Shown here: positions 1 through 64,000 of the stretch, piece by piece
Layout: every line of letters begins with the position of its first letter
Numbering within the stretch: the first letter of the stretch is position 1
Source of the DNA: an uncultured Actinomycetota bacterium
GTDB lineage: Bacteria; Actinomycetota; Thermoleophilia; RBG-16-64-13
NCBI GenBank assembly: GCA_963796315.1
Contig: CAWCLH010000020.1
Location: 289,879-353,878, forward strand
DNA: 64,000 nucleotides
Direction of reading: 5' to 3'
The notes under the pieces: model-generated
The model's input: the letters and a program-made list of their open reading frames with translations, nothing else
Told to the model about the DNA's origin: nothing
Database searches by the model: none
Translations under genes and position numbers: made by a program

Positions 1-1272
1 GTGGAAGGCGGCCCGGATTGCTTCGTGTCCGAGAAGCCCGGAGGGGTTCAGCTCGCCCGTGATCTGGGTCTGGAGGGACGGCTGGCCCCGACCAACCAGG
101 ACGAGCGCAAGAGCTACGTCCTGTGGAAGGGCGCCCTCCATCCGCTGCCCGACGGCCTGATCCTCCTGGTCCCGACGCAGGTGGTCCCCTTCGTGACCTC
201 CACTCTGTTCTCCTGGCCCGGAAAGGTCCGCATGGGGATGGACCTCGTCCTGCCGAAGGGAAAGGATCGCGGCGACGAGACGCTGGGCGACTTCATCCGG
301 CGCCGCTTCGGCACCGAGGCCTTGGAGAAGCTGGGCGAGCCCTTGGTGGCCGGCATCCACAGCGGCGACCCGGAGACCATGAGCGTGGAGGCCACCTTCC
401 CCCGGTTCCTCAACATGGAACGGGAGCAGCGCTCGCTCATCCTGGCCATGCTCGGGCAGATGAAGGCGGCGCGGCGCCGGCAGGCGGCCGCCGAACGGGA
501 CGCGAAGCAGGGGAGACCGCACACCGCCTTCGTCACCCTCGACAAGGGTGTGGGTCTCTTCGTCGACGAGTTGGTCCGCCGCATCGGTCCCGACCGCATC
601 CTCACCGGGGACCCGGCCCGACACCTGCAGGCCGCCGATGACGGCCGCTGGCGCATCGTGACCGCGGGGGGACGCACGCTCGAGGCGGACGGCGTGCTGT
701 TCGCCTCGCCGGCCTATGCCACGGCCGACGTCCTCGAAGGGCTCGACGCCGGCCTGGCCGACGGGCTGCGCCGCATCCCCTACGTCTCCTCGGGGACGGT
801 CACCCTGGCCTACCCCCGGGACCGGTTCCCCTCGACGCCGAACGGCTTCGGCGCCGTCATCCCCAAGGGAGAGCACCGCCGGATCAAGGCGTTCACCTGG
901 GTGACCACCAAGTTCTTCGATCGCGCCCCGGCCGACACCGTGTTGATGCGCTGCTTCCTGCGGGCCGTGACCGGGAACAGCCTGGGCCTGACCGAGGAGG
1001 AGATGGTCGCGGCCGCCAGGGAGGAACTGGAGGGCATCCTGGGCGTGGCCGTGGCCCCGTCGTGGACGCGGAGCTACCGCTGGGACCGGGCGATGCCGCA
1101 GTACGTGGTGGGTCACCTGGAACGGGTGGGCCGCATCGAGGCGGCACTGGGCCGGTTCCCGGGGCTGGCGCTGGGTGGCGGCGCCTACCGCGGCTCCGGC
1201 ATCCCCGATACCGTCCGGCTGAGCCGAGAACGGGCGGGCGCGCTAGTCGACCGCCTCGGCGAGAGGACGTGA
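1..1272 (+). CDS. hemY: HemY/CgoX-family protoporphyrinogen/coproporphyrinogen III oxidase; 5' end lies outside the window
   Basis: ORF 1..1272. Conserved HemY blocks: GGPDCFVSEKPGG, WPGKVRMGMDL, RWDRAMPQYVVGH, GGGAYRGSGIPD. Clearly paralogous to the next gene. Confidence 0.85.
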   Translation: MEGGPDCFVSEKPGGVQLARDLGLEGRLAPTNQDERKSYVLWKGALHPLPDGLILLVPTQVVPFVTSTLFSWPGKVRMGMDLVLPKGKDRGDETLGDFIRRRFGTEALEKLGEPLVAGIHSGDPETMSVEATFPRFLNMEREQRSLILAMLGQMKAARRRQAAAERDAKQGRPHTAFVTLDKGVGLFVDELVRRIGPDRILTGDPARHLQAADDGRWRIVTAGGRTLEADGVLFASPAYATADVLEGLDAGLADGLRRIPYVSSGTVTLAYPRDRFPSTPNGFGAVIPKGEHRRIKAFTWVTTKFFDRAPADTVLMRCFLRAVTGNSLGLTEEEMVAAAREELEGILGVAVAPSWTRSYRWDRAMPQYVVGHLERVGRIEAALGRFPGLALGGGAYRGSGIPDTVRLSRERAGALVDRLGERT

Positions 1273-1329
1273 CCGCCGAAGACCGGGTCCGGGCCGAGGC
1301 GGACCCGGCGTCGGGGGAGCGTCGACCCG

Positions 1330-2788
1330 GTGCGCGTCGCCGTGGTGGGCAGTGGCATCGCCGGCTTGGCGGCGGCGGCTCGGGTTCTTTCCCTGGCCGG
1401 GGAACAGGGCCGGCAGGTCCGTCTGTCCGTCTACGAGGCGGCCGACCGCTCCGGCGGTCACATCGTGACCGAACGGACCCCGGAAGGCTTCCTCATCGAG
1501 GGCGGGCCGGACTGCTTCGTCAGTCAGAAACCGGCGGGCATGCGCCTGGCCGGCGACGCGGGCCTCCAGATCCGTTCGACTGCGCCCGTCTCCACGACCT
1601 ACGTCCTGAGCGACGGGCACCTGCATCCCCTGCCCGAGGGGACCATGCTGATGGTCCCCACCAAGTTCCTGCCGCTCGCCCGCAGCGGCCTCCTGACCTG
1701 GCCTGGGAAGGTCCGCATGGGTCTGGATCTGGCGCTGCCGCGGGGTGGGGTGGGGGACGAGTCCCTGGGTGACTTCGTCCGGCGCCGCCTCGGCGACGAA
1801 GCCTTGGAGAAGATCGCCGAGCCCCTCGTCGCCGGGGTCCACGCGGGCGACCCCGACCGGCTGAGCCTGGTCAGCACCTTCCCCCGCTTCAAGGCGATGG
1901 AGACGGACCACCGCTCCCTGATCCTGGCCATGGTCCAGGCCCGGCGCGCCCGGGCGCGCGCCGCGAGGACCGGCGGGGCCCGCCCCGGCGCCGCGGGCCC
2001 CAGTGCCTTCGTCACGGTGGAAGGCGGGTTGCAGCGACTGGTCGATGCGCTGGTGGCGTCGCTTCCTCCCGGAAGCCTGCGCCTGGCCACCCCGGTGACG
2101 TCGATCGAGGCGGCCCGGTCGGACGCCGTCGCTCCGCCGCCGGGCGCGGCGCCGGGCCGCCCGTTACCGGCTGCACCTGGGAGGATCCCCGGGCGGGCCG
2201 GTGGAGGAGGCGGACGTCGTCATCCTGGCGGTGGCCGCCCACGAGGCAGCTCCCCTGGTGGCGCCGCTGCACGCCGGGCTCTCCGCCGAGTTGGCCGGCA
2301 TCGACGCGGTCTCCGCGGTGACGGTCACCCTGGGCCTGCGACGGGAGGATGTGGCCCACCCGCTGAACGGGTTCGGACTGGTGGTCCCCCGGCGGGAGCA
2401 GCGGCGGATCATGGGGGTGACCTGGAGCTCGTCCAAGTTTCCGGACAGGGCCCCGGACGGGCACGTGCTCCTGCGCGTCTTCCTGGGCGGGGTCAAGGGA
2501 CCGGCCGTGCTGGAATCGGACGACGAGGCCATCCGGGCCATGGTCTTGGAGGAGGTCGGCGACCTGCTGGGACTGACCGGCGCGCCGGTCACGGCGCGTC
2601 TTTTCCGCTGGCCGCGGGCGATGCCCCAGTACAACGTGGGGCATCAGGAGCGCCTGGCCCGTATCGACCGGGCGCTCGCCGCCGTCCCCGGCCTCGAATT
2701 GGCCGGGGGTTCCTACCGGGGTGTCGGCATCCCCGATTGCATCCAGAGCGGATGGCGGGCCGCCGAACGGCTGCTCCTCCCAGCCTGA
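1330..2788 (+). CDS. hemY: Second HemY/CgoX-family oxidase paralog; one apparent frameshift at about 2130-2165
   Basis: GTG 1330 with FAD fold MRVAVVGSGIAGLAAA, GGPDCFVSQKPAG and WPGKVRMGLDL in ORF 1330..2952. The C-terminal half (EADVVILAV, RWPRAMPQYNVGH, GGSYRGVGIPDC) continues in ORF 2201..2788. Confidence 0.8.
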
Positions 2789-2789
2789 G

Positions 2790-5317
2790 CTACTCCACAG
2801 GAGGGGCGGGCGGGGTCGGCTGCGGCTGCTCCTTGGGGAGGGGGGGTAGCGTCTCCTCTCCCTCGAAGCCGCGAGGGAAGAGTCGCCGCGCCTTCTCGCT
2901 CAGCTCGGTCAACCTGGCCATCACTCTGCCGTTGACCGTGCCTTCCGGATAGTCCCCGTTCTCGTCCGCCTCGCCGGCCGCCACGCCCGTCAGAAGGGCG
3001 ATACCCTCGTCGATGGTGCGTATCGGGAAGATGTGGAAATCACCTGCCGCCACGGCTTCCCGCACCTCCTCCTTCAGCATCAGGTTGCGGATGTTGGCCT
3101 CCGGGATCAAGACGCCTTCGTCGCCGCGAAGCCCGCGGGCCTTGCAGACCTCGAAGAAGCCCTCGATCTTCTCGTTGGCCCCGCCGATCGGTTGCACCTG
3201 CCCCCGCTGGTTCACCGAGCCGGTGACCGCGAAGCGCTGTTGGATGGGGAGGCCCGAGAGGGAGGAGAGGATGGCATAGAGCTCGGCCGAGGAGGCGCTG
3301 TCGCCCTCCACGCCGGAGTACGACTGCTCGAACACGAGGCGCGCGTTCAACGAGAGCGGGCGGTCCTGCGCGTACTTCGAGCCCAGGAAGCCGGACAGGA
3401 TGAGCACGCCCTTGGAGTGGATGGGACCGCTCATCTCGACCTCGCGCTCGATGTCGAGCACCTTCCCCTCGCCCAGGCGCGTGGTCGCCGTGATCCGGCT
3501 GGGGCGGCCGAAGGCGTAGTCGCCGACGGACGCCACCGAGAGACCGTTGATCTGGCCGACCACCGAGCCGTCGGTATCGACCATGATGGTGCCCTCGGTG
3601 ATCATCTCCCGCAGGCGCTCCTCGATCCGGCTGGACCGGTAGCTGCCCTCGTCCAGAGGCCCGCTCGACGTCGGGACGGTCGACCACCACCCCCTCGCCG
3701 GGCTCCCCGTTCTGATGCGCGGCCCAGTACGCGGACTCCCGCACCAGGTCGCTGACGTCCCGGAACCGGACGGAGAGCTTGCGCTGGTCCTCGATCAGGC
3801 GGGAGCCGTGCTCGACGATCCGAGCGACGGCCTCCGGCGTAAAGGGGGGAAGCTCCTCCGCCTGGACCACGTCGGCGACGAACTGAGCATAGAGCTGCTC
3901 GTTCTCGGGCGTGCGGTCCGCCTCGGTGTCGAAGTCGGCCTTGACCTTGAACAGCTCTTGGAAGTCGGGGTCGAGCTGGTAGAGCAGGTAGTAGATCATC
4001 GGCTCGCCCAGCATGACCACCTTGCAGTCCAAGGGGATGGGCTCCGGATCCAGGGTCACGGTCGCGCTCAATCCCATCTGCTTCGCCATATCCTCGATCC
4101 GGATCTCGCCGCTCTTCAGGGCCCGCTTGAGGGCGTCCCACGAGTAGGGCTTCGTCAGCAGCTCCCGGGCCTCCAAGACGAGGAAGCCGCCGTTGGCCGA
4201 GTGCAGGGCTCCGGGCTTGATCATGTTGAAGTCGGTGAAGAGCGTGCCGAACTGGGCCAGGTGCTCCACCCGCCCGAGCAGATCGGGCAGGGTGGGGTTG
4301 TTCTCCCGTACCACCGGCGCGCCCTCCCGGCTGCCGTTGTCCACGATCACGTTGACCTGGTACTTGCGGAAGGCGGCTTCCGTCCGTTGCTTGCCGAGCG
4401 CCATCCCCATGAGGGTCTGTTGGGGCTCGTCATCGGACCGCTTGAAATCGTCGGCGTTCTCCACCACGTCCGCCAGGACGGCATCCAAGTAGGCCGACAC
4501 CTCGTCCACCTTCGCCCAGTGCTGGCGCACGTCGTCGATCAGGTGCTCGGCGGCGTAGGTGGTCACCTCCCGGTCGAGCTCGCGCAGGCGCTCGCGGCCG
4601 GACTTCTCGTCTTGGCGCACCAGGCGCATGATCTGTTGGAGCTCGGCGTTCAGCTTGGACAGCGCCTCGTCGATCCGGTGCTGCTCGTCCTCGGCCAGGG
4701 AGTTGTAGGTCTCGCGAGGCATGGGCTCGCCTTCCTTGGTGCGGGGGGCGAAGGCGAGTCCCGCCGGGGTGCGGAGCATCAGGTAGCCCTCGCCCTTCGG
4801 CCTTCTCCCGGAGCGCATCCAGCTTCGCCTCCTGGTTCTGACTGACGTCCTGGGCGATCTCGCGCCGCTGCCGGTCGTACTCCTCCCCCTCGAACGCCAG
4901 GGTGATGGCGGCCTGCAGGTCCTCGACCAGCTTCTCCATGTCCGCGCGGAAGGCACAGGCTCTGCCCGGCGACAGGCGGATGGCATTCGGCTTGTGCGGC
5001 GTGGTGAAGTTGTTGACGTACACCCAGTCGTCGGGCGCGGGGCGGGACGCCGCCTCGGCCGTCAGGTGCTGCATGATGACGGTGGCTTTGCCGGTGCCGG
5101 TGGGTCCCAAGGCGTAGATGTTGTAGCCGTGGCTGGGCACGCCGATGCCGAAGTCGACCGCTCCGACGGCACGGTCCTGACCGATCACCTCGCGCAGCAC
5201 CGGGAGCTCCGCCGTCGTGCTGAAGGCAAACTGGGCGGGATCGCAGGCGCGATAGATCTCGTCCTTGGAGAGCTCGCGCGATGCGGGTGCCGGCTGCAGC
5301 TGCTGCTCTTTCGTCAT
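2790..5317 (-). CDS. Lon-related ATP-dependent protease (AAA+ N-terminal part, Lon/S16 proteolytic C-terminal domain); two apparent frameshifts at about 4797 and 3658
   Basis: The N-terminus is in ORF 4430..5389 (IGQDRAV, Walker [10 protein letters not shown]; ATG 5317 preceded by GGAGAAG). The middle is in ORF 3040..4986. The Lon_C part is in ORF 2790..3605 ([41 protein letters not shown]). Confidence 0.8.
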
Positions 5318-5385
5318 GTCGTCTTCTCCGCGGTCGACATCGTCAGGACGGGAAGGGGATGGGGGACGGGACGGGAAGGGGCGGG

Positions 5386-6588
5386 TCACCCGACCAGCCC
5401 ACGGTGGCGACCCACCCGGGTGAAGGCGTCGATGGCCTCCTCGACGTCCTCGGGCCGGTGGACGGCAGAGAGCTGGACCCGGATCCGAGCCTCTCCCTTG
5501 GGGACGACCGGATAGCTGAACCCGACCACGTAGATCCCCTCATCCAGCAGTTCCCAGGCCATCTCGTTGGCCTCCCGGGCGTCCCCGATCATCACCGGCA
5601 CGATGGGGTGCGATCCGGGCTTGAGGGTGAAGCCCGCCGCGGACATGCCTTCTCGGAAGCGGGCGGCGTTGACCGCCAGTCGGTCGCGGAGCTCGGTCGA
5701 GCCGGAGAGCAGGTCCAGTACGGCGAGGCCTGCCCCGACGATGGGCGGCGCCAGCGCGTTGGAGAACAGGTAGGGCCGAGAGCGCTGCCGTAGCAGCGCG
5801 CAGACCGGCCGCGACGCCGCCGTGAAGCCGCCGGAGGCGCCCCCCAGCGCCTTGCCCAAGGTGCTTGTCAAGATGTCGACCTTGCCCATGACTCCGAAGT
5901 GCTCGGGCGTGCCGCGGCCGGTGGCGCCGACGAAACCGGAGGCATGGGAGTCGTCCACCATCACCAGCGCGTCGTAGCGTGCCGCCAGGTCGCAGATGAG
6001 GTCGAGCGGGGCGTAGGTGCCATCCATGCTGAAGACCCCATCGGTGGCGATCAGCCGCAGCCGGGCGCCCGCCGCCGCGCGCAACTGGGCCTCCAAGTCG
6101 GCGGCGTCACCGGTCCGGTAGCGGAATCGTTGCGCCTTGCAGAGACGGATGCCGTCGATGATGGACGCATGGTTCAGGGTGTCGGAGATGACCGCGTCCT
6201 CCTCGCCCAGCAGGACCTCGAACAGCCCGCCGTTGGCGTCGAAGCAGGAGCCGTACAGGACGGCGTCCTCGAACCCGAAGAAGCGGGCGAGGGCCGCCTC
6301 CAGCTGCTGGTGGACGTCCTGGGTCCCGCAGATGAAGCGCACGCTCGACATGCCGAAGCCCCGCGTATCGAGCGTCTCCTTGGCCGCCTGGACCACCAGC
6401 GGGTGCGAGGAGAGTCCCAGGTAGTTGTTGGCGCAGAAGTCGAGGACCGACCGCTCTTGGCCACCCACCCGCACCGTCACCCGTCCGCCTTGCGGCGAGA
6501 CCAGAGGCCGCTCCTCCTTCCACAGGCCCTGGTCGCGGATCTCGGCCAGCTGGACCTCTATCAGACGGCGCGCCCGCTCCTCCATCAC
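5386..6588 (-). CDS. kbl: 2-amino-3-ketobutyrate CoA ligase (glycine C-acetyltransferase)
   Basis: Intact 400-aa ORF with [22 protein letters not shown] and [10 protein letters not shown] (PLP class II aminotransferase fold). Its start overlaps the tdh stop. Confidence 0.9.
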
Positions 6589-7760
6589 TCCTCACTCCAG
6601 CGCATGATGACCTTCGGATACCGCGTGATCATCTCTTCGAATCGTCCCGGCTCGAACTCGGTCATGGGGATGATGGGCCCCTGCCCGCCCTCCAGGATGA
6701 CGTCGTAGATCAGGTCGTGGATGTTCGGCTGCCGGGACTCGAGCAGGTTCCGGGTGATGTGCCACGTCTCCCAGATGCGCCGGCCCACCACGCTGTGCAG
6801 GCTGATGCCGTCCACGATCACGCGGTCCATCCGCTCGATGGTCGCGTCACCGGAGCGGATGCCGAACAGGATGACGTGGCCCCCGCGGCGGACGGCGGCG
6901 ATCGCGGTGTTGAGCGCGGAACCGGCGCCGCTCATCTCGATGGCCACGTCCACGCCCACCCCTTCGGTCAGATCGTGGACCGCGTCGGCGATGGCCTCGT
7001 CGTGCAGGTACGAGCTGACCGCCTCCCGCGAGGGCTCGATGACCGCGTCCGCCCCCAGCGCCAGCGCCATCTCCCGATGCCTCTTCACCGGCTCCACGCC
7101 GATCACCTGGCGGGCGCCCAACGCCCGGGCGATCGGGACGGCGAACAGCCCGATGGTCCCCAGACCCAGGATGGCCACGCTCTGGCCGCGCAGGTTGACC
7201 TTGGTGCAGGCATGCACGGCGTTGCCGAAGGGCTCCTGCAGCGCCGCCACCTCCGGCCGGATCTTGCTGAGATCGGTGGGCCAGAGGGTCTTGCCGGGCA
7301 GCTTGACCATCTCGGAGAAGCAACCGTCCAGCGAGATGCCGATGATCTGCGCCGTCGCGCACACGTGCTTGTCGCCCACCCGGCACTGATAGCAGGTGTC
7401 GTCGATGATGTGGCTCTCCGCCGTGACGATGTCTCCCGGCCGCAGGCCGTGGTCGCGGAAGACCTCCGAGCCGACCTCCAGGACCCGGGCCAGGAGCTCG
7501 TGGCCGATGACGCGGGCCTGTTTCCCCTCGCGCTCCAGGCTCTCCAGGATCATGTCCCCGAAGGCCCGGCGGTACCAGATGCTCCGGTCCGAGCCGCAGA
7601 AGCCGGTGAGCAGCGGCCGGAGGAGCACCATCTCGGCGTCGCGGTAGTCGCGGCGGAGGTCGAGGCGAGGGCGGGGGACCGACTGCAGGCGCAGGCCGGT
7701 GGTGGACTCCCAGGGGTCCAGCACGCGGTCGTAGGTGAGGGCCAGCATCGTCTCGTCCAT
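6585..7760 (-). CDS. tdh: L-threonine 3-dehydrogenase (zinc-dependent alcohol dehydrogenase family)
   Basis: ORF 6585..7901. Homology starts near [10 protein letters not shown] (ATG 7760; Met at 7793 is an alternative start). [20 protein letters not shown] and GLGTIGL motifs; operon partner of kbl. Confidence 0.85.
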
Positions 7761-7909
7761 CCCGGCCTCCTGCAGAGCTCCGTGCGCCGGCATCGGCCGG
7801 TCCGCTTTCCTTAGCCTAACGCGGCAGCCCCCGGCGGGCGAGCCGCGTGGAACCATGACGTGCGGACGGGGAAAAGGGGAGAGAGAGCGGGTGCGGGGCA
7901 AGAGAGAGG

Positions 7910-7994
7910 TGTCCGAGGGGGGACTTGAACCCCCATGAGTTATGCACTCACTAGGCCCTCAACCTAGCGCGTCTGCCAGTTCCGCCACTCGGAC
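7910..7994 (-). tRNA. tRNA-Leu (anticodon GAG), long variable arm
   Basis: Hand-folded: acceptor GTCCGAG/CTCGGAC, U8, A14, D arm GCG-GAACTGGCAGA-CGC, anticodon stem CTAGG/CCTAG with loop TTGAGGG, T arm GGGGG-TTCAAGT-CCCCC, discriminator A. Confidence 0.9.
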
Positions 7995-8011
7995 ACGGCC
8001 GCCGGAACCGG

Positions 8012-8040
8012 AGTATAGAACCCACTCCGGGGACATGCAA
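8012..8040 (-). promoter_or_regulatory. Sigma-70-type promoter for tRNA-Leu (TTGCAT-N17-TATACT on the minus strand)
   Basis: The reverse complement of 8035..8040 is TTGCAT and of 8012..8017 is TATACT. The spacer is 17 nt. The -10 lies about 17 nt upstream of the tRNA 5' end. Confidence 0.6.
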
Positions 8041-8151
8041 CCGAGGCGGGCGGGCGGCACCCGTCCCCTCCGTCGCTCCGGTTCTGTCCGAGCGGCGTTC
8101 TAGACTGCTCGCATGGTCCGCTCCGTTCGACAGCACAGCCGTTCCGACCTC

Positions 8152-8180
8152 TTGGCAGCGGCACTCCGGTCGCCTATACT
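8152..8180 (+). promoter_or_regulatory. lexA promoter (TTGGCA-N17-TATACT)
   Basis: TTGGCA at 8152..8157 and TATACT at 8175..8180, spacer 17 nt, about 37 nt upstream of the lexA ATG. Confidence 0.65.
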
Positions 8181-8186
8181 TCCCGG

Positions 8187-8200
8187 CGAACAAATGTTCA
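8187..8200 (+). promoter_or_regulatory. LexA operator (Cheo/SOS box, CGAACAAATGTTCA)
   Basis: Perfect GAAC-N4-GTTC palindrome at 8188..8199. It lies immediately downstream of the -10 hexamer and 17 nt upstream of the lexA start. Confidence 0.85.
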
Positions 8201-8216
8201 CGTTGACGAGGTCGCT

Positions 8217-8822
8217 ATGGACTTGACGCCCCGGCAGCAGCAGATCATCGAGGTCATCCGCTCCAGCATCGCGGAGCAGGGCTATCCGCCCACCGTGCGG
8301 GAGATCGGGGCCGCCGTCGGCCTGTCGTCTCCCGCCTCCGTGCAGAACCACCTCTCCGCCCTGGAGGAGCGCGGCTACATCCGGCGAGGTGCCCTCCGGC
8401 GACGGGCCCTCGAGCTCGTGACGGCCAAGGTCGACGCCTCGGCGCCCCGCTCGGTGCTGGTCCCGCTCGTGGGGCGGGTGGCCGCCGGGCAGCCTTTGCT
8501 GGCCGAGCAGAACGTGGAGGATGTCCTCGAGTTGCCGCCGTTCCTGGCCCAGGACGATGGGTGCTTCGTCCTGCAGGTCCAGGGCACGTCGATGGTGGGG
8601 GCGGGCATCCTCGACGGCGACCTCGTGGTCGTGCGCCGCCAGGACGATGCCGAGAACGGGGACATCGTCGTCGCCCTTCTCGAGGACGAAGCCACCGTCA
8701 AGCGCTTCTATCGCGAAGCGGACCATGTCCGGCTCCAACCGGAGAACGCCGAGATGGAGCCCATCCTGACGCGAGACCCCCGGATCCTGGGCAAGGTGAC
8801 CGGGGTGATGAGGAGGTTGTGA
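8217..8822 (+). CDS. lexA: LexA repressor (S24 self-cleaving peptidase)
   Basis: Intact 201-aa ORF. Winged-helix N-terminus (LTPRQQQIIEVI, YPPTVREIG) and catalytic region QVQGTSMVGAGI ... ATVKRF. Confidence 0.93.
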   Translation: MDLTPRQQQIIEVIRSSIAEQGYPPTVREIGAAVGLSSPASVQNHLSALEERGYIRRGALRRRALELVTAKVDASAPRSVLVPLVGRVAAGQPLLAEQNVEDVLELPPFLAQDDGCFVLQVQGTSMVGAGILDGDLVVVRRQDDAENGDIVVALLEDEATVKRFYREADHVRLQPENAEMEPILTRDPRILGKVTGVMRRL

Positions 8823-9119
8823 TGATGGTGCAGGCCGCTATCGCCCTGGCGCTCGGTTCCGCTCGGCCCGACCGGCAGCTTCGCCTGCTCGAGAGCTCCC
8901 CGGACGAAGGGGTCGAGGCCCCCTCGAGTCGACCCTGCACACTCCCTACCCCGGTCGGCCGACGAGCCCGCTGCCGCACCCGAGCAGACGCTGGCCGAGT
9001 ACCTGGCCGTGGTGGTCGTCGGCAGCCCGTGCTTCTGCTGCGGGGAAGACTTCGTCACCGCCGAGGGCGGCCTGGTCTGCCCGGTCTGCGGTGCCGAGAT
9101 CCGACGAGAAGCGGCCTAG
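8822..9119 (+). CDS. Possible small zinc-ribbon protein coupled to lexA; needs one frameshift to be continuous
   Basis: ATG 8822 overlaps the lexA TGA (GTGATGATGG). That frame reads MMVQAAIALALGSARPDRQLRLLESSPDEG. A second frame is open from 8826 and ends EQTLAEYLAVVVVGSPCFCCGEDFVTAEGGLVCPVCGAEIRREAA with stop 9117..9119 (CxxC-N14-CxxC). Confidence 0.3.
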
Positions 9120-9149
9120 CGTGTCCCCGGTCCCCGGGTGCCGTCGGGG

Positions 9150-9177
9150 TTGCATGACGAAAGGCGTCGGCTATACT
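9150..9177 (+). promoter_or_regulatory. Promoter for tRNA-Asn (TTGCAT-N16-TATACT)
   Basis: TTGCAT at 9150..9155 and TATACT at 9172..9177; the tRNA starts at 9213. Confidence 0.6.
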
Positions 9178-9212
9178 AGCCAGGCGTCCGGCCCGGGCCC
9201 GGGTGCCAGCGG

Positions 9213-9287
9213 TCCTCGGTAGCTCAATGGTAGAGCACCTGGCTGTTAACCAGGGTGTTGCAGGTTCGAGTCCTGCCCGAGGAGCCA
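9213..9287 (+). tRNA. tRNA-Asn (anticodon GTT), CCA encoded
   Basis: Acceptor TCCTCGG/CCGAGGA, anticodon stem CCTGG/CCAGG with loop CTGTTAA, T arm GCAGG-TTCGAGT-CCTGC, 3' GCCA. Confidence 0.92.
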
Positions 9288-9523
9288 TCAGGCCGTCCCT
9301 TGCGGGCGGCCTTGCTGCGTCTGGAGGGCTTGACTTGCGCCGCAGATCCGGGTGAGTCGCACCATCCCTCCCGACGATGACCGGGCTCCTACCCGCCCGG
9401 GCGCACCCAAGCCGGCGGCCGGTAGCGGCGGCGCAGTTCGGGCGATAGACTCCCAGCAAGGACAAACGGCGAAGGCGGTCCATTGGACGAAGGCAGACGA
9501 CCCTGGAGGACGACTACAGGCGG

Positions 9524-10670
9524 GTGTGGGCCGTGAGCGACCTGTCGGGAGCCCCTGCGCCGGACGCCGCCACGCCGGGCGAGGTGCCGCCCCCCGTCGT
9601 CGTCATCATGGCCGGCGGCGCCGGCACCCGGTTCTGGCCGGCCAGCACCCGGCTCCGCCCCAAGCAGTTCCTGCGGCTGCTGGACGACCGCAGCCTCCTG
9701 CAACAGAGCTACGACCGCGCCCGTCTGCTGACCGACCCCGGCCGCATCTTGATATTGACGAGTGCCGACTTCGCCGGTCTGGTGCGGGAGCACCTCCCGG
9801 AGGTGCCCGCGGAGAACGTGGTGGGGGAGCCCATGCGCCGCGACACCGCCGCCGCCGTCGCCCTGGGTGCGCTGCTGACCCGGGCCCGCTTCGGCGACGC
9901 GGTCATGATCGTGCTGACGGCGGACCATCTGATCGACCCTCCGGAGACCTTCCGGCGGGAGATGCTCTCGGCGGCGCGGGCGGCCCGGGCGGAGGGCGCC
10001 CTCTACACCTTCGGCATCCCGCCCAGCTACCCGGCCACCGGCTACGGGTACCTCCATCGGGGCGCCAAGGTCCTGGACGACGACGGCATCACGCACTACG
10101 AGATCCGGGGCTTCCGCGAGAAGCCGGATCTGGAGACCGCCCAGGGCTACCTCGAGTCCGGCGAGTACTGGTGGAACAGCGGCATGTTCGTGTGGTCGGC
10201 CGACACCATACTGACCGCCTTCCAGCGGTTCCTTCCCGGTCACCTCGCCGCCTTGGAGCCCGCCGTGGGGGCGCTGGGCACGGCGGAGGAGGGCGCGGCC
10301 CTCTCTCGGGCGTTCGCCGACCTTCCCTCCATCTCCATCGACCTGGGGGTCATGGAGCGGGCGGAGCAGCGTGCGCATGGTCGCGGCGGACTTCGCCTGG
10401 AACGACTTGGGCGGCTGGTTGGCGGTGGAGGAGTTCTACCTGCCGGACGAGCGGGGAAACCGAGGACGGGGGAGCACCGTCCTCTTGGACGCGGACGATA
10501 ACATGGTGGTGACGGAGGACCCGGACGAGCTGATCGCCCTGGTGGGAGTCAGCAACCTGATCGTGGTCCGTTCTGGTCCGCGCACGCTGATCGTCGACCG
10601 CAGCCGCGCGGAGGAGGTCAAGGAGTTGGTCCGCGGTCTGGACGACGCGGGCCACGGAGAGCACGCGTGA
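9524..10670 (+). CDS. manC: Mannose-1-phosphate guanylyltransferase (GDP-mannose pyrophosphorylase); one apparent frameshift at about 10370
   Basis: ORF 9524..10501 carries MAGGAGTRFWP, EPMRRDTAAA, GYGYL and WWNSGMFVW. The C-terminus (FAWNDLGGW ...) continues in ORF 10371..10670. Confidence 0.85.
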
Positions 10671-10712
10671 TGTGCTCGACAGGGTGCCGGCCATGCCGAA
10701 AAGGAGGGAAGG

Positions 10713-12105
10713 GTGAGCGAGCGGGTGTCCAGCCTGGCGTGCTTCAAAGCCTATGACGTGCGTGGGAGGGTACCCGACGAGCTGAACGAGGAGATCGCCT
10801 ACCTCATCGCCCGTGCCTTCGCCCGGTTCGTCGGGCCTCGCCGCGTGGCCGTCGGCCAGGATATCCGGCCCACCAGCCCCCTGATCGCCGCCGCGACCAT
10901 GCGCGGGCTGACCGACGCGGGCGTCGACGTGGTGGACATCGGCCAGGTGGGCACCGAGATGGTGTACTTCGCCACCTTCGCCCTGGGCCTCGACGGAGGC
11001 ATCATGGTGACGGCCAGCCACAACCCGGGCGACTACAACGGCATGAAGTTCGTCCGCGAGCAGGCCATCCCCCTCAGCGCCGACACCGGGTTGCAGGAGA
11101 TGGAGGCCCTGGTGGTCCAAGCGCTGAACGGCGAGGGTGACCTGGCTCAAGGCAAGGCCGGTGGGACGGTGGAGCAGGTGCGCATCCACGAACAGTACGT
11201 GGAGCACCTGTTGACGTACCTGGACCCGGCCGCGCTCCGGCCGTTGACCATCGTCGCGAACGCCGGGAACGGCATGGCCGGCCCCGTGATCGAGCTGTTG
11301 GAGCCACACCTTCCGCTGGACCTGCTCCCCATGTACGGGGAGCCGGACGGGACCTTCCCTCACGGCATCCCCAATCCCCTGCTGCCCGAGAACCAGGAGG
11401 TGACGTCGGCCGCCGTGCGGGAAGCCGGCGCCGACCTGGGCCTGGCCTGGGACGGGGACTTCGACCGCTGCTTCTTCTTCGATGAGACCGGCACCTTCAT
11501 CGACGGCTACTATCTGGTGGGGTTACTGGCCCTGCACGTCCTGGAGCGGCACCCCGGCGCCAAGATCATCCACGACCCCCGGCTGGTCTGGAACACCATC
11601 GAGCTTGGTGACCGAGGCGGGCGGGACGCCGATCCAGAACAAGAGCGGCCACGCCTTCATCAAGGCCCGCATGCGGGCGGAGGACGCGGCCTACGGCGGA
11701 GAGATGTCCGCACACCACTACTTCCGGGAGTTCTCCTACGCGGACAGCGGCATGATCCCCTGGCTGCTGGTGGCCGACCTGATCAGCCGCACCGGCCGCG
11801 GACTGCACGACCTGGTGGCGGAACGCATGGCCAAGTATCCGGTCAGCGGGGAGATCAACCGCGAGCTGGTCGACGCCGCTCGGGCCATCCGCCGGCTGGA
11901 GGAGGTCTACGGTCCCAAGGCGCTCAAGCTGGAGAAGGTGGACGGGGTCAGCCTCGAGTTCGAGCGGTGGCGCTGCAACGTGCGCTCCTCCAACACCGAG
12001 CCGGTGGTGCGGCTGAACGTCGAGTCCCGCGGCGACGAAGCGTTGATGCGGGAGAAGACCCAGGAGATGCTCGACTTCCTCTGCCGGGAAGGCACGTGCG
12101 AGTAG
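10713..12105 (+). CDS. manB: Phosphomannomutase/phosphoglucomutase; one apparent frameshift at about 11606
   Basis: GTG 10713 after AAGGAGGGAAGG. Active-site [14 protein letters not shown] and metal site [11 protein letters not shown]. The C-terminal domains continue in ORF 11482..12105 ([27 protein letters not shown]). Confidence 0.88.
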
Positions 12106-13876
12106 CCCTCGCTCAGGTCGATCCCACCGTGGGGGACCTGGAGGGCAACGCCGCCCTCGTCACCGCCTGCATCGCGGAGGCTCGGAGGGCGGGGGCCGAC
12201 CTGGTCGCCTTCCCCGAATTGGTCCTGTCCGGCTACCCTCCGGAGGACCTCCTGCTCAAGGAGCACTTCCTCGCCGACTGCCGGGAGGCGCTCGAGTCGC
12301 TGCTGCCGCAGACGCACGACATCGTGGCGGTGGTCGGCCTCCCGCTGGAGGAAGAGGGCGATCCCTCCAACGCGGCCGCCGTGCTGGCCGACGGCGTTTG
12401 GAGGGCCACCTACCGCAAGATGCGGCTGCCCAACTACGCGGTCTTCGACGAGCGCCGCTACTTCGCGCCGGGCGGAGAGGTGCTGCTGCTGGAGCAGGGC
12501 GGGCATCGCCTGAGCGTCAACATCTGCGAGGACATCTGGTCCGCCTGCGGCCCGACCGAGGAGGCGGCCCTGCTCGGAGGGGCGGAGGTGATCGTCAACA
12601 TCTCCATGTCGCCCTACCATCTGGGCAAGGGCCGGGACCGCGAGCTCATGCTGCGGACACGTGCCCGGGACGCCGGGGCCTACATCCTCTACCTCAACGG
12701 CGTGGGCGGACAGGACGAGCTGGTGTTCGACGGCGAGAGCCTGGTGGTGGACCCGTACGGCGAGGTGCTGGCCCGCGCGGCGCAGTTCGAGGAGGCGCTC
12801 CTGCTGGTGGATCTGGACCCCGCCCGGGCACGCACGGCGCCCGGCGCGGGCCGAGCCGGCGGGCTCTGGCCCCTGCGGACCGTGGCGCTGCCCGACCGGA
12901 AGAACGCGCCCGCCGGGGCGCGGACAGCCGCAGGGGACAGGCTCTGCGGCTCCGCCGCCGAGCGGGCTCGCCCGTGGGCGACGCCCCGCCGGCGGCCCGG
13001 CCGGCCACCGTCGTGCCGCCGCTGGACCCGCTGGCCGAGGTCTATGGAGCCCTCTGCCTGGGCGTGCGGGACTACGTGCGCAAGAACGGCTTCGGGCACG
13101 TGGTGATCGGCATGAGCGGCGGCATCGACTCCGCGCTGACGGCCTGCGTCGCCGCCGATGCCTTGGGAGCGGACGCGGTCACGGCCGTCTCCATGCCCAG
13201 CCGCTACTCCAGCAGCGGTACCCAGTCGGACGCGCGAGAGGTCTCCTCGCGGCTGGGCGTGGCCTTTCTCGAACTGCCCATCGAGACGGTGTTCCGGGCC
13301 TATCTGGAGACCCTGCGGCCGGTGTTCCGGGACGCGCCGCCCGGGTTGGCCGAGGAGAACCTGCAGGCGCGCATCCGCGGCAATCTCCTGATGGCGCTCT
13401 CGAACCGGTACGGCTGGCTGGTGCTCACCACCGGCAACAAGAGCGAGATGGCCGTGGGCTACGCCACCCTGTACGGGGACATGGCCGGCGGTTTCGCCGT
13501 GATCAAGGACGTGCCCAAGACCCTGGTCTACCGGCTCTCCCGCTATCGGAACGAGCGGGGGCCGGGTGACGGGCCGCTACCCGCGTCGATCCTCGAGCGG
13601 GCCCCGTCCGCGGAGCTGCGCCCGGATCAGACGGACCAGGACTCCCTGCCGCCGTACGACCTCTTGGACCGCATCATCGAGGCCTACGTCGTACGGGACG
13701 AGAGCGTCGAGGAGATCGTCGCTCAGGGTCTGGATCGGGTGGAGGTGGAGCGGGTGGTGGGCATGATCGACCGCAGCGAGTACAAGCGGCGTCAGGCGGC
13801 CCCCGGGGTCCGCATCACGTCCAAGGCCTTCGGCAAGGACCGCCGGCTGCCGATCACCAATCGCTACCGGGCCTGA
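12096..13876 (+). CDS. nadE: Glutamine-dependent NAD+ synthetase (CN-hydrolase domain plus PP-loop synthetase domain); frame break(s) somewhere in 12830-13010
   Basis: GTG 12096 overlaps the manB stop. The N-domain has [24 protein letters not shown] and NICEDIW (frame of ORF 10713..13106). The C-domain has [28 protein letters not shown] and [17 protein letters not shown] in ORF 12398..13876. Confidence 0.85.
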
Positions 13877-13944
13877 CGACACGCGGCGTGGCCTCACCGA
13901 GCCGGCCCCACCACTCCGCCCTCCGCCGGGTATCATGATGTGTC

Positions 13945-15185
13945 ATGAGTGACTATCTCACCGACGGGCAGACCTTCGAGGACTCCGTGGGCCTGGTCGA
14001 GACCCGCTTCGCGCGGTTCGACTCCCTCCCGCTGGACTCGGGGCTGACGCTGGCCCCGCTCACGCTGGCCTACGAGACCTACGGCACCCTCAACGAGCAT
14101 GCCTCCAACGCCATCCTCATCCTGCATGCCCTGTCCGGAGACGCCCACGTCGCCGGATACCACGCCGGGGACGACCGCCCGGGTTGGTGGGACATGATGA
14201 TCGGCCCGGGCCGCGCCTTCGACACCGACAAGTACTTCGTGATCTGCTCGAACGTCATCGGCGGCTGCAAGGGCAGCACCGGGCCCGGCAGCATCGACCC
14301 GGAGACCGGCCGGCCCTACGGCCTGCGCTTCCCCGTCGTGACCGTGCCCGACATGGTCCGCGCCCAGAAGCTGCTCATCGACTCCCTGGGCATCGACCGC
14401 CTGCTGGGGGTCTGCGGAGGGTCGATGGGGGGCATGCAGGCCCTCGCCTGGATGACCGAGTACCCGGAGTCGGTCGCCTCGTGCATCCCCATCGCCACCA
14501 CGCACCGGCACTCGCCGATGCAGATCGCCTTCAACGAGGTGGGGCGGCAGGCCATCATGCGCGACCCCCACTGGCGCGGGGGAGACTACTACGATCACGA
14601 GCTCTCCCCGGACGCCGGTCTCACCATCGCCCGCATGATAGGCCACGTCACCTACCTCTCCGACGAGTCGATGCACGCGAAGTTCGGGCGGAGGCTGCGG
14701 GACAAGGAGGACTACGGATACGACTTCACCATGGACTTCGAGGTGGAGAGCTACCTGTCGCTACCAGGGCGAGATGTTCACCCGCCGGTTCGACGCCAAC
14801 ACCTACCTCTACATCACCAAAGCGCTTGGACTACTTCGACACCGCCGCAGGCCACGGCACACTGGTCGAGGCCTTCCGCGACATACCCCAGGAGACACGC
14901 TTCCTGGTCATCGCCTTCAGCAGCGACTGGCTCTACCCGCCCTATCAGTCCAAGGAGATCGTGCGGGCGCTCAAGGGGAACGGCCTGGACACGACCTTCC
15001 TCGAGATCCACTCCACCTACGGGCACGACTCCTTCCTCCTGGAAGCCGACCAGCAGACCCATCTGCTGACCCATTTCCTCGACGTCACCGCCCGGCGCTC
15101 CGGCGTGCGCTCGCCCGGCACGAGGAGTGACCGAGTCCTTGCCCGGCATCCGCGGGTCGCGCGCGCCCCACCGGCGAGCGCCTGA
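13945..15185 (+). CDS. metX: Homoserine O-acetyltransferase; two apparent indels at about 14758 and 14828; 3' end uncertain
   Basis: ORF 13945..15069 has [12 protein letters not shown] and the nucleophile elbow [10 protein letters not shown]. It continues as [22 protein letters not shown] (ORF 14774..), then DYFD...FSSDWLYPP...[12 protein letters not shown] (ORF 14184..15185). A TATCAT -10 at 13931..13936 just before the ATG suggests a leaderless transcript. Confidence 0.85.
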
Positions 15186-15801
15186 CCACCTCTTCATCGT
15201 GGACACGGTGGAGGAGGGCGCGCGCGTCCTGGACCTGGGCTGCGGCCGCGGGCTCCTGCTCAAGCTGCTGGTCGACCGCAAGGGCGTGCGGGGGACCGGG
15301 ATCGAACTCTCGGAGGAGAAGGTCTACGACGCCGTGGAGAAGGGGCTCTCCGTCTACCACGGCGACATCGACGAGGGGCTCTCCTACTACCCGGACGACA
15401 TGTTCGACTACGTCATCCTCAGCCAGACGCTGCAGCAGGCCCGGCAGACCGCATTCGTCATGCACGAGGCCCTTCGGGTCGGCCGCCGCCTAGTGGCGAG
15501 CTTCCCCAATTTCGGGCACTGGCGGGGGCGCAGCCAGCTCTTCCTGCGGGGCAAGGCTCCGGTGACCCCCGCGTTGCCCTACCAGTGGTACGACACGCCC
15601 AACGTGCACAGCCTGACGATCAAGGACTTCCAGCGCTTCGTCGTCGACCGGGATATGGTGGCCGTCCGCACCTTCTTCCTGGGACACCGCCGCGAGGTGG
15701 CCCGCCGGCCCAACCTCCTGGCCGAGCACGCCGTGTTCGTGCTGGAGAGGGCGCCGGGAGTGCAGTGGGCCACCGAGAGCCCACCCCCGACGACGCGCTA
15801 G
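15127..15801 (+). CDS. metW: Methionine biosynthesis protein MetW (methyltransferase-fold partner of MetX)
   Basis: 224-aa ORF with ARVLDLGCGRGLLLKLL, YVILSQTLQ and FPNFGHW, typical of MetW. The exact start is uncertain. Confidence 0.8.
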   Translation: MTESLPGIRGSRAPHRRAPDHLFIVDTVEEGARVLDLGCGRGLLLKLLVDRKGVRGTGIELSEEKVYDAVEKGLSVYHGDIDEGLSYYPDDMFDYVILSQTLQQARQTAFVMHEALRVGRRLVASFPNFGHWRGRSQLFLRGKAPVTPALPYQWYDTPNVHSLTIKDFQRFVVDRDMVAVRTFFLGHRREVARRPNLLAEHAVFVLERAPGVQWATESPPPTTR

Positions 15802-15858
15802 AATGGAGGCGCCGCGGGCCGTCGAGGGTTCATCCCGGCCCGGAAGGCGCGATCGCGC

Positions 15859-15932
15859 GGGCCCATAGCTCAGATGGTTAGAGCGGCCGACTCATAATCG
15901 GCTGGTCGCAGGTTCGAGTCCTGCTGGGCCCA
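15859..15932 (+). tRNA. tRNA with CAT anticodon (elongator Met, or Ile2 if lysidine-modified)
   Basis: Acceptor GGGCCCA/TGGGCCC, anticodon stem GCCGA/TCGGC with loop CTCATAA. There is no 1:72 mismatch and no GGG/CCC anticodon stem, so it is not an initiator. Overall it resembles E. coli ileX as recalled from memory. Confidence 0.85.
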
Positions 15933-15935
15933 TAG

Positions 15936-15959
15936 AAAAGCCCCCATTTGGGGGCTTTT
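15936..15959. terminator. Intrinsic terminator hairpin (AAAAGCCCCC-ATTT-GGGGGCTTTT), potentially bidirectional
   Basis: Perfect GC stem flanked by an A-tract and a T-tract, directly after the tRNA. Confidence 0.75.
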
Positions 15960-15971
15960 CAACACAAGCGA

Positions 15972-16184
15972 CTAATCCCCACAAAGTGTGTGAACGAGTT
16001 GACGGGTACGCGTGTTCTCTTCATGGGTGTTAGGAAACACGAGCCTCACTCTATTCCGCGCCAGGAAGCTAGATGTCTTCGGTTTCTTGGTCACCGTGAC
16101 CAGATTGATCAGCAGAGCTTCCTCTCCATCGACAAAGGGTCTACCACAGCGCGCACATCTATCTGGCATGACTTGTCTACTCAT
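15972..16184 (-). CDS. Hypothetical small protein (about 70 aa) with a CxxC motif
   Basis: ORF 15972..16241. Internal ATG 16184 is preceded by GAAGG. Sequence MSRQVMPDRCARCGRPFVDGEE...; lies in a lower-GC patch; no recognisable family. Confidence 0.3.
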   Translation of the reverse strand: MSRQVMPDRCARCGRPFVDGEEALLINLVTVTKKPKTSSFLARNRVRLVFPNTHEENTRTRQLVHTLCGD

Positions 16185-16460
16185 ACGACCTTCTAAGCCG
16201 GGGACCGGGCAGAAGACGAACCGGTTGATGCCGGAGAGCATGTAACCCCCGCCGGGTGAGGAGAAGGTGAGCGTTCGATGAGACTGCTCTCACCGGGACG
16301 CTTTCTCGATGCGGTGCGGAGGTCCCAACGAGGCTCTCCGGCGGCTTCCGTGCCCGTCGCCGGCGCCCTTCGGATTCCGTGTGCCCGGCTCGACTTGAGT
16401 AGGCCATCACAAGTCGTGTACGGTGGATGTCACGGCACCGTTGGCACCAAGGGGGATGTC

Positions 16461-16562
16461 ATGGCTAACCGGGCAAGGAAGACGTACATCTACTTCGTGA
16501 TGGCCATCTTCGTCCTGCTCTTACTCGCCCTGCTGGTCGCGCTCGCACAGGCTTGCGGTTGA
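16461..16562 (+). CDS. Possible 33-aa single-TM hydrophobic peptide
   Basis: ATG 16461 lies 5 nt after AAGGGGGA. Sequence MANRARKTYIYFVMAIFVLLLLALLVALAQACG: basic N-terminus followed by one hydrophobic helix. Confidence 0.3.
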   Translation: MANRARKTYIYFVMAIFVLLLLALLVALAQACG

Positions 16563-16608
16563 CCGCATCGCTCCGGGCGGGCTTTCTGGTTCCAGTCTAG
16601 CGAGAGAC

Positions 16609-16645
16609 CCCGACGAGCGCCCCCACGGATGGGGCGCTCGTCGGG
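16609..16645. terminator. 15-bp perfect GC-rich hairpin between convergent genes
   Basis: CCCGACGAGCGCCCC - CACGGAT - GGGGCGCTCGTCGGG, located between the + peptide ORF and the - gene ending at 16715. No strong U-tract. Confidence 0.5.
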
Positions 16646-16714
16646 TAGGTCCGCGCCGCCTGCCAGGCCCGGCATCATGCCGGCCGACAAGGTCCACAGG
16701 CGAGGCGGTACCCC

Positions 16715-17206
16715 CTACTTCGCCTTCCAGGAGATGTCGAAGCTGCCTCCCGCGTCGAGACCCGTCACCACCACTTGATAGGATCCTGTGCGTGGGGCCA
16801 CCACGCGCGCCGTGTCTTGCGTCTGCTGCTGTTTGGGCACGTTCACCCGCCACAGGTCGACCCCTGCCGCGTCCTTGACCTCCATCTCCAGGCTGCCTTT
16901 GGTCACGTCTGCCGCATAGGTCACCTCGAGCGTCTGACCTTCCGTGATGGTGGTCTCCTGGCGCACCAGGCCGCTGAAGCTCCTATACCGGTAGTCGATA
17001 TGGTCCGCGCGGGCGGAGCCGGAGGCGAGCACGAAGGCGTTCGGCCCACTGCTGACCTCGCTGGAGAACGCCCGCCAGGCTACCGCGCCGACCGCAGCGA
17101 GGACGAGGAGGATAGCCAGGCCGGCAAGCCATGGCCTGGACCGCAGTGCGCGGAGCAGCGAGCCTCCCTGCTGCCTGGCCTGGGTCTGAGTTGCCGTGAG
17201 TTCCAT
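16715..17206 (-). CDS. Hypothetical membrane-anchored protein (one N-terminal TM, beta-rich ectodomain)
   Basis: ATG 17206 preceded by GAGAGGAGAGG. MELTATQ...RPWLAGLAILLVLAAVGAVAW, then a soluble domain. The upstream part of ORF 16715..17431 merely reads through the repeat. Confidence 0.55.
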   Translation of the reverse strand: MELTATQTQARQQGGSLLRALRSRPWLAGLAILLVLAAVGAVAWRAFSSEVSSGPNAFVLASGSARADHIDYRYRSFSGLVRQETTITEGQTLEVTYAADVTKGSLEMEVKDAAGVDLWRVNVPKQQQTQDTARVVAPRTGSYQVVVTGLDAGGSFDISWKAK

Positions 17207-17339
17207 AACCTCTCCTCTCTGGTCGACCGTCGGTGCGGGCACCGAAGTACCTGCATTTCCCAGGGTAGACGACAGAACCCTCCGCTGGCTCCCCCGGGGA
17301 GACCGGTCTTTCACCTGGCCACTTGGGGGGGAAAGCTTG

Positions 17340-17497
17340 GTCGAGTAGGTGGTCGCCGAGGGCGGGATCGGCCTTGCGAACCTTCGAGTCACCTTCGAGT
17401 CCATGACGGATGGCGCCGCAGCCGGGGACACCCCATCGACGTCCTACCCAGGTGAAGAGGCCGGAGGTGCACCCCGCCTATCTCGCGGCGATCGCCA
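17340..17497 (+). repeat. 158-nt orphan copy of an internal segment of the S1 protease gene (direct repeat of 19529..19686)
   Basis: GTCGAGTAGGTGGTCGCCGAGGGCGGGATCGGCCTTGCGAACCTTCGAGTCACCTTCGAG... aligns base-for-base with 19529..19686 apart from a handful of substitutions and single-base indels. Both ORF tracks show the same peptides (AEGGIGLANLRVTFE). Confidence 0.9.
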
Positions 17498-17540
17498 TCT
17501 GAAGTCGACGACAAACGACCGCGGACCGCGGGGATCGAGA

Positions 17541-18926
17541 TCAGCTTCCCCGGGGAGGCGAGGGGTCGAGCCACGGCCCGTCGACGGCTATCAGCTGATT
17601 GACCTCCTGCGGGCCCCAGCTGCCCGGCTCGTAGGAGAAGACCGGCGTGATGTCGCCCAGCACCCCGTCGACCACCCGCCATGCCGCCTCGACCCCGTCC
17701 TGCCTGGCGAAGAGCTCCGTGCGACCGTTCATGGCCTCGAGGAAGAGCCGCTCGTACGGCGGCATGTCGTCGCTCGGGCGCTCCGTGACCGTCAGCTCCA
17801 CGTCCGTACCGACCATCTGCTCTCCGGGAGCCTTCACGCGGATACCCAGGCCTATTGCGATATCCGGGCTTATCCGCATGCGTACGTGGTTGGAGAGGGA
17901 CGGCACGATCTCACCGTACGTCTCGCGAGGCGGTCTCCTGAACTCCACCAGGACCTCAGTGGCCGTGAGCGGCATCTCCTTGCCGGCTCGGATGTAGATG
18001 GGCACGCCGGCCCAGCGCCAGTTGTCTATGGACAGTCGAAGGGCGGCAAAGGTCTCCACGCTGGAGCTTGGCGACACCCCAGCGGCTGCCTGGTACCCGC
18101 GGTACTGACCGCGTACCAGCGCTCCGGGCTCCAAAGGCCGGATGGCCTTCAGTAGACGGACCTTCTCGTCACGGGTGGCGTCCTCACTCCCACCGGCGGG
18201 CGCGTCCATGGTCAGGCTCGCGGTGATCTGGAGGAGGTGATTCTGGACCACATCGCGGATAGCCCCGGCCTGCTCGTAGAACTTCCCGCGCTCCCGCACG
18301 CCGAAGTCCTCCGCCATCGTGATCTGGATGCTCCGTACGTGGTCGCGATTCCAGACCGGCTCCAGCAGCGAGTTGGCGAAGCGGGTGTAGGCGATGTTCT
18401 GGATCGGCTCCTTACCCAGGAAATGGTCGATTCGGAAGATGGACGACTCGGCGAAGTGTTCTCTGAGGGTGCGATTGAGCTCTCGTGCCGAAGCCAGGTC
18501 GCGGCCGAACGGCTTCTCCACCATCACGCGCGCATCGGCGGTGAGGCCGGAGGCGGCCAAGCTTCGGGTCACCGGGGTAAAGACGCTGGGTGGGATGGCG
18601 AGGTGGAAGAGGGGGTGCTCTGCACCGCCCAGCGCCTCCCGGAGTCTTGCGTACGACTCCGGAGCGTTGTAGTCACCGGACACATAACGCAGCAGTCCCG
18701 AGAGCTTCTGGAAAGCGTCCGGATCGAAACTCCCATTGGCCTCGATGCTGTCCTTGGCACGGGCGCGGAGCCGTTCCACGGACCAGTCAGACCGGGCGAA
18801 GCCGATGATCGGGATGTCGAGCCCCCCGTCGCGGACCAGTCCCTGGAGCGAAGGGAAGATCTCGGTATATGCGAGGTCCCCGGTCACACCGAAGACCACG
18901 AGTGCATCGGAGCGGACAGGCTTCAT
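17541..18926 (-). CDS. zwf: Glucose-6-phosphate 1-dehydrogenase
   Basis: Intact 461-aa [13 protein letters not shown] (NADP site), [15 protein letters not shown] active-site motif; AGGGGA RBS. Confidence 0.92.
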
Positions 18927-19291
18927 ATTTCCCCTAAGCGGATCGCGCGGTGCGGTCGGCTCATCTGAATACCCTCGGTCGGGCCGGACCGGGCAGCAGA
19001 AGCTCCTGCACCGGTCCTCGATACGATCGGATGAATCGAGCAGGACTCTCCTGGCGCTTCCCCGAAGAGACGAACCTTCTACTTGCCCACTTCAGGGGTA
19101 GCGACAAACTTGATGCGTTCTTGCGCATTTCTTTGGCTAGGAAGCACAGGCTGGTGACAGCGAGTGCCTGCAAGTACCAGAAGTGCACACGCGTCGGAGC
19201 GGTGGTCGCGCCGCGTGCGGCCCGCTTGTGCCTCGCCAGAACAGAGCCCGGGTGTCATGAAGAGTTTCAAGAACGTGCGGAGGGGGGCGTG

Positions 19292-20180
19292 ATGAATCGC
19301 AAGATGATCCGGACCATGGTCCTGTTCGTGGCGGCGCTCGTCGGGGTGCTCGCCATGGGCGCTGTCCCCGCCGGGGCGATCCTCGGCGGGCAGCAGGATA
19401 CCGACAACAGCTACGGCAATGTGGGCATGATCCAATACCGGATGGACGGCGTCTGGAATGTGGACGGCACCACCACCCTGGTCAAGAACGACACTGACGG
19501 GGTTGTCGTCCTCACCGCCGCCCACTGTGTCGAGTGGGTGATCGCCGAGGGCGGGATCGGCCTTGCGAACCTTCGAGTCACCTTCGAGCCCATGACGGAT
19601 GGCGCCGCAGCCGGGGACACCCCATCGACCGTCCTACCCGGTGAAGAGGGCGGAGGTGCACCCCGCCTATCTCGCGGCGATCGCCACGACGCCCTACATC
19701 GGCGACTCTAAGCGGTTCGGGATCGGGCCGGGCCGGGAGGATGCGGCCTTGTTGTGGCTCGACGTCGACGGCCCCATGTCCGATATGCAGACCGCACAGG
19801 TGGTCGGCCAAGATGGGCTGGCTGGGATCGACCGGAAGGACCAGACTTTCACGGTCGTCGGCTACGGCACCAACGGCTTCGTCGCCGGCAACGGCTGGTC
19901 ATTTCGCAACCCCAACACCGTCTCGATCTGGAGCGGACGAAACTACAAGGATGCAACGCTGGTGAGCGTACACGACGCTTTCGGCGATCGCTATCTCAAG
20001 CTGACCTCGACCACCGGCTTCGGCGACTCCGGGGGCCCGACCTTCCTCGGCGATACCCTGGTGGCCCTCACCATCTGGGGGGAAAGCTCGAAATGCACGA
20101 GTCCCTCCTACCAGTACCGGCTGGACACTCCATCGGCGCAGGACTTCCTCCAGACGTATTTGGGCCACTCGCTCGACTGA
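19292..20180 (+). CDS. Secreted trypsin-like (S1 family) serine protease; one apparent frameshift at about 19620-19630
   Basis: ATG 19292 after GGAGGGGGG. Signal peptide MNRKMIRTMVLFVAALVGVLAMGAVPAGA, His motif LTAAHC (ORF 18950..19711); Asp region DAALLWLD and Ser motif GDSGGP in ORF 19599..20180. Confidence 0.85.
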
Positions 20181-20423
20181 CCTGAGAGCACGGGGCGGGA
20201 GTGGACTTTCGTGCCTCCGCCCCCCTCCGCCCCGAAGCACAGGCGGGCACCGTTTCGATAGCCCTGCGACCACCTGCCTGCTCGGGACCGTGGGCCGCAG
20301 ACGACCGCGGGACCAGTTTGGTAGAGTTGCCGCGACCGACAGTGGTCCGCACGGCGGAGGACCGGCACCCGCCAGCTCGTCGTGCTCTTGTCCAACCGTT
20401 TGCCCGAGAGAAGGAGACCCCCT

Positions 20424-20798
20424 GTGGTCGTCAAGCTGCTGATCCGGTGGGTCATCGCTGCAGCCGCGCTCCTCGTCGCCGCCATGATCGTCCCCGGCAT
20501 CCGTATCGAGGGCACGAGCGCCTGGGTCGCCGTCCTGGTGATGGCCGTCATCCTGGGGTTCGCGAATGCCATCATCAGGCCGGTCCTGACCCTCCTCTCC
20601 TGTGGCTGCATCGTCCTGACCCTGGGTCTCTTCATCTTCGTCGTCAACGCGGTGACGCTGTGGATCGCCTCGTGGATAACCGTCAACTGGTTCGGCGTGG
20701 GCTTCTACGTGGACGGTCTCTGGCCGGCGCTTCTGGGCGCGCTCATCGTCAGCATCGTGTCCTTCCTGCTCTCGGTATTGATACCCGGAGACCGGTAG
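20424..20798 (+). CDS. DUF360 / phage-holin-4_2-family small integral membrane protein (about 4 TM)
   Basis: GTG 20424 lies 7 nt after AAGGAG. VVKLLIRWVIAAAALLVAAMIVPGIRIEG...FANAIIRPVLTLLSCGCIVLTLGLFIFVVNAV matches the YvlD/DUF360 pattern as recalled. Confidence 0.7.
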   Translation: MVVKLLIRWVIAAAALLVAAMIVPGIRIEGTSAWVAVLVMAVILGFANAIIRPVLTLLSCGCIVLTLGLFIFVVNAVTLWIASWITVNWFGVGFYVDGLWPALLGALIVSIVSFLLSVLIPGDR

Positions 20799-20816
20799 CC
20801 GGCGGGCCGCGGGACC

Positions 20817-22284
20817 ATGACGTACCTCCGCTACCTCGCCCTCGGCGGGTTCAAGAGCTTCCGCGACTGGAGCCTGCTGGAACTGTCGCCGGCGGTCAAC
20901 GTGATCGTGGGCGGCAACGGCACGGGCAAGAGCACGTTGGTGGAGGCGCTCCTCTGGTGCCTGGGGGAGGAGGACCTGGCGGCCCTGCGCGCCCGGGGAG
21001 CGGACGACCTGCTCTATCGCCCGCCGGCTCGGCCGGCCCAGCGCGATCAGGAGATCGCCCGGCAATCCCTGTTCACGCACGGCGCGGAGGAACGCAGGGC
21101 GGCCCAGGAGGCGACTTGGGCCGCGGAAGCCGCTGGGGTGGAGGAAGCCCGGGTCTACCTGGTGCTGGGGGACGAGAGCGAGCCTGGAGGGGACGCCCCC
21201 GCGGATGAGGAGGCGGACGGGTGTTGTTGCCGGGACACCTCGGCTTCCCGCACCGACCTGCCCCCGGGGAGTCGCCACCGTCGGTCGCACGATCCGGCGG
21301 GACGGCGAGGGAACGCGTCTGCTCGACGGCGAGCCTGCCTCCGAAGAGGCGGTGGCCCAGGCACTTCGACCGTACGGGTTCGACCGCTCGCTGGTGTCGG
21401 TGGTCCGCCAAGGGGAGCTCGAGCGGTTCTTGGTCGCCGGTCCGGCCCTCCGTGCCCGTATCCTGGCCGAATCCGCGGGGATCGAGCTGCGGAGCGAGAG
21501 CCGTCCGCGCTCCGGCCACCCCGGCGATGGGGCGGCGACCGATCGGGAGCGCCTGGTCCGCGCCTGGCTGCGGGAGGACGGGGTGGACCCCGGCCCCGTC
21601 GGCGGCGCGGAGGCGCTGCTGGCGTTGTTGGGCCTCAGTCCTGCGGATGCCGATGCCGGCGGGTCCGGCCGTGCCGAGTCGGAGACGGTGCGCGGGCAGT
21701 TGACGGAGGCGCAGGCTCGGGTCGAGGACCGGTTCCGGCGGTTCTTCCAGCTCTTGGTGCCTGGGGGCGACGTGGCCCTGCCTCTCGAGCTGCCGGAGGA
21801 GCTGGACCGCGCCACCCTCGACGTCCGCGTGGCCTTCCCCTCCGGCGATTGGGAGCCGCTGGAAGGACTCTCCGGCGGCCAGCGCGCGCTGGCCGCCTTC
21901 TCCCTGGGGTTGGCCTTCTTCCTGGAGGCGCCCTCCCGGCTCCTGATCCTGGACGAGGTGGAGCCGGCGCTGGACGAGTCCAACCTCAAGCGCTTCAACG
22001 AGGTGCTCCACGAGGTGGCCCAGAGCCGCCAGGTGATCGTGGTCAGCCACCAGCGGCGCACCAAGGACGTGGGCGATGTGGTCTTCGGCGTGGACCACGG
22101 GGGCTTCGGCGCCTCCACGCTGCACTTCCGTTTCGAACCCGCCACCAAGAAGCTGCTGGTCTTCGGACGCGTGCGCGGCAACTGGCTCGAGCGGACGGCG
22201 GCATTGGGCGGTGAACCGGGGGACGTCTTCGACGCCGGGGCGGCCTCGGCGGAGCCGGGCCCGAATGGCGGCTCCTGTTGCTGA
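20817..22284 (+). CDS. Arm-less SMC-like ABC ATPase A (both head lobes, no coiled coil or hinge), about 488 aa; one apparent frameshift at about 21220
   Basis: N lobe: MTYLRYLALGGFKSF, Walker A VIVGGNGTGKST, VGRTIRRDGEGTRLLDGE, Q-loop VVRQGE (ORFs 20817.. and 21205..22284). C lobe: LSGGQRALAAFSL, LLILDEVEPALDESNLKRF, QVIVVSHQ. Confidence 0.8.
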
Positions 22285-23536
22285 GCATCCAGCGCCTCGT
22301 CCTCCGCGACTTCAAGAGCTTCGCCGGCACCCAGGAGGTGGAGTTCGCGCCGGGGGTCTCCGTGATCGTGGGGCGCAACGCGTCCGGCAAGAGCAACCTG
22401 GTGGACGCGCTTCGTTGGGTCTTCGGCGAAGACCATCTGTCGTCGCTGCGGGTGAGGTCGGCGGGGGAGCTGGTGCACCGGGGGGAGCGAGACGGGCTCG
22501 ACCTGCCGGAGACGGTTGCGAGGTCACGGCGGTCCTCCGCGACGCCGCCGGACAGGACGTGCCGGTCACCCGCCGCCTGCAAGGGGGAGGGGAGTCGCTG
22601 CTCGTGGCCGGGGAGGCGCTCGACCGGCCCGCGTTCCTGCAGCGGCTGCGCCGGCTGGGCCTCACCGCGCCCCTGGCCACCGTCATCCGGCAGGGCGACG
22701 TCGGGCGGGCGCTGTGGCTGCATCCCCGCGAACGGACGGAGCTCTTCCTGGAGCATCTGGGGGAGGGACCGCCGCCTCGGTCGCCCGCGTCGCCCGGTCC
22801 GCGGTCCGCGGGACTCGAACGACGGTTGGAGCGGGAGCGATCGACCCTGCTCGCCTCGCTCGCCGCCCAGAGCCGGGCCCGGTCCGCCGACTCGTCCCCG
22901 GCATTCCGGGCGATGCTCGCCGGCCTGCACCTGCCGGCTCCCGCGGCGACGCCACCCTCGCCGGGGCAGCAGAGAGAGGTGGTGGCCGGTCTCCTCGCCC
23001 TGGAGGATCCGTCATGGAAGGCTGCCACCGGCGTTGGGCCGGACCGGGCGGCCGCGTTGGACCGGGTACACCGCCGGATCGAAGGCCACTTCCGGTCGTA
23101 CCTGGCCACGCTCGTCCCGGGCGCGTCCGCGTCGCTGCCGGTGGTGCCACCCTCGGCCGCGGGGGAACTGCCGGGGATCGGGCTGGCCGTCACGTTCCCC
23201 CGGCGTCCGGCGGTGCACGTGGACGCCCTCTCCGGGGGGCAGCAGGTGACCGTCGGACTGTGCCTGGCTCTGGCTGCGTTTCGAGAGATGCCCTCGCCCG
23301 CCCTGGTCTTGGACGAGGTGGAGCCGGCCCTGGACGACACCATGATCCGCCGGGTCTCGGACCTGCTCCACGAGGTGGGGGCCGAGCGGCAGGTGATCGC
23401 GGTGAGCCACCAACGGCTGATGCGGTACACGGCCGACACCGTCTATCAGTTGGAGCGGGCCCCGGGAGGGGGCAGCCGGGTGGTCTTCCGGTACGATCCG
23501 CGGGCGCTGCGAGGACCTTCGGCTCCGCCGGGCTGA
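22278..23536 (+). CDS. Arm-less SMC-like ABC ATPase B, about 419 aa; one apparent frameshift at about 22512
   Basis: TTG 22278 overlaps the stop of gene A by 7 nt. MLSIQRLVLRDFKSF, Walker A VIVGRNASGKSN, VTRRLQGGGESLLVAGE, VIRQGD. C lobe in ORF 22076..23536: LSGGQQVTVGLCL, ALVLDEVEPALDDTMIRR, QVIAVSHQ. Confidence 0.8.
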
Positions 23537-23720
23537 CCCCACCCCCGGCCTTCGCACTTTTGTCCGGACGGACGAAGATCGCTCCGATTGCTGCCATTCC
23601 TCCGGATCCGGCCCTAGACTGCGCCCGCCTCCTTCCCCCCAGGCAGAGGTGTGGCGGAGCGGTCGCGCTCGGGCGCGGGACCGCCACGGCCCGCAGTCTC
23701 ATCAAAGGAATGCGAACTCC

Positions 23721-24209
23721 ATGCACCAGCCCTTCGACGCGCTCTACCGAGAGCACCACGACGCAGTGCTGCGCTACTTTCTCCGCACCACCAAGAGCCT
23801 CGAGGACGCCGAAGACCTGACCAGCCACGTGTTCGAGAAGGCCTGGCGGGCGTACCGCGGCTTCGAGGACCGAGGCAACAAGGGCGCGCACTGGCTCGCC
23901 CGGATAAGCCGGAACGTCCTGATCGATCACTGGCGGCGGGCGCGGCCGCCGCGCGTCGCCCTCGATGAGGCCCTGCTCGTGGACGAGCGGGCCGACTGCG
24001 AACGCCATCTCTACCGAAGCGACCTTCGCCGTCGGCTGCTCCGCGCCCTCAACGCGCTGACGCCCACCCAGCGGGACGTGGTCCTCTACCGCTGGGTCCA
24101 CGAGTTGAGCATCATCGAAACGGGGGAGCGGCTGGGTATGTCCAGCCTGGCCGTGCGCGCCGCACAGCAACGGGCTTTTTCCACGCTGAGGCTGGCGCTG
24201 GCCGTCTGA
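23721..24209 (+). CDS. ECF-type sigma-70 family RNA polymerase sigma factor
   Basis: ATG 23721 after AAAGGAA. Region 2 (LYREHHDAVLRYFL..DAEDLTSHVFEKAW, WLARISRNVLIDHWRR) and region 4 HTH (LTPTQRDVVLYRWVHELSIIETGERLGMSSLAVRAAQQRA). Confidence 0.85.
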   Translation: MHQPFDALYREHHDAVLRYFLRTTKSLEDAEDLTSHVFEKAWRAYRGFEDRGNKGAHWLARISRNVLIDHWRRARPPRVALDEALLVDERADCERHLYRSDLRRRLLRALNALTPTQRDVVLYRWVHELSIIETGERLGMSSLAVRAAQQRAFSTLRLALAV

Positions 24210-24371
24210 CCCAGCACGTCAGCGCCCCTCTCCGGCTGCGCGGTATCATGGAGTTGGTGACAGACCGTGCTGCTGGGGTCCTCGAGTCGCGCCGCCCTCT
24301 GCCGGATGCTGTGAGTTGCCGGTATGTGGGGATATCCTCAGTACCGTAACCGCGGACAAGGATGGCCGGAC

Positions 24372-25511
24372 GTGGAGGAACGACCGTTTCTGGTGGAAGA
24401 CCTCGAGGCGGTCCTGGAGCAGCAGGCCCCCCGCCGCTTCGCCGAGGCGTGGGACAACGTGGGCCGGCTGGTGGGACATCGCAGCGCCTCCGTCGACCAG
24501 GTGCTGGTCGCCCTCGATCTGACCGAAGACGTGGTGGTGGAGGCGACGAACGCCGGCTACCACGCCATCATCACGCACCATCCCCTGATCTTTCGCCCCC
24601 TCCGGCGGGTGACCGACCACGATCGGGTGGGCCTGCTGGTCACCCAACTCATCCACGCCGACATCGCCCTGATCGCCCTCCACACCAACCTGGACGCGGC
24701 ACCCGGCGGGCTGAACGACCTCGTGGCCGCGGAATTGGGGCTGCTCCACACCGTCCCCTTGGTGCGGGCGCCGGCCGAATGGAAGAAGCTGGTGGGCTTC
24801 ATCCCCCCGGATGCTCTGGATCGGGTCAGCCAGGCGGTCTTCGCCGCCGGCGCGGGCCGGATCGGAGCCTACAGCGGCTGCGCCTTCCAGGCGAGCGGGG
24901 AGGGGACGTTCACTCCCCTGCCCGGGGCGCAACCCCATGCCGGGGTGGTCGGGCGGCGCGAGGAGGTCCACGAGGTGCGCTGGGAGACCGTCGTCCCCGC
25001 CGATTCCGTGGACGCCGTCGTCGTCGCCTTCCTGTCGGCGCATCCCTACGAGGAGCCGGCCTTCGACGTGTACCCGGTGGAGAACGTCGCCGTCCGTGGC
25101 GGGATGGGCCGCGTGGGCGCTCCCCACACCCGGCTCCCACTGGCCTCCCAGGCAGAAGCGGCGGCCGAGGCGTTCGGCCTAAGCCAGGTGGCCTACAGCG
25201 GAGACCCCGACCGCGTGATCGACAAGGTGGCGGTGGTCACCGGGAGCGGGGCGGGTCTCATCGAGGAGGCGGCCCGAGTGGCGGACGTCCTGATCACCGG
25301 CGACCTCAAGTACCATGACGCGGAGCGCGCCTCCGACCTAGGGCTGGCGCTGATCCAGGTGCCGCACGACCACCTCGAGACCTGGGCCATGCGGATGTGG
25401 ACGCGACGGCTGAGGACGGCGCTGGCTCCCTGGGGGGTCGAGGCCCGTTTTTCGACCGCCGGCCGCTCGCCGTGGCGACAGGCCCACACGGTGTCGTCGC
25501 GGGAACGGTGA
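24372..25511 (+). CDS. Nif3-like dinuclear metal centre protein (YbgI/GTP cyclohydrolase 1 type 2 homolog family)
   Basis: ORF 24324..25511. WDNVGRLVG, AIITHHPLIF, ALHTNLDAAPGGLND and DLKYHD motifs. The start (GTG 24372 or ATG 24324) is uncertain. Confidence 0.8.
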   Translation: MEERPFLVEDLEAVLEQQAPRRFAEAWDNVGRLVGHRSASVDQVLVALDLTEDVVVEATNAGYHAIITHHPLIFRPLRRVTDHDRVGLLVTQLIHADIALIALHTNLDAAPGGLNDLVAAELGLLHTVPLVRAPAEWKKLVGFIPPDALDRVSQAVFAAGAGRIGAYSGCAFQASGEGTFTPLPGAQPHAGVVGRREEVHEVRWETVVPADSVDAVVVAFLSAHPYEEPAFDVYPVENVAVRGGMGRVGAPHTRLPLASQAEAAAEAFGLSQVAYSGDPDRVIDKVAVVTGSGAGLIEEAARVADVLITGDLKYHDAERASDLGLALIQVPHDHLETWAMRMWTRRLRTALAPWGVEARFSTAGRSPWRQAHTVSSRER

Positions 25512-25611
25512 GGCCAAGACCCTCGACGACGAGGACCGGCTCGTCCCCTTGTTCGACGTGGGCGATGCGGGTGGGGGGGTAGTCGCGGAATCGGGCTCGA
25601 CGGAGGGGACG

Positions 25612-26041
25612 ATGCAGGGAGAGCTGGGGGACGAGCCATCGGTGTACCTGCTCCGGGTCGACGGCGGCTCCCGCGGGAACCCCGGACCCAGCGCCATCGG
25701 CGTGGTGTTGGAGGACGACCAGGGCAACATCGTGGAGGAGATCGGCGCCCGCATCGGCTATGCCACCAACAACGTCGCCGAGTACCAGGCCTTGATCACC
25801 GGTCTGGAGACCGGCGCTGGACCGCGGGGTGCGCCGCCTCCGCATCCTCTCCGATTCCCTGCTGCTGGTACGCCAGCTCCGCGGCGAGTTCAAGGTGAAG
25901 AACGCGCAGCTCAAGGAGCTGTACTTCCAGGCGCGGTCGTTCGTCCAGCAATTCGAGCGCGTGGAGATCCGGCACGTGCCCCGGGAGGACAACACCGCCG
26001 CCGACGCCTTGGTCAACAAGGCGCTGGACGGCCGTTTGTAG
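25612..26041 (+). CDS. rnhA: Ribonuclease HI-family protein; one apparent frameshift at about 25812
   Basis: VDGGSRGNPGPSAIG and NNVAEYQALITGLE in ORF 25549..26076. It continues as RRLRILSDSLLLVRQL...REDNTAADALVNKAL in ORF 25829..26041 (DEDD catalytic residues). Confidence 0.8.
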
Positions 26042-26054
26042 CGGTCGCCCAGGT

Positions 26055-26084
26055 TTGCATCCCGCGACTGGGCTGAGCTATAAT
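26055..26084 (+). promoter_or_regulatory. Promoter for the tRNA-Gly/Cys pair (TTGCAT-N18-TATAAT)
   Basis: TTGCAT at 26055..26060 and TATAAT at 26079..26084; tRNA-Gly starts at 26126. Confidence 0.6.
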
Positions 26085-26125
26085 CCTTGCCTCCGGCGGG
26101 TCCACCGCGGTCCGTCGGGTGTTGC

Positions 26126-26199
26126 GCGGATGTAGCTCAGTTGGCTAGAGCGTCTGCTTGCCATGCAGAAGGTCGAGGGTTCGAATCCCTTCATCCGCT
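26126..26199 (+). tRNA. tRNA-Gly (anticodon GCC)
   Basis: Acceptor GCGGATG/CATCCGC, D arm GCTC-AGTTGGCTA-GAGC, anticodon stem TCTGC/GCAGA with loop TTGCCAT, T arm GAGGG-TTCGAAT-CCCTT, discriminator U. Confidence 0.9.
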
Positions 26200-26251
26200 C
26201 CTTCACGGATATGGTGCGCGGGGCCTGCGGGGCCCCGTTCGCGTCTTCCGG

Positions 26252-26323
26252 GGCGCCGTGGCCGAGTGGCTTAGGCACGGGTCTGCAAAACCCGATACAC
26301 CGGTTCGATTCCGGTCGGCGCCT
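26252..26323 (+). tRNA. tRNA-Cys (anticodon GCA)
   Basis: Acceptor GGCGCCG/CGGCGCC, anticodon stem CGGGT/ACCCG with loop CTGCAAA, T arm ACCGG-TTCGATT-CCGGT, discriminator U. Confidence 0.9.
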
Positions 26324-26493
26324 CTCCCTTCTTGTCGCCTCAGCGAAGCGCAGAACTAGACCAAGGTCCGGGGTACGTCCGGCGCTTCCTCTATTACTCT
26401 CCTCGTAGACGGCTTGTTGTTTCAGGCTAGTGGCTGCTGGGCAACTCTTCCGCAACGATGTGTTCGCCGCGTTGAACTAAGGGACGGACGAGC

Positions 26494-26934
26494 ATGGGTC
26501 TACTCCGCAGACTCCGAGATGGAGAAGACGATCACATTCGATTCCTTGTCGATCTGGGGATCGGCATCGGCACGCTGGACATGCCTCACGGCCCTGACGG
26601 CCCGTACGCCAGTTGGCTCTTCTGGGGACCGGGCTGGTGGCTCGACGAGAGTCGAATCGTGGAGATCGAATTGCGGTTTAGCCAGGCTTGGGATGAGTCG
26701 GGAAGCGTCACGGGCGAGCCGGGAGATGGACTGGCGGGTGCCGAGAGCATCGAAGAGCGCCTGTCGCTGATCCAGTCGATGTGGCACGAACGCGCGGCGA
26801 GCAACCCGGAGAAATACCAGAAGGTTCTGCAGGCACACCGCCGACTGGCTGAAGCGATCGCCGCCCAGAAGCCAAGGACCAACCGTGTGTCGAAGTGGGA
26901 AGGCGTCCACTACTGGCTGCACTACTCCCCCTAG
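26494..26934 (+). CDS. Hypothetical protein (146 aa), no recognisable family
   Basis: ATG 26494 after AAGGGA. Lies in a lower-GC patch between tRNA-Cys and its 3'-half copy. Confidence 0.45.
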   Translation: MGLLRRLRDGEDDHIRFLVDLGIGIGTLDMPHGPDGPYASWLFWGPGWWLDESRIVEIELRFSQAWDESGSVTGEPGDGLAGAESIEERLSLIQSMWHERAASNPEKYQKVLQAHRRLAEAIAAQKPRTNRVSKWEGVHYWLHYSP

Positions 26935-26950
26935 GAGAGGTCAACCTCCA

Positions 26951-26986
26951 GAACCGCGACACATCACTTCGATGCCGGTCGGCGCC
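26951..26986 (+). repeat. Degenerate copy of the 3' half of tRNA-Cys (att-like direct repeat)
   Basis: 26968..26986 TTCGATGCCGGTCGGCGCC versus tRNA-Cys 26304..26322 TTCGATTCCGGTCGGCGCC (18/19). Weaker similarity extends about 17 nt further 5'. Confidence 0.75.
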
Positions 26987-27032
26987 GCTTTCGGACTCCC
27001 CGCAGCGTGTGGGCCGGCATCGGCGTCCGCCC

Positions 27033-27884
27033 TAGATGATCTCCATGAACCCGCTCCGCTCGGCGGCGAAGAGCATCTCGCGGATGTCGTCGTAGCGGGC
27101 GTCGTCCACCGCGACGAACCGCTCCACGAAGCCATAGGCCAAGGCTTTCCGTGCCGCAGGCGTCTTCGTGGAGGTGAAGGAGCACCTCCCGGAGGCGGGT
27201 CTTCAGCTTTGCCGGCAGGCGGCTTGCGGCGACCACCGGTTGGATGGTCGAGGGACCGAAGGTGTCGACCACCCGCAGCTGCTCCGATAGATCGGGGTGC
27301 TCGCGGAGCTCCACGGCCAACACCTGGGAGTCGATGGCGGCGCCGTCGACGATGCCCTCGGCCACCATGCGCATGCAGCGTTGATGCGAGCCCCCCTCGA
27401 TGACCCGGGAGAAGAAGCCCTTCGTCTCGCCCCGCCGGATCAGCTCATAACGCGTGAGGTTGTAGCCCGAATGGGAGTCACGGTCGTTGTACGCCCAGCT
27501 CCGACCACGCAGGTCGGCGAAGGAGCGGGCGGGCGAGCTCTGCTGAACGACGACATCCGAAAAATAGATGGGCTCTCCCCGGTAGCGCTCTCCTGCGAGG
27601 ACCGGGGCGGCCAGCAACTCGATGGGAGGAGGTTCCCGGCGCACCAGCCGGACGTAGGGCAGCCCTCAGAGGAAGCCGATGTCCACCTCGCCGCGCTGGA
27701 ACTGCTCGAAGGACCGCCCGACGACGAGGGTCGTCGCCACCCCAAGCCGTTCTCCCGCGGCCGTGGCGAGGAAACGGTAGACGGGCTCCATGTTCGGCGC
27801 CAGATAGGTCGCGAAACGTAACGCGCCGGTCATCTGCACCCCCGCAGTAGTCGTCACCTGTCTCGCCTGCATTGTAGATGGCAC
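27033..27884 (-). pseudogene. PhnD/phosphonate-type ABC substrate-binding protein, decayed (in-frame TGA plus a frameshift); no transporter partners nearby
   Basis: ORF 27666..27884 ends GEVDIGFL-TGA(27666..27668)-GLPYVRL and continues in ORF 26964..27644 (YFSDVVV, WAYNDRDSHSGYN, GAAIDSQVL). The C-terminus (GFVERFVAVDDARYDDIREMLFAAERSGFMEII, stop 27033..27035) is in a third frame. Confidence 0.7.
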
Positions 27885-28177
27885 CGAAGGCGTTCGTCCG
27901 CCGGGCTCTTCGCGAGGAGCGCGGCCTGGGTCAGTCCCTCGTCCCAGAGGCGTGTGTCGGCTCTGCCTTGAATACTCGGCCTGCGCGATGATGGGTCAGA
28001 CACGCACCTGAGGGTATACTAATCAGCGGCGATGGAGTCCGCCCAACCGCGGTTAGCCGCTGATGACCCCTCCTTGATGGACTGAGCGGACAGCAAGGAA
28101 GGGGGCTGAGGTCGTGCAGGGCCGAAGGTGGCGGGACTCTCGATGCGGCCCCACTCGAATCAGCTACGGCTCGACTC

Positions 28178-29829
28178 TTGTCTCTGGTGTCGGAGTACGA
28201 ACTGGTCCCGCTGCTCCGTCCGGTGGAGGCGGCGCGCGGTGCCCTGAACGACCCCGCCCTGCTTACCGTCGCGGTCGTCGGGCGTTTCAAGGCAGGGAAG
28301 AGCTCCTTTCTGAACCACCTGATCGGCCGCCCGCTCCTTCCCGCGGACGTACTTCCCGCCACGGCCGTCGTCACGCACCTGCGGTACGGGGCCGCCGATC
28401 GAGCCTTGGTCCGGTACTTGGACGGCCGCTGCTCCCCGGTGAAGCTTGACGCGGTGGCCGACTTCGTCACCGAGCGCCTGAATCCCGACAACGCTAAGGG
28501 CGTGGGCGCGGTCGAGCTCGAACTGGATTCGCTCGCGCCGTACGAGGGTCTGCGCTTGGTCGACACCCCCGGGCTCGGCAGCGTCTTCACGCACAACACG
28601 CGCACATCCATGGACTGGCTCCCGGAAGTGGGAGTCGCGCTGGTCGCGATGAGCGTCGACCCGCCCTTGGGCGAGGGGGACCTCCGGTTGTTGGCCGACG
28701 TGGCCGCGTTTACGCCCGAGCTCGTCGTCCTTCTCACCAAGGTGACCTGGTCGCGCGGTCCGAGCTCGAGCGGGTGGTGGGATTCGTACAGGACCAGATC
28801 GAGGAGCGTCTGGCGTGTCGACCGACGGTGCTCCCCTTCGCCATCCTTCCCGGCTACGAGGAGGAACGCCGGCGGGTCGGCGACTACCTCGCCCGTCTCG
28901 TGACCTCCGGGGAGGGGACAGGCCGAGCGATCGTGATCCACAAGCTGAACCACGTCCTCGAGGAGGCGGAACAGTACCTGCGAGTGAGCCTGGCGGCTGC
29001 GTTGGCCACCGACGAGGCGCGCCGCGGGCTGGCCGCGCTCGTGGCACAGGAACGCACCCACGTGGAGCAGGGGCGGCGCGAGCTTCGGGTCCTGGGCGGC
29101 GACCTGCGGATCCGGGCCCGGGACGAGGCCACTCGGCTGTTCCGCGAGCGGCGCGGCGAGATCGCACATGGTCTCGAGGAGCAGTTCGATGCGCACGCCC
29201 CCAGCTGGCGCGGGCACCTTCGAAAGACCATGATCGCCTATCGACGCTGGCTCGAGGAGGCACTGGAGCCGGTGCTCCTCCGAGTGTCGCACGAGAACGA
29301 GGACGCCCTTTCCGAGTACGTGGTCGAGGCAGCCCGGAGCTTCACCCGACTGGTGGCCGCGTTCCAGGACCGCATGGCGGCCGACCTGGAGGCGGCGCTG
29401 GGCCTGCGCCTTCCGAGGACCGAGTTCGAGCCGTTGGTCGACGAGCCGGAACGGCCCGACATCCGGACGGACCGTCCCCTGGACACGTCCATCGAGCTCC
29501 TCTGGTTCCTGGTCCCCATGCCGGTCTTTCGAGCGTTGGTGCTGCACCGCTTTCGCGGACAGCTCCCCTGGGAGACGGAGAAGAACCTCGTGCGCCTGGC
29601 CGGGCAGTGGTCGGACGCCGTGGGCCAGTCGATCGAGCAGATGACCCAGCAGGCCGAGATATTCATCGCCGAGGAGCTGGCGTTGGTCGAGCGATTGCTC
29701 GCGGAGCCCGAAGGGAGCCGCGCGCGGCTGGAGGCGGCACTGGGCGAGCTTGGGACCCTGCGGGAGACTCTCGCAGAGCACGAAGCGGCGCGCCTCCTCA
29801 GGCGGGATACCCCTCGATCGGCCCCGTGA
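28178..29829 (+). CDS. Dynamin-family (bacterial dynamin-like) GTPase, about 550 aa; one apparent frameshift at about 28753
   Basis: G1 VVGRFKAGKSSFLNHL, G2 region PATAV, G3 LVDTPGLGS. G4 TKVD is restored across the break (LLTKV/DLVARSELERVVGFV). A long helical stalk follows in ORF 28774..29829. The start is TTG 28178 or GTG 28187. Confidence 0.75.
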
Positions 29830-30622
29830 GGATGGACTGCATCGCCGGCATGTAGGCCACCTCCAGCGCGCGCCCGATCCCCAGGCCGTCGAGCATGCGC
29901 CCGACCGGGTGGTCGCCGAAGGTGAGCCGTGCCGAGACCCGCAATCGCTGCACGCCCCGCTTCCGCAGATTGACGTTGACCTCCGCGCGCACGATGCGCC
30001 CGTCCTGCAGGGACAGGGTGTGGTACTGGTACCGGTCGTCCGGCCGGGGTGAGGGCAGCTTCACGGTCAGGTCGAAGATCGGTCGCCCGTCCTCGCTCAG
30101 GCGGCAATGACCCCAGGCTCCCTCCACGCCGATATCGATCTCTCCCAGGAACTTGGGGAACCCGAAGAGATCCACTCCCAAGACCCGGGCGATCTCGGTG
30201 GTCACCGGCAATTGCCAGATGAAACCGGTCGGCCCCTCCTTCATGGCCCTCAAGAGGCCGGTCCCGACCGGGAGGGACGTGCCGGGGGTGGCGGCAACCG
30301 TGAGGGAGACCTCCTTGTAAGGGCCGATGTCGCTATCCCGGTACTCGAAGACGCCGATGTGCAAGACGCCGTGGCGGGGAGTGGCGCGCATCGGCCGGAG
30401 CTCTGGCGAGGGCAGGAGCGCGGCGAGACGGTCCAGCGGCGCCAGCAGGGCGACGTAGAAGTGCGTGACGTCGTAGTAGAAGGTGGGCACGCGCAACGCG
30501 TGACCGTCGTGCTCGAGTCGGACTTGGGGCACACCTCGGAAGAAGTCGAGGTCACGAAGGGCCGAGACCTCGCTCGGTCCGGCGCGGTCCTCGACCAATG
30601 TGCCGGTGAGTCCAGTGCTCAT
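29798..30622 (-). CDS. Acetoacetate decarboxylase (ADC)-family beta-barrel protein
   Basis: ATG 30622 after AGGAAAGGGGG. 274 aa. The pattern PTFYYDVTHFYVALLAPLDRLAALLP...GPYKEVSL...WQLPVTT resembles PF06314 members as recalled. Confidence 0.5.
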   Translation of the reverse strand: MSTGLTGTLVEDRAGPSEVSALRDLDFFRGVPQVRLEHDGHALRVPTFYYDVTHFYVALLAPLDRLAALLPSPELRPMRATPRHGVLHIGVFEYRDSDIGPYKEVSLTVAATPGTSLPVGTGLLRAMKEGPTGFIWQLPVTTEIARVLGVDLFGFPKFLGEIDIGVEGAWGHCRLSEDGRPIFDLTVKLPSPRPDDRYQYHTLSLQDGRIVRAEVNVNLRKRGVQRLRVSARLTFGDHPVGRMLDGLGIGRALEVAYMPAMQSILTGPIEGYPA

Positions 30623-30831
30623 GACTCCCCCTTTCCTGCGTACTTCCGCAAGAAGACCTACCCCCATGCTATTCCTCGGCTCGGGGAAGGGACAGCGCCG
30701 TGGATCACGCTCACGCCGGGCGAACCAAGGAGTCGCGAGCGAGGTGGTGACGGTGTACTGTGGCCTCGCCGACGAGGGCGACCGGCGAATCAAATCGCCT
30801 CGAGGACCGGGGCCGTCAGCGGGAGGAACGC

Positions 30832-31809
30832 ATGGGCGAGATCCTGACCAGGGTGTACCGCAAGGGTGTGCTCGACGCGGAGGGCTTTCCCATCGCCGAC
30901 GTGTCGGAGTACCTGGACGAGTCCGACACCGTGGTCTGGGTGGACGTCTGCGGTCCCTCGGTCGGGCAGGTCCGAGAGCTCGCGTCCGAGCTCAGCCTCC
31001 ATGAACTCGCCGTCGAAGATGCCCTCGGCCCCCACCAGCGGCCCAAGCTCGATCGGTACGCCACGCACCTGTTCCTATCGTGCCACGGCGTCCGCGTCGA
31101 CCCCGCTCTCGGGGACCTCAAGGTGACCGAGATCGACGCGTTCATCAGCGAGCGCTGGCTGGTCACCGTGCGCAAAGACAAGGGGTTCCCCTTGGAGCCG
31201 GTGCTGGGTCGCCTGGACCGCTCCCCCGACCTCGCTGTCCACGGGGTGAGCTTCCTGCTCTACGCGCTGCTCGACGTGGTCGTCGACGGCTACTTCGAAG
31301 CGGTGGAAGTGTTCGACACCTACTTCGAAGAGGTCAGCGACGCGATCTTCTCCGAGCGTCCCCTCGAGCTGTCCGAGCAGCGGCAGTGGTTCGATATGCG
31401 CCGGGCCACGGTGCGCTTCCACCGGCTGGTCGTGCCCCTGCGCGAAGCGGTCAGCGCCCTCATGCGGCGCGAGCACATGGCCGTCTCCGAGTACCTCCGT
31501 CCCTACTTCGAAGACGTCTACGACCATATCCTGCGGGTCAGCGAGACGTCCGATTCGCTGCGGGACCTGGTCGGCACCATCGTGGAGACGGATCTCACCC
31601 TGCGCGACTACCGCCAGAACCTGATCGTCAAGAAGGTCAGCAGCTGGGCGGCCATCGTCGCCGTCCCCGCCCTCATCACCGGCTACTACGGCATGAACGT
31701 CCCCTATCCCGGCTTCGCCAGCATCTGGGGGGTGGTGTCCTCCGCCGCCCTGATGGTCGGGGTCTCCCTGGGCCTCTACGTGCTCTTCCGGCGGCTGGAT
31801 TGGCTGTGA
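30832..31809 (+). CDS. corA: CorA-family magnesium/cobalt transporter
   Basis: ATG 30832 after GGGAGGA. Cytoplasmic domain plus two C-terminal TMs with the YGMNV signature. Confidence 0.9.
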   Translation: MGEILTRVYRKGVLDAEGFPIADVSEYLDESDTVVWVDVCGPSVGQVRELASELSLHELAVEDALGPHQRPKLDRYATHLFLSCHGVRVDPALGDLKVTEIDAFISERWLVTVRKDKGFPLEPVLGRLDRSPDLAVHGVSFLLYALLDVVVDGYFEAVEVFDTYFEEVSDAIFSERPLELSEQRQWFDMRRATVRFHRLVVPLREAVSALMRREHMAVSEYLRPYFEDVYDHILRVSETSDSLRDLVGTIVETDLTLRDYRQNLIVKKVSSWAAIVAVPALITGYYGMNVPYPGFASIWGVVSSAALMVGVSLGLYVLFRRLDWL

Positions 31810-31971
31810 GCCGGCCGCGCGCCCCGCGGTCTGTCCGGCCACCCGCCCCCTTCATGGTGACGGTCCCGTTTGCCCCGAAGCCGAGGAAGGGTACACGGAC
31901 TCATCCCGATTCCTGGCGGTGGAGTGGAGGAAGCGAGGCGGGGATGAACGCAGGGGAGCCCGGGCCAAGGT

Positions 31972-32769
31972 GTGAACACCGTAGCAGACGCCGCGAAGGA
32001 GGCTGCGGACAGCCGACCGATGGGTTGGCTGGCACGTGCCGGTCTCACCGCCCGCGGGTGTATCTACCTCCTCATGGGCGCACTGGCGGTGATGCTGGCA
32101 TTTGGTCATCAGACGGAAGTGGACCAGAGCGGTGCCCTCACGCACGTGGCCTCTCAGCCCTTCGGGCGGATCGTCGTGTTGCTGCTGGCGATCGGCTTTG
32201 CCGGCTACTCGTTGTGGCGCATTTCGGAAGCCGTGTTCGGGGTGACCGGCGAAGGACGCAAGGCGGGGCCACGCCTGCGTGCGGCGGGCAGCGGCATCGC
32301 GTACGCCATGTTGGCCTTCACGGCCGTGTCCGTCCTACGAGGCGGGGGACAGTCGCAGTCCGCAAAACAACAGGCGTTGTCAGCCAGAGTGATGGCGCAC
32401 TCCGGCGGCCGCGTCCTGGTGGGACTGATCGGGGCCGCGATCGTGGTCATCTCTGTCTTCATGATCGTGGAGGGCGTGCAGGGTGCCTTCATGCGCTACT
32501 TCAAGGCGACGCCGGCCCCGACTCGCAAGGTCATCCGCATTCTCGGGACTCTTGGCACCGTGGGGCGAGGGCTGGTGTTCGCACTCGTGGGGGTGTTCGT
32601 GATCTCGGCCGCGTGGACTTACTCTCCGGCGAAGGCGGGGGGGATCGACGCGGCGCTGAAGACCATGCTGGGCACTTCGTATGGACGTCCCGTGGTGATG
32701 CTCGCGGCCCTGGGACTGATCATGTTCGGCGTCTACGGACTGGCCGAAGCCCGGTATCGGCAGGTCTAG
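31972..32769 (+). CDS. DUF1206-type integral membrane protein
   Basis: 265-aa ORF (GTG start) with three repeats of a two-TM unit (ARGCIYLLMGALA..., GSGIAYAMLAF..., GRGLVFALVGVF...). Confidence 0.55.
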   Translation: MNTVADAAKEAADSRPMGWLARAGLTARGCIYLLMGALAVMLAFGHQTEVDQSGALTHVASQPFGRIVVLLLAIGFAGYSLWRISEAVFGVTGEGRKAGPRLRAAGSGIAYAMLAFTAVSVLRGGGQSQSAKQQALSARVMAHSGGRVLVGLIGAAIVVISVFMIVEGVQGAFMRYFKATPAPTRKVIRILGTLGTVGRGLVFALVGVFVISAAWTYSPAKAGGIDAALKTMLGTSYGRPVVMLAALGLIMFGVYGLAEARYRQV

Positions 32770-32982
32770 GGTTCCGTGAGGAGTACAAGCCGGGTCCGAG
32801 TGACGTACCCCATGACCGGGACCAACGCCCAGGGCGATGCTTTCGGCACCGAGGGGACGGCCATCGGCGCTGACTTCGAGTGGGCGGTGAGATCCGGCGC
32901 GCTTCCGGTGGACGCCTCTCTTCTCACCCGCCGCGTCTTTTTCAGTGTAGGCGCCTCTTTTTTCCATTCCTCGCCTGCTAGC

Positions 32983-34331
32983 ATGCAACAAACCAAATGG
33001 TTCGACCGTTTGATGATGGTGGTACGTCACCCGTGGTGGTCCATCCCGACGAAGGGAGCAGGAGTGAGGCGAGCGCGCGTGTTGGCGATGTCTGCGGTGG
33101 TGACCGCGGCGCTGGTCTTGGTCATGGGAGTGGGGCCGGCGGCAGCGGCCTTCTCCGACGTCAAACCGACCGACTGGTTCGTCACGGCCGTCGACCAGCT
33201 GGCCGCCAAGGGCGTGGTCCAGGGCGGGACGGACGGCCGGTTCCGTCCGTACGAGACGGTCACCCGAGCGCAGTTCGCCGCCATGCTGGCCCGAGCGGTC
33301 AAGCCGCCGGCGGCGACCACGGAGCCGTTCACCGACGTCTACGGGTCCGACTGGTTCTACGGTCCGGTGGCCAGTCTCTATCACGCCGGCCTGATCGCCG
33401 GGACCTCGGCCACCTCCTACTCTCCGGCCTCGGGCCTCGCCCGTCAGCAGGCCGCCACCTTGATCGTCCGCGCCGTCGGCTACCAGCAGAGCAAGGAGAC
33501 CACGCCCACCGTCGACCTGACATTGACCGACCAACAGGTCGAGAGCTGGCTCGGCGGCTTCAAGGACCGCGGCTTCATCAGCCAGGCCCATCGGTTCGGC
33601 ATGGCGAACAGCGTCAGGCTGAGCATCGTCGAAGGCTACGCGGACGGCCGCTTCTATCCGTTCTTCACCATCACCCGCGCCCAGGCGGCCGGGATGATCT
33701 ACCGGGGACTGTTCACCCCCCTGGCACCCAAGACCACCCCGCCGCCGACCGTGCCCGCGGAAGCGTCCTATCCGGTGCTCTCCATCGGCTCCAACAGTCC
33801 GCTGGTCGGCTGGCTCGAGGAGAAGCTCCGATCGCTCCACTACGTGCCGGGAGCGGTCAACACCACCTACGATGAGGCGACCAAAGACGCGGTCATGGCC
33901 TTCCAAAAGGTCGAACGTCTCAGCCGGGACGGTCAGGCCGGGCCGCAGGTCTGGTGCCGCATATTCGTGGCCCAAGTCCTCGGCCCGGCTCGGCGCCGGA
34001 GGCAACCGAGCCGAAATGGATCTCAGCCGACAGGTGCTCCTGATGGTCAACAACGGGCGAGTCTGGAAGATCCTGCCCGTCGCCACCGGACGGCAGGCTG
34101 GCTGACGCCTCCCGGTCACTATCGCATCATCCGCAAGATGCCCTGGTGGCGCGAGCAGCCTGGGCTTGCTGTACAAGCCCTCCTACTTCAATGGCGGGAT
34201 CGCCATTCATGGGGCCGTACTCGGTGCCGGTTTACCCGGCCAGCCACGGCTGTGTGCGGGTGCCGTGCTGGGCGACGGATGCGCTCTATCCGCAGTTGCC
34301 GATCGGCATGCCGGTGGACGTCTACTACTAA
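32983..34331 (+). CDS. Secreted SLH-domain / peptidoglycan-binding / YkuD L,D-transpeptidase protein; at least three frame breaks in the last about 400 nt
   Basis: Signal peptide VRRARVLAMSAVVTAALVLVMGVGPAAAA. Three SLH-like repeats (FSDV..DWF..A..L...G...G, FTDVYGSDWFYGPV, GYADGRFYP). PG_binding_1 (YDEATKDAVMAFQKVERLSRDGQAGPQVW). YkuD pieces are in ORFs 33872.. (DLSRQVLLMVNNGRVWKILPVATG), 34166.. (YKPSYFNGGIAIHG) and 34146..34331 (SHGCVRV). Confidence 0.75.
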
Positions 34332-34380
34332 GAGTGAGCGGCTCGAGGCGGGCCGGGAGACCCTGGAGAGCCCCCCGGTC

Positions 34381-34408
34381 TTGCGGCCTCCCGGGGGTGA
34401 GGTATCAT
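34381..34408 (+). promoter_or_regulatory. Promoter for tRNA-Val (TTGCGG-N16-TATCAT)
   Basis: TTGCGG at 34381..34386 and TATCAT at 34403..34408; the tRNA starts at 34421. Confidence 0.5.
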
Positions 34409-34420
34409 TGCGCGGCTAAC

Positions 34421-34492
34421 GGGCGCTTAGCTCAGGGGGAGAGCGCTTCCTTGACGCGGAAGAGGCCACAGGTTCAAATCCTGTAGCGCCCA
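34421..34492 (+). tRNA. tRNA-Val (anticodon GAC)
   Basis: Acceptor GGGCGCT/AGCGCCC, D arm GCTC-AGGGGGA-GAGC, anticodon stem CTTCC/GGAAG with loop TTGACGC, T arm ACAGG-TTCAAAT-CCTGT, discriminator A. Confidence 0.9.
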
Positions 34493-34504
34493 CCTTGGTG
34501 TACG

Positions 34505-34552
34505 AAGAGCCCCTTTTGCCGTTCGTTTCCCGGACGTCAAAGGGGCTCTTTT
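34505..34552 (+). terminator. Hairpin followed by a T-run, downstream of tRNA-Val
   Basis: AAGAGCCCCTTT ... AAAGGGGCTCTT (12-bp arms, 22-nt loop) followed by TT. Confidence 0.5.
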
Positions 34553-34769
34553 GCTGGTAATCCACGATTTCTTGGTTCCAGAGCAGTTGGCCTTTCATCG
34601 GTCGCCGCCGGGCCTCTTAAGGGAGGCTGCGGCGATAGTCGATGAGATCTTGGAATGCTCCCGCCAGAGTTCCTCGAACACTTGGTTGCCTTTCTGGACC
34701 CGTGCGGAAGTGCCACCATCTGCTTGGGCGATCATGAGGGGAGCTACAGTCGAAGTAGAGGAGCGGGAA

Positions 34770-35165
34770 ATGGGCTTTGATCTCACCAGTGACGCCGGTA
34801 CCAAACTGCGGTTCAGCGGCATAGGCTGGGCGTTCTATCTCAATCTCGCAGAGTCGTACGGCTGGCGACCCACCGGCACCCTGCCGCCTGAGGGAGTTGC
34901 AGCTGGGCAGTGGTCCGGCTGCTACGACTCGAACGACGGCCAGCATGTCAGACATGATGACGCCATCGCGCTCGCGGTCGCACTGTCTTCGGCGCTGGCG
35001 GATCCCGAACGGAAGGACGGGGAAAAGGCGCTCGCTGACAAGCTAACCCGCGACCTTAGTGCGATGCTGCGCAGGCCAGTCTCGCCGATGCAGCCGCCCG
35101 AAGACGACTCACTTCTGCGCCAGCTCGTTGCGTTCTGTGGGACAGGCGGCTTCCGTATTGACTAG
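34770..35165 (+). CDS. Hypothetical protein (131 aa)
   Basis: ATG 34770 after GAGGAGCGGG within ORF 34551..35165. No recognisable family; lower-GC context. Confidence 0.45.
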   Translation: MGFDLTSDAGTKLRFSGIGWAFYLNLAESYGWRPTGTLPPEGVAAGQWSGCYDSNDGQHVRHDDAIALAVALSSALADPERKDGEKALADKLTRDLSAMLRRPVSPMQPPEDDSLLRQLVAFCGTGGFRID

Positions 35166-35230
35166 GCCGCCCGAGAGATTTCCGCCCGTGATTGAAGCGA
35201 CGGCTGGCCTCCCTCGCAGTGAGGAGCGAC

Positions 35231-35725
35231 TCAGTCGTCGATCGCCTCGACACCGAGTCGCTTGAGTTCTTCAAGGTGGTCCTTCATGGCCTTGAGCACT
35301 TCGGGGGTGTGCCCCTGCCAGTCCGTGCACTCGCCCGTCACCCGCAGAGGCTCCCGAGAGCGGTATGACTTCGTCGGATTACCGGGGAACATCTTGTCCG
35401 TCAGGTTGGGGTCATCCACGATCGGGCCCGTCGGTTCCACGAGGTAGATTCTGCCGGGACCTTCGCCGAGAGCCAGCTCCGCCCCCCAGACGGCCGCGTC
35501 CAGAGTGCCGGTCAGGTAGACCCAGGTTGCCTGCTTCCTCTTCCCATAGTTGGAGCGATAGCCAGGCTCGATCAGGTCTCCCAGCTTCAGGTCGGCCCGT
35601 GTGCCATGGTAGAACCGCTGCGGACTCGGATCCTCGGTAGCTGCCACCGACTTGCTCCTCTCATGCTGCGCGGCTCCGCTGCCGCGCGCCGTAGCCGGTC
35701 CCTGAGGCGTCGAGACCACACCCAT
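35231..35725 (-). CDS. arr: NAD+--rifampin ADP-ribosyltransferase (Arr family)
   Basis: ATG 35725 after AGGAG. FYHGTRADLKLGDLI, AAVWGAELA, IYLVEPTGPIVDDPNLTDKMFPGNPTKSYRSREPLRVTG and DWQGH closely parallel the M. smegmatis Arr sequence as recalled. Confidence 0.85.
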   Translation of the reverse strand: MGVVSTPQGPATARGSGAAQHERSKSVAATEDPSPQRFYHGTRADLKLGDLIEPGYRSNYGKRKQATWVYLTGTLDAAVWGAELALGEGPGRIYLVEPTGPIVDDPNLTDKMFPGNPTKSYRSREPLRVTGECTDWQGHTPEVLKAMKDHLEELKRLGVEAIDD

Positions 35726-35839
35726 TTCGACTCCTGTGCCCGTACTTTTCGAAGTGCGGCGTTCATTATGCGGCACGACCCGGGGCTTGCCGCAAGCCCC
35801 CACCTGGGCTGTACACTAAGACTGGAGGGTTCTTAACGG

Positions 35840-36358
35840 GTGTCGTCAGAGAACTCGATGTCCGCCCCGCAAAGCCCACTCGTCGGTCCGGCTTCGTGGT
35901 TGGGGCCTTTCATTGCCGGCGCAGGGACTGACGTCGGCGCGACCCGGGAGACTCGTGGCCGATCGGACCCGCAACAGAACGCGGAAACGCCAGACCTCAT
36001 GTTCACGGTAGCGTGGATCTCACTCGGCGCCAGCGGGGTCGGCATCCTTGTCTTCGGTCTGGTGACCGCCATTGTGCCAGGCAGCAGTGACCCACTCTCC
36101 CTACGTGCGATCGGGGTCGCGTCGGTGGGGATGGGGCTGTTCGGTCTTGCCATAACGGTGATCCCGTTCAGGCAAGTCGAACGATGGGCGTGGGTCACTC
36201 TGTGGTACTACCCGGCCTTCTGGATTGCCCACCTGGCATGGGGACTCCCACCCGGCGAAGACCACGTCCATCAGGTCGTGTTCATCTTCCTCTCGGTTGC
36301 AGGGCTGCTCATTTCTGTGACCAAGTTCTTCCCAAGAACAAAGGCCCGCTCGCTCTGA
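35840..36358 (+). CDS. Hypothetical integral membrane protein (about 4 TM)
   Basis: 172-aa ORF. Hydrophobic segments FTVAWISLGASGVGILVFGLV, IGVASVGMGLFGLAITVI, WVTLWYYPAFWIAHLAW and VVFIFLSVAGLLISV. The start is uncertain. Confidence 0.5.
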   Translation: MSSENSMSAPQSPLVGPASWLGPFIAGAGTDVGATRETRGRSDPQQNAETPDLMFTVAWISLGASGVGILVFGLVTAIVPGSSDPLSLRAIGVASVGMGLFGLAITVIPFRQVERWAWVTLWYYPAFWIAHLAWGLPPGEDHVHQVVFIFLSVAGLLISVTKFFPRTKARSL

Positions 36359-36378
36359 GGGCCGCCGGGTTGGCCGGC

Positions 36379-36879
36379 CTACGTGCTGGCCAGAAACGCA
36401 GGATGATGTACCACCTCGCCGGCCGGCATCTCACCGGACATCAGGAGGCAGAGCACGTTCTCGTCGGGCACGCCGGGCCAGCTCACCCCCGGATACTGCA
36501 TGAATCCGAAACGGGCGTAGAAGGCCGGATCTCCGACCAGCACGCACCCGCAGGCTCCCCGCGAGCGCAGTGCAGCAAGACCGGTCTCCACCAGCGCGCG
36601 TCCGACCCCCTCGCCGTGGCGGGCCGGCCGGACCGCCACCGGCCCGAGCAGGAACCAGCCCGTCGACGAGTCGCCGATCTCGGCAGCCGAGAACGCGATA
36701 TGGCCCACCACCTCGCCGTCGGACTCGGCGACGAGCGACAACTCCAAGGCGCCCGCCGCCCGCAATGCCTCCACGATGAGATGTTCCGTCTGCTGACTGT
36801 AGGGGTGACCCTGGAAGGCGATGATGTTGACCTCGCGGATGCCATCGACATCCCGATCGGTCTCCGGACGAACAAGCAT
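36379..36879 (-). CDS. GNAT-family N-acetyltransferase
   Basis: ATG 36879 after GGAGG. The acetyl-CoA motif LGPVAVRPARHGEGVGRALV and the FYARFGF tail are typical of small GNATs. Confidence 0.8.
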   Translation of the reverse strand: MLVRPETDRDVDGIREVNIIAFQGHPYSQQTEHLIVEALRAAGALELSLVAESDGEVVGHIAFSAAEIGDSSTGWFLLGPVAVRPARHGEGVGRALVETGLAALRSRGACGCVLVGDPAFYARFGFMQYPGVSWPGVPDENVLCLLMSGEMPAGEVVHHPAFLAST

Positions 36880-36998
36880 GTTGGACCTCCTTCTGACTGC
36901 GCCGAACGCGTTGCGCACGACCGCACAAACACTCTTGGGACGATTCACTCACTGCGCCGCCGCTACCCGGTCCAAGTCGGGGAGCAAGTGGGCCCGAG

Positions 36999-38061
36999 TC
37001 AGATCGCAGTGCCTTCGACGACGCTCCAAGGCATGCCCTTCAGCGGCGTGATCTGCGTGAGCGCGAAGCCGGACTGGTTGAGCAACTGCTCGAATTCGCC
37101 CGCCGTACGCTCACGGCCGCCCACCACCGCCAGCATCTCGAGATCAGCCTGTCTGACAAGCCGCTTGAAAGCGGGCGCCGAGGGGTCATCTCCCTCGGGA
37201 AGGACCATCTCTACCACGAGCACGCGGGCCCCCTCGTCCATCACCGCTCGACAGCGGGCCAGGATGCGCCGCGCGGTAGGGTCGTCCCAGTCGTGCAGGA
37301 TCCAGGAGAGGAAGTAGGCATCGCCCCCCGGGGGGACGGCCTCCCGAAAGTCGCCGGCGATGACGTCGCAGCGCTCAGCAAGGCCGGCCTCCCGCAGTGG
37401 CTCACGGGCGCCCTCCACCACGCCGGGCAGATCGAACAGGATTCCGCGAAGACGAGGGTATGCGGTCAGCAGGCCCGACAGCAGACCGCCTCGACCGCCG
37501 CCGACATCAACCACGCAGCGAAAGCCGCTGAGGTCGACCGAGGCAACGACCGCCTGATCGCGGACGGCTCCGATCCGGGCCATGCTTTCTTCGAAGGAGG
37601 CTGCCGTCTCCGGGTGAGCGGCCAGATAGTCCCAGAAGCGACACCCGTGGGCTGCTACGAGCCCGGGCTCGCCGGTTTGCAGCGTGTGGGTGAGGTGTCC
37701 GTAGGCGTACCAGCGCCACGGGTCGGTAGAGAGGGTCGACTGCGTAGCGGCGTAGCGAGCCCGGGACGTCGGTGCGCAGAAGATCGCCCAGAGCGGTCAA
37801 ACAGTAGCGGCCATCGTCGCCGAGCGTGAACAGGCCGGTAGCAAGGGTGGCGTCAAGAAGACGGGCCAGCGCACCCGCGTCGGCGCCGACAGAAGCGGCA
37901 AGCGCCGCACTCGTGGCCGGACCATCTGCCAGGGCGTCGGCGACGCCGAGGCGGGCGAATGCGCCGATCGCGGCGCTCACCTGGTAGCCGCCGATGAGCT
38001 CGGCCAAGCGACGGTGGGAGGCGGAGCTCTGCTCGGAAGGTGGGGTCGCTCCTTCTGTCAT
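36999..38061 (-). CDS. Class I SAM-dependent O-methyltransferase (dimerisation domain plus Methyltransf_2 type); one apparent frameshift near 37755-37770
   Basis: The N-terminal winged-helix part is in ORF 37507..38061. The catalytic part is in ORF 36999..37583 and its upstream extension (WRWYAYGHLTHTLQTGEP, VVDVGGGRGGLL, FDLPGVV, GDFRE, YFLSWILHDW). Confidence 0.8.
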
Positions 38062-38123
38062 TCTCTCCCTCGCTCCGTGTCTTGGTGCCCCGCTCCTGGC
38101 AGCTCAGCTTCAAGGCGGCTCAA

Positions 38124-38924
38124 CTACACCGCGCCTGCCAGCGCCTGCCTCATCTCCTCAACCGACCGGTACCGGGCGGCGGGGTCCTTCTGCAGTGCCC
38201 GCACGACGATCTTGTCGATCCACCCGGGCACGCCGGCCCGGCGCCGGCTCGGCGGGGCGGGCGGCATGTTCACCTGCTTCTGGGCCACCTCGGGGGCCGA
38301 GGTGCCGTCGAACGGGACCGCTCCGGTCACCAGCTCGTACAGGATCACTCCCAGCGCGTAGACGTCGGACTGAGGGATCACCAGGTCGCTCTGGATCTGC
38401 TCCGGGCTGAGGTAGTATGCCGTCGCCGCTGCTCGGCTTTCCCCCTCGGGCAAGATGTCGGCGATCGCCATGCCCCACCCCACCACCTTCACTTCGTCGG
38501 ACTCGGCCGAGACCAGCAGGTTGGAGGTCTTCAGGTTGCCGTGAGAGACGCCCTGGGACTCGATGGCGGCCACCGCCGCGGCGGCCTGCGCGACGTAACG
38601 GACCGCGAGCGACGGCTCCAGCGGCCCTCCCGCCTGGATCATGCTCTCGAGGTCGATGCCCGGGACGTAGTCGCGCACCACGTAGAAGTCGTCCCCGTCG
38701 CGCCCCCACGCGCTCGGGATGATCAAGCCCGGGTGCCCGGCCGCGGTCTTGAGTCGCGCGGACATGCCCGCGGCAAGCTCCGGCGACACGTCCCGCAGCA
38801 CCCTCAGCACCACCACCTTCCCGCCGGGCCCGGTCGCTTGGTATGTCTCCGCCGACCCGGCCACGTCCAGCCGCCGTCCCAGCCGGTAGCCACCGACCAG
38901 CACCGGCTCCGTCACTCCACTCAT
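38124..38924 (-). CDS. Stand-alone Ser/Thr-kinase-fold protein lacking catalytic residues (predicted pseudokinase)
   Basis: ORF 38124..38954; probable ATG 38924 after GAGGAGGATGGGG. Hanks-type fold (YRLGRRLD..., YLSPEQ, SDVYALGVILYELVTG, RY.S..E). VAIK is replaced by VVLR, HRDLKPSN by HGNLKTSN, and DFG by GWG. Confidence 0.75.
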   Translation of the reverse strand: MSGVTEPVLVGGYRLGRRLDVAGSAETYQATGPGGKVVVLRVLRDVSPELAAGMSARLKTAAGHPGLIIPSAWGRDGDDFYVVRDYVPGIDLESMIQAGGPLEPSLAVRYVAQAAAAVAAIESQGVSHGNLKTSNLLVSAESDEVKVVGWGMAIADILPEGESRAAATAYYLSPEQIQSDLVIPQSDVYALGVILYELVTGAVPFDGTSAPEVAQKQVNMPPAPPSRRRAGVPGWIDKIVVRALQKDPAARYRSVEEMRQALAGAV

Positions 38925-39097
38925 CCGGACCCCATCCTCCTCGTTGACCTGCACGGCGTCGCAAGAGACGCCGACTCTGTCGCACTTCGCAGTGTAATGG
39001 AAAGATGTTGGGGATGTCAGGCAGCACGGCCTGCAGTATGCGTCAAGCGGGCGTCCTCGGCTTACGTCCCGGCCACGCTCATCCCGCTGGCAGAGGT

Positions 39098-39120
39098 GGC
39101 AGAAGTGCGAACTCCGACCG
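39098..39120 (+). repeat. 23-nt direct repeat, copy A (GGCAGAAGTGCGAACTCCGACCG)
   Basis: Shares 20/23 with copy B and 19/23 with copy C, same orientation; lies in a 387-nt non-coding gap. Confidence 0.8.
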
Positions 39121-39311
39121 CTCCGTAGTCCGTCATCACTGAAGGCAATGGCCCAGCAAAACGTGCTGTTTCTGGCTGGCTCGGTCGCGGTCTTCTTCCG
39201 AGGGACACACCCGCCGACCCAGATGGGGTCCGCATACGCCGGTCTCGACCTTCGACGGCGGGCCCGGGGAATGCGGCGGCCTGGAACGGCCGGTGCCGGC
39301 GGGTCTCCGAA

Positions 39312-39575
39312 CTAACAGGAAGATGGGGAATTCGACGCCTCAGCCGGTTTGATCCTGCGCCGCTGCAGCCACCAAAGTGTCACCACACACGCGACCGAGA
39401 ACGCAAGCGGAACCACAGCCATGAGAACGAAGCGAGCAGACACGGCCAACGAGAAGACGATCGCAGAGAAGACATAGATCAAGGCGAACACGAATACGCA
39501 TGCGGAGAGCGCTGAGAGGACCGCAAGGATCCACGAGGTGAGTCGCACGAGACCTATCCACCGGTGCCTGTCCAC
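39312..39575 (-). CDS. Hypothetical small membrane protein (about 87 aa, 2-3 TM)
   Basis: Within ORF 39312..39737; GTG 39575. WIGLVRLTSWILAVLSALSACVFVFALIYVFSAIVFSLAV...MAVVPLAFSVACVVTLWW. Confidence 0.4.
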   Translation of the reverse strand: MDRHRWIGLVRLTSWILAVLSALSACVFVFALIYVFSAIVFSLAVSARFVLMAVVPLAFSVACVVTLWWLQRRRIKPAEASNSPSSC

Positions 39576-39675
39576 GCTGAGGCTTCTACCCGCTCGCTGC
39601 CGGCTCGAAGTCCCGGCTCCTATGACTGCGCATTTCTGCCTACGACCCAGCTGCCGCGCGGCAGAGCGCTCTATT

Positions 39676-40203
39676 CTAGGGACCAGTGCCGACGGACAGG
39701 ACCTTCCAAGGCGAATCCGAGCGCTGGCGCCCAACATAGACGAAGAAGTGTCGCTCGCCGGGCGGCTCTCCGATGTTGTTCGTCTTGAGCGAGGTGTACG
39801 TCACCTCGAACTGCAGCTGCTCCGGCCATTCGGTGCGGTCGTACGACTGGAGCCCCGGACTCTTCGTCCCGCCGCTGATGACGAGGTCGTCGATGCCTCC
39901 CTCTCGCTCTCGGTTGAGGACGGTATGGGGCGCTCGCAACCGCTGCTGCTCGGGAGGGGCGCTCAAGTAGTACTCCACATCAAGGCTTCCTGAGGCGAAG
40001 TACTCGCGGACCACCTCTCTCGCAGGTAGGCTATCGAGTCGCTGTGCCTCCGCCCTGGGAAGACTGGTCACGGTGGAGGTGGAGACGGGACGCGCAGAGG
40101 CAGCCGTTGTGGAGACAGCGGAGTCCCCGGACCCGCATCCACCAAGGAAGAGTAAGGCGAGACCTGCGCAGAGAGCCAGCAAGAGAGCCGACCGCCAGCG
40201 CAT
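39676..40203 (-). CDS. Hypothetical lipoprotein
   Basis: ATG 40203 after GAGGAAG. Signal peptide with lipobox MRWRSALLLALCAGLALLFLGGC. No recognisable domain. Confidence 0.65.
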   Translation of the reverse strand: MRWRSALLLALCAGLALLFLGGCGSGDSAVSTTAASARPVSTSTVTSLPRAEAQRLDSLPAREVVREYFASGSLDVEYYLSAPPEQQRLRAPHTVLNREREGGIDDLVISGGTKSPGLQSYDRTEWPEQLQFEVTYTSLKTNNIGEPPGERHFFVYVGRQRSDSPWKVLSVGTGP

Positions 40204-40419
40204 CCCAGCTTCCTCGCTCCCGTGTATCAAGTCGACCGACTGGGGCCGGTCAGGTCGTTCGGTCATCAGTCGGTCTCCCTCCCCTTCAAGAACGCGGTCC
40301 CAGCACTCTATCGGGAACGGACCTCGAACGGTCAAGGAGGCTGTCAGGCCGGTCGGTCTCCGAGATCAGGGTCGAGCGTCAGGGGGAGGACCCAACGGGC
40401 CCAAGAATCGGCCGGCAAG

Positions 40420-40442
40420 GGCAGAAGTGCAAACTCCGTCCC
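40420..40442 (+). repeat. 23-nt direct repeat, copy B (GGCAGAAGTGCAAACTCCGTCCC)
   Basis: See copies A and C. Lies in the 463-nt gap between the divergent lipoprotein and ECF sigma genes. Confidence 0.8.
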
Positions 40443-40666
40443 GTCGCCGTCTCTGTTGTCATCGGTGGTAATACGGCTGCAAATACTGGTTGTTTGCCCC
40501 GGCCAAACGGATTCTTCTGAGACTCACCAAGCGTGTCTGGTGGTGCGCTCGGTCTCTTCTCACTGTGCGTCTCGCTGTTGGAGAGAGAGTCTCGCAGTCC
40601 GCACAAGCTGGCCGCCCACTCGAGCGTGTGTAGAGTAGGGAACGCAGACGGCGGTGAGGCGAACGG

Positions 40667-41203
40667 ATGACGATGTTGGTCGATTGGCACGCGCAAGCGG
40701 AGAGGGAGGACGTCGCCTCCCGTGCCGCTGCGCCGCGGTACGCATCCCCCGAGTCCCTCTTCCGCTCGGAGTATGCGTCGCTGGTCAAGGCACTGTCCCT
40801 GGGCGCGGGTCTAGAAGCGGCTGAGGATGCTGTTCAGGACGCCTTCGTCCGGCTCTACGTGGAGTGGGGCAGGATCGGCGCCTATGAGAATCCGGCGGCT
40901 TGGGTCCGCCGGGTGGCGATCCACCGACTGATCGACCGACGCCGGCGGCTTGGGTACCGAGCCCGGGCCCTACTCCGTCTCGGCCCTCCCGTTGTGTCCG
41001 TCGATCCGCCCCGGCCTGATCATCTCGACCTCTCCGCGGCCGTTCGTCTGCTCCCTCCCCGTCAGCGCGTGGCCGTGGCCCTCTTCTACGTCGCCGACCT
41101 GCCCGTCAGGGACGTCGCCGAGGCGATGGGCATCTCCGAAGGCGCGGTCAACCGGTATCTGCACGACGGGCGAGAGGCTCTGCGTCGGTTCCTGGAGGTG
41201 TGA
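40667..41203 (+). CDS. ECF-type RNA polymerase sigma factor
   Basis: 178-aa ORF. Region 2 (AEDAVQDAFVRLYVEW, NPAAWVRRVAIHRLIDRRR) and region 4 (LPPRQRVAVALFYVADLPVRDVAEAMGISEGAVNRYLHDGR). Confidence 0.85.
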   Translation: MTMLVDWHAQAEREDVASRAAAPRYASPESLFRSEYASLVKALSLGAGLEAAEDAVQDAFVRLYVEWGRIGAYENPAAWVRRVAIHRLIDRRRRLGYRARALLRLGPPVVSVDPPRPDHLDLSAAVRLLPPRQRVAVALFYVADLPVRDVAEAMGISEGAVNRYLHDGREALRRFLEV

Positions 41204-41204
41204 C

Positions 41205-42554
41205 ATGACCGACGACCAACAACTACGAGACGAACTGCAGCGCGCCGTCCCCAGAGTGGTGAATACCCCGGCCTGGTCAGAGATCGAGACCAGGGGCCGC
41301 CGAGCGCGCCGGCGGCGTCGCTCCGTTCTTGCCTTAGCGACGACTGTGGTGCTTCTTGCGGTCGGTGCGGGCGGCTACGCACTGTGGGACGCGCTTCGCC
41401 CGGCGACGACACTGCTCATCACCGATGAGATGCCAGCGGAAACAGCGGCCCGCCCAGCGAACGGGCCGCGGGCTGTCTACCTTGCTCCAAGCACGGGGGC
41501 TCAGCTGACGCCGGACGACCTCCGAGCCCACCCCGAAGTGATTGTCGTCCACGACCAGGCCGGCCTGGAAGCCGCGGCCCAGGGCCGGACCGCGATCTGG
41601 ATCGACAAGGCCTCGGTGGACCGGGCGGTCGACAAAGCTTCGGCGGGCACGGTGGACATGGACTGGCTCCGCACGCAGTACTTCGAGCGGCATGACCCGA
41701 TCGTCCTCGTCGGCTACGGGAACTCCCTCTACGCCTTTCGAGAGGTCCTGGAGATCTCCGGGATCAGGGGGCCGTACGTGGACTGGAAGGCTCATCCGCC
41801 TGCCCTCGGTTTCAGCACGGTGATGCTCCTTGAGGCCACCGACCAGGGAAGGAAGGCCTTCATGCAGTCCAGCGCGGGGCAGCCGACTGCCGGAGCCATC
41901 CTTGAGGTGACGGACCGCCTGCTGCGGGTACCCTCCGAGGGACCGGCCGCAAGCGCCACCGCCACGACAGCCGGGGGGACCCTCGATCCCGAGCGGTCGC
42001 AGTTGCTCAGCGACATCCAAGCGCTGATGTCACGGCTCGATCGCGGGGAACTCGTCATCGACTGGCCGCTAGCCGACGCCGCCGAGGGCGCGTACGGTCT
42101 CTTCAGCTCCTACCAGAGTGCATCACAAGCCCTCTATGCGCTTGGGCAGCAGGTCCTGCGGGGTGACGCCCACCTCGTCATCTACCTCAAGGACGGCGTG
42201 GACCAGGAGGCTGCCCGACAACTGGCGGAAGAGATCCGTTCCGCCTCGGGGGTCGTCTGGGTCAAGTACGTAAGCAAGGACGAGGCTCTCGCCCGCCTCA
42301 AGGAGGATCTGAAGGAGGACCATCCGGAGCTGTTAGCTCCCCTGGCCGCGAATCCGCTACCTGCGAGCATCGAGGCGTTCGTCCCGGACCTCACCGACCG
42401 GAAGCGCCTCGCCGAGTCGATGAGCGCGCGGGCGGAGGTGGACGAAGTGCGCTACCCAGAGGCCGGGTCCATCCAGACATTGCGAGAGGCCTTCCAGCAA
42501 CTGCAAGAGCGCGCCCGCCCTGCAGGCTCGACCAGTTCGACCTCGGCGCCATGA
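41205..42554 (+). CDS. Putative anti-sigma factor: short cytoplasmic N-terminus, one TM, large ectodomain ending in an FtsX-extracellular-domain-like module
   Basis: ATG 41205 lies 2 nt after the sigma gene stop, in the frame of ORF 40950..42554. TM SVLALATTVVLLAVGAGGYALW. The C-terminus VIYLKDGVDQEAARQLAEEIRSASGVVWVKYVSKDEALARLKEDLKEDHPELLAPLAANPLPASIEAFV...AEVDEVRY matches the FtsX ECD pattern. Confidence 0.7.
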   Translation: MTDDQQLRDELQRAVPRVVNTPAWSEIETRGRRARRRRRSVLALATTVVLLAVGAGGYALWDALRPATTLLITDEMPAETAARPANGPRAVYLAPSTGAQLTPDDLRAHPEVIVVHDQAGLEAAAQGRTAIWIDKASVDRAVDKASAGTVDMDWLRTQYFERHDPIVLVGYGNSLYAFREVLEISGIRGPYVDWKAHPPALGFSTVMLLEATDQGRKAFMQSSAGQPTAGAILEVTDRLLRVPSEGPAASATATTAGGTLDPERSQLLSDIQALMSRLDRGELVIDWPLADAAEGAYGLFSSYQSASQALYALGQQVLRGDAHLVIYLKDGVDQEAARQLAEEIRSASGVVWVKYVSKDEALARLKEDLKEDHPELLAPLAANPLPASIEAFVPDLTDRKRLAESMSARAEVDEVRYPEAGSIQTLREAFQQLQERARPAGSTSSTSAP

Positions 42555-42600
42555 CATAGGAGTGGGAGAGGGGGGGTCGCGCTCACGTCAGTTGCCCGAG

Positions 42601-42960
42601 TTAGGCTCGCTGCCGGGGACTGAATGGAGAGAAGTCGCTCGTGGGCAGAAGTGCAATCTCCGACTCGTCGGACGTGCGGAGGGGAAGCGTGCCGTTGGTG
42701 TAGACGACGACGGTCAGGTAGCCGAGACCGTGCGCGCGGTCCACGATGTCGTCGAGCGGTGCGACGTAGCCGATACCAGCCCGCGGATGAGGGCGGGGTC
42801 TTGCCGAGAAGGCGGTGACGAAAAGTACTTTAGACCGAACGCCGAGGCTGAGAGCACGCCCCGGCCTGGCGGGGGAGAGGCGGAGGATCATCGTTCCCGT
42901 GTGACACCGAACCCCCGGTCGAGGACTCGATCGGGACCATTCTGAGACCAACGTAGTCAC
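42601..42960 (-). pseudogene. Truncated gene remnant (possibly radical-SAM-like core fragment) ending in repeat copy C
   Basis: ORF 42601..42960. KVLFVTAFSA..., LDDIVDRAHGLGYLTVVVYTNGTLP is reminiscent of the radical-SAM GGEPLL ... TNGTLL region. There is no CxxxCxxC, and the N-terminus is overlapped by the upstream gene end. Confidence 0.3.
42644..42666 (+). repeat. 23-nt direct repeat, copy C (GGCAGAAGTGCAATCTCCGACTC)
   Basis: See copies A and B. Lies inside the 3' end of the minus-strand remnant ORF. Confidence 0.8.
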
Positions 42961-44546
42961 GAATCGCCCTCACCGCAACTCGAGTGGGACCGCCGGATGG
43001 ATGGCAACGCGCCCCGCCTGACGAGGTCCTGGCCCACCACCGCGACGGACACCACGGCGAGAGGGACCAACGGCACCGAGTAGCGCGGGATGAAGTGCGT
43101 GGCCAGCGCGTGGAACCAGAAGAACCCGACGCCCAACAGCGAGAAAGCCAGCCAGTCGGCTCGTCTGCGCCGGACGGCGAGGAGGGGGAGGGCGAGGAAG
43201 GTGACGAAGGCCAGGAAGTCGGCCGCCACGAGGAAGAGGTAGCGGGCACCGGATCGATCCAGGAATGGGAACGGCCACAGGCCTCTCCAGGCGAAGGGGA
43301 GCGTCGTGGCGAGATGCCGACCGGGGGCGGCCGCGATCAGGTCCTCCGCCTGCTTCTGCAATACCCGATCGGCCTCGCTCTTCGGGCGCCCGGCGGCGAT
43401 CATCTGTTCGCCCAGCCGATTGGAGGTGGCCAAAGCTTTGCCGAAGAAGCTGATGGCCCGCTCCACCTCGCCCGCCGCCACCGCTTGGGGCTCCCCTGGA
43501 GGGAAGCGCATCAGGCGCTCGTAGCGGCCGCCCTTCTCGAGGTCCTCCGGGCGAAAGCCGAGCACCGGCTCGAACAGGTGCGCCCGCAGAGGCACGGGAG
43601 CATAGACATAGAAAGCGCCCACGTACTCCTCCGCGGTCATCCGATCCTTGAGGGCGCGGGTGTAGAGGACCAGGCCCCCCCGCTGGGCGATGGCGAAGTC
43701 GCCGAAGCGGACGTAGTTGCGCGTCATCCAGGGGGTGACGGTGACGGCGAAAGCGACGGTGGCGACGGCCAGCAGCACCAGGGCCCGCCGGCGCGAGGCG
43801 AGCCCGAAGAGCACCAGGCTCGCCGCCAGGGCGAGGATCGCCACCGGGGCCACATAGAGCGCGGCCGCCTTGGTGAGAGCGACGGCGCCCAGCAGGACGC
43901 CGGCGAGCGCGGCGGACGGTAGCCGCCGGGTCTGCGCCAGCCGGACCATCGCCCCGCTCGCCAGCACGAGAGCGAGGCCGGCCGCCGTCTCGGTCAGCAG
44001 GTTCCCGGCGCTGGGCGTGAAGAACGCCCATGTGCCCACAACCGAGAGGGCGCCCACCAGGTGCGAGCGCGTGAGCAGCCAGGAGAGCCACCAGACCGCC
44101 AACAGGAGCCCGGCGACGTAGTAGAGGTTGATCGGGATGATCTGCCCGAGGTAGTGGGGGTCGGTCGAGAGCTCCTCCGTGGTGGCGGACGCGGGGATGT
44201 CGGTGAACCACGCCATGTAGGCGGCGGTGACCGCGATCGCCAGCGGTTCCCGCAGGTAGGACGGCGTGCGTCCGTCCTCGGAGAAGCGGCCGTCGGTCCA
44301 GAGGTGGAAGCTGAGGGCGGCGTTCTCTCGCCCGTCGGGGGAGAGCGGCTTGTCCTCCACCATGGTCGCCGTGACCCCAGTGAGCGCAACGATCAAGACC
44401 AGGACGCCGAGAAGCGGCAGCCGACGCCGCGATCCCTGCAGGCATCGGCGAAACCGGTCCTCCAGCGCTTCGCGCCGGGTGAGCGGCACTTCCATCGATG
44501 TTCGCCCCGAAAGAGCCATATCCGCGTCGTCCCCGAATGCCTGCAC
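42957..44546 (-). CDS. Polytopic membrane glycosyltransferase, GT39/ArnT (PMT_2)-like
   Basis: Intact 529-aa ORF with about 10 hydrophobic segments and an extended loop. The overall architecture resembles dolichyl/undecaprenyl-phosphate-sugar-dependent transferases. The family call rests on pattern recognition only. Confidence 0.5.
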   Translation of the reverse strand: MQAFGDDADMALSGRTSMEVPLTRREALEDRFRRCLQGSRRRLPLLGVLVLIVALTGVTATMVEDKPLSPDGRENAALSFHLWTDGRFSEDGRTPSYLREPLAIAVTAAYMAWFTDIPASATTEELSTDPHYLGQIIPINLYYVAGLLLAVWWLSWLLTRSHLVGALSVVGTWAFFTPSAGNLLTETAAGLALVLASGAMVRLAQTRRLPSAALAGVLLGAVALTKAAALYVAPVAILALAASLVLFGLASRRRALVLLAVATVAFAVTVTPWMTRNYVRFGDFAIAQRGGLVLYTRALKDRMTAEEYVGAFYVYAPVPLRAHLFEPVLGFRPEDLEKGGRYERLMRFPPGEPQAVAAGEVERAISFFGKALATSNRLGEQMIAAGRPKSEADRVLQKQAEDLIAAAPGRHLATTLPFAWRGLWPFPFLDRSGARYLFLVAADFLAFVTFLALPLLAVRRRRADWLAFSLLGVGFFWFHALATHFIPRYSVPLVPLAVVSVAVVGQDLVRRGALPSIRRSHSSCGEGDS

Positions 44547-44687
44547 CTTCGCCTGTGTCCTGGGACACTAAGCCCGACTGCGGTGACGGTCAAGGTTGCG
44601 GAGGGCGTACCGGACGGTCGTCCCGGAGGCGTCCGACCCGGTTGCTATACTCCGAAGCCTTGATCCAAGCGACTTCCGAGAGGCTCC

Positions 44688-46624
44688 ATGAACGTCTTTC
44701 TGCCCGATGGCTCCCCGTTGACCGTCCCGGAGGACGCGACCGTCAGGACCGTGGCCCAGACCATCGGGCCCGGGCTGGCCAAGGCCGCGATCGCCGGGAA
44801 GGTGGGTGACCGGGTGGTCGACCTGACGGCCCCGGTGCACGAAGGCGACCGGGTCGCCATCGTGACGCTGGCTACCCCGGAAGGCATCGATATCCTGCGG
44901 CACTCGTCGGCCCACGTCCTCGCGGAGGCGGCCACGCGGGCCTACCCGGGGACCAAGGTGGCCATCGGTCCGGCGATCAAGGACGGCTTCTACTACGACT
45001 TCGAGTTCCCCCAGCCCATCACCGAGGAGGACCTGGCCCGCATCGAGCAGGAGGCCAACCGGGCGATCAAGGCGCGGGAGCCGTTCGAGCGGCGCGAGGT
45101 CACCAGGGAGGAGGCGCTCGCGCTGTTCGCCGACGAGCCCTACAAGACGGAGATCATCGACGAGCTGCCCGAGGGCTCCATCATCAGCCTCTACCGCCAG
45201 GGCGACTTCCTCGACCTGTGCCGGGGCCCGCACCTGCCGGACACCGGGCGCATCCCGGCCTTCAAGGTGCTCTCCACCGCCGGCGCCTACTGGCGGGGCG
45301 ACGCCCAGCGGCCCATGCTCACCCGCATCTACGGCACCGCCTTCCCTTCGAAGAAGGACCTGGAGGACCATCTGGCCCGGCTGGAGATGGCCAAGCCAGC
45401 GCGACCACCGGAAGCTGGGCCGGGAGCTGGACCTCTTCAGCTTCCACGACGAGGGCCCGGGGTTCGTCTTCTTTCACGCCCGGGGCATGCGGGTGATCAA
45501 CGCCCTGCTGGACTACTGGCGGCGAGGAGCACCGCCGGGCGGGCTACGAGGAGATCAAGACGCCCATCATCCTCGATCGGGCGCTGTGGGAGCGCTCCGG
45601 CCATTGGGACAACTACAAAGACAACATGTACTTCACCCAGATCGACGACATGGACTTCGCGGTGAAGCCCATGAACTGCCCGGGCGGCATCCTGGTCTAC
45701 AAGTCCGAGCAGCACTCCTACCGGGACCTCCCCCTGCGCATGGCGGAGCTGGGCCTGGTCCACCGGCACGAGCTGAGCGGGGTGCTGCACGGCCTGATGC
45801 GGGTGCGCTCCTTCACCCAGGACGACGCCCACCTCTACTGCCTGCCCGGGCAGGTGGAGGACGAGGTGCTGGCCGTCATCGCCCTCACCCTGCGCATGTA
45901 CCGCACCTTCGGGTTCGAGAACGTCCACTTGGAGCTGTCCACCCGCCCCGAGAAATCCATCGGCACCGACGAGATGTGGGCCACCGCCGAAGGGGCCCTC
46001 ACCTCCGCTTTGGAGCGCAGCGGGCTGGAGTACACCCTCAACCCGGGCGACGGCGCCTTCTACGGCCCCAAGATCGACTTTCACATCGAGGACGTCATGG
46101 GCCGCACGTGGCAGTGCGCCACCTGCCAACTGGACTTCGCCATGCCCGAGCGCTTCGACATGGAGTACGTGGGCGAGGACAACCAGCGTCACCGCCCCGT
46201 CATGATCCACCGCACCGTGCTGGGGAGCATCGAGCGGTTCTTGGGCATCCTCATCGAGCACTACGGCGGCGCCTTCCCGACCTGGCTGGCCCCGGTGCAG
46301 GCGGTCGTCATCCCCGTGGCCGATCGGCACAACGAGTATGCCTGGGAGGCGCGAGAGGAGCTCTTCCGCGCCGGGCTGCGGGTCGAGGTCGACGCGCGGA
46401 CCGAATCCGTGGGGCGCAAGATCCGGGACAACGAGATGCTGAAGGTGCCGTTCATGCTGATCGTGGGCGACCGCGAGGTGGACGCCGGCAACGGTGTCGG
46501 TCCGCTCCCGCGCCGACGGCGACCTGGGCGGCTCGGAGCCGGCAGGAGGCGGTCACGCTCCTGCTCGAGGCGGCCGAGGTGCCCGGCGGCGACGTGGACC
46601 GCCGAGTCGACGCTGGACGGTTGA
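44688..46624 (+). CDS. thrS: Threonine--tRNA ligase; at least four apparent frameshifts (about 45396, 45522, 46490, 46535); 3' end uncertain
   Basis: TGS domain and editing domain ([10 protein letters not shown]) in ORF 44688... [13 protein letters not shown] is reached after the first shift. The class II core is in ORF 45626.. ([52 protein letters not shown]). The anticodon-binding domain follows (VVIPV...[12 protein letters not shown]). Confidence 0.9.
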
Positions 46625-46849
46625 GCCACCGGGGCCGCGTGCGGCTATACTCCTCCCGCATAAAGCGGGAGCCACCGGCCTCCCCACCCTGCGCCGAGGT
46701 TTGGCGCCGGGTCCACCATATGGACGCGAGCGGTGCGGTCGCCTGCGGGCGGCCCGCCTGCGTATTGGTAGAGCGGTGGCCGCAGGCTACCGCTTTTCTT
46801 GTGCATCAGCAGCAACCCGGGCGACACCCGGGGGGAGGTGACCGCGGAC

Positions 46850-47378
46850 ATAGCCGACACGGTACGAATCAATGAGCGGATACGCGCGGACATGGTCCGG
46901 CTGATCGGCCACGAGGGCGAGCAGGTGGGCATCGTCAATCTGAAAGAGGCCCTCGCACTATCGCCGACCGACTGAACCTCGACCTGGTCGAGGTGGCCCC
47001 GATGGCCAATCCGCCGGTCTGCAAGGTGATGGACTACGGCAAGTACAGGTACGAGCAAGAGCAGAAGGCCAAGGAAGCCCGCAAGCGGCAGACGACGATC
47101 ACCATCAAGGAGATCAAGCTCCGGCCGAAGATCGACGACCACGACTTCGAGACGCAAGAAGGGCCACGTCGAGCGCTTTCTCAAGCATGGCGACAAGGTC
47201 AAGCTCACCATCATGTTCCGGGGACGGGAGTTGGTCCACCCGCACCTGGGTGAGAGGCTGCTTCGCACGGATGGCCGAGGACCTGGTCGAGTTGGGCGAG
47301 GTGGAGTCCGAGCCCAACCTCGACGGCCGGAACATGGTCATGATGCTGGCGCCGAAGAAGCAAGTGCCCCAGCGCTGA
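46850..47378 (+). CDS. infC: Translation initiation factor IF-3; at least four apparent frameshifts; non-canonical start
   Basis: [77 protein letters not shown] and [27 protein letters not shown] are spread over three frames. Candidate starts are ATA 46850 or GTG 46838 after GGGGGAGG. Confidence 0.85.
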
Positions 47379-47506
47379 CCCTCTGCGCGCCGGTGACGGC
47401 GCGTCGATGGGAGACCGGACGATCTTGGCCGCCTGCCGCGCGGGAAGCGGACCTGTCGGGAGACAAGCCAAAGCGCCACGGCCGGCTACGAGGAAGATGG
47501 AGAAGG

Positions 47507-47704
47507 ATGAAGCAGAAGAACAAGTCGCATCGCGGCGCCAAGAAGCGGATCAAGGTCACCGGGACGGGCAAGCTGCTCCGCCGCAAGGCCATGTCCAGCC
47601 ACTTGCTCACGAAGAAGTCGAGCAAGAAGAAGCGTGGCTTCCGCAAGGACCGCCCGCTCACCGCCGCCGACACGCGGCGCGCCAGAGACCTGATCGGTTC
47701 GTAG
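47507..47704 (+). CDS. rpmI: 50S ribosomal protein L35
   Basis: ATG 47507 after [42 protein letters not shown]... Confidence 0.92.
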
Positions 47705-47715
47705 GAGGGCCAGAG

Positions 47716-48082
47716 ATGCCACGGGTAAAGCGAAGCATCAATGCGCAGAAGAAGCGGCGCAAGGCCCTCGAGGAAGCCAAGGGTTACTACGGCCTGAAGC
47801 AGCTCGACGTACCGGAAGGCCAAAGAGCAGCTGCTCAAGTCCTACGAGTACGCCTACCGGGACCGCAAGGCCCGCAAACGGGACTTCCGCCGGCTGTGGA
47901 TCACCCGCATCAACGCCGGCGCGCGCATGCACGGCTTGAGCTACAACCAGTTCATGCACGGTCTGCGCGAGGCGAACATCGATCTGAACCGCAAGATGCT
48001 GGCCGAGCTGGCCGTGCGCGAGCCGCAGGCGTTCGCCGAGATCGCGACCAAGGTGAAGGAAGCCCTCGGCACCCGCTCGTGA
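47716..48082 (+). CDS. rplT: 50S ribosomal protein L20; one apparent frameshift at about 47805
   Basis: [26 protein letters not shown], then (shifted) [50 protein letters not shown]..., stop 48080..48082. Confidence 0.9.
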
Positions 48083-48173
48083 CCCGAAGGACAGCTGAGC
48101 GCTCCTTGGTGGGGCGTCCACTCGAGGAAGCGCTTCGCGTACGCGGGCGCTTTCCGCGTTCCGGGGGAGGCCG

Positions 48174-49011
48174 ATGATCCGCACCATCGCCGGGCGGCAG
48201 AACCAGTCGGTCAAGCTCGTCCGGAAGCTCCAGAAGAAGAAGTACCGGCGGGAGCAGGGTCTCTTCGTGGTGGAGGGGCTGGACCTGATCCAGGCCGCCG
48301 CCGACGTGGACGAAGAGCCGGCGGAGGTGCTGGTCCGGCCCGACCTGCGTCGAGCGGTTGCCCCAGAGCTTCCTGGACCTGGCCCGCGAGGACGAGATCG
48401 ACATCGGTGTCTGCGACGAGGAGACCCTGCAGTATGCCAGCGGCCTGCAGGGCGCGGCCGACGTCATCGGGGTGTTCGAGCTGCCCTCCTGGAGCCTGGG
48501 CGACCTGGACCTCACGGGGGTGACCGTCTACCTGCACGGCGTGGGGGACCCGGGGAACGTGGGCACGATCGTGCGCAGCGCCGTGGCCTTCGGCGCCGCG
48601 GGGCTGGCGGTCAGTCCCGGCACGGCGGACCCGTACGGGCCCAAGGCGGTGCGGGCGGGCATGGGGGCGCAGTTCCTGCTGCGCATCGTGGTCGAGGTCT
48701 CGCCCGAGGATCTGGCCGCCAAGCTGGAGGCCGAGGAGGCGCGGGGCGCGCGGCGCCCGGAGGTGCTGACCGCCGATCCCCAGGGGGACCTTGACGCCCG
48801 GGAGGCCGCCGCCGCTCTGGCGCCGGACGCCGGCGTGCTGCTGGTGATGGGCTCCGAACGGGGAGAGCTGCCGGCGCTGGGGTCCGCTCTGCGCACGGTC
48901 GCCATCCGGCAGGTGGCCTTCGATTCGCTCAACGTGGGCATGGCGGCGACGATCCTGCTCTACGAGGTCGCCTCCGTTCGTGCCGGCCGGACCGCTTCTG
49001 GCCAGGCCTAG
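48174..49011 (+). CDS. TrmH/SpoU-family RNA 2'-O-methyltransferase; one apparent frameshift at about 48350
   Basis: N-terminus NQSVKLVRKLQKKKYRREQGLFVVEG. SpoU motifs GVGDPGNVGTIVRSA, LLVMGSERGEL and SLNVGMAATILLYE in ORF 48358..49011. Sits at the conserved position between rplT and pheS. Confidence 0.85.
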
Positions 49012-49121
49012 CGCCGTCTGCTAGCGTAGCCCTTCAACCGAGAGGAGGAGCCATCCCCGCGAACGACAGCCTCCTGGCCCAGCTGGAACGCGACGATCTG
49101 CGGACCATCTACACGCAGGGC

Positions 49122-50102
<981 letters not shown>

Positions 50103-50114
50103 GTTGGAGGAAGG

Positions 50115-52745
50115 ATGAAGGCCCCCCTTTCGTGGCTGCGCGAGTACGTGCCCATCGAGCTGGACCCCCTGGAGCTGGCCTCCCGGCTGGCCATGACGGG
50201 CACCGAGGTCGAGCGGGTGGACATGGTGGGCCTCTCGGACGAGGACGGTAACCTCACCCACTTCGTGGTGGGCAAGGTGCTCGAGCTGCGAACGGCACCC
50301 CAACGCCGACAAGCTCTCCGTCTGCCGGGTCGACGTGGGCGAACGGGAGCCCCGGACCATCGTGTGCGGCGCCCCCAACGTGGAGGCGGGACAGACCGTC
50401 CCGGTGGTGCTCCCCGGCGGCCGGTTCCCCGATGGGATGGTGATCAAGGAGGCGAAGCTGCGCGGGATAGGGTCGTCCGGCATGATCATGTCCGCGGCGG
50501 AGCTGGGCTACGAGGCCAAGAGCGAGGGCATCCTCGTGCTTCCCCCCGAATGGCAGGCGGGCGAGGCGCTGATGGGGCACCTGCCCGTGAGCGAGGCGGT
50601 GCTGGAGGTCGAGGTCACGCCCAACCGGCCGGACTGCCTCTCCATCCAAGGGCTGGCCCGCGAGGTGGCGGCGGTCACCCTGGCCCCCTTCGACGAACGC
50701 TCCACCTTCAGCTTCCCCATGGCCGCGCGGCGGGCGGAGGAGGACATCGCGGTGGAGGTGCTGGACCCGGACCTCTGCCCGCGCTACGCCGCCCGCGTCA
50801 TCCGGGGAGTGCGTATCGCCGAGTCCCCGCCCTGGTTGAAGGCGCGCATCGCCCACGCGGGCATGCGGCCGGTCAACAACGTGGTGGACGTCACCAACTA
50901 CGTGATGTGGGCGTTGGGCCAGCCGCTCCACGCCTTCGATCTGGACACGCGTGGCCGGGAGGCGGATCATCGTCCGCCGGGCTCGGCCGGGCGAACCCAT
51001 CACCACCCTGGACGGCACCGCCCGCACCCTGACCGAGGACATGCTGGTCATCGCGGACGCCGAGAAGCCCTCCGTCATCGCCGGCATCATGGGCAGCGTC
51101 GACAGCGAGGTCACCGACCGGACCACCGACCTCCTGCTGGAGGCCGCCACCTTCTTCGGGCCGTCCATCATGCGCACGTCGGCCGCTCTGGGCCTGCGCA
51201 GCGAGTCGTCCACCCGGTTCGAGAAAGGGCTCGATCAGAACCTGGCGCTCCCGGCGCTGGACATGGCCTGCGCCCTGCTGACCGAGATCTGCGGCGGTAC
51301 CGTCTCCACGGGGACGGTCGACGTCCTCGTCGCCGAGGTGGGGCCGTGGCAGGTGTCGCTGCGTCCGGAGCGCGTGGAGGCGGTCCTCGGGGAAGCCGAT
51401 CCCCGTCGGCGAGATACGCGACATCCTGACGCGGTTGGGGTGCGGGGTGGCCCTCGCCTCCTGGGCCGGCGACGACGCAGGCCTGGAGGCCGACGAGGAG
51501 CCCGCCGCCGGTGTTCCCGAGGCCCTGCTGGTCACGGTGCCCACCTTCCGGCAGGACCTGGTGCGCGAGATCGACCTGGTGGAGGAGGTGGCCCGCATCC
51601 ACGGGGTCGACCGGCTCCGACCCACCATGCCCGCCCGGCGGGGCCGGGGCGGCCTGACCCCCGAACAGCGGAGGATCCGGCAGGTGGAGGATCTGCTGCA
51701 GAGCGCGGGCCTCTCGGAAGTCATCACCTACGCCTTCACCGACCCGGCCTGGCTGCCGCTGCTGCGCCTGCCCGCCGACGACGAGCGTCTGCGGCCGGTC
51801 CCGCTGGCCAACCCGCTCAGCAGCGACCAATCCGTGATGCGCACCATGCTCCTGCCCGGCCTGCTGGCCGCCGCCGCCCACAACCGCGCCCTGCGCGAGG
51901 ACCGCGTGCACCTCTTCGAGTCGGGCAAGACCTTCCACTCCCGGCTCCCGCTGAGCGAGATGGCACGGGCCGAGGGACGCGAGGCGGCGGCCGTGCTGCC
52001 GGCGGAGGTGCGCCGGGTCGGCTTCCTGCTCGCAGGGCGAGTGGACCGAGGAATCGTGGAACCGCACCGCCGTCCCCACCGACTTCTTCCTGGCCAAGGG
52101 CCTGGTGGAGCGGGTGCTGGGGGCGCTCCGGGTCCAGGCCTCCTTCGGCCCGGCGACGGAGCCCTTCCTCCATCCGGGGAAGAGCGCCGCGGTGGCCTGC
52201 CCGGCCGGTCCGCTCGGGCTGGGTGGGCGAGGTGCACCCGCTGGTCCTCAAGGCCTTCGACCTGCCCGCCGGCGCGCTGGCGGCCGAGCTCGATCTGGAC
52301 GTCCTGGTGGCCCAGGCCGGTGCCGTCGCCCTGTTCGAGGACCTGCTGACCTATCCGGTCGTCGAGCAGGACCTGGCCCTGGTCCTGGCGCGAGACGTCC
52401 CGGCGGAGCGGGTGGTCGCCACCGTGCGCGAGACGGCCGGACCGTTGCTGCACGACGTCCGCGTGTTCGATGTGTACGAGGGCAGCCAGGTGGGCGAAGG
52501 CCGGCGCAGCCTGGCCCTTCGCCTGGTGTTCCGCTCCGCGGAGCGCACCTTGAGCGAGGCCGAGGTCAACGAGGTGCGCGAGCGGCTGCTGGCCACGCCT
52601 GCGCGACGCGATGGGGGCCGAGCTCGCGCGGCTCGATCGTCTCTCCGCCGCCCGGCCTGCGGCGACGAGACCGGGACGGAGGGCGGCCGTGCCGTCAGAC
52701 CGGGGCGAGGCGGCCGTTTGCGTCGGTGCACTCCGGACTGTATAG
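50115..52745 (+). CDS. pheT: Phenylalanine--tRNA ligase beta subunit; at least six apparent frameshifts; 3' end uncertain
   Basis: MKAPLSWLREYV, the tRNA-binding domain, B3/4 (NNVVDVTNYVMWALGQPLHAFD), B5 (VTVPTFRQDLVREIDLVEEVARIHG), the core and FDX-ACB (VFDVYEGSQVGEGRRSLALRLVFRS) are spread over ORFs 50115.., 50335.., 50951.., 51435.., 52105... Confidence 0.9.
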
Positions 52746-52746
52746 T
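52718..52746 (+). promoter_or_regulatory. arg operon promoter (TTGCGT-N17-TATAGT)
   Basis: TTGCGT at 52718..52723 and TATAGT at 52741..52746, about 50 nt upstream of the argC ATG. Confidence 0.55.
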
Positions 52747-52754
52747 TATGCACC
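52737..52754 (+). promoter_or_regulatory. Candidate ArgR operator (ARG box-like ACTGTATAGTTATGCACC)
   Basis: The core TGTATAGTTATGCA matches 12 of 14 positions of the actinobacterial TGCAT-RWWY-ATGCA type ARG box as recalled. It overlaps the -10 hexamer. Confidence 0.4.
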
Positions 52755-52796
52755 GCGTGCGGCGACGCCGTGCCGGAGGGGGAGAGGGACCGCGTC

Positions 52797-53817
52797 ATGA
52801 TCAAAGCCAGCGTCATCGGGGCGACCGGGTTCACCGGAGCCCTGCTCACCGAGTTGCTCGCCCGGCACCCGCAGGTCGCCTTGGCCGCGCTCACCTCGCA
52901 GTCGTACGTGGGCCGGCAGGTGGCCGACGTGTTTCCTTGGTTGCGGGTGGACGGCACGTACGCGGCCTACGACCCCGCCTCCGCCGGCGACGCGGACGTC
53001 GCCTTCGTCTGCTACCCGCACGCCCAAGCCCATCCGGTCGTCGCCGAGCTGCTGGAGCGGGACGTGCGCGTGGTCGATCTCTCCGCCGACTTCAGGCTGA
53101 AGGACGCCGGGCTCTACCCCGAGTGGTACGGCTTCGAGCACCCGGCGGCCGGTCTGCTGCGGGAGGCCGTCTACGGACTGCCCGAGGTGTATCGCGCCGA
53201 CATCGCCGGCTGCCGCTTGGTGGCCAACCCCGGGTGCTTTCCCACGGGGATGTTGCTGGGCCTGCTGCCCTTGGCCCGCCGGGGACTGGTGGCCTCCCCG
53301 GTGGTGGTGGATTCGGCCTCGGGCGTCTCGGGGCCGGCCGCAAGGCCACCGAGAAGACGCACTTCTCCGAGGTGCACGACAACTTCCGGGCCTACAGCGA
53401 GGTCGGGCACCGGCACACCCCGGAGATGGTCCAGGAGCTCTCCCTGCTCGCGGGAGCCCCGTCGCCGTCAGCTTCACGCCCCATCTGCTGCCCGTGGACC
53501 GAGGCATCCTCTCCACGCTGTACGTGCGCCCCGCCGAGGGCCTGGAAGGGTGGGAAGAGGACTCGCTCTACGAGCTCTACCGGACCGCCTACGAGGGCGA
53601 GCCCTTCGTGGAGGTCGTCGGACCCACGCCCAGCCTGCGCGAGGTGCAGGGCACGAACGCCTGCCGCATCGCGCTGCGCCTCGATAGGAGTGCCGGGATG
53701 ATCAAGGTGATCTCGGCCATCGACAACCTGATGAAGGGCGCCTCCGGGCAGGCCGTGCAGAACATGAACCTGATGGTGGGGCTGCCGGAGACCACCGGGC
53801 TCGAGGTGCGGAGGTGA
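52797..53817 (+). CDS. argC: N-acetyl-gamma-glutamyl-phosphate reductase; two apparent frameshifts at about 53335 and 53460
   Basis: MIKASVIGATGFTG, VANPGCFPTG (active-site Cys), GRKATEKTHFSEV, HRHTPEM, NLMKGASGQAVQNMN. Confidence 0.9.
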
Positions 53818-55123
53818 GCCGGGCGGTGGGACCCGACCATCCGGTCGTCCGGCACCCGGAGACCTCGACGTTCCTCTCGCTGCCCACCGGCGTGCGGCTG
53901 GAGGAGCCGGGCGGCGTCTCTCCCGGCGTGACCTACCCCCGAGGCTTCGTGGCCGCCGGGTGTGGCCGCCGGCATCAAGGAGAGCGGCCGCAAGGACCTG
54001 GGCATCGTCGCCGTCGCCGCCGAGCACCGCGCCGACACCGCCGGCGCGGCCGTCTTCACCCGCAACTCCTTCGCCGCGGCCCCCGTGCTGGTGAGCCGGC
54101 GGGAGGTCTCGCTGCGCTCGCTCGCCGCGGTGGTGATGAACAGCGGGAACGCGAATGCCTGTACCGGCGGACCCGGCCTGGCCGTCGCCCGGGACATGCA
54201 GCGCGCGTGCGCGGAGGCGCTGGGCACCACGCCCGCCCGGGTGGCGGTGGGCTCCACCGGCATCATCGGGGTCCCGCTGGATCCGGCCCTGGCCACCGCC
54301 GGGATCGCCGCGGCGGCCGCCTCGCTCGGCCCGGAGGGTGGGCCGGCCTTCGCCGAGAGCATCATCACCACCGACCGCTTCGCCAAGCAGTGCGCCTTCG
54401 AGGTGACCACCCGGGACGGGGTGGTCCGGCTGGCGGGCGCGGCCAAGGGGGCCGGCATGATCGCACCCGGCATGGCCACCATGCTCTGCGTGGTGACCAC
54501 GGACGCGGGCCTGGAGTCGGGCGTGGCCCGCAGCCTGCTCGCCCGGGAGGTGGGCCGCACGTTCAACCGCATCTCGGTCGACGGGCAGATGAGCACCAAC
54601 GACTGCGTGTTCCTCCTGGCCAACGGCGCCTCCGGGGCTCTTGCTCTCGCCGGAGGGCACCGCCCAGCTGGGGGCGGCGTTGCGCGCGCTCCTGCTGCGG
54701 CTGGCCTTGATGATGGTGGCCGACGGCGAGGGGGCGACCAAGGTGGCCCGGCTGCGGGTCCGGGGGGCGGCCACCGACGAGGACGCCCAGCGGGCGACTC
54801 GGGCCGTGGCCGACTCGGCGTTGGTCAAGACCGCCCTCTACGGCGGCGACCCGAACTGGGGGCGCATCCTCAGCGCGGTGGGTGCGGCGCTGCCCGATCG
54901 CAGCTTCCCCGAGGTCGCGCTGGACCTGGGCACGGTGCGGCTGGTGGAGAAGGGCCTCCCCTGCCCGTTGGACGACGGCCAACGGGACTCCCTGTCCGCG
55001 CTGATGGCGGGGAGCGAGGTGGACATCCTCCTCGACCTGGGCACCGGGCCGGGCACGGACGAGGTGTTCTTCTCCGACATGGGCCACGAGTACGTCACCA
55101 TCAATGCCGAGTACCACACCTAG
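53814..55123 (+). CDS. argJ: Bifunctional ornithine acetyltransferase / N-acetylglutamate synthase; two apparent frameshifts at about 53955 and 54635
   Basis: GTG 53814 overlaps the argC stop. AAGIKESGRKDLG, NSGNANACTG, autoprocessing site GMATMLCVVTTDA, DGQMSTND, YGGDPNWGRI, YVTINAEYHT. Confidence 0.9.
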
Positions 55124-56024
55124 CGGGGTCAGCGTGCGCGAGTTCTACCAGAAGCAGGTGCAGACGCTCCTCGAGGCGCTCCCGTACATCCGGCGCTTCA
55201 GCGGCAAGACGGTGGTGATCAAGTACGGCGGCGCGGCCATGAGCTCCGCCGACCTCAAGGAGGAGTTCGCCACCGACATCGTGCTGCTCCGCTACGTGGG
55301 CGTGCGGCCCATCATCGTGCACGGGGGCGGCAGCGAGGTCAGCGCCATGATGGAGCGCCTCAGCCTGCCCGTGACCTTCGTGGACGGGCTGCGCGTCACC
55401 GACCCGGCCGCCATGGAGGTGGCCAAGATGGTGCTGGTGGGCAAGGTCAACAAGGAGATCGTGCAGCTGATCAACCACAAGGGCGCGGCCGCGGTGGGCC
55501 TGGGCGGCGACGACGGTCGCCTGATGGTGGCGCGCCGGCTGGTGCGCCGGCGGGAGGACGGCAGCGAGATCGATCTGGGACAGGTCGGCGAGGTGGTGTC
55601 GGTCAACACCGACCTGCTGGACCTGCTGGAGGCCGACTACGTCCCGGTGGTCGCGTCGGTGGGCGCCGGAGCCGCGGGGGAGAGCTACAACATCAACGCC
55701 GACGCGGTGGCGGGCGCGCTGGCGGCGGCCCTGCAGGCGGAGAAGGTCATCTTCCTCACCGACGTGCGCGGCCTCTACCACGACCTGGACGACCCGGAGA
55801 GCTACGTCTCGGAATGCACCGCCGACGACGTGCGCGGACTGATGCGGGGGGGTGCCGTCAGCCGGGGGATGATCCCCAAGCTGGAGGCGGTGCTGGCCGC
55901 CCTCGACGCCGGGGTGGAGGCCGCCCACATCATCGACGGCCGCGTGCCCCACTCGGTGCTGCTGGAGATCCTGACCGACGACGCCGGGGTGGGTACCAAG
56001 ATCCTGGCCGGGGAGAGACCATGA
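55104..56024 (+). CDS. argB: Acetylglutamate kinase
   Basis: Intact 306-aa ORF with VVIKYGGAAM, IIVHGGG, NINADAVAGALA and the amino-acid kinase fold. Confidence 0.93.
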   Translation: MPSTTPSGVSVREFYQKQVQTLLEALPYIRRFSGKTVVIKYGGAAMSSADLKEEFATDIVLLRYVGVRPIIVHGGGSEVSAMMERLSLPVTFVDGLRVTDPAAMEVAKMVLVGKVNKEIVQLINHKGAAAVGLGGDDGRLMVARRLVRRREDGSEIDLGQVGEVVSVNTDLLDLLEADYVPVVASVGAGAAGESYNINADAVAGALAAALQAEKVIFLTDVRGLYHDLDDPESYVSECTADDVRGLMRGGAVSRGMIPKLEAVLAALDAGVEAAHIIDGRVPHSVLLEILTDDAGVGTKILAGERP

Positions 56025-57274
56025 CCGCCGACGCGACCCCTCCCGCCACACCCGTCTCGAGCGAGGCGCCCCGGCTCTCGCCGGAGGTGGCCGAGCTCGA
56101 TGCCGCCTACGTCCTGCCCACCTACGCGCGCCAGCCGTTGGAGGTCGTCGCCGGCCTGGGGTCCGAGCTGGTCGGCCGGGACGGCCGTCGCTACCTGGAC
56201 TTCGTCACCGGTCTCTCGGTCAACAACTTCGGCCACTGCCACCCGCGCGTGGTGGCCGCCATCCAGGAGCAGGCGGCCCGGCTGATCCACTGCTCCAACC
56301 TCTTCCACACCGAGCCCCAGGCCCGGCTGGCCGCGCGGCTCTCGTCGCTGACCAACGGCGGCAAGGTCTTCTTCGGCAACAGCGGGGCCGAGGCCAACGA
56401 AGCCGCCATCAAGATCGCCCGCAAGCGGGCCCGGCTCCTGGGCGGGGGCGTGATCGTGACCCTGGAGGACTCCTTCCACGGGCGCACCATGGCCACCCTC
56501 TCCGCGACGGGCCAGCCGGAGAAACAGCGGGCCTTCAGCCCGGTGGTGGAGGGTTTCCTGCACGTGCCCGCCGGCGACGTGGACGCGCTGCGCCGGGCCT
56601 TCCGGTCCAGACGAGTGGCCGCCGTGATGGCCGAGCCGGTCCTGGGCGAGTCGGGCGTGCGGGTGCTGCCGGCCGACTTCCTGCAGGAGGTGCAGGAACT
56701 GTGCGAGCAGCACCAGGCCCTGCTGATCCTGGACGAGGTACAGACGGGGTTGGGCCGCTGCGGCGCTGCGTTCGCCTACCAGCGCTTCGGGCTGCTGCCC
56801 GACATCGTCACCATCGCCAAGAGCCTGGCGGGCGGTCTTCCCATGGGGGCGACCGTCGTGGGCGGGCGGGCGGCCGGCGTGCTGGGTGTCGGGGAGCACG
56901 GCTCCACCTTCGGCGCCGGGCCGGTGGCCGCGTCGGCGGCGCTGGCCGTCCTCGACCTCCTGGAGGAACCCGGTCTCTTCGAGCGGGTGGAGGCCCGCGG
57001 CGACCGGCTGGAGGGCTGGCTTCGACGCGTCGTGGAGGGCGGCGCCGCCACCGAGGTGCGGCGCCTGGGTCTCATGGCGGCGATCGATCTGACCGCCGGT
57101 GGCGCCCGGGACGCCGTGGCGGCCGCGCTGGACGCGGGCATCCTGTTGAACGCCACCTCCGACACCACCCTGCGCTTCCTGCCGCCGTTGATCGTGACCG
57201 AGGAGGAGGTCGACCGGGTGGGGGCCTTCCTGCTCGAGCGACTGGCCGCCTCGGGGACGAGGAGGAGCGCATGA
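56021..57274 (+). CDS. argD: Acetylornithine aminotransferase
   Basis: ATG 56021 (ATGA overlap with argB). NSGAEANEAAIK, SFHGRT, LILDEVQTGLGR and TIAKSLAGGLP (PLP lysine). Confidence 0.92.
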   Translation: MTADATPPATPVSSEAPRLSPEVAELDAAYVLPTYARQPLEVVAGLGSELVGRDGRRYLDFVTGLSVNNFGHCHPRVVAAIQEQAARLIHCSNLFHTEPQARLAARLSSLTNGGKVFFGNSGAEANEAAIKIARKRARLLGGGVIVTLEDSFHGRTMATLSATGQPEKQRAFSPVVEGFLHVPAGDVDALRRAFRSRRVAAVMAEPVLGESGVRVLPADFLQEVQELCEQHQALLILDEVQTGLGRCGAAFAYQRFGLLPDIVTIAKSLAGGLPMGATVVGGRAAGVLGVGEHGSTFGAGPVAASAALAVLDLLEEPGLFERVEARGDRLEGWLRRVVEGGAATEVRRLGLMAAIDLTAGGARDAVAAALDAGILLNATSDTTLRFLPPLIVTEEEVDRVGAFLLERLAASGTRRSA

Positions 57275-58200
57275 GCGGGCACGAACGGGCCGTCCGGCAC
57301 TTCCGCCGGATGACCGACCTCAGCCCCGACGAGCTGCGGCACGTCCTGGCCGAGGCCGCCCGGTGGAAGGCCGACCCCGGGGGCGACGTGCTGCGGGGCA
57401 AGACGATCGCGCTGATCTTCAGCAAGCCGTCCACGCGCACCCGGGTCTCTTTCACGGTGGGCATCGAGCAACTGGGCGGGAGCGCCCTCTTCCTGGGGGA
57501 GCAGGAGATCCAGATGCGCAAGTCCGAGAGCATCGAGGACACCGCGCGGGTCCTGTCCCGCTACGTGGACGGCATCGTCATCCGGACCTTCGCCCAGCAG
57601 GACGTGGAGGATCTGGCCGCCTTCGGCTCGGTGCCGGTGGTCAACGCGTTGACCGACGAGCGCCACCCCTGCCAGGGGCTGACCGACGTCTTCACCTTCC
57701 GGGAGCGCTTTCCCGACGCCGCCGGCCGCACCATCACCTACCTGGGTGACGGTAACAACGTGGCCGCGTCGCTGGCGATGGCCGGAGCGATGGCCGGCAT
57801 CGACGTGTGCCTGAGCGTGCCCGCCGGCTACGACCTCCCGGCCCCGCTGATGGAGGAGGCGGAGACGCTGGCCGCCCGGCCACGGCACCCGCGTGTGGGT
57901 GGAACGCGACCCGCGCAAAGCCGTGGAGGGAGCGTCCGCGCTCTACACCGACGTCTGGATCAGCATGGGCCAGAGCCAGGATCGGGAGAAGCGGGAGGCG
58001 TTGGAGCCCTATCGGGTGGACGCGGACCTGCTCCGGCGAGCGCTGCCCGAGGCGATCGTCATGCACTGCCTGCCCGCCCACCGTGGCGACGAGATCACGT
58101 CCGAGGTGATGGACGGGCCGCAGTCCGTCGTCTTCGACCAGGCCGAGAACCGGCTCCACGCGCAGAAGGCGCTCCTGGCCTTCCTGCTACGCCGGAGACT
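57271..58200 (+). CDS. argF: Ornithine carbamoyltransferase; apparent frameshift at about 57875; stop obscured (reads through into argR in this assembly)
   Basis: ATGA overlap with arg[61 protein letters not shown] at 58198..58200 is available in the adjacent frame. Confidence 0.88.
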
Positions 58201-58207
58201 AGCGGTC

Positions 58208-58668
58208 GTGCTGGGCAAGCGGCGCAGGCAGGATCTGATCCGGACGGTGGTGACCCAGCAGCGGGTGGGGACCCAGCTGGAGATGGTCGAGGCCCTGCGC
58301 GCGATCGGCTGCGACATCACGCAGGCCACCATCAGCCGCGACCTGCGGGAGCTGGGTCTGCTGAAGCGCCGGGACCGCAGGGGCCGGCCGCGTCTACGTC
58401 CTGCCGGAGACGGAGACCCGCCGCGACCCGGAGGCCGCCTGCAGCCGCATGCTGCAGGAGTTCGCCACCGCGGTCCTGCCGGCCCAGAACCTGGTGCTGC
58501 TCAAGTCCGAGGTGGGCACCGCCCCGGGCATGGGCCGGGCGATCGACGAACTCGAGCATGAGCTGCATCCTGGGCTGCGTGGCCGGGGATGATACGGTGC
58601 TGATCGTGACGGAAGACGCCGCGGCCGCGCAGGCCCTGGCGGAGTATCTGGAACAGCTGGGAGGCTGA
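58208..58668 (+). CDS. argR: Arginine repressor; two apparent frameshifts at about 58385 and 58555
   Basis: GTG 58208. [48 protein letters not shown], then VYVLPE..., then [31 protein letters not shown] (stop 58668). Confidence 0.85.
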
Positions 58669-58672
58669 CCGA

Positions 58673-59876
58673 ATGCCCAAGGAGACGTGTGTCCTCGCCT
58701 ACTCTGGCGGTCTCGATACCTCGGCCATGATCCCCTACCTGCAAGAGGGGTACGGCGTGGACGTGATCGCCGCCCTGGTCGACGTGGGCCGGGCCAAGGA
58801 CCTGGAGGCTCTGCGCGAGCGCGCTCTGAAAGCCGGAGCCGTGGACGCGGTGATCATCGACGCGCGGGAGGAGTTCGCCCAGGACTTCGCCCTGGAGGCC
58901 CTCAAGGCCAACGCGCTCTATGAAGAGAAGTACCCGCTGGTATCCGCCCTCTCTCGGCCGCTCATCTGCAAGAAGATGGTGGAGTTGGCCCACGAGCGGG
59001 GAGCCACCGTCATCGCGCACGGCTGCACGGCCAAGGGCAACGATCAGGTGCGCTTCGACGTCTCCATCCGCTGCCTGGATCCCTCGCTCACCATCCTGGG
59101 GCCGGCCCGGGAGTGGGGGATGACCCGGGAGGAGATCCTGGACTACTCGGCCGCCCGCGGCATCGAGATCCCCCTCAGCAAGAAGAACCCCTTTTCCATC
59201 GACGAAAACCTCTGGGGGCGCACCATCGAGTGCGGCGAGCTGGAGGATGCCTGGACCACGCCCTCCGGCCGAAGCCTACACGGTGACGGCCGACGCCCGG
59301 CAGGCTCCGGACGAGGGGGTCGAGGTCGTCGTCTCGTTCGACCACGGCACCCCGGTCGCCCTCGACGGTGAGGCCTTGGGCCTGGCCGAGTTGGTCGACC
59401 GCATCGACGAGATCGGCGGACGGCACGGCTTCGGCCGGGTCGACATGATGGAGAACCGGCTGGTGGGCATCAAGAGCCGCGAGATCTACGAGGTCCCGGG
59501 CGCGCTGGCGCTGATCAAGGCGCACAAGGAACTGGAAGACCTCACCCTGACCCGCGACCTCATCCACTTCAAGCGGGGGGTCGAGCAGAAGCTGGCCGAC
59601 ATGATCTACGACGGGCAGTGGTTCGACCCGCTGTCCGACGCGCTGCGCGCCTTCGTCAACGAGAGCCAGCGGTACGTCACCGGCGACGTCCGCCTGCTCT
59701 TCTACAAAGGGTCCTGCACGGTCATGGGCCGGCGCTCGCCGCACTCCCTCTATCTCCAGGAACTGGCCACCTACAGCACGGGCGACACCTTCAGCCACGA
59801 GGCGGCGAAGGGCTTCTGCCAGCTGTGGGGCCTGCCGCTCGAGGTCTGGGGCCGGCGCGAGATGGGGCTCATCTAG
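58673..59876 (+). CDS. argG: Argininosuccinate synthase; one apparent frameshift at about 59265
   Basis: VLAYSGGLDTS (PP-loop), AHGCTAKGNDQVRF, SIDENLWGRTIE, ENRLVGIKSREIYE. Confidence 0.92.
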
Positions 59877-59892
59877 CCCCTCGGAGCGGGCC

Positions 59893-61366
59893 ATGAGCGC
59901 GGGACGAGACCGACCCCGCATCCGGGAGCGCCCCGGACGACGCTCCGCGGGCCAAGCCCTGGGGCGGACGCTTCACCGACCCGCAGGCCCCGCTGTTCGA
60001 GCGCCTGAACGCCTCCCTGCCCTACGACCACGTGCTGGCCCCTTACGACCTGGCCGGCTCCCGGGCGCACGTCCGCATGCTGGGCTCGATCGGCGTGCTC
60101 GTCCGCGGAGGAGGTGGACGCAGTCTGGTGACCGGCCTGGACCGCGTCGGCCGAGGAGGTGCGAGCCGGTACCTTCGCGTGGGACTCGACCGACGAGGAC
60201 GTGCACATGGCCCTGGAGCGGCGGCTCACCCAGCTGGTGGGACCGGTGGGGGGCAAGGTCCACACCGGCCGCAGCCGCAACGACCAGGTGGTCCTCGACG
60301 TCCAGCTCTACCTGCGGGACGGCCGTCGCCGGACACCTGGGGCGGCTGCTGGACCTGATGGACACCCTCCTGCGCCGGGCGGAGGAGGGGCAGGACGCCA
60401 TCCTGCCCGGGTACACCCACCTGCAGCGGGCGCAGCCGGTGCTCCTGGCCCACCACCTGCTGGCCTACGTGGCCCTCTTCGAGCGGGAGGCCGATCGGCT
60501 GCTCCGCTGGCACGACCTCCACGCGATGCCCCTCGGCGCCGGCGCCCTGGCCGGGGTCAACTACCCCTTGGACCGCGCCCGCGTGGCCGCGGAGCTGGGC
60601 TTCGCGCGCGTCGCCTGGAACGCCATGGACGCCGTGGCCGCCCGGGACACCGCCTTCGAGTACCTGGCCTCCACCACCTCCTGCGCCCTGGGGCTCTCCC
60701 GCCTGGCGGAGGAGCTCGTGCTCTGGACCACCCAGGAGTTCGGCTTCGCCGCCCTGCCCGATCGCCTGGACCTCCGGGTCCAGCATCATGCCGCAGAAGC
60801 GCAACCCCGACGGCGCCGAGCTCGTGCGGGGCAAGGCCGCCGGCTTCCTGGGGCGCCTCACCACGCTCGGCGCGCTGATCAAGGGCCTGCCCCTGGCCTA
60901 CAACAAGGACCTGCAGGAGGACAAGCTCGCCCTCTTCGCCAGCCGCGAGGAGCTGGACCTGTGCCTGGAGTCGATGACCGCCATGGTGGCCTCGCTCCGC
61001 TTCGACCGGGAACGCGCGCGGCAGGCGGCCGAGGGAGGCTACGCGCAGGCCACCGACGTGGCCGACTACCTGGTCGCCCGGGGGCTCCCCTTCCGGGAGG
61101 CCCATCACGTCGCCGGGCGGCTGGTGGCCCACGCGGCCGCCGCGGGCAAGAGTCTGAGCGACTTCTCCGCAGACGAGTTGCTGACCATCAGCCCCCTGCT
61201 GGGCGAGGGGTACGCGGAGACGGTGGCGCTCGACCGGGTGGTGGCGGCAAAGGTCTCTCCGGGCGGGACGGCCCCGGCGCGGGTAGCCGAGCAGCTCGAT
61301 GAGGCCGCCCGCGCCCTCGCTCGGCTGCGCGCGCAGGCGGCCGCCCTCCCGCGACTGCCGCGCTGA
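59893..61366 (+). CDS. argH: Argininosuccinate lyase; at least four apparent frameshifts
   Basis: [39 protein letters not shown] and the signature [20 protein letters not shown] are spread over ORFs 59893.., 60032.., 60159.., 60788..61366. Confidence 0.9.
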
Positions 61367-61374
61367 ACCCGCTC

Positions 61375-62061
61375 GTGGCCGTCGCTTCCCCCGAGACTGC
61401 CGGGTGTTCCCTCGAACGCCCGCCGGGCCGCCTCGTGCCCGCCTCCTTCTTCGCCCGGCCGGCCGAGGAGGTCGCCCCCGGGCTGATCGGCCTCGTCCTT
61501 TGGCGCGACGGCGTCGGCGGCGGACGCTTGGTAGAGGTGGAGGCCTACCTGCCCGTGGTGGACCCCGCCTCTCACGGCCACCGGGGTCGGACCCCGCGCA
61601 ACGCCGGCCTGTTCGGCCCGCCCGGCACCCTCTACGTCTACGTCAGCTACGGCATCCACCGGTGCGTCAACCTGGTCTGCTACCGTGACGGGGTGGGCAC
61701 CGGGATCCTGGTGCGGGCCCTGGAGCCGCTGGGCGACACGTCGGTGCTGCGCCGGAACCGCGGCGACGGGGCCGCCAGGCTCCCGCCCGCGCTGCTGATG
61801 TCAGGACCGGGCCGGGTGGGGCAGGCACTGGGGGCCGGCCTCGAGTGGAACGGTCTCCCCCTGGGCCCCGCGTCCGGCGTCGTGCTGCTCGACGACGGAG
61901 TGCGTCCCCCGGTCGAGCGCACCGCCCGCATCGGGATCAGCCGGGCGACGGAGCTCCCGCTGCGCTTCATCGTCCCCGGAAGCCGGTTCCTCTCGCGGCC
62001 TCCCCGCCGCGGCGAGCCGGTCAGAGAAGGGCCAGAAGGCGAGTCGACCGAGGAGGAGTGA
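61375..62061 (+). CDS. mpg: DNA-3-methyladenine glycosylase (AAG/Mpg family)
   Basis: Intact 228-aa ORF (GTG start) with VEVEAYL, DPASHGHRGRTPRN, LYVYVSYGIHRCVNLV and GPGRVGQALG. Confidence 0.88.
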   Translation: MAVASPETAGCSLERPPGRLVPASFFARPAEEVAPGLIGLVLWRDGVGGGRLVEVEAYLPVVDPASHGHRGRTPRNAGLFGPPGTLYVYVSYGIHRCVNLVCYRDGVGTGILVRALEPLGDTSVLRRNRGDGAARLPPALLMSGPGRVGQALGAGLEWNGLPLGPASGVVLLDDGVRPPVERTARIGISRATELPLRFIVPGSRFLSRPPRRGEPVREGPEGESTEEE

Positions 62062-62063
62062 GG

Positions 62064-63020
62064 ATGGCGACACTGGGTGAGCTCTACGAGTTGACCGTCC
62101 GCGTGGGACGCGAGGCCGACCCCCGCGGGGAGGAAGGGGTCCGTCGCATCCTGGCGGAAGCACGAAAGGAGCTGGACGCCCTGCCCGAAGAGCGCCGCTG
62201 GGAGTTCGACCAAGAACGGCTGACCAACCCCTACACCGACGCGCGGATCCTCTATGGCTCGCCGGGGGCGCAGGTCGGGCGGGTGCTGGTGGGGATCGAC
62301 GTGGGCGTCGCCGAGCTTCTTCTGGCGGACCGTCTGACCGAGAAGGGCCGTCCGATCGATCTGGTGGTCGCTCACCATCCGGAAGGCCGGGCACTGGCCG
62401 ACCTCGACCTGGTCATGCCGGTGATGGCCGACATCTGGCACCGCTTCGGGGTGCCCATCCACTACGGCGATCTGGTGCTGGGCGAGCGCCGCGGCGAGGT
62501 GAAGCGTGGGTTCCACGCCAACAACAACGAGCAGGCGGTCGCCTCCGCGCGCCTGCTGGACCTGCCCTTTTTCTGCTGCCACACGCCGGCGGACAACCAT
62601 GCGCAGTCCTATGTTCAGGACCGTTGCGACGAGCTGGGCGAGGGCGCGACCGTGGCCGAGCTCATCGCGATGCTGAAGACCATCCCGGAGTACCGGGAAG
62701 CGGTGATCCAGGGCACCGGACCCCTGCTCTTCCAGGGTGAGGAGGACGCCCGAGTGGGACGGGTCATGGTGGATATGACCGGCGGGACGTCCGGCCCGGC
62801 GGATTCCCTTGAGCGGATCGCCGACGCGGGAGTGGGCACCATCGTGGGCATGCACATCGGGGAGGATCGCCGGAAGAAGGCGCAGAAGCTCCACCTGAAC
62901 GTGGTGATCGCCGGCCACATGGCTTCCGACTCGTTGGGCATGAACCTCGTGTTGGACCACTGGGAACGGGCCGGGGTCGAGATCATCCCCTGCTCCGGCA
63001 TGATCCGCGTCCGCCGGTGA
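62064..63020 (+). CDS. NIF3 (DUF34)-family metal-binding protein, second paralog in the window
   Basis: ATG 62064 after GGAGGAG, within ORF 61845..63020. LVVAHHPEG, CCHTPADNH, GHMASDSLG. Confidence 0.65.
   Translation: MATLGELYELTVRVGREADPRGEEGVRRILAEARKELDALPEERRWEFDQERLTNPYTDARILYGSPGAQVGRVLVGIDVGVAELLLADRLTEKGRPIDLVVAHHPEGRALADLDLVMPVMADIWHRFGVPIHYGDLVLGERRGEVKRGFHANNNEQAVASARLLDLPFFCCHTPADNHAQSYVQDRCDELGEGATVAELIAMLKTIPEYREAVIQGTGPLLFQGEEDARVGRVMVDMTGGTSGPADSLERIADAGVGTIVGMHIGEDRRKKAQKLHLNVVIAGHMASDSLGMNLVLDHWERAGVEIIPCSGMIRVRR

Positions 63021-64000
<980 letters not shown>

What the first reader, a model, noticed from the sequence alone, without database searches (positions are those of the whole stretch)
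20424..23536. Cluster of a DUF360/holin-like membrane protein and two overlapping arm-less SMC-head ATPases (best candidate for a previously undescribed system)
Genes A (20817..22284, about 488 aa) and B (22278..23536, about 419 aa) overlap: the TTG start of B lies 7 nt inside the end of A. Each encodes a complete SMC-type ABC head. The N lobes carry LxLxGFKSF, Walker A (VIVGGNGTGKST / VIVGRNASGKSN), the R.I.RDG-type strand and a Q-loop (VVRQGE / VIRQGD). The C lobes carry the signature LSGGQ(RALAA / QVTVG), Walker B plus D-loop (LLILDEVEPALDESN / ALVLDEVEPALDDTM) and an H-loop (IVVSHQ / IAVSHQ). In SMC, MukB, JetC, RecN and Rad50/SbcC the two lobes are separated by hundreds of residues of antiparallel coiled coil plus a hinge or zinc hook. 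Here only roughly 70-130 Ala/Arg/Pro/Gly-rich residues separate them, so no arm or hinge can exist. A conserved-looking tandem pair suggests an obligate heterodimeric head-only ATPase. An 18-nt gap upstream on the same strand links them to a 4-TM DUF360 (phage_holin_4_2-type) protein, hinting at a membrane-associated complex. No kleisin, nuclease, toxin or other known partner is adjacent. An ECF sigma factor without an anti-sigma follows 185 nt downstream. I know of no characterised system with this composition.
Basis: partly seen in the sequence, partly recalled or inferred. Interest (0 to 1): 0.85.

Follow-up and report, generated by a model that had tools for sequence, protein, structure and literature searches.

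The report
Paired short-armed SMC-like ATPases with cysteine tail
Two overlapping genes encode a conserved pair of SMC-type ATPase heads that have almost lost their arms and belong to an undescribed family marked by a Cys-Cys C-terminus; they may work with metals or thiols rather than fold chromosomes, and the neighbouring membrane gene is not part of the unit.

Summary
Genes A (20817-22284) and B (22278-23536) are real, overlap by 7 nt, and each encodes a complete SMC-type ABC head with only about 85-115 residues between the lobes. Each has one frameshift in a G run (21266-21269; 22480-22485). These are almost certainly assembly errors, because thrS, argG and manC in the same window are also split and short-read assemblies of homologues are intact. 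The A/B pair, with its start/stop overlap, recurs in at least five lineages of Thermoleophilia-like Actinomycetota. The DUF360 gene sits upstream only in this window. In four of the five lineages the neighbour is an ArsP_1 permease, with thioredoxin-like genes in three. A and B are sister paralogues of a single-gene 610-640 aa form (S). Together they group with a large family of about 326-aa arm-less heads from Desulfobacterota, away from canonical SMC. A, S and the small family end in Cys-Cys-COOH (119 of 120 small members). No curated family or paper describes them. Best reading: an ATP-sandwich heterodimer of a cysteine-tailed SMC-head family, possibly acting in metal, metalloid or thiol handling (inferred, unproven). 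It is not a DUF360-linked membrane system or a defence system. New variant of a known kind; interest moderate to high.

The parts
20817..22284 (+). Gene A: SMC-head ABC ATPase, 488 aa after removing one G. It has an A-specific N-lobe insert (residues about 66-107), a Cys-rich loop and a Cys-Cys C-terminus.
   Evidence: Pfam SMC_N 125.6 bits. TIGR02168 175 bits for the heads only. AlphaFold2 pLDDT 81, pTM 0.77. Foldseek best matches are bacterial Smc heads 5h68 and 4i99, TM 0.81-0.84. Intact homologues P0002-P0010 are 48-57% identical in alignment A1.
21266..21269 (+). Frameshift site in A: a GGGG run with one base too many.
   Evidence: Removing one G gives ...GCCCRDTSASRTDLPPGVATVGRTIRRDGEG..., which is colinear with homologues (...GCCCKPS..EVPEGLITVKR...).
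20910..20936 (+). A Walker A motif (GGNGTGKST).
   Evidence: Read from the sequence. K38 is invariant in 29 aligned sequences.
21222..21230 (+). A Cys-Cys-Cys motif (GCCCR), lying in a disordered N-lobe loop.
   Evidence: C136 is invariant in the A family. The single-gene form has CKHG[HN] at this position. pLDDT is below 50.
21868..21882 (+). A signature motif LSGGQ.
   Evidence: invariant.
21940..21975 (+). A Walker B and D-loop (LLILDEVEPALD).
   Evidence: D379 and E380 are invariant.
22045..22053 (+). A H-loop (SHQ).
   Evidence: H411 is invariant.
22276..22284 (+). A C-terminal Cys-Cys followed by the TGA stop. The TTG start of B (22278-22280) lies inside these codons.
   Evidence: A terminal CC is shared with most A homologues, with all full-length single-gene forms, and with 119 of 120 small-family members.
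22278..23536 (+). Gene B: SMC-head ABC ATPase, 419 aa after adding one G. It has no Cys motifs and ends ...YDPRALRGPSAPPG.
   Evidence: Pfam SMC_N 130 bits. AlphaFold2 pLDDT 83, pTM 0.76. Homologues P0056-P0063, P0021-P0023 and P0064 are 41-61% identical over the best BLASTP alignment.
22480..22485 (+). Frameshift site in B: a G6 run with one base missing.
   Evidence: Adding one G gives ...ELVHRGGARRARPAGDGCEVTAVLRD..., colinear with B homologues.
22371..22397 (+). B Walker A motif (GRNASGKSN).
23228..23242 (+). B signature motif LSGGQ.
23303..23335 (+). B Walker B and D-loop (LVLDEVEPALD).
20424..20798 (+). DUF360 / Phage_holin_4_2 membrane protein. It is a neighbour 18 nt upstream and probably not part of the unit.
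   Evidence: PF04020 E 2e-27. Absent from all other A/B, single-gene and small-family loci. In Priestia a homologue sits next to a PspC-domain gene.
23649..24209 (+). ECF-type sigma factor. It is a neighbour, is not conserved next to the pair, and is probably not part of the unit.
   Evidence: TIGR02937 85.4 bits against a cut-off of 42.9. No sigma homologue in any related locus.

Best explanation
A and B are functional, translationally coupled tandem paralogues, and the two frameshifts are assembly errors.

Each protein is a catalytically complete SMC-type ABC head. Its coiled-coil arm has shrunk to a short helical stub with a conserved LLxxLGLP tip. The most likely arrangement is a 1:1 heterodimer that closes on two ATP molecules, as other SMC/ABC heads do (inferred from the fold and motifs).

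The pair arose by duplication within a rare actinobacterial family of 610-640 aa single-gene SMC-like proteins (S). That family is sister to a widespread family of about 326-aa arm-less heads. The mark of this superfamily is a Cys-Cys-COOH tail. A keeps the tail and also has a CCC loop; B has lost both.

Because of these cysteines and the recurrent ArsP_1 permease, thioredoxin-like and CobW neighbours, I propose that ATP-driven head engagement is coupled to binding, hand-over or redox switching of a metal, metalloid or thiol ligand at the cysteine tail, and not to DNA loop handling. I give this functional step about 35%; it is inferred and not shown.

The DUF360 and ECF sigma genes are chance neighbours in this genome.
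For: Fold and catalytic completeness:
- Full head motifs; K, Q, SGG, DE and H are invariant across 29 sequences.
- SMC_N at 126 and 130 bits.
- The family profile matches the B. subtilis Smc head 3zgx at E 1e-104.
- The AlphaFold2 models have heads at pLDDT above 90, and Foldseek matches Smc heads at TM 0.81-0.84.

Pair conservation:
- A and B overlap by 4-7 nt in L001, L002, L011, L013, L008/L090 and L091.

Frameshifts as artefacts:
- Both lie in G runs.
- thrS, argG and manC are also split in this window.
- Homologues on short-read contigs are intact.
- In another contig_-named (probably long-read) assembly, L008, A is split at a different site.

Evolution:
- In neighbour-joining trees A, B and S are each 100% supported.
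- A+B+S is 100%, A+B is 61-89%, and (A+B+S+small family) against 23 SMCs is 98-100%.
- MAG FR_37 carries both the pair and S.

Cysteine tail:
-. The literature links Cys-Cys-COOH tails in HgcB, SaoC and DUF466 to metal handling and to transporters.

Neighbours:
- ArsP_1 sits next to A/B in 4 of 5 lineages, with thioredoxin-like genes in three.
- The small family lies among cobW, Thioredoxin_3, TSCPD, CxxCxxCC and RACo genes.

DUF360:
- Found only in the window.
Against: - There is no direct evidence that A and B bind each other, and no multimer prediction could be run.
- The heads are closest to true Smc and keep the arginine-finger position (L57, R58 nearly invariant). A DNA-stimulated ATPase is therefore not excluded.
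- The window itself has no ArsP_1, thioredoxin or CobW gene within 64 kb.
- In S-type loci the ars-like cluster lies about 7 kb away with unrelated genes in between, so part of the association could be inherited synteny.
- The terminal CC is missing from some A homologues (P0004, P0006, P0009, P0010, P0011).
- With the A/S profile, canonical SMCs score as high as the small family, so the superfamily grouping rests on neighbour-joining trees of 318 columns plus the shared tail.
- The 18-nt spacing makes co-transcription with DUF360 likely in this genome.
Confidence: 0.5

Rival explanations
1. A/B is a minimal DNA-acting SMC-like or RecF/RecN-like ATPase. The ATP-engaged heterodimeric heads clamp DNA for repair or nucleoid organisation, and the cysteines only form a structural zinc site.
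For: The heads are closest to bacterial Smc. The arginine-finger position is conserved. Short-armed DNA-binding relatives such as RecF and RecN exist (established knowledge). Even the canonical-locus smc is shortened to 702 aa in a contig from the same ENA assembly series as related loci, taxon not determined.
Against: No DNA-repair, kleisin, nuclease or replication gene is a conserved neighbour in any of the A/B, S or small-family loci. The recurrent neighbours are permeases, thioredoxin-like proteins and metallochaperone-type GTPases. RecF, RecN and Rad50 models score far below their cut-offs.
Confidence: 0.2
2. One reading: DUF360 (holin-like), A and B form a membrane-associated system, for example an abortive-infection or MADS/Lamassu-like defence module with the holin-like protein as effector.
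For: There is an 18-nt gap on the same strand. The best PADLOC hit for both proteins is mad3 of the MADS system, E 8e-39 and 1e-37. DUF360 belongs to a holin superfamily.
Against: DUF360 is absent from every other locus with the pair. The surroundings are housekeeping genes: PGM, metX/metW, G6PD, NIF3, tRNAs. No other MADS component is nearby, and the MADS authors' detection model requires MAD6-8 (bioRxiv 10.1101/2023.03.30.534895). The mad3 score is lower than the score to true SMC (132 against 175 bits). The family is vertically conserved with stable synteny, which is unlike defence islands.
Confidence: 0.07
3. A and B are decaying pseudogenes: the two frameshifts are real and the pair is non-functional in this organism.
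For: Both genes carry a frameshift in the deposited assembly, and the public gene calls are the 310-aa and 325-aa fragments P0001 and P0055.
Against: Essential genes (thrS, argG) in the same window are frameshifted too. Both sites are homopolymer runs. All catalytic motifs and the full length are otherwise intact, with no stop codons after a one-base repair.
Confidence: 0.07
4. A/B are head-only modulators of the host's own Smc, like C. elegans SMCL-1: they bind Smc heads or ScpA and tune condensin activity.
For: SMCL-1 is a precedent for a head-only SMC-like regulator (PMC5373644). A and B have high head similarity to Smc.
Against: Unlike SMCL-1, A and B keep all ATP-hydrolysis residues. The conserved partner is the paralogue, not smc or scpAB. 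No smc or scpAB gene lies in the window or in related loci.
Confidence: 0.05

Closest known systems
Bacterial Smc (TIGR02168; head structures 3zgx, 5h68, 4i99)
   Same: Same head fold and the same motif set: FKSF, Walker A, Q-loop, LSGGQ, Walker B/D-loop, H-loop. Bacterial Smc is the best sequence and structure match.
   Different: About 85-115 residues separate the lobes instead of roughly 700. There is no hinge (PF06470 not hit) and no adjacent kleisin. A/B is a heterodimeric pair, whereas Smc is a homodimer. A has extra Cys motifs. The TIGR02168 score is 119-175 bits against a cut-off of 567.
About 326-aa arm-less SMC-head family of Desulfobacterota and Bacillota, annotated only as 'AAA family ATPase' or 'chromosome segregation ATPase'
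   Same: Head-only architecture and a C-terminal Cys-Cys-COOH. It groups with A/B/S against canonical SMC in neighbour-joining trees. Thioredoxin_3-type neighbours are shared.
   Different: It is a single gene with no stub or LLxxLGLP tip and no CCC/CKHGH loop. It lies in corrinoid-methyltransferase and CobW clusters. Identity to A is only 24-26%.
Single-gene 610-640 aa SMC-like protein (S) of Thermoleophilia-like MAGs
   Same: Same clade (100% bootstrap). It shares the K[TP]CC end, the FEPxT(K/R)xLxxF extension, the LLxxLGLP tip and the DEVEPALD D-loop.
   Different: One gene, presumably a homodimer. Its arms are about 60-75 residues per strand. It has CKHGH where A has CCC. Its fixed synteny is LysR-S-serA.
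MAD3 of the MADS defence system (PADLOC PDLC04135)
   Same: A short SMC_N-type ATPase: the profile has 374 positions and gives a near full-length match (positions 5-341 for A) at E 1e-37 to 1e-38.
   Different: No other MADS genes are nearby. The score is lower than the score to true SMC. The setting is housekeeping, not a defence island.
RecF and RecN (short-armed SMC-like DNA-repair ATPases)
   Same: Reduced or absent coiled coil and an ABC-type head dimer (established knowledge).
   Different: The models score 26-44 bits against cut-offs of 172-408. There is no recF or recN synteny, and those proteins are not paired paralogues.
SMCL-1 of C. elegans (PMC5373644)
   Same: An SMC-derived protein that lacks hinge and coils.
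   Different: SMCL-1 has lost its catalytic residues and regulates condensin, whereas A and B keep all of them. It is eukaryotic and of independent origin.
Cys-Cys-COOH proteins (HgcB, SaoC, DUF466 YbdD/YjiX)
   Same: An invariant terminal Cys-Cys preceded by Lys or Arg. They occur next to transporters or corrinoid systems, and a role in metal or organometal handling has been proposed.
   Different: There is no homology. These are small ferredoxin, lipoprotein or DUF466 proteins, not ATPases. The comparison applies to the tail only.

Membership tests
Pfam SMC_N (PF02463) superfamily | Whole-protein score above the gathering cut-off (40 bits), covering both the N and C lobes. | tested here: met
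   A 125.6 bits, B 130 bits.
Canonical bacterial SMC (TIGR02168) | Equivalog score of at least 567 bits. | tested here: not met
   A 175 bits, B 119 bits; only head stretches are matched.
Canonical bacterial SMC (TIGR02168) | Long antiparallel coiled coil (about 300 or more residues per strand) and a hinge domain (PF06470). | tested here: not met
   85-115 residues lie between the lobes. There is no PF06470 hit, and AlphaFold2 shows only short helices.
Canonical bacterial SMC (TIGR02168) | Works with the kleisin ScpA and with ScpB. | not testable with these tools
   No scpA or scpB among the genes annotated within about 10 kb of the pair, and none is called next to the pair in related loci. 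The rest of the genome cannot be read.
MADS defence system (MAD3) | Match to the mad3 profile. | tested here: met
   E 7.8e-39 and 1.3e-37, but the score is below the score to SMC.
MADS defence system (MAD3) | Co-located MAD6, MAD7 and MAD8 (mandatory in the authors' detection model) together with methyltransferase and kinase genes. | tested here: not met
   The neighbours are DUF360, an ECF sigma factor, NIF3, G6PD, a trypsin-like protease and MetX/MetW. The requirement is stated.
RecF / RecN / Rad50-SbcC | Equivalog score above the cut-off. | tested here: not met
   RecF 34-44 bits against 172; RecN 26-31 against 408; Rad50 55-60 against 700; SbcC 28-31 against 478.
Cys-tailed SMC-head family (unnamed; S + A/B + about 326-aa forms) | Groups with the family and apart from canonical SMC in a head-domain tree. 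| tested here: met
   Bootstrap 98-100% in neighbour-joining trees on 318 columns. Caveat: this is a distance method with limited outgroups.
Cys-tailed SMC-head family (unnamed; S + A/B + about 326-aa forms) | C-terminal Cys-Cys-COOH. | tested here: met
   A ends ...GGSCC. B does not, and the whole B subfamily lacks it.
Cys-tailed SMC-head family (unnamed; S + A/B + about 326-aa forms) | Neighbourhood with ArsP_1, Thioredoxin_3 or CobW genes. | tested here: not met
   None in the 64-kb window. Present in 4 of 5 other A/B lineages.
ABC-type ATP-sandwich heterodimer | Both partners keep Walker A Lys, Q-loop Gln, the signature motif, Walker B Asp-Glu and H-loop His. | tested here: met
   All are invariant in 29 sequences.
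ABC-type ATP-sandwich heterodimer | Physical A-B interaction. | not testable with these tools
   No multimer prediction or experiment was possible. The only support is the conserved 4-7 nt gene overlap.
DUF360 / Phage_holin_4_2 (PF04020) | Score above the gathering cut-off. | tested here: met
   96.3 bits against 28.8.

The most novel reading that the evidence does not exclude
SMC-type heads have been repurposed, in a family spanning Desulfobacterota, Bacillota and Actinomycetota, into ATP-driven machines that handle a metal, metalloid or thiol-redox ligand. The ligand would be carried on a flexible Cys-Cys-COOH tail, by analogy with HgcB or MerA tails or the bridging-metal sites of dimerising P-loop ATPases. 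The A/B pair would be the first heterodimeric version, in which the cysteine site (CCC loop plus CC tail) is confined to one subunit.
Probability: 0.3. Interest if true: 0.8.

Novelty: new variant of a known kind. Interest (0 to 1): 0.6.

Why it matters
SMC-family ATPases are known as DNA-handling machines that depend on long arms. These results point to conserved SMC-derived heads that have almost or entirely lost their arms, and that carry an invariant Cys-Cys C-terminus. The group includes a bacterial heterodimeric pair. Its members sit among permease, thioredoxin-like and metallochaperone genes. That would mean the SMC head can work as a stand-alone ATP switch outside chromosome biology.

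The family is tractable. The proteins are small, intact homologues are available, and the Cys-to-Ser, metal-content and DNA-dependence tests are simple. It also offers a natural series of arm lengths (0, about 25, and about 70 residues, and a 702-aa smc at the canonical locus) for asking what the arms are for.

If the function turns out to be ordinary DNA repair, the finding reduces to a rare short-armed SMC paralogue.

Tried and rejected
- My first repair of the frameshifts, at 21221/21223 and 22514/22517, was wrong for A. Homologue alignment moved the sites to the G runs at 21266-21269 and 22480-22485.
- I considered the Metallophos gene upstream of A in L002, L011 and L033 as an Mre11/SbcD-like partner and rejected it. 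It is only 242 aa, travels with Acr3 even where no SMC-like gene is adjacent (L019), and is absent from other lineages.
- I considered DEVEPALD as a family-specific D-loop and rejected it. It occurs sporadically in canonical SMCs and in only 36 of 120 small-family members.
- Proteins of 270-470 aa among the B-search hits looked like other head-only forms, but they are N-terminal fragments of canonical SMCs.
- Promoter and terminator scans of 19800-24400 found nothing, so the operon structure is unresolved.
- The exact-product look-up for P0001 found no contig, so the source record and the rest of the genome could not be read. A canonical smc-scpAB set could not be confirmed for this organism.
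- The MADS preprint gave no domain description for MAD3 in the sections read.
- The published version of Haft & Gwadz (PMC9879109) is not held, so I used the preprint.
- No paper describing these families was found.


Full report
**1. What is in the sequence**

The window is high-GC DNA (65-74% GC). On the + strand it holds, in order:
- a DUF360/Phage_holin_4_2 gene (20424-20798; PF04020, E 2e-27);
- gene A (20817-22284);
- gene B (22278-23536);
- an ECF-type sigma gene (23649 or 23722 to 24209).

A and B overlap by 7 nt: the TTG start of B lies inside the last Cys codons of A. The DUF360-A gap is 18 nt.

Each gene changes reading frame once. My first repair points were only approximate. Alignment with intact homologues puts the lesions in homopolymers. 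A has an extra G in the GGGG run at 21266-21269, and B lacks a G in the G6 run at 22480-22485. Repair gives proteins of 488 and 419 aa that are colinear with their relatives.

**2. The frameshifts are almost certainly assembly errors**

- Essential or core genes in the same window are split in the same way. thrS has TGS/SAD domains in one frame and the catalytic core in another, at 44664-46624. argG is split at 58610-59876 and manC at 9449-10670.
- PGM and a trypsin-like gene also look split.
- The public gene calls for this contig are the fragments P0001 (310 aa) and P0055 (325 aa), on a 1.33-Mb contig.
- Homologues on short-read contigs (NODE_, k141_, Logan, JGI) are intact.
- Other contigs with 'contig_' names, or of megabase size, carry breaks at different places: A in L008 and L005, and the Metallophos gene in L001. 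A conserved programmed frameshift is therefore unlikely.
- That the source is a long-read metagenome assembly is my inference from the contig size and naming.

**3. What the proteins are**

- Both match Pfam SMC_N well above its cut-off (126 and 130 bits against 40).
- The best NCBIfam model is bacterial SMC, but it matches the heads only (175 and 119 bits against a cut-off of 567). RecF, RecN, Rad50 and SbcC score far lower.
- A profile of the family finds the B. subtilis Smc head 3zgx at E 1e-104.
- The AlphaFold2 models (A: pLDDT 81, pTM 0.77; B: pLDDT 83, pTM 0.76) have confident heads. Foldseek ranks bacterial Smc heads first (5h68, 4i99; TM 0.81-0.84), ahead of cohesin and condensin heads, Rad50 and RecN.
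- Between the lobes A has about 85 residues and B about 110. These are modelled at low confidence as two to four short helices.
- This stretch is not a featureless linker. An LLxxLGLP motif at its centre is conserved in A, B and the single-gene relatives. I therefore read it as a vestigial arm with a conserved tip.
- Walker A Lys, Q-loop Gln, the SGG signature, Walker B Asp-Glu and the H-loop His are invariant in all 29 aligned sequences. Neither ATP site is degenerate.

**4. Relatives and evolution**

Searches of 5.8 billion proteins found few close relatives.
- A-type proteins are 483-641 aa and B-type 378-504 aa.
- A single-gene type, S, is 609-643 aa and is annotated at most as 'AAA family ATPase' from Thermoleophilia or Actinomycetota MAGs.
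- In a library of 1.84 billion representatives, only about 18 A/S-type representatives score above the canonical-SMC plateau. The subfamily is rare.

The A/B pair recurs with a 4-7 nt overlap in at least five lineages:
- the L002/L011/L001 group;
- FR_37 (L013);
- L008/L090;
- L091;
- this window.

S has a fixed synteny, LysR-S-serA-ilvCNBD. MAG FR_37 carries both the pair and S, so the two are paralogous.

Arm length varies between A homologues by whole-segment deletions, and the window's A is the shortest.

Neighbour-joining trees on 318 head columns give:
- A, B and S each 100%;
- A+B+S 100%;
- A+B as sisters 61-89%;
- A/B/S together with a family of about 326-aa arm-less heads, against 23 canonical or short SMCs, 98-100%.

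This is a distance method with a limited outgroup. With the A/S profile, canonical SMCs score as high as the small family, so I treat the deep grouping as probable and not settled.

**5. The cysteine tail**

- A ends in ...GGSCC and has a GCCCR loop, with C136 invariant in the A family.
- S proteins have CKHG[HN] in that loop, and all full-length ones end in K[TPSIC]CC.
- The small family has at least 570 clusters, mostly from Desulfobacterota MAGs. It ends in Y[KR]CC in 119 of 120 listed members.
- B proteins lack both motifs.
- The CCC loop and the tail are disordered in the model.
- No NCBIfam model covers A, S or the small family, and no paper was found on them.
- Cys-Cys-COOH ends have been noted in SaoC, HgcB and DUF466 (YbdD/YjiX). 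There they are discussed in connection with heavy-metal or organometal chemistry and with adjacent transporters (preprint 10.1101/2022.07.06.499078; review PMC13188914). This is an analogy for the tail only.

**6. Gene neighbourhoods**

- DUF360 and the ECF sigma gene were found next to the pair only in this window. They were in none of the other loci fetched.
- In Priestia a DUF360 homologue sits beside a PspC-domain gene. This fits an independent envelope-stress role, which is also what I recall for B. subtilis yvlD (my own knowledge).
- The window's surroundings are housekeeping genes: PGM, CN-hydrolase, metX/metW, G6PD, NIF3, an RNase H-like gene and tRNAs.

In the other four lineages the pair lies next to an ArsP_1 permease, with thioredoxin-like genes in three of them:
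- ArsR-Trx3-ArsP_1-Acr3-Metallophos-A-B, with gaps of 14-34 nt (L002, L011, L001, L096, L097);
- ArsP_1-Trx-DsbD-A-B (L013);
- a divergent Trx3-ArsP_1 pair (L008, L090);
- ArsP_1, a 148-aa gene, then A-B (L091).

The small family sits among cobW, several Thioredoxin_3 genes, TSCPD, CxxCxxCC, RACo and URO-D genes.

The Metallophos gene travels with Acr3 even without the pair (L019), so it is not a specific partner.

In S loci the ars-like cluster is about 7 kb away. Part of the signal could therefore be inherited synteny.

**7. Mechanism**

Shown:
- two complete SMC-type heads;
- vestigial arms;
- conserved gene coupling;
- family placement;
- cysteine motifs;
- neighbourhood pattern.

Inferred:
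- a 1:1 A-B heterodimer that engages on two ATP molecules, with tip-to-tip contact through the LLxxLGLP stubs;
- restriction of the cysteine site to A after the duplication;
- coupling of ATP-driven engagement to binding or hand-over of a metal, metalloid or thiol ligand.

I put the structural and evolutionary part at high confidence and the functional part at about one in three. The main rival is a minimal DNA clamp of the RecF or Smc kind, and the Smc-like heads and conserved arginine-finger position keep it alive. I judge a defence role, a DUF360 membrane complex, SMCL-1-like regulation of Smc and pseudogenisation each to be unlikely, for the reasons given in the rival entries.

**8. Comparison and novelty**

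- The pair belongs to the SMC_N superfamily.
- It fails the defining features of canonical SMC (score, arms, hinge).
- It fails the features of MADS (no partner genes) and of RecF, RecN and Rad50 (scores).
- Head-only SMC relatives are not unprecedented: the small family, the mad3 profile and SMCL-1 all exist.
- A conserved bacterial heterodimeric pair with a cysteine-tailed subunit, and the cysteine-tailed family as a whole, appear undescribed.

I rate it a new variant of a known kind, with interest 0.6.

Noticed in passing
window 44664-46624 (thrS), 58610-59876 (argG), 9449-10670 (manC), 10671-12100 (PGM), 18950-20180 (trypsin-like): Several core genes are split between two reading frames, as A and B are. 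That is at least seven frameshifts in 64 kb, which indicates an indel-prone (probably long-read) assembly rather than gene decay.
   Followed up: partly
L180 5001-7109: On a contig from the same ENA assembly series as some related loci (taxon not determined), the gene at the canonical smc position (smc-ftsY-ffh-rpsP-rimM-trmD-lepB) is only 702 aa and has no hinge-domain hit. Other SMC-like proteins of 724-840 aa turned up in the same search, including one from Gaiellaceae (P0042, P0026). Arm shortening may therefore also affect the housekeeping SMC in such lineages.
   Followed up: partly
L022 10001-10972; L024 9998-10990; L025 6193-7173; L093 7001-7990; L095 7001-7984; L103, L104, L106: There is a large family (at least 570 clusters) of about 326-aa arm-less SMC heads that end in Y[KR]CC. 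They are embedded in clusters with cobW, several Thioredoxin_3 genes, TSCPD, CxxCxxCC, a small zinc-ribbon protein, RACo and URO-D (corrinoid methyltransferase) genes. No curated family covers them.
   Followed up: partly
window 20595-20612 (DUF360 residues about 58-63): The window's DUF360 protein has SCGC in a predicted membrane helix where four homologues have SLP[LV]T or GCAV. This is an unusual intramembrane CxC, reminiscent of the CSC motif seen in the ArsP_1 permease that sits next to the pair in other genomes. The comparison rests on only five sequences.
   Followed up: partly
window 17340-17497 and 19529-19686: A 158-nt direct repeat (93% identity, spacing 2189 nt) brackets the minus-strand G6PD gene. 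The second copy lies inside the trypsin-like gene exactly where its reading frame appears to change. This could be a paralogue fragment or a mis-assembly.
   Followed up: no
window 21012-21137 (A residues about 66-107): The A subfamily has an insertion in the N lobe, modelled as two helices (H74-83, H90-107; pLDDT 63-82), that is absent from B, from S and from canonical SMC. It is much longer in P0007.
   Followed up: no
P0013 (458 aa, Logan contig): This protein has an A-type N half and a B-type C half (it ends ...YNPRLLRGPSAPARAR). It is either an assembly collapse between the two paralogues or a natural A/B fusion.
   Followed up: no
L006, L009, L014-L021, L023, L098, L099: The single-gene S form has strictly conserved synteny (LysR-type regulator, then S, then convergent serA-ilvC-ilvN-ilvB-ilvD). 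In about half of the loci an ArsR-Trx3-ArsP_1-Acr3 cluster lies about 7 kb upstream.
   Followed up: partly
window 26126-26324: tRNA-Gly(GCC) and tRNA-Cys(GCA) lie just downstream of the NIF3 and RNase H-like genes. There are six tRNA genes in the window in all.
   Followed up: no

Follow-up and report, generated by a model that had tools for sequence, protein, structure and literature searches.

The 64-kb stretch of DNA analysed here (the window) contains, between tRNA-Val and thrS, an accessory region in which three same-strand copies of a short repeat (A, B, and C) flank two small gene modules. One module consists of a lipoprotein gene and a small membrane ORF, and the other of the genes for an ECF sigma factor and an anti-sigma factor. 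The accessory stretch also carries Arr, GNAT, a frameshifted O-methyltransferase, and a pseudokinase. The features around the repeats are, in order of position:

38124-38954, minus strand: pseudokinase consisting of a kinase domain only, downstream of copy A
39097..39124, plus strand: copy A of the 28-nt family (core 39098-39116), in the 357 nt that separate the small membrane ORF from the pseudokinase
39121..40419, minus strand: module 2, the A-B interval (1299 nt), with the lipoprotein and the small membrane ORF
39312-39737, minus strand: small membrane ORF of module 2
39676-40335, minus strand: lipoprotein of module 2, probable start at 40203, lipobox LFLGGC
40419..40446, plus strand: copy B of the 28-nt family (core 40420-40438), in the divergent gap between the lipoprotein gene and the ECF sigma gene
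40443..42643, plus strand: module 1, the B-C interval (2201 nt), with the ECF sigma and anti-sigma genes
40507..41445, plus strand: block 92% identical to contig L037 (160-nt leader, sigma gene, and the first ~80 anti-sigma codons)
40667-41203, plus strand: ECF sigma factor of module 1
41205-42554, plus strand: anti-sigma factor of module 1, with a C-terminal FtsX_ECD domain
42601-42960, minus strand: remnant ORF attached to copy C, part of a radical-SAM pseudogene
42643..42670, plus strand: copy C of the 28-nt family (core 42644-42662), in the convergent gap after the anti-sigma gene, at the truncation point of the radical-SAM gene
42664..42756, minus strand: distal fragment of the radical-SAM pseudogene (LDDIVDRAHGLGYLTVVVYTNGTLPLRTS), profile positions 93-123 of 298
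42771..42857, minus strand: N-terminal fragment of the radical-SAM pseudogene (FGLKYF..PALIRGLV), profile positions 6-35, in another frame
42957..44546, minus strand: large membrane protein

The gene content of the two intervals and the pseudokinase beyond copy A are as the initial annotation had described them. The catalytic motifs of the pseudokinase are changed from VAIK to VVLR, from HRD to HGN, and from DFG to GWG. The A-B interval is compositionally atypical: its GC content of 63.8%, compared to 68.8% for the window, belongs to the lowest 5% among 1.3-kb windows. The large membrane protein gene is the last gene with orthologues elsewhere (59-67% amino acid identity), and synteny with the orthologous loci, which come from distant relatives only, breaks at 42957. 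In those loci the membrane gene is followed by genes for a GT2, a methyltransferase, and a membrane protein. All three are missing here, and the stretch is therefore regarded as a rearranged accessory one. The assembly contains indel errors, which appear as frameshifts in ThrRS, PheT, Lon, and others.

A local and sharply bounded repeat

The core of the repeat is the 19-mer GGCAGAAGTGCRAWCTCCG, whose three copies start at 39098, 40420, and 42644 on the same strand. Scanning both strands of the 64 kb for this 19-mer with up to three mismatches resulted in exactly three matches, while 0.08 matches are expected based on 100 shuffles, none of which gave three. The three copies are packed within 3.6 kb. 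Over 23 nt, copies A and B agree at 20 positions, A and C at 19, and B and C at 20; the initial 11 nt are invariant, and core positions 12 and 14 vary. The positions and sequences of the copies given by the initial annotation, its identity range of 19-20 of 23, and its 11 identical leading nucleotides were all reproduced by recomputation. The repeat search widens the family to 28 nt with 79-89% identity. Beyond about 28 nt the likeness ends; the flanks of the three copies cannot be aligned to each other, and local alignments of the flanks remain at shuffle level. Chance does not explain the repeat, which is local and has sharp boundaries. All three copies are intergenic and are located at boundaries between gene modules.

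Neither an Rfam nor any other RNA family match was found at the copies or nearby. A tRNA or tmRNA fragment was not detected at or near the copies either, the 3' end of tRNA-Val is not repeated in the window, and the repeat does not end an intact conserved gene at any of the three places. The dyad symmetry of the motif is weak (by inspection, 5 of 8 arm positions at best).

It could be argued that the repeat is a dispersed element of the REP or MITE type, or an artefact of an assembly that does carry indel errors, given that the scan covers 64 kb of a 1.33-Mb contig. However, with up to four mismatches no copy beyond A, B, and C appears in the window, leaving the remaining 60 kb without any, and 11 loci that are related or neighbouring have none either. 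Single chance matches were all that species-representative genomes, metagenomes, and viral contigs gave, a plasmid collection gave one sub-significant partial match, and a phage collection gave none. The window search revealed no inverted-repeat partner or palindrome, and no stable fold is predicted at the repeat, with z-scores of +0.1 to +1.2 being no better than those of shuffles. A 19-nt repeat with substitutions is also too short to cause, or to stem from, misassembly. Judged from the 64 kb, the further loci, and the collections covered, a dispersed or artefactual origin is very unlikely.

Copy C and the end of the radical-SAM gene

Copy C had been interpreted as the 3' tail of the ORF attached to it. 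This does not hold: the ORF is a mid-gene fragment (residues ~93-123 of ~300), and nothing is reconstituted by the repeat. Between the two radical-SAM fragments about 55 codons, including the CxxxCxxC motif, have been deleted at a CTGG microhomology. The distal fragment scores 32 bits against the profile of a 102-sequence radical-SAM family, and its DNA is 88-90% identical to the genes in L039 and L040. Homology to the radical-SAM gene reaches 42664-42670, within copy C, and is then gone; in the profile it is lost at position 123 of 298, where copy C begins. No part of the 89 nt beyond copy C matches the radical-SAM gene, and its missing 3' part was found neither beyond copy A nor elsewhere in the window. 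Because this part is absent from the window, a simple insertion into the radical-SAM gene fails to explain the layout. At the corresponding point 809 radical-SAM homologues read RTSADTVFVSVDG and not SEFALLP. The family does not have the motif, and therefore the motif is not the 3' tail of this gene.

Alternative readings: gene debris, operator, or promoter

Read on the minus strand, the copies encode S/T-E-F/I-A-L-L-P (frame a), as was correctly recognised before, and a stop does follow: 5 codons on in A, 26 in B, and 14 in C. Of the D-rich stretches said to precede this peptide, that of B is present (DDNRDGDG), that of C is weak (SDE), and A has none. In frame (a) the copies differ mostly by synonymous changes, also when A and B alone are compared, a hint of a possible coding origin. 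An intact gene ending in ...SEFALLP, proposed as the parent, is absent from the window, and no other intact parent gene for the repeat was found there.

The copies may be inert debris of a single coding sequence, the last discernible remains of homologous gene ends, preserved by chance in three gaps, with neither a present function nor a dedicated recombination system. Such ends could have been a SEFALLP tail or, in a frame (b) reading G-R-S-S/L-H-F-C-P-x-C-Q, the C-terminal zinc finger of an Fpg/Nei DNA glycosylase. Frame (b) of copy A is GRSSHFCHLCQR and that of copy B is GRSLHFCPCRP, with a stop 10 codons further on. The stretch GRSSHFCHLCQ of copy A resembles ..AGRGTHFCPTCQ of MutM (Fpg/MutM zinc finger, PF06827), and a genuine Fpg gene in L032, which encodes the H2TH and zf-FPG_IleRS domains, contains the identical 19-mer as ..GGRSSHFCPACQ. 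With T. thermophilus MutM as tblastn query, which was chosen independently of the motif, the two best matches in the window are A and B (E 0.18 and 0.40), and in ~928,000 translated residues the pattern [HFYW][FYW]C..CQ is found only in A and L032. However, these matches comprise 11-12 residues and are not significant when set against a large database; no Fpg was retrieved from PDB with A or B as query, and Pfam gives nothing. When scored with a profile built on the first half of the finger, the regions upstream of A and B do not rise above background, and the opposite strand of B even receives a higher score. The C-x2-C-x16-C-x2-C finger (PF06827), expected behind an H2TH domain, was not found here: only its last 11-12 residues are similar, neither the first Cys pair nor the remainder of the gene is there, and the window has no fpg or nei gene body. 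In addition, frames (a) and (b) tell conflicting stories, and neutral decay would not keep the 19-mer at 17-18 of 19 positions amid random flanks. We therefore consider debris of gene ends an unlikely explanation; the Fpg/Nei zinc-finger tail (GRSSHFCxxCQ) may be taken only as a lead to the source of the repeat.

Concerning gene regulation, a local DNA-binding protein might use the repeat as an operator or upstream activating site at the promoters of the pseudokinase and the lipoprotein; copy C would then have been orphaned by a rearrangement. Read on the minus strand, A is located 77 nt and B 84 nt upstream of the -35-like hexamers of the respective next gene (CTGACA-18-TACACT for A and TTGACC...TAGAGT for B). 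Both flanks carry GCCTGACA at similar distance, and the sharp edges of conservation and the local distribution would also fit a regulatory site. However, the shared 8-mer is not significant (p ~0.1 for the alignment of the A and B flanks), and copy C, 89 nt from a convergent stop, has no downstream gene on its strand. A contiguous 19-28 nt element with an invariant 11-mer but neither dyad nor half-sites would be an unusual operator, and the coincidence of copy C with the breakpoint of the pseudogene would stay unexplained. This role of the repeat is thus doubtful.

The clustering of the copies about the sigma gene, with B 225 nt upstream of it, and GCRAAC-like -35 sequences on the plus strand would be compatible with a promoter read by the adjacent ECF sigma factor, which might regulate itself and a small local regulon. 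However, there is no -10 element at a constant distance (CGT follows AAC/ATC after 13 nt in one copy, 18 nt in another, and both 7 and 14 nt in the remaining one), and in neither orientation do all three copies face genes. Contig L037, which is foreign and unrelated, shares the sigma gene at 92% identity and the 160-nt leader almost identically but over 14.8 kb is free of the motif, and copy B sits outside the shared 939-nt block, 64 nt to the left of its start. Therefore, the motif is not the promoter of the sigma factor, a reading that is largely refuted and to which we assign hardly any probability. A fixed pair of -35 and -10 elements kept upstream of the orthologous sigma gene was not found either. 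The comparison with L037 also indicates that only part of module 1, and not a unit extending from repeat to repeat, moves between genomes.

Proposed successive insertion at att-like sites

As best explanation we tentatively propose that the repeat is an att-like core site, and that its three copies stem from successive insertions of small modules by a site-specific recombinase whose gene lies outside the window. The 1.3-kb module with the lipoprotein and the membrane protein and the 2.2-kb module with ECF sigma and anti-sigma would have entered the same site in turn, in an accessory region that was already decaying. Each insertion would add one core copy in the same direction, so that two modules came to be flanked by three copies. 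Copy C, the outermost, would be the junction with the resident DNA, at which the radical-SAM gene was either cut or worn back by later decay. Such direct repeats would also permit the later excision of one module or of both. We infer the recombinase, circular intermediates, and the order of the events from this arrangement, and the sites may still be active today.

The arrangement supports that the copies behave as junction markers rather than as a dispersed or regulatory repeat. Each is found at a module boundary, with C at the end of the radical-SAM homology and B outside the sigma block. A conserved stretch of 19-28 nt that includes an invariant 11-mer and has shuffle-like flanks is typical of joined sites and not of neutrally decaying duplicates. 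The atypical GC content of module 2 and the rearranged surroundings are compatible with this reading. This part of the earlier idea of integration into a 3' end can be retained, while the tail of a target gene and the replacement 3' end cannot. However, several observations count against att-like sites. As the initial annotation had stated for recombinases, no integrase, transposase, or resolvase was found among ~50 ORFs tested across the 64-kb window. There is no intact target in the window, the radical-SAM family does not have the motif, two positions of the core differ between copies, the dyad is weak, the modules are far below the usual size of islands, and the part shared with L037 does not run from repeat to repeat.

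The closest parallels are the tandem genomic islands of Dehalococcoides, which are bounded by 20-bp direct repeats, in some cases do not have an integration module, and have been viewed as cis-mobilizable elements that arose by accretion (PMC3146451). Accretion has also been described for ICESt1/CIME in Streptococcus thermophilus (Pavlovic et al. 2004, as cited in PMC3146451). As in the ssrA-specific Dehalococcoides islands and ICESt1/CIME, direct repeats of about 20 bp surround successive modules in broken synteny, and some of the modules in those systems are likewise free of an integrase and rely on a recombinase encoded elsewhere. Same-orientation repeats lie at both ends of each module here. 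Concerning synteny and composition, the A-B interval is low in GC, the L037 block ends 64 nt from B, and the radical-SAM homology ends at C, with distant relatives only for comparison. However, the repeat in those systems forms the 3' end of a target that is essential and intact (tmRNA or fda), and most islands have an integration module beside attL, whereas neither a repeat that ends an intact target nor an integrase beside an att site is present in the 64 kb. Presence and absence among strains is documented for those islands. At the present locus the modules comprise just 1.3 and 2.2 kb, and the outer copy abuts a mid-gene fragment of the radical-SAM pseudogene.

Integron arrays also consist of modules of one or two genes separated by a recurring site, with the recombinase encoded outside the modules. 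Their attC sites are imperfect palindromes of 57-141 nt that fold, whereas the motif is 19-28 nt long, non-palindromic, and without a fold, and one module is inverted. Neither attC nor intI nor attI was found in the window. The pdif modules of Acinetobacter plasmids, bounded by XerC/D sites, and the IMEX elements are small, free of a recombinase, and moved by host recombinases, and thus resemble the present modules in size, in their short conserved bounding sites, and in not having a recombinase of their own. Dif-like sites comprise 28 nt with two inverted 11-nt arms and a 6-nt spacer, and their orientation alternates in pdif modules. In contrast, the motif does not have such symmetry and all of its copies are direct.

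Should the repeat be regulatory or inert debris, nothing would set the locus apart from other decaying accessory regions. Its present value is mainly that of a concrete and cheaply testable lead. If the copies are recombination sites, very small modules, including a complete sigma/anti-sigma pair, would have been stacked without a linked integrase in a lineage for which no such system has been described, and the motif could be used as a tag for finding further modules in the genome. It is quite improbable, but conceivable, that the motif serves as the active site in a module exchange with the recombinase acting in trans. Modules of one or two genes, including a sigma/anti-sigma pair, would then be accreted and excised at a non-palindromic site of ~20-28 nt in this bacterium, which is uncultured, high in GC, and SLH-protein-bearing. 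The system would be functionally analogous to integron cassettes or pdif modules while using a different kind of site.

Extent and setting of the repeat

The repeat is short, strictly local and sharply bounded, and it is not due to chance. Its 19-nt core, GGCAGAAGTGCRAWCTCCG, matches the 64-kb window at exactly three sites if both strands are searched with up to three mismatches, all of them on the plus strand (copy A, 39098-39116; copy B, 40420-40438; copy C, 42644-42662), where shuffled sequences give 0.08 matches on average. No further copy appears in the window at up to four mismatches. The three copies described in the initial annotation were found again at the same positions and with the same sequences. 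With a repeat finder, the similarity can be followed over 28 nt at 79-89% identity (39097-39124, 40419-40446, and 42643-42670). Beyond these 28 nt the flanks do not align, the pairwise local alignment scores do not exceed those of shuffled controls, and a repeat search of the window revealed no inverted partner. The copies are located in non-coding gaps of 330-400 nt each, with copy A between tandem minus-strand genes, copy B between divergent genes, and copy C between convergent genes. The gene content proposed for this region is borne out by Pfam and NCBIfam.

Genes next to the copies (Pfam/NCBIfam)
38124-38954, minus strand: kinase-domain-only protein with altered catalytic motifs (pseudokinase)
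39312-40335, minus strand: small membrane ORF and lipoprotein (module 2, between A and B)
40667-41203, plus strand: ECF sigma factor (module 1, between B and C)
41205-42554, plus strand: anti-sigma factor with C-terminal FtsX extracellular domain (module 1)

The locus belongs to a 10-kb stretch of accessory genes that reaches from tRNA-Val (34421-34494) to thrS, contains a rifampin ADP-ribosyltransferase, a GNAT protein, a frameshifted O-methyltransferase, and the pseudokinase, and is surrounded by housekeeping genes (lexA, zwf, recN, pheST, and arg genes). The rifampin ADP-ribosyltransferase (Arr-ms, E 1.8e-47; 35231-35803, minus strand) is found in a low-GC segment (62.7%) just past tRNA-Val. 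Further away, the ORF after a fluoride riboswitch (28019-28079, plus strand, 44.9 bits) encodes a dynamin-family GTPase domain (28067-28903) and is not an obvious crcB/fluoride channel gene. An island integrated at tRNA-Val was rejected because the 3' end of the tRNA is not repeated and an integrase is absent. In general, no recombinase or transposase was detected among the about 50 ORFs tested in the window. Many conserved genes are split between overlapping frames.

Genes split between overlapping frames
1-2788: amine oxidase
2790-5061: Lon
20905-23249: RecN
36999-38061: O-methyltransferase
44688-46624: ThrRS
50197-52349: PheT

The splits seem to reflect numerous indel errors in the assembly, or else a genome rich in pseudogenes; since conserved genes are affected, assembly errors are the preferred reading, and arguments from reading frames need caution in this window. 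That the repeat itself is an artefact is unlikely.

Copy C and the radical-SAM pseudogene

The remnant ORF attached to copy C (42601-42960, minus strand) matches radical-SAM proteins in an exhaustive protein search. A second search with 809 hits showed this family to be large and well conserved, with members of about 292-305 residues. A profile built from 102 members matches the window at two places only, 42664-42756 (profile positions 93-123, 32 bits) and 42771-42857 (positions 6-35), and the gene is therefore a pseudogene. An internal deletion (42757-42775) has taken out about 55 codons, the CxxxCxxC motif among them; a CTGG microhomology lies where its ends meet, the frame changes there, and the pseudogene stops after ...TNGTLPLRTS. 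The nearest genes, L039 and L040, share 88-90% DNA identity over 42757-42665 and are unrelated thereafter. Given that copy C spans 42643-42670, the repeat starts within a few bases of the end of the radical-SAM homology. At this position the family members read RTSADTVFVSVDG and run about 180 residues further, and none of them contains SEFALLP. The radical-SAM gene therefore does not have the repeat as its 3' tail, and the proposal that the repeat represents the tail of the gene attached to it does not hold. According to the family profile, the missing 3' part is present nowhere else in the window. The contig L039 (6023-7200), whose radical-SAM gene is the nearest one and is itself frameshifted, does not contain a copy of the motif; a few kb upstream it has a sigma-70 region-4 fragment and a phage-type integrase that is truncated.

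Copies A and B were also considered as radical-SAM relics. Copy A has a weak tblastn match from one radical-SAM homologue (E 3.5), but the score of the family profile there is only 0.3 bits, 16th among the non-overlapping tile loci, and copy B has no profile match. The DNA of the gaps aligned to two radical-SAM genes no better than shuffles except for one case with p=0.05, which was seen with one reference only, and this reading was rejected. A 23-nt tandem duplication of the RTSADTVF codons, with the core at its junction, agrees at 16 of 20 positions; being post hoc, with p of the order of 0.03, it was rejected as well.

Regulatory, dispersed, and coding readings of the motif

A promoter recognised by the ECF sigma factor is unlikely and was rejected. 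A 939-nt block of the window (40507-41445) is 92% identical to 3251-4188 of L037, a contig of another organism with a GC content of 61%. The block comprises an almost invariant 160-nt leader, the ECF sigma gene, and the first approximately 80 codons of the anti-sigma gene, while the rest of L037 is unrelated. The extracytoplasmic parts of the anti-sigma factors are completely different between the window (FtsX_ECD) and L037, which suggests a recent transfer or a swapping of the sensing half. Copy B is located 64 nt outside the shared block, and the 14.8 kb of L037 do not contain any copy of the motif. In addition, the three copies have neither a -10 element at constant spacing nor a consistent orientation to the genes. 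A local regulatory site is one of two less probable alternatives to att-like sites. An RNA element was rejected based on the absence of Rfam families at the copies, even at E-values up to 10, the absence of tRNA-like fragments, and folding that is on neither strand better than that of shuffles.

A dispersed repeat is also unlikely. Exact-pattern scans of public data gave only single, scattered chance matches (nine in species-representative genomes, 27 in JGI metagenomes, and one in IMG/VR) with unrelated flanks, except for the locus L032, and this reading was rejected. BLAST searches with copy B and its flanks yielded one sub-significant partial match to plasmids (E 0.9) and nothing in phages.

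On the minus strand the motif can be read as (a) S/T-E-F/I-A-L-L-P, (b) G/S-R-S/R-S/L-H-F-C-P/H, or (c) G-V/D-R/C-T-S-A. At copy C, frame (a) joins the radical-SAM frame without a break, and most of the differences between A and B are synonymous in it (TTC/TTT, CCA/CCC, and, past a 3-nt gap, CTG/TTG, CCA/CCG, GCG/GCC). Frame (b) of copy A, GRSSHFCHLCQR, resembles the C-terminal zinc finger of Fpg/MutM. L032, a chance database match, is a genuine Fpg gene in which the identical 19-mer reads GGRSSHFCPACQ, and the two best matches of T. thermophilus MutM in the window are A and B. These Fpg-like matches span no more than 11-12 residues. Fpg was not recovered when A or B was searched against PDB and Pfam, nor did a profile covering the finger's first half single out the sequence upstream. 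An Fpg/Nei tail as the source of the motif is thus only a lead, but the more concrete one, since a conserved gene would then have the motif as its true 3' end. Immediately upstream of copy A, a frame continuing into the pseudokinase (39130-39175, minus strand) reads ..TFCWAIAFSDDGLRSG.., which is similar to the WD40 signature VxAVAFSPDGxxLASG. This frame stays open over about 125 codons but does not have a start codon, and matches of designed WD40 proteins from the PDB are not significant per repeat; the motif CWAIAFSDDG is a lead only. Inert coding debris is, like a local regulatory site, a less probable alternative.

The copies as possible seams

Four observations point to the copies as seams. 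Copy C coincides with the breakpoint of the radical-SAM pseudogene. The GC content of the A-B interval is 63.8% versus 68.8% for the window, which places it among the 5% of 1.3-kb windows with the lowest values. The third is the position of copy B outside the block shared with L037, and the fourth is that synteny breaks at 42957. The membrane protein of 42957-44546 has orthologues elsewhere whose genes are followed by GT2, methyltransferase, and membrane genes, none of which is present here. For tracing synteny, however, the loci of these orthologues are too distant, and they have no context in common with the window on either side. In the closest relative locus, L046 (59-3126), two tandem membrane-protein paralogues precede the GT2, methyltransferase, and membrane genes, while the window has one copy. 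A 19-28-mer whose conservation ends abruptly at either edge is what site-specific joining produces, whereas neutrally decaying duplications would lose similarity evenly. Of the initial interpretation that elements had repeatedly integrated into the tail of a target gene, the junction-like behaviour of the copies stands but not their origin from the attached gene, whose family does not have the motif.

Copies derived from att-like sites are the best-supported reading, although a tentative one. Against it, the window contains neither an integrase nor an intact target, both modules are of very small size, the core differs at positions 12 and 14 and has weak dyad symmetry, and L037 has only part of module 1. 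The nearest precedent is provided by the tandem ssrA islands of Dehalococcoides, whose boundaries are 20-bp direct repeats and of which some are devoid of any integration module (PMC3146451). By site-specific accretion, the two small modules might have been inserted successively through a recombinase that is encoded elsewhere, and the copies would be the att-like core sites left behind by these insertions.
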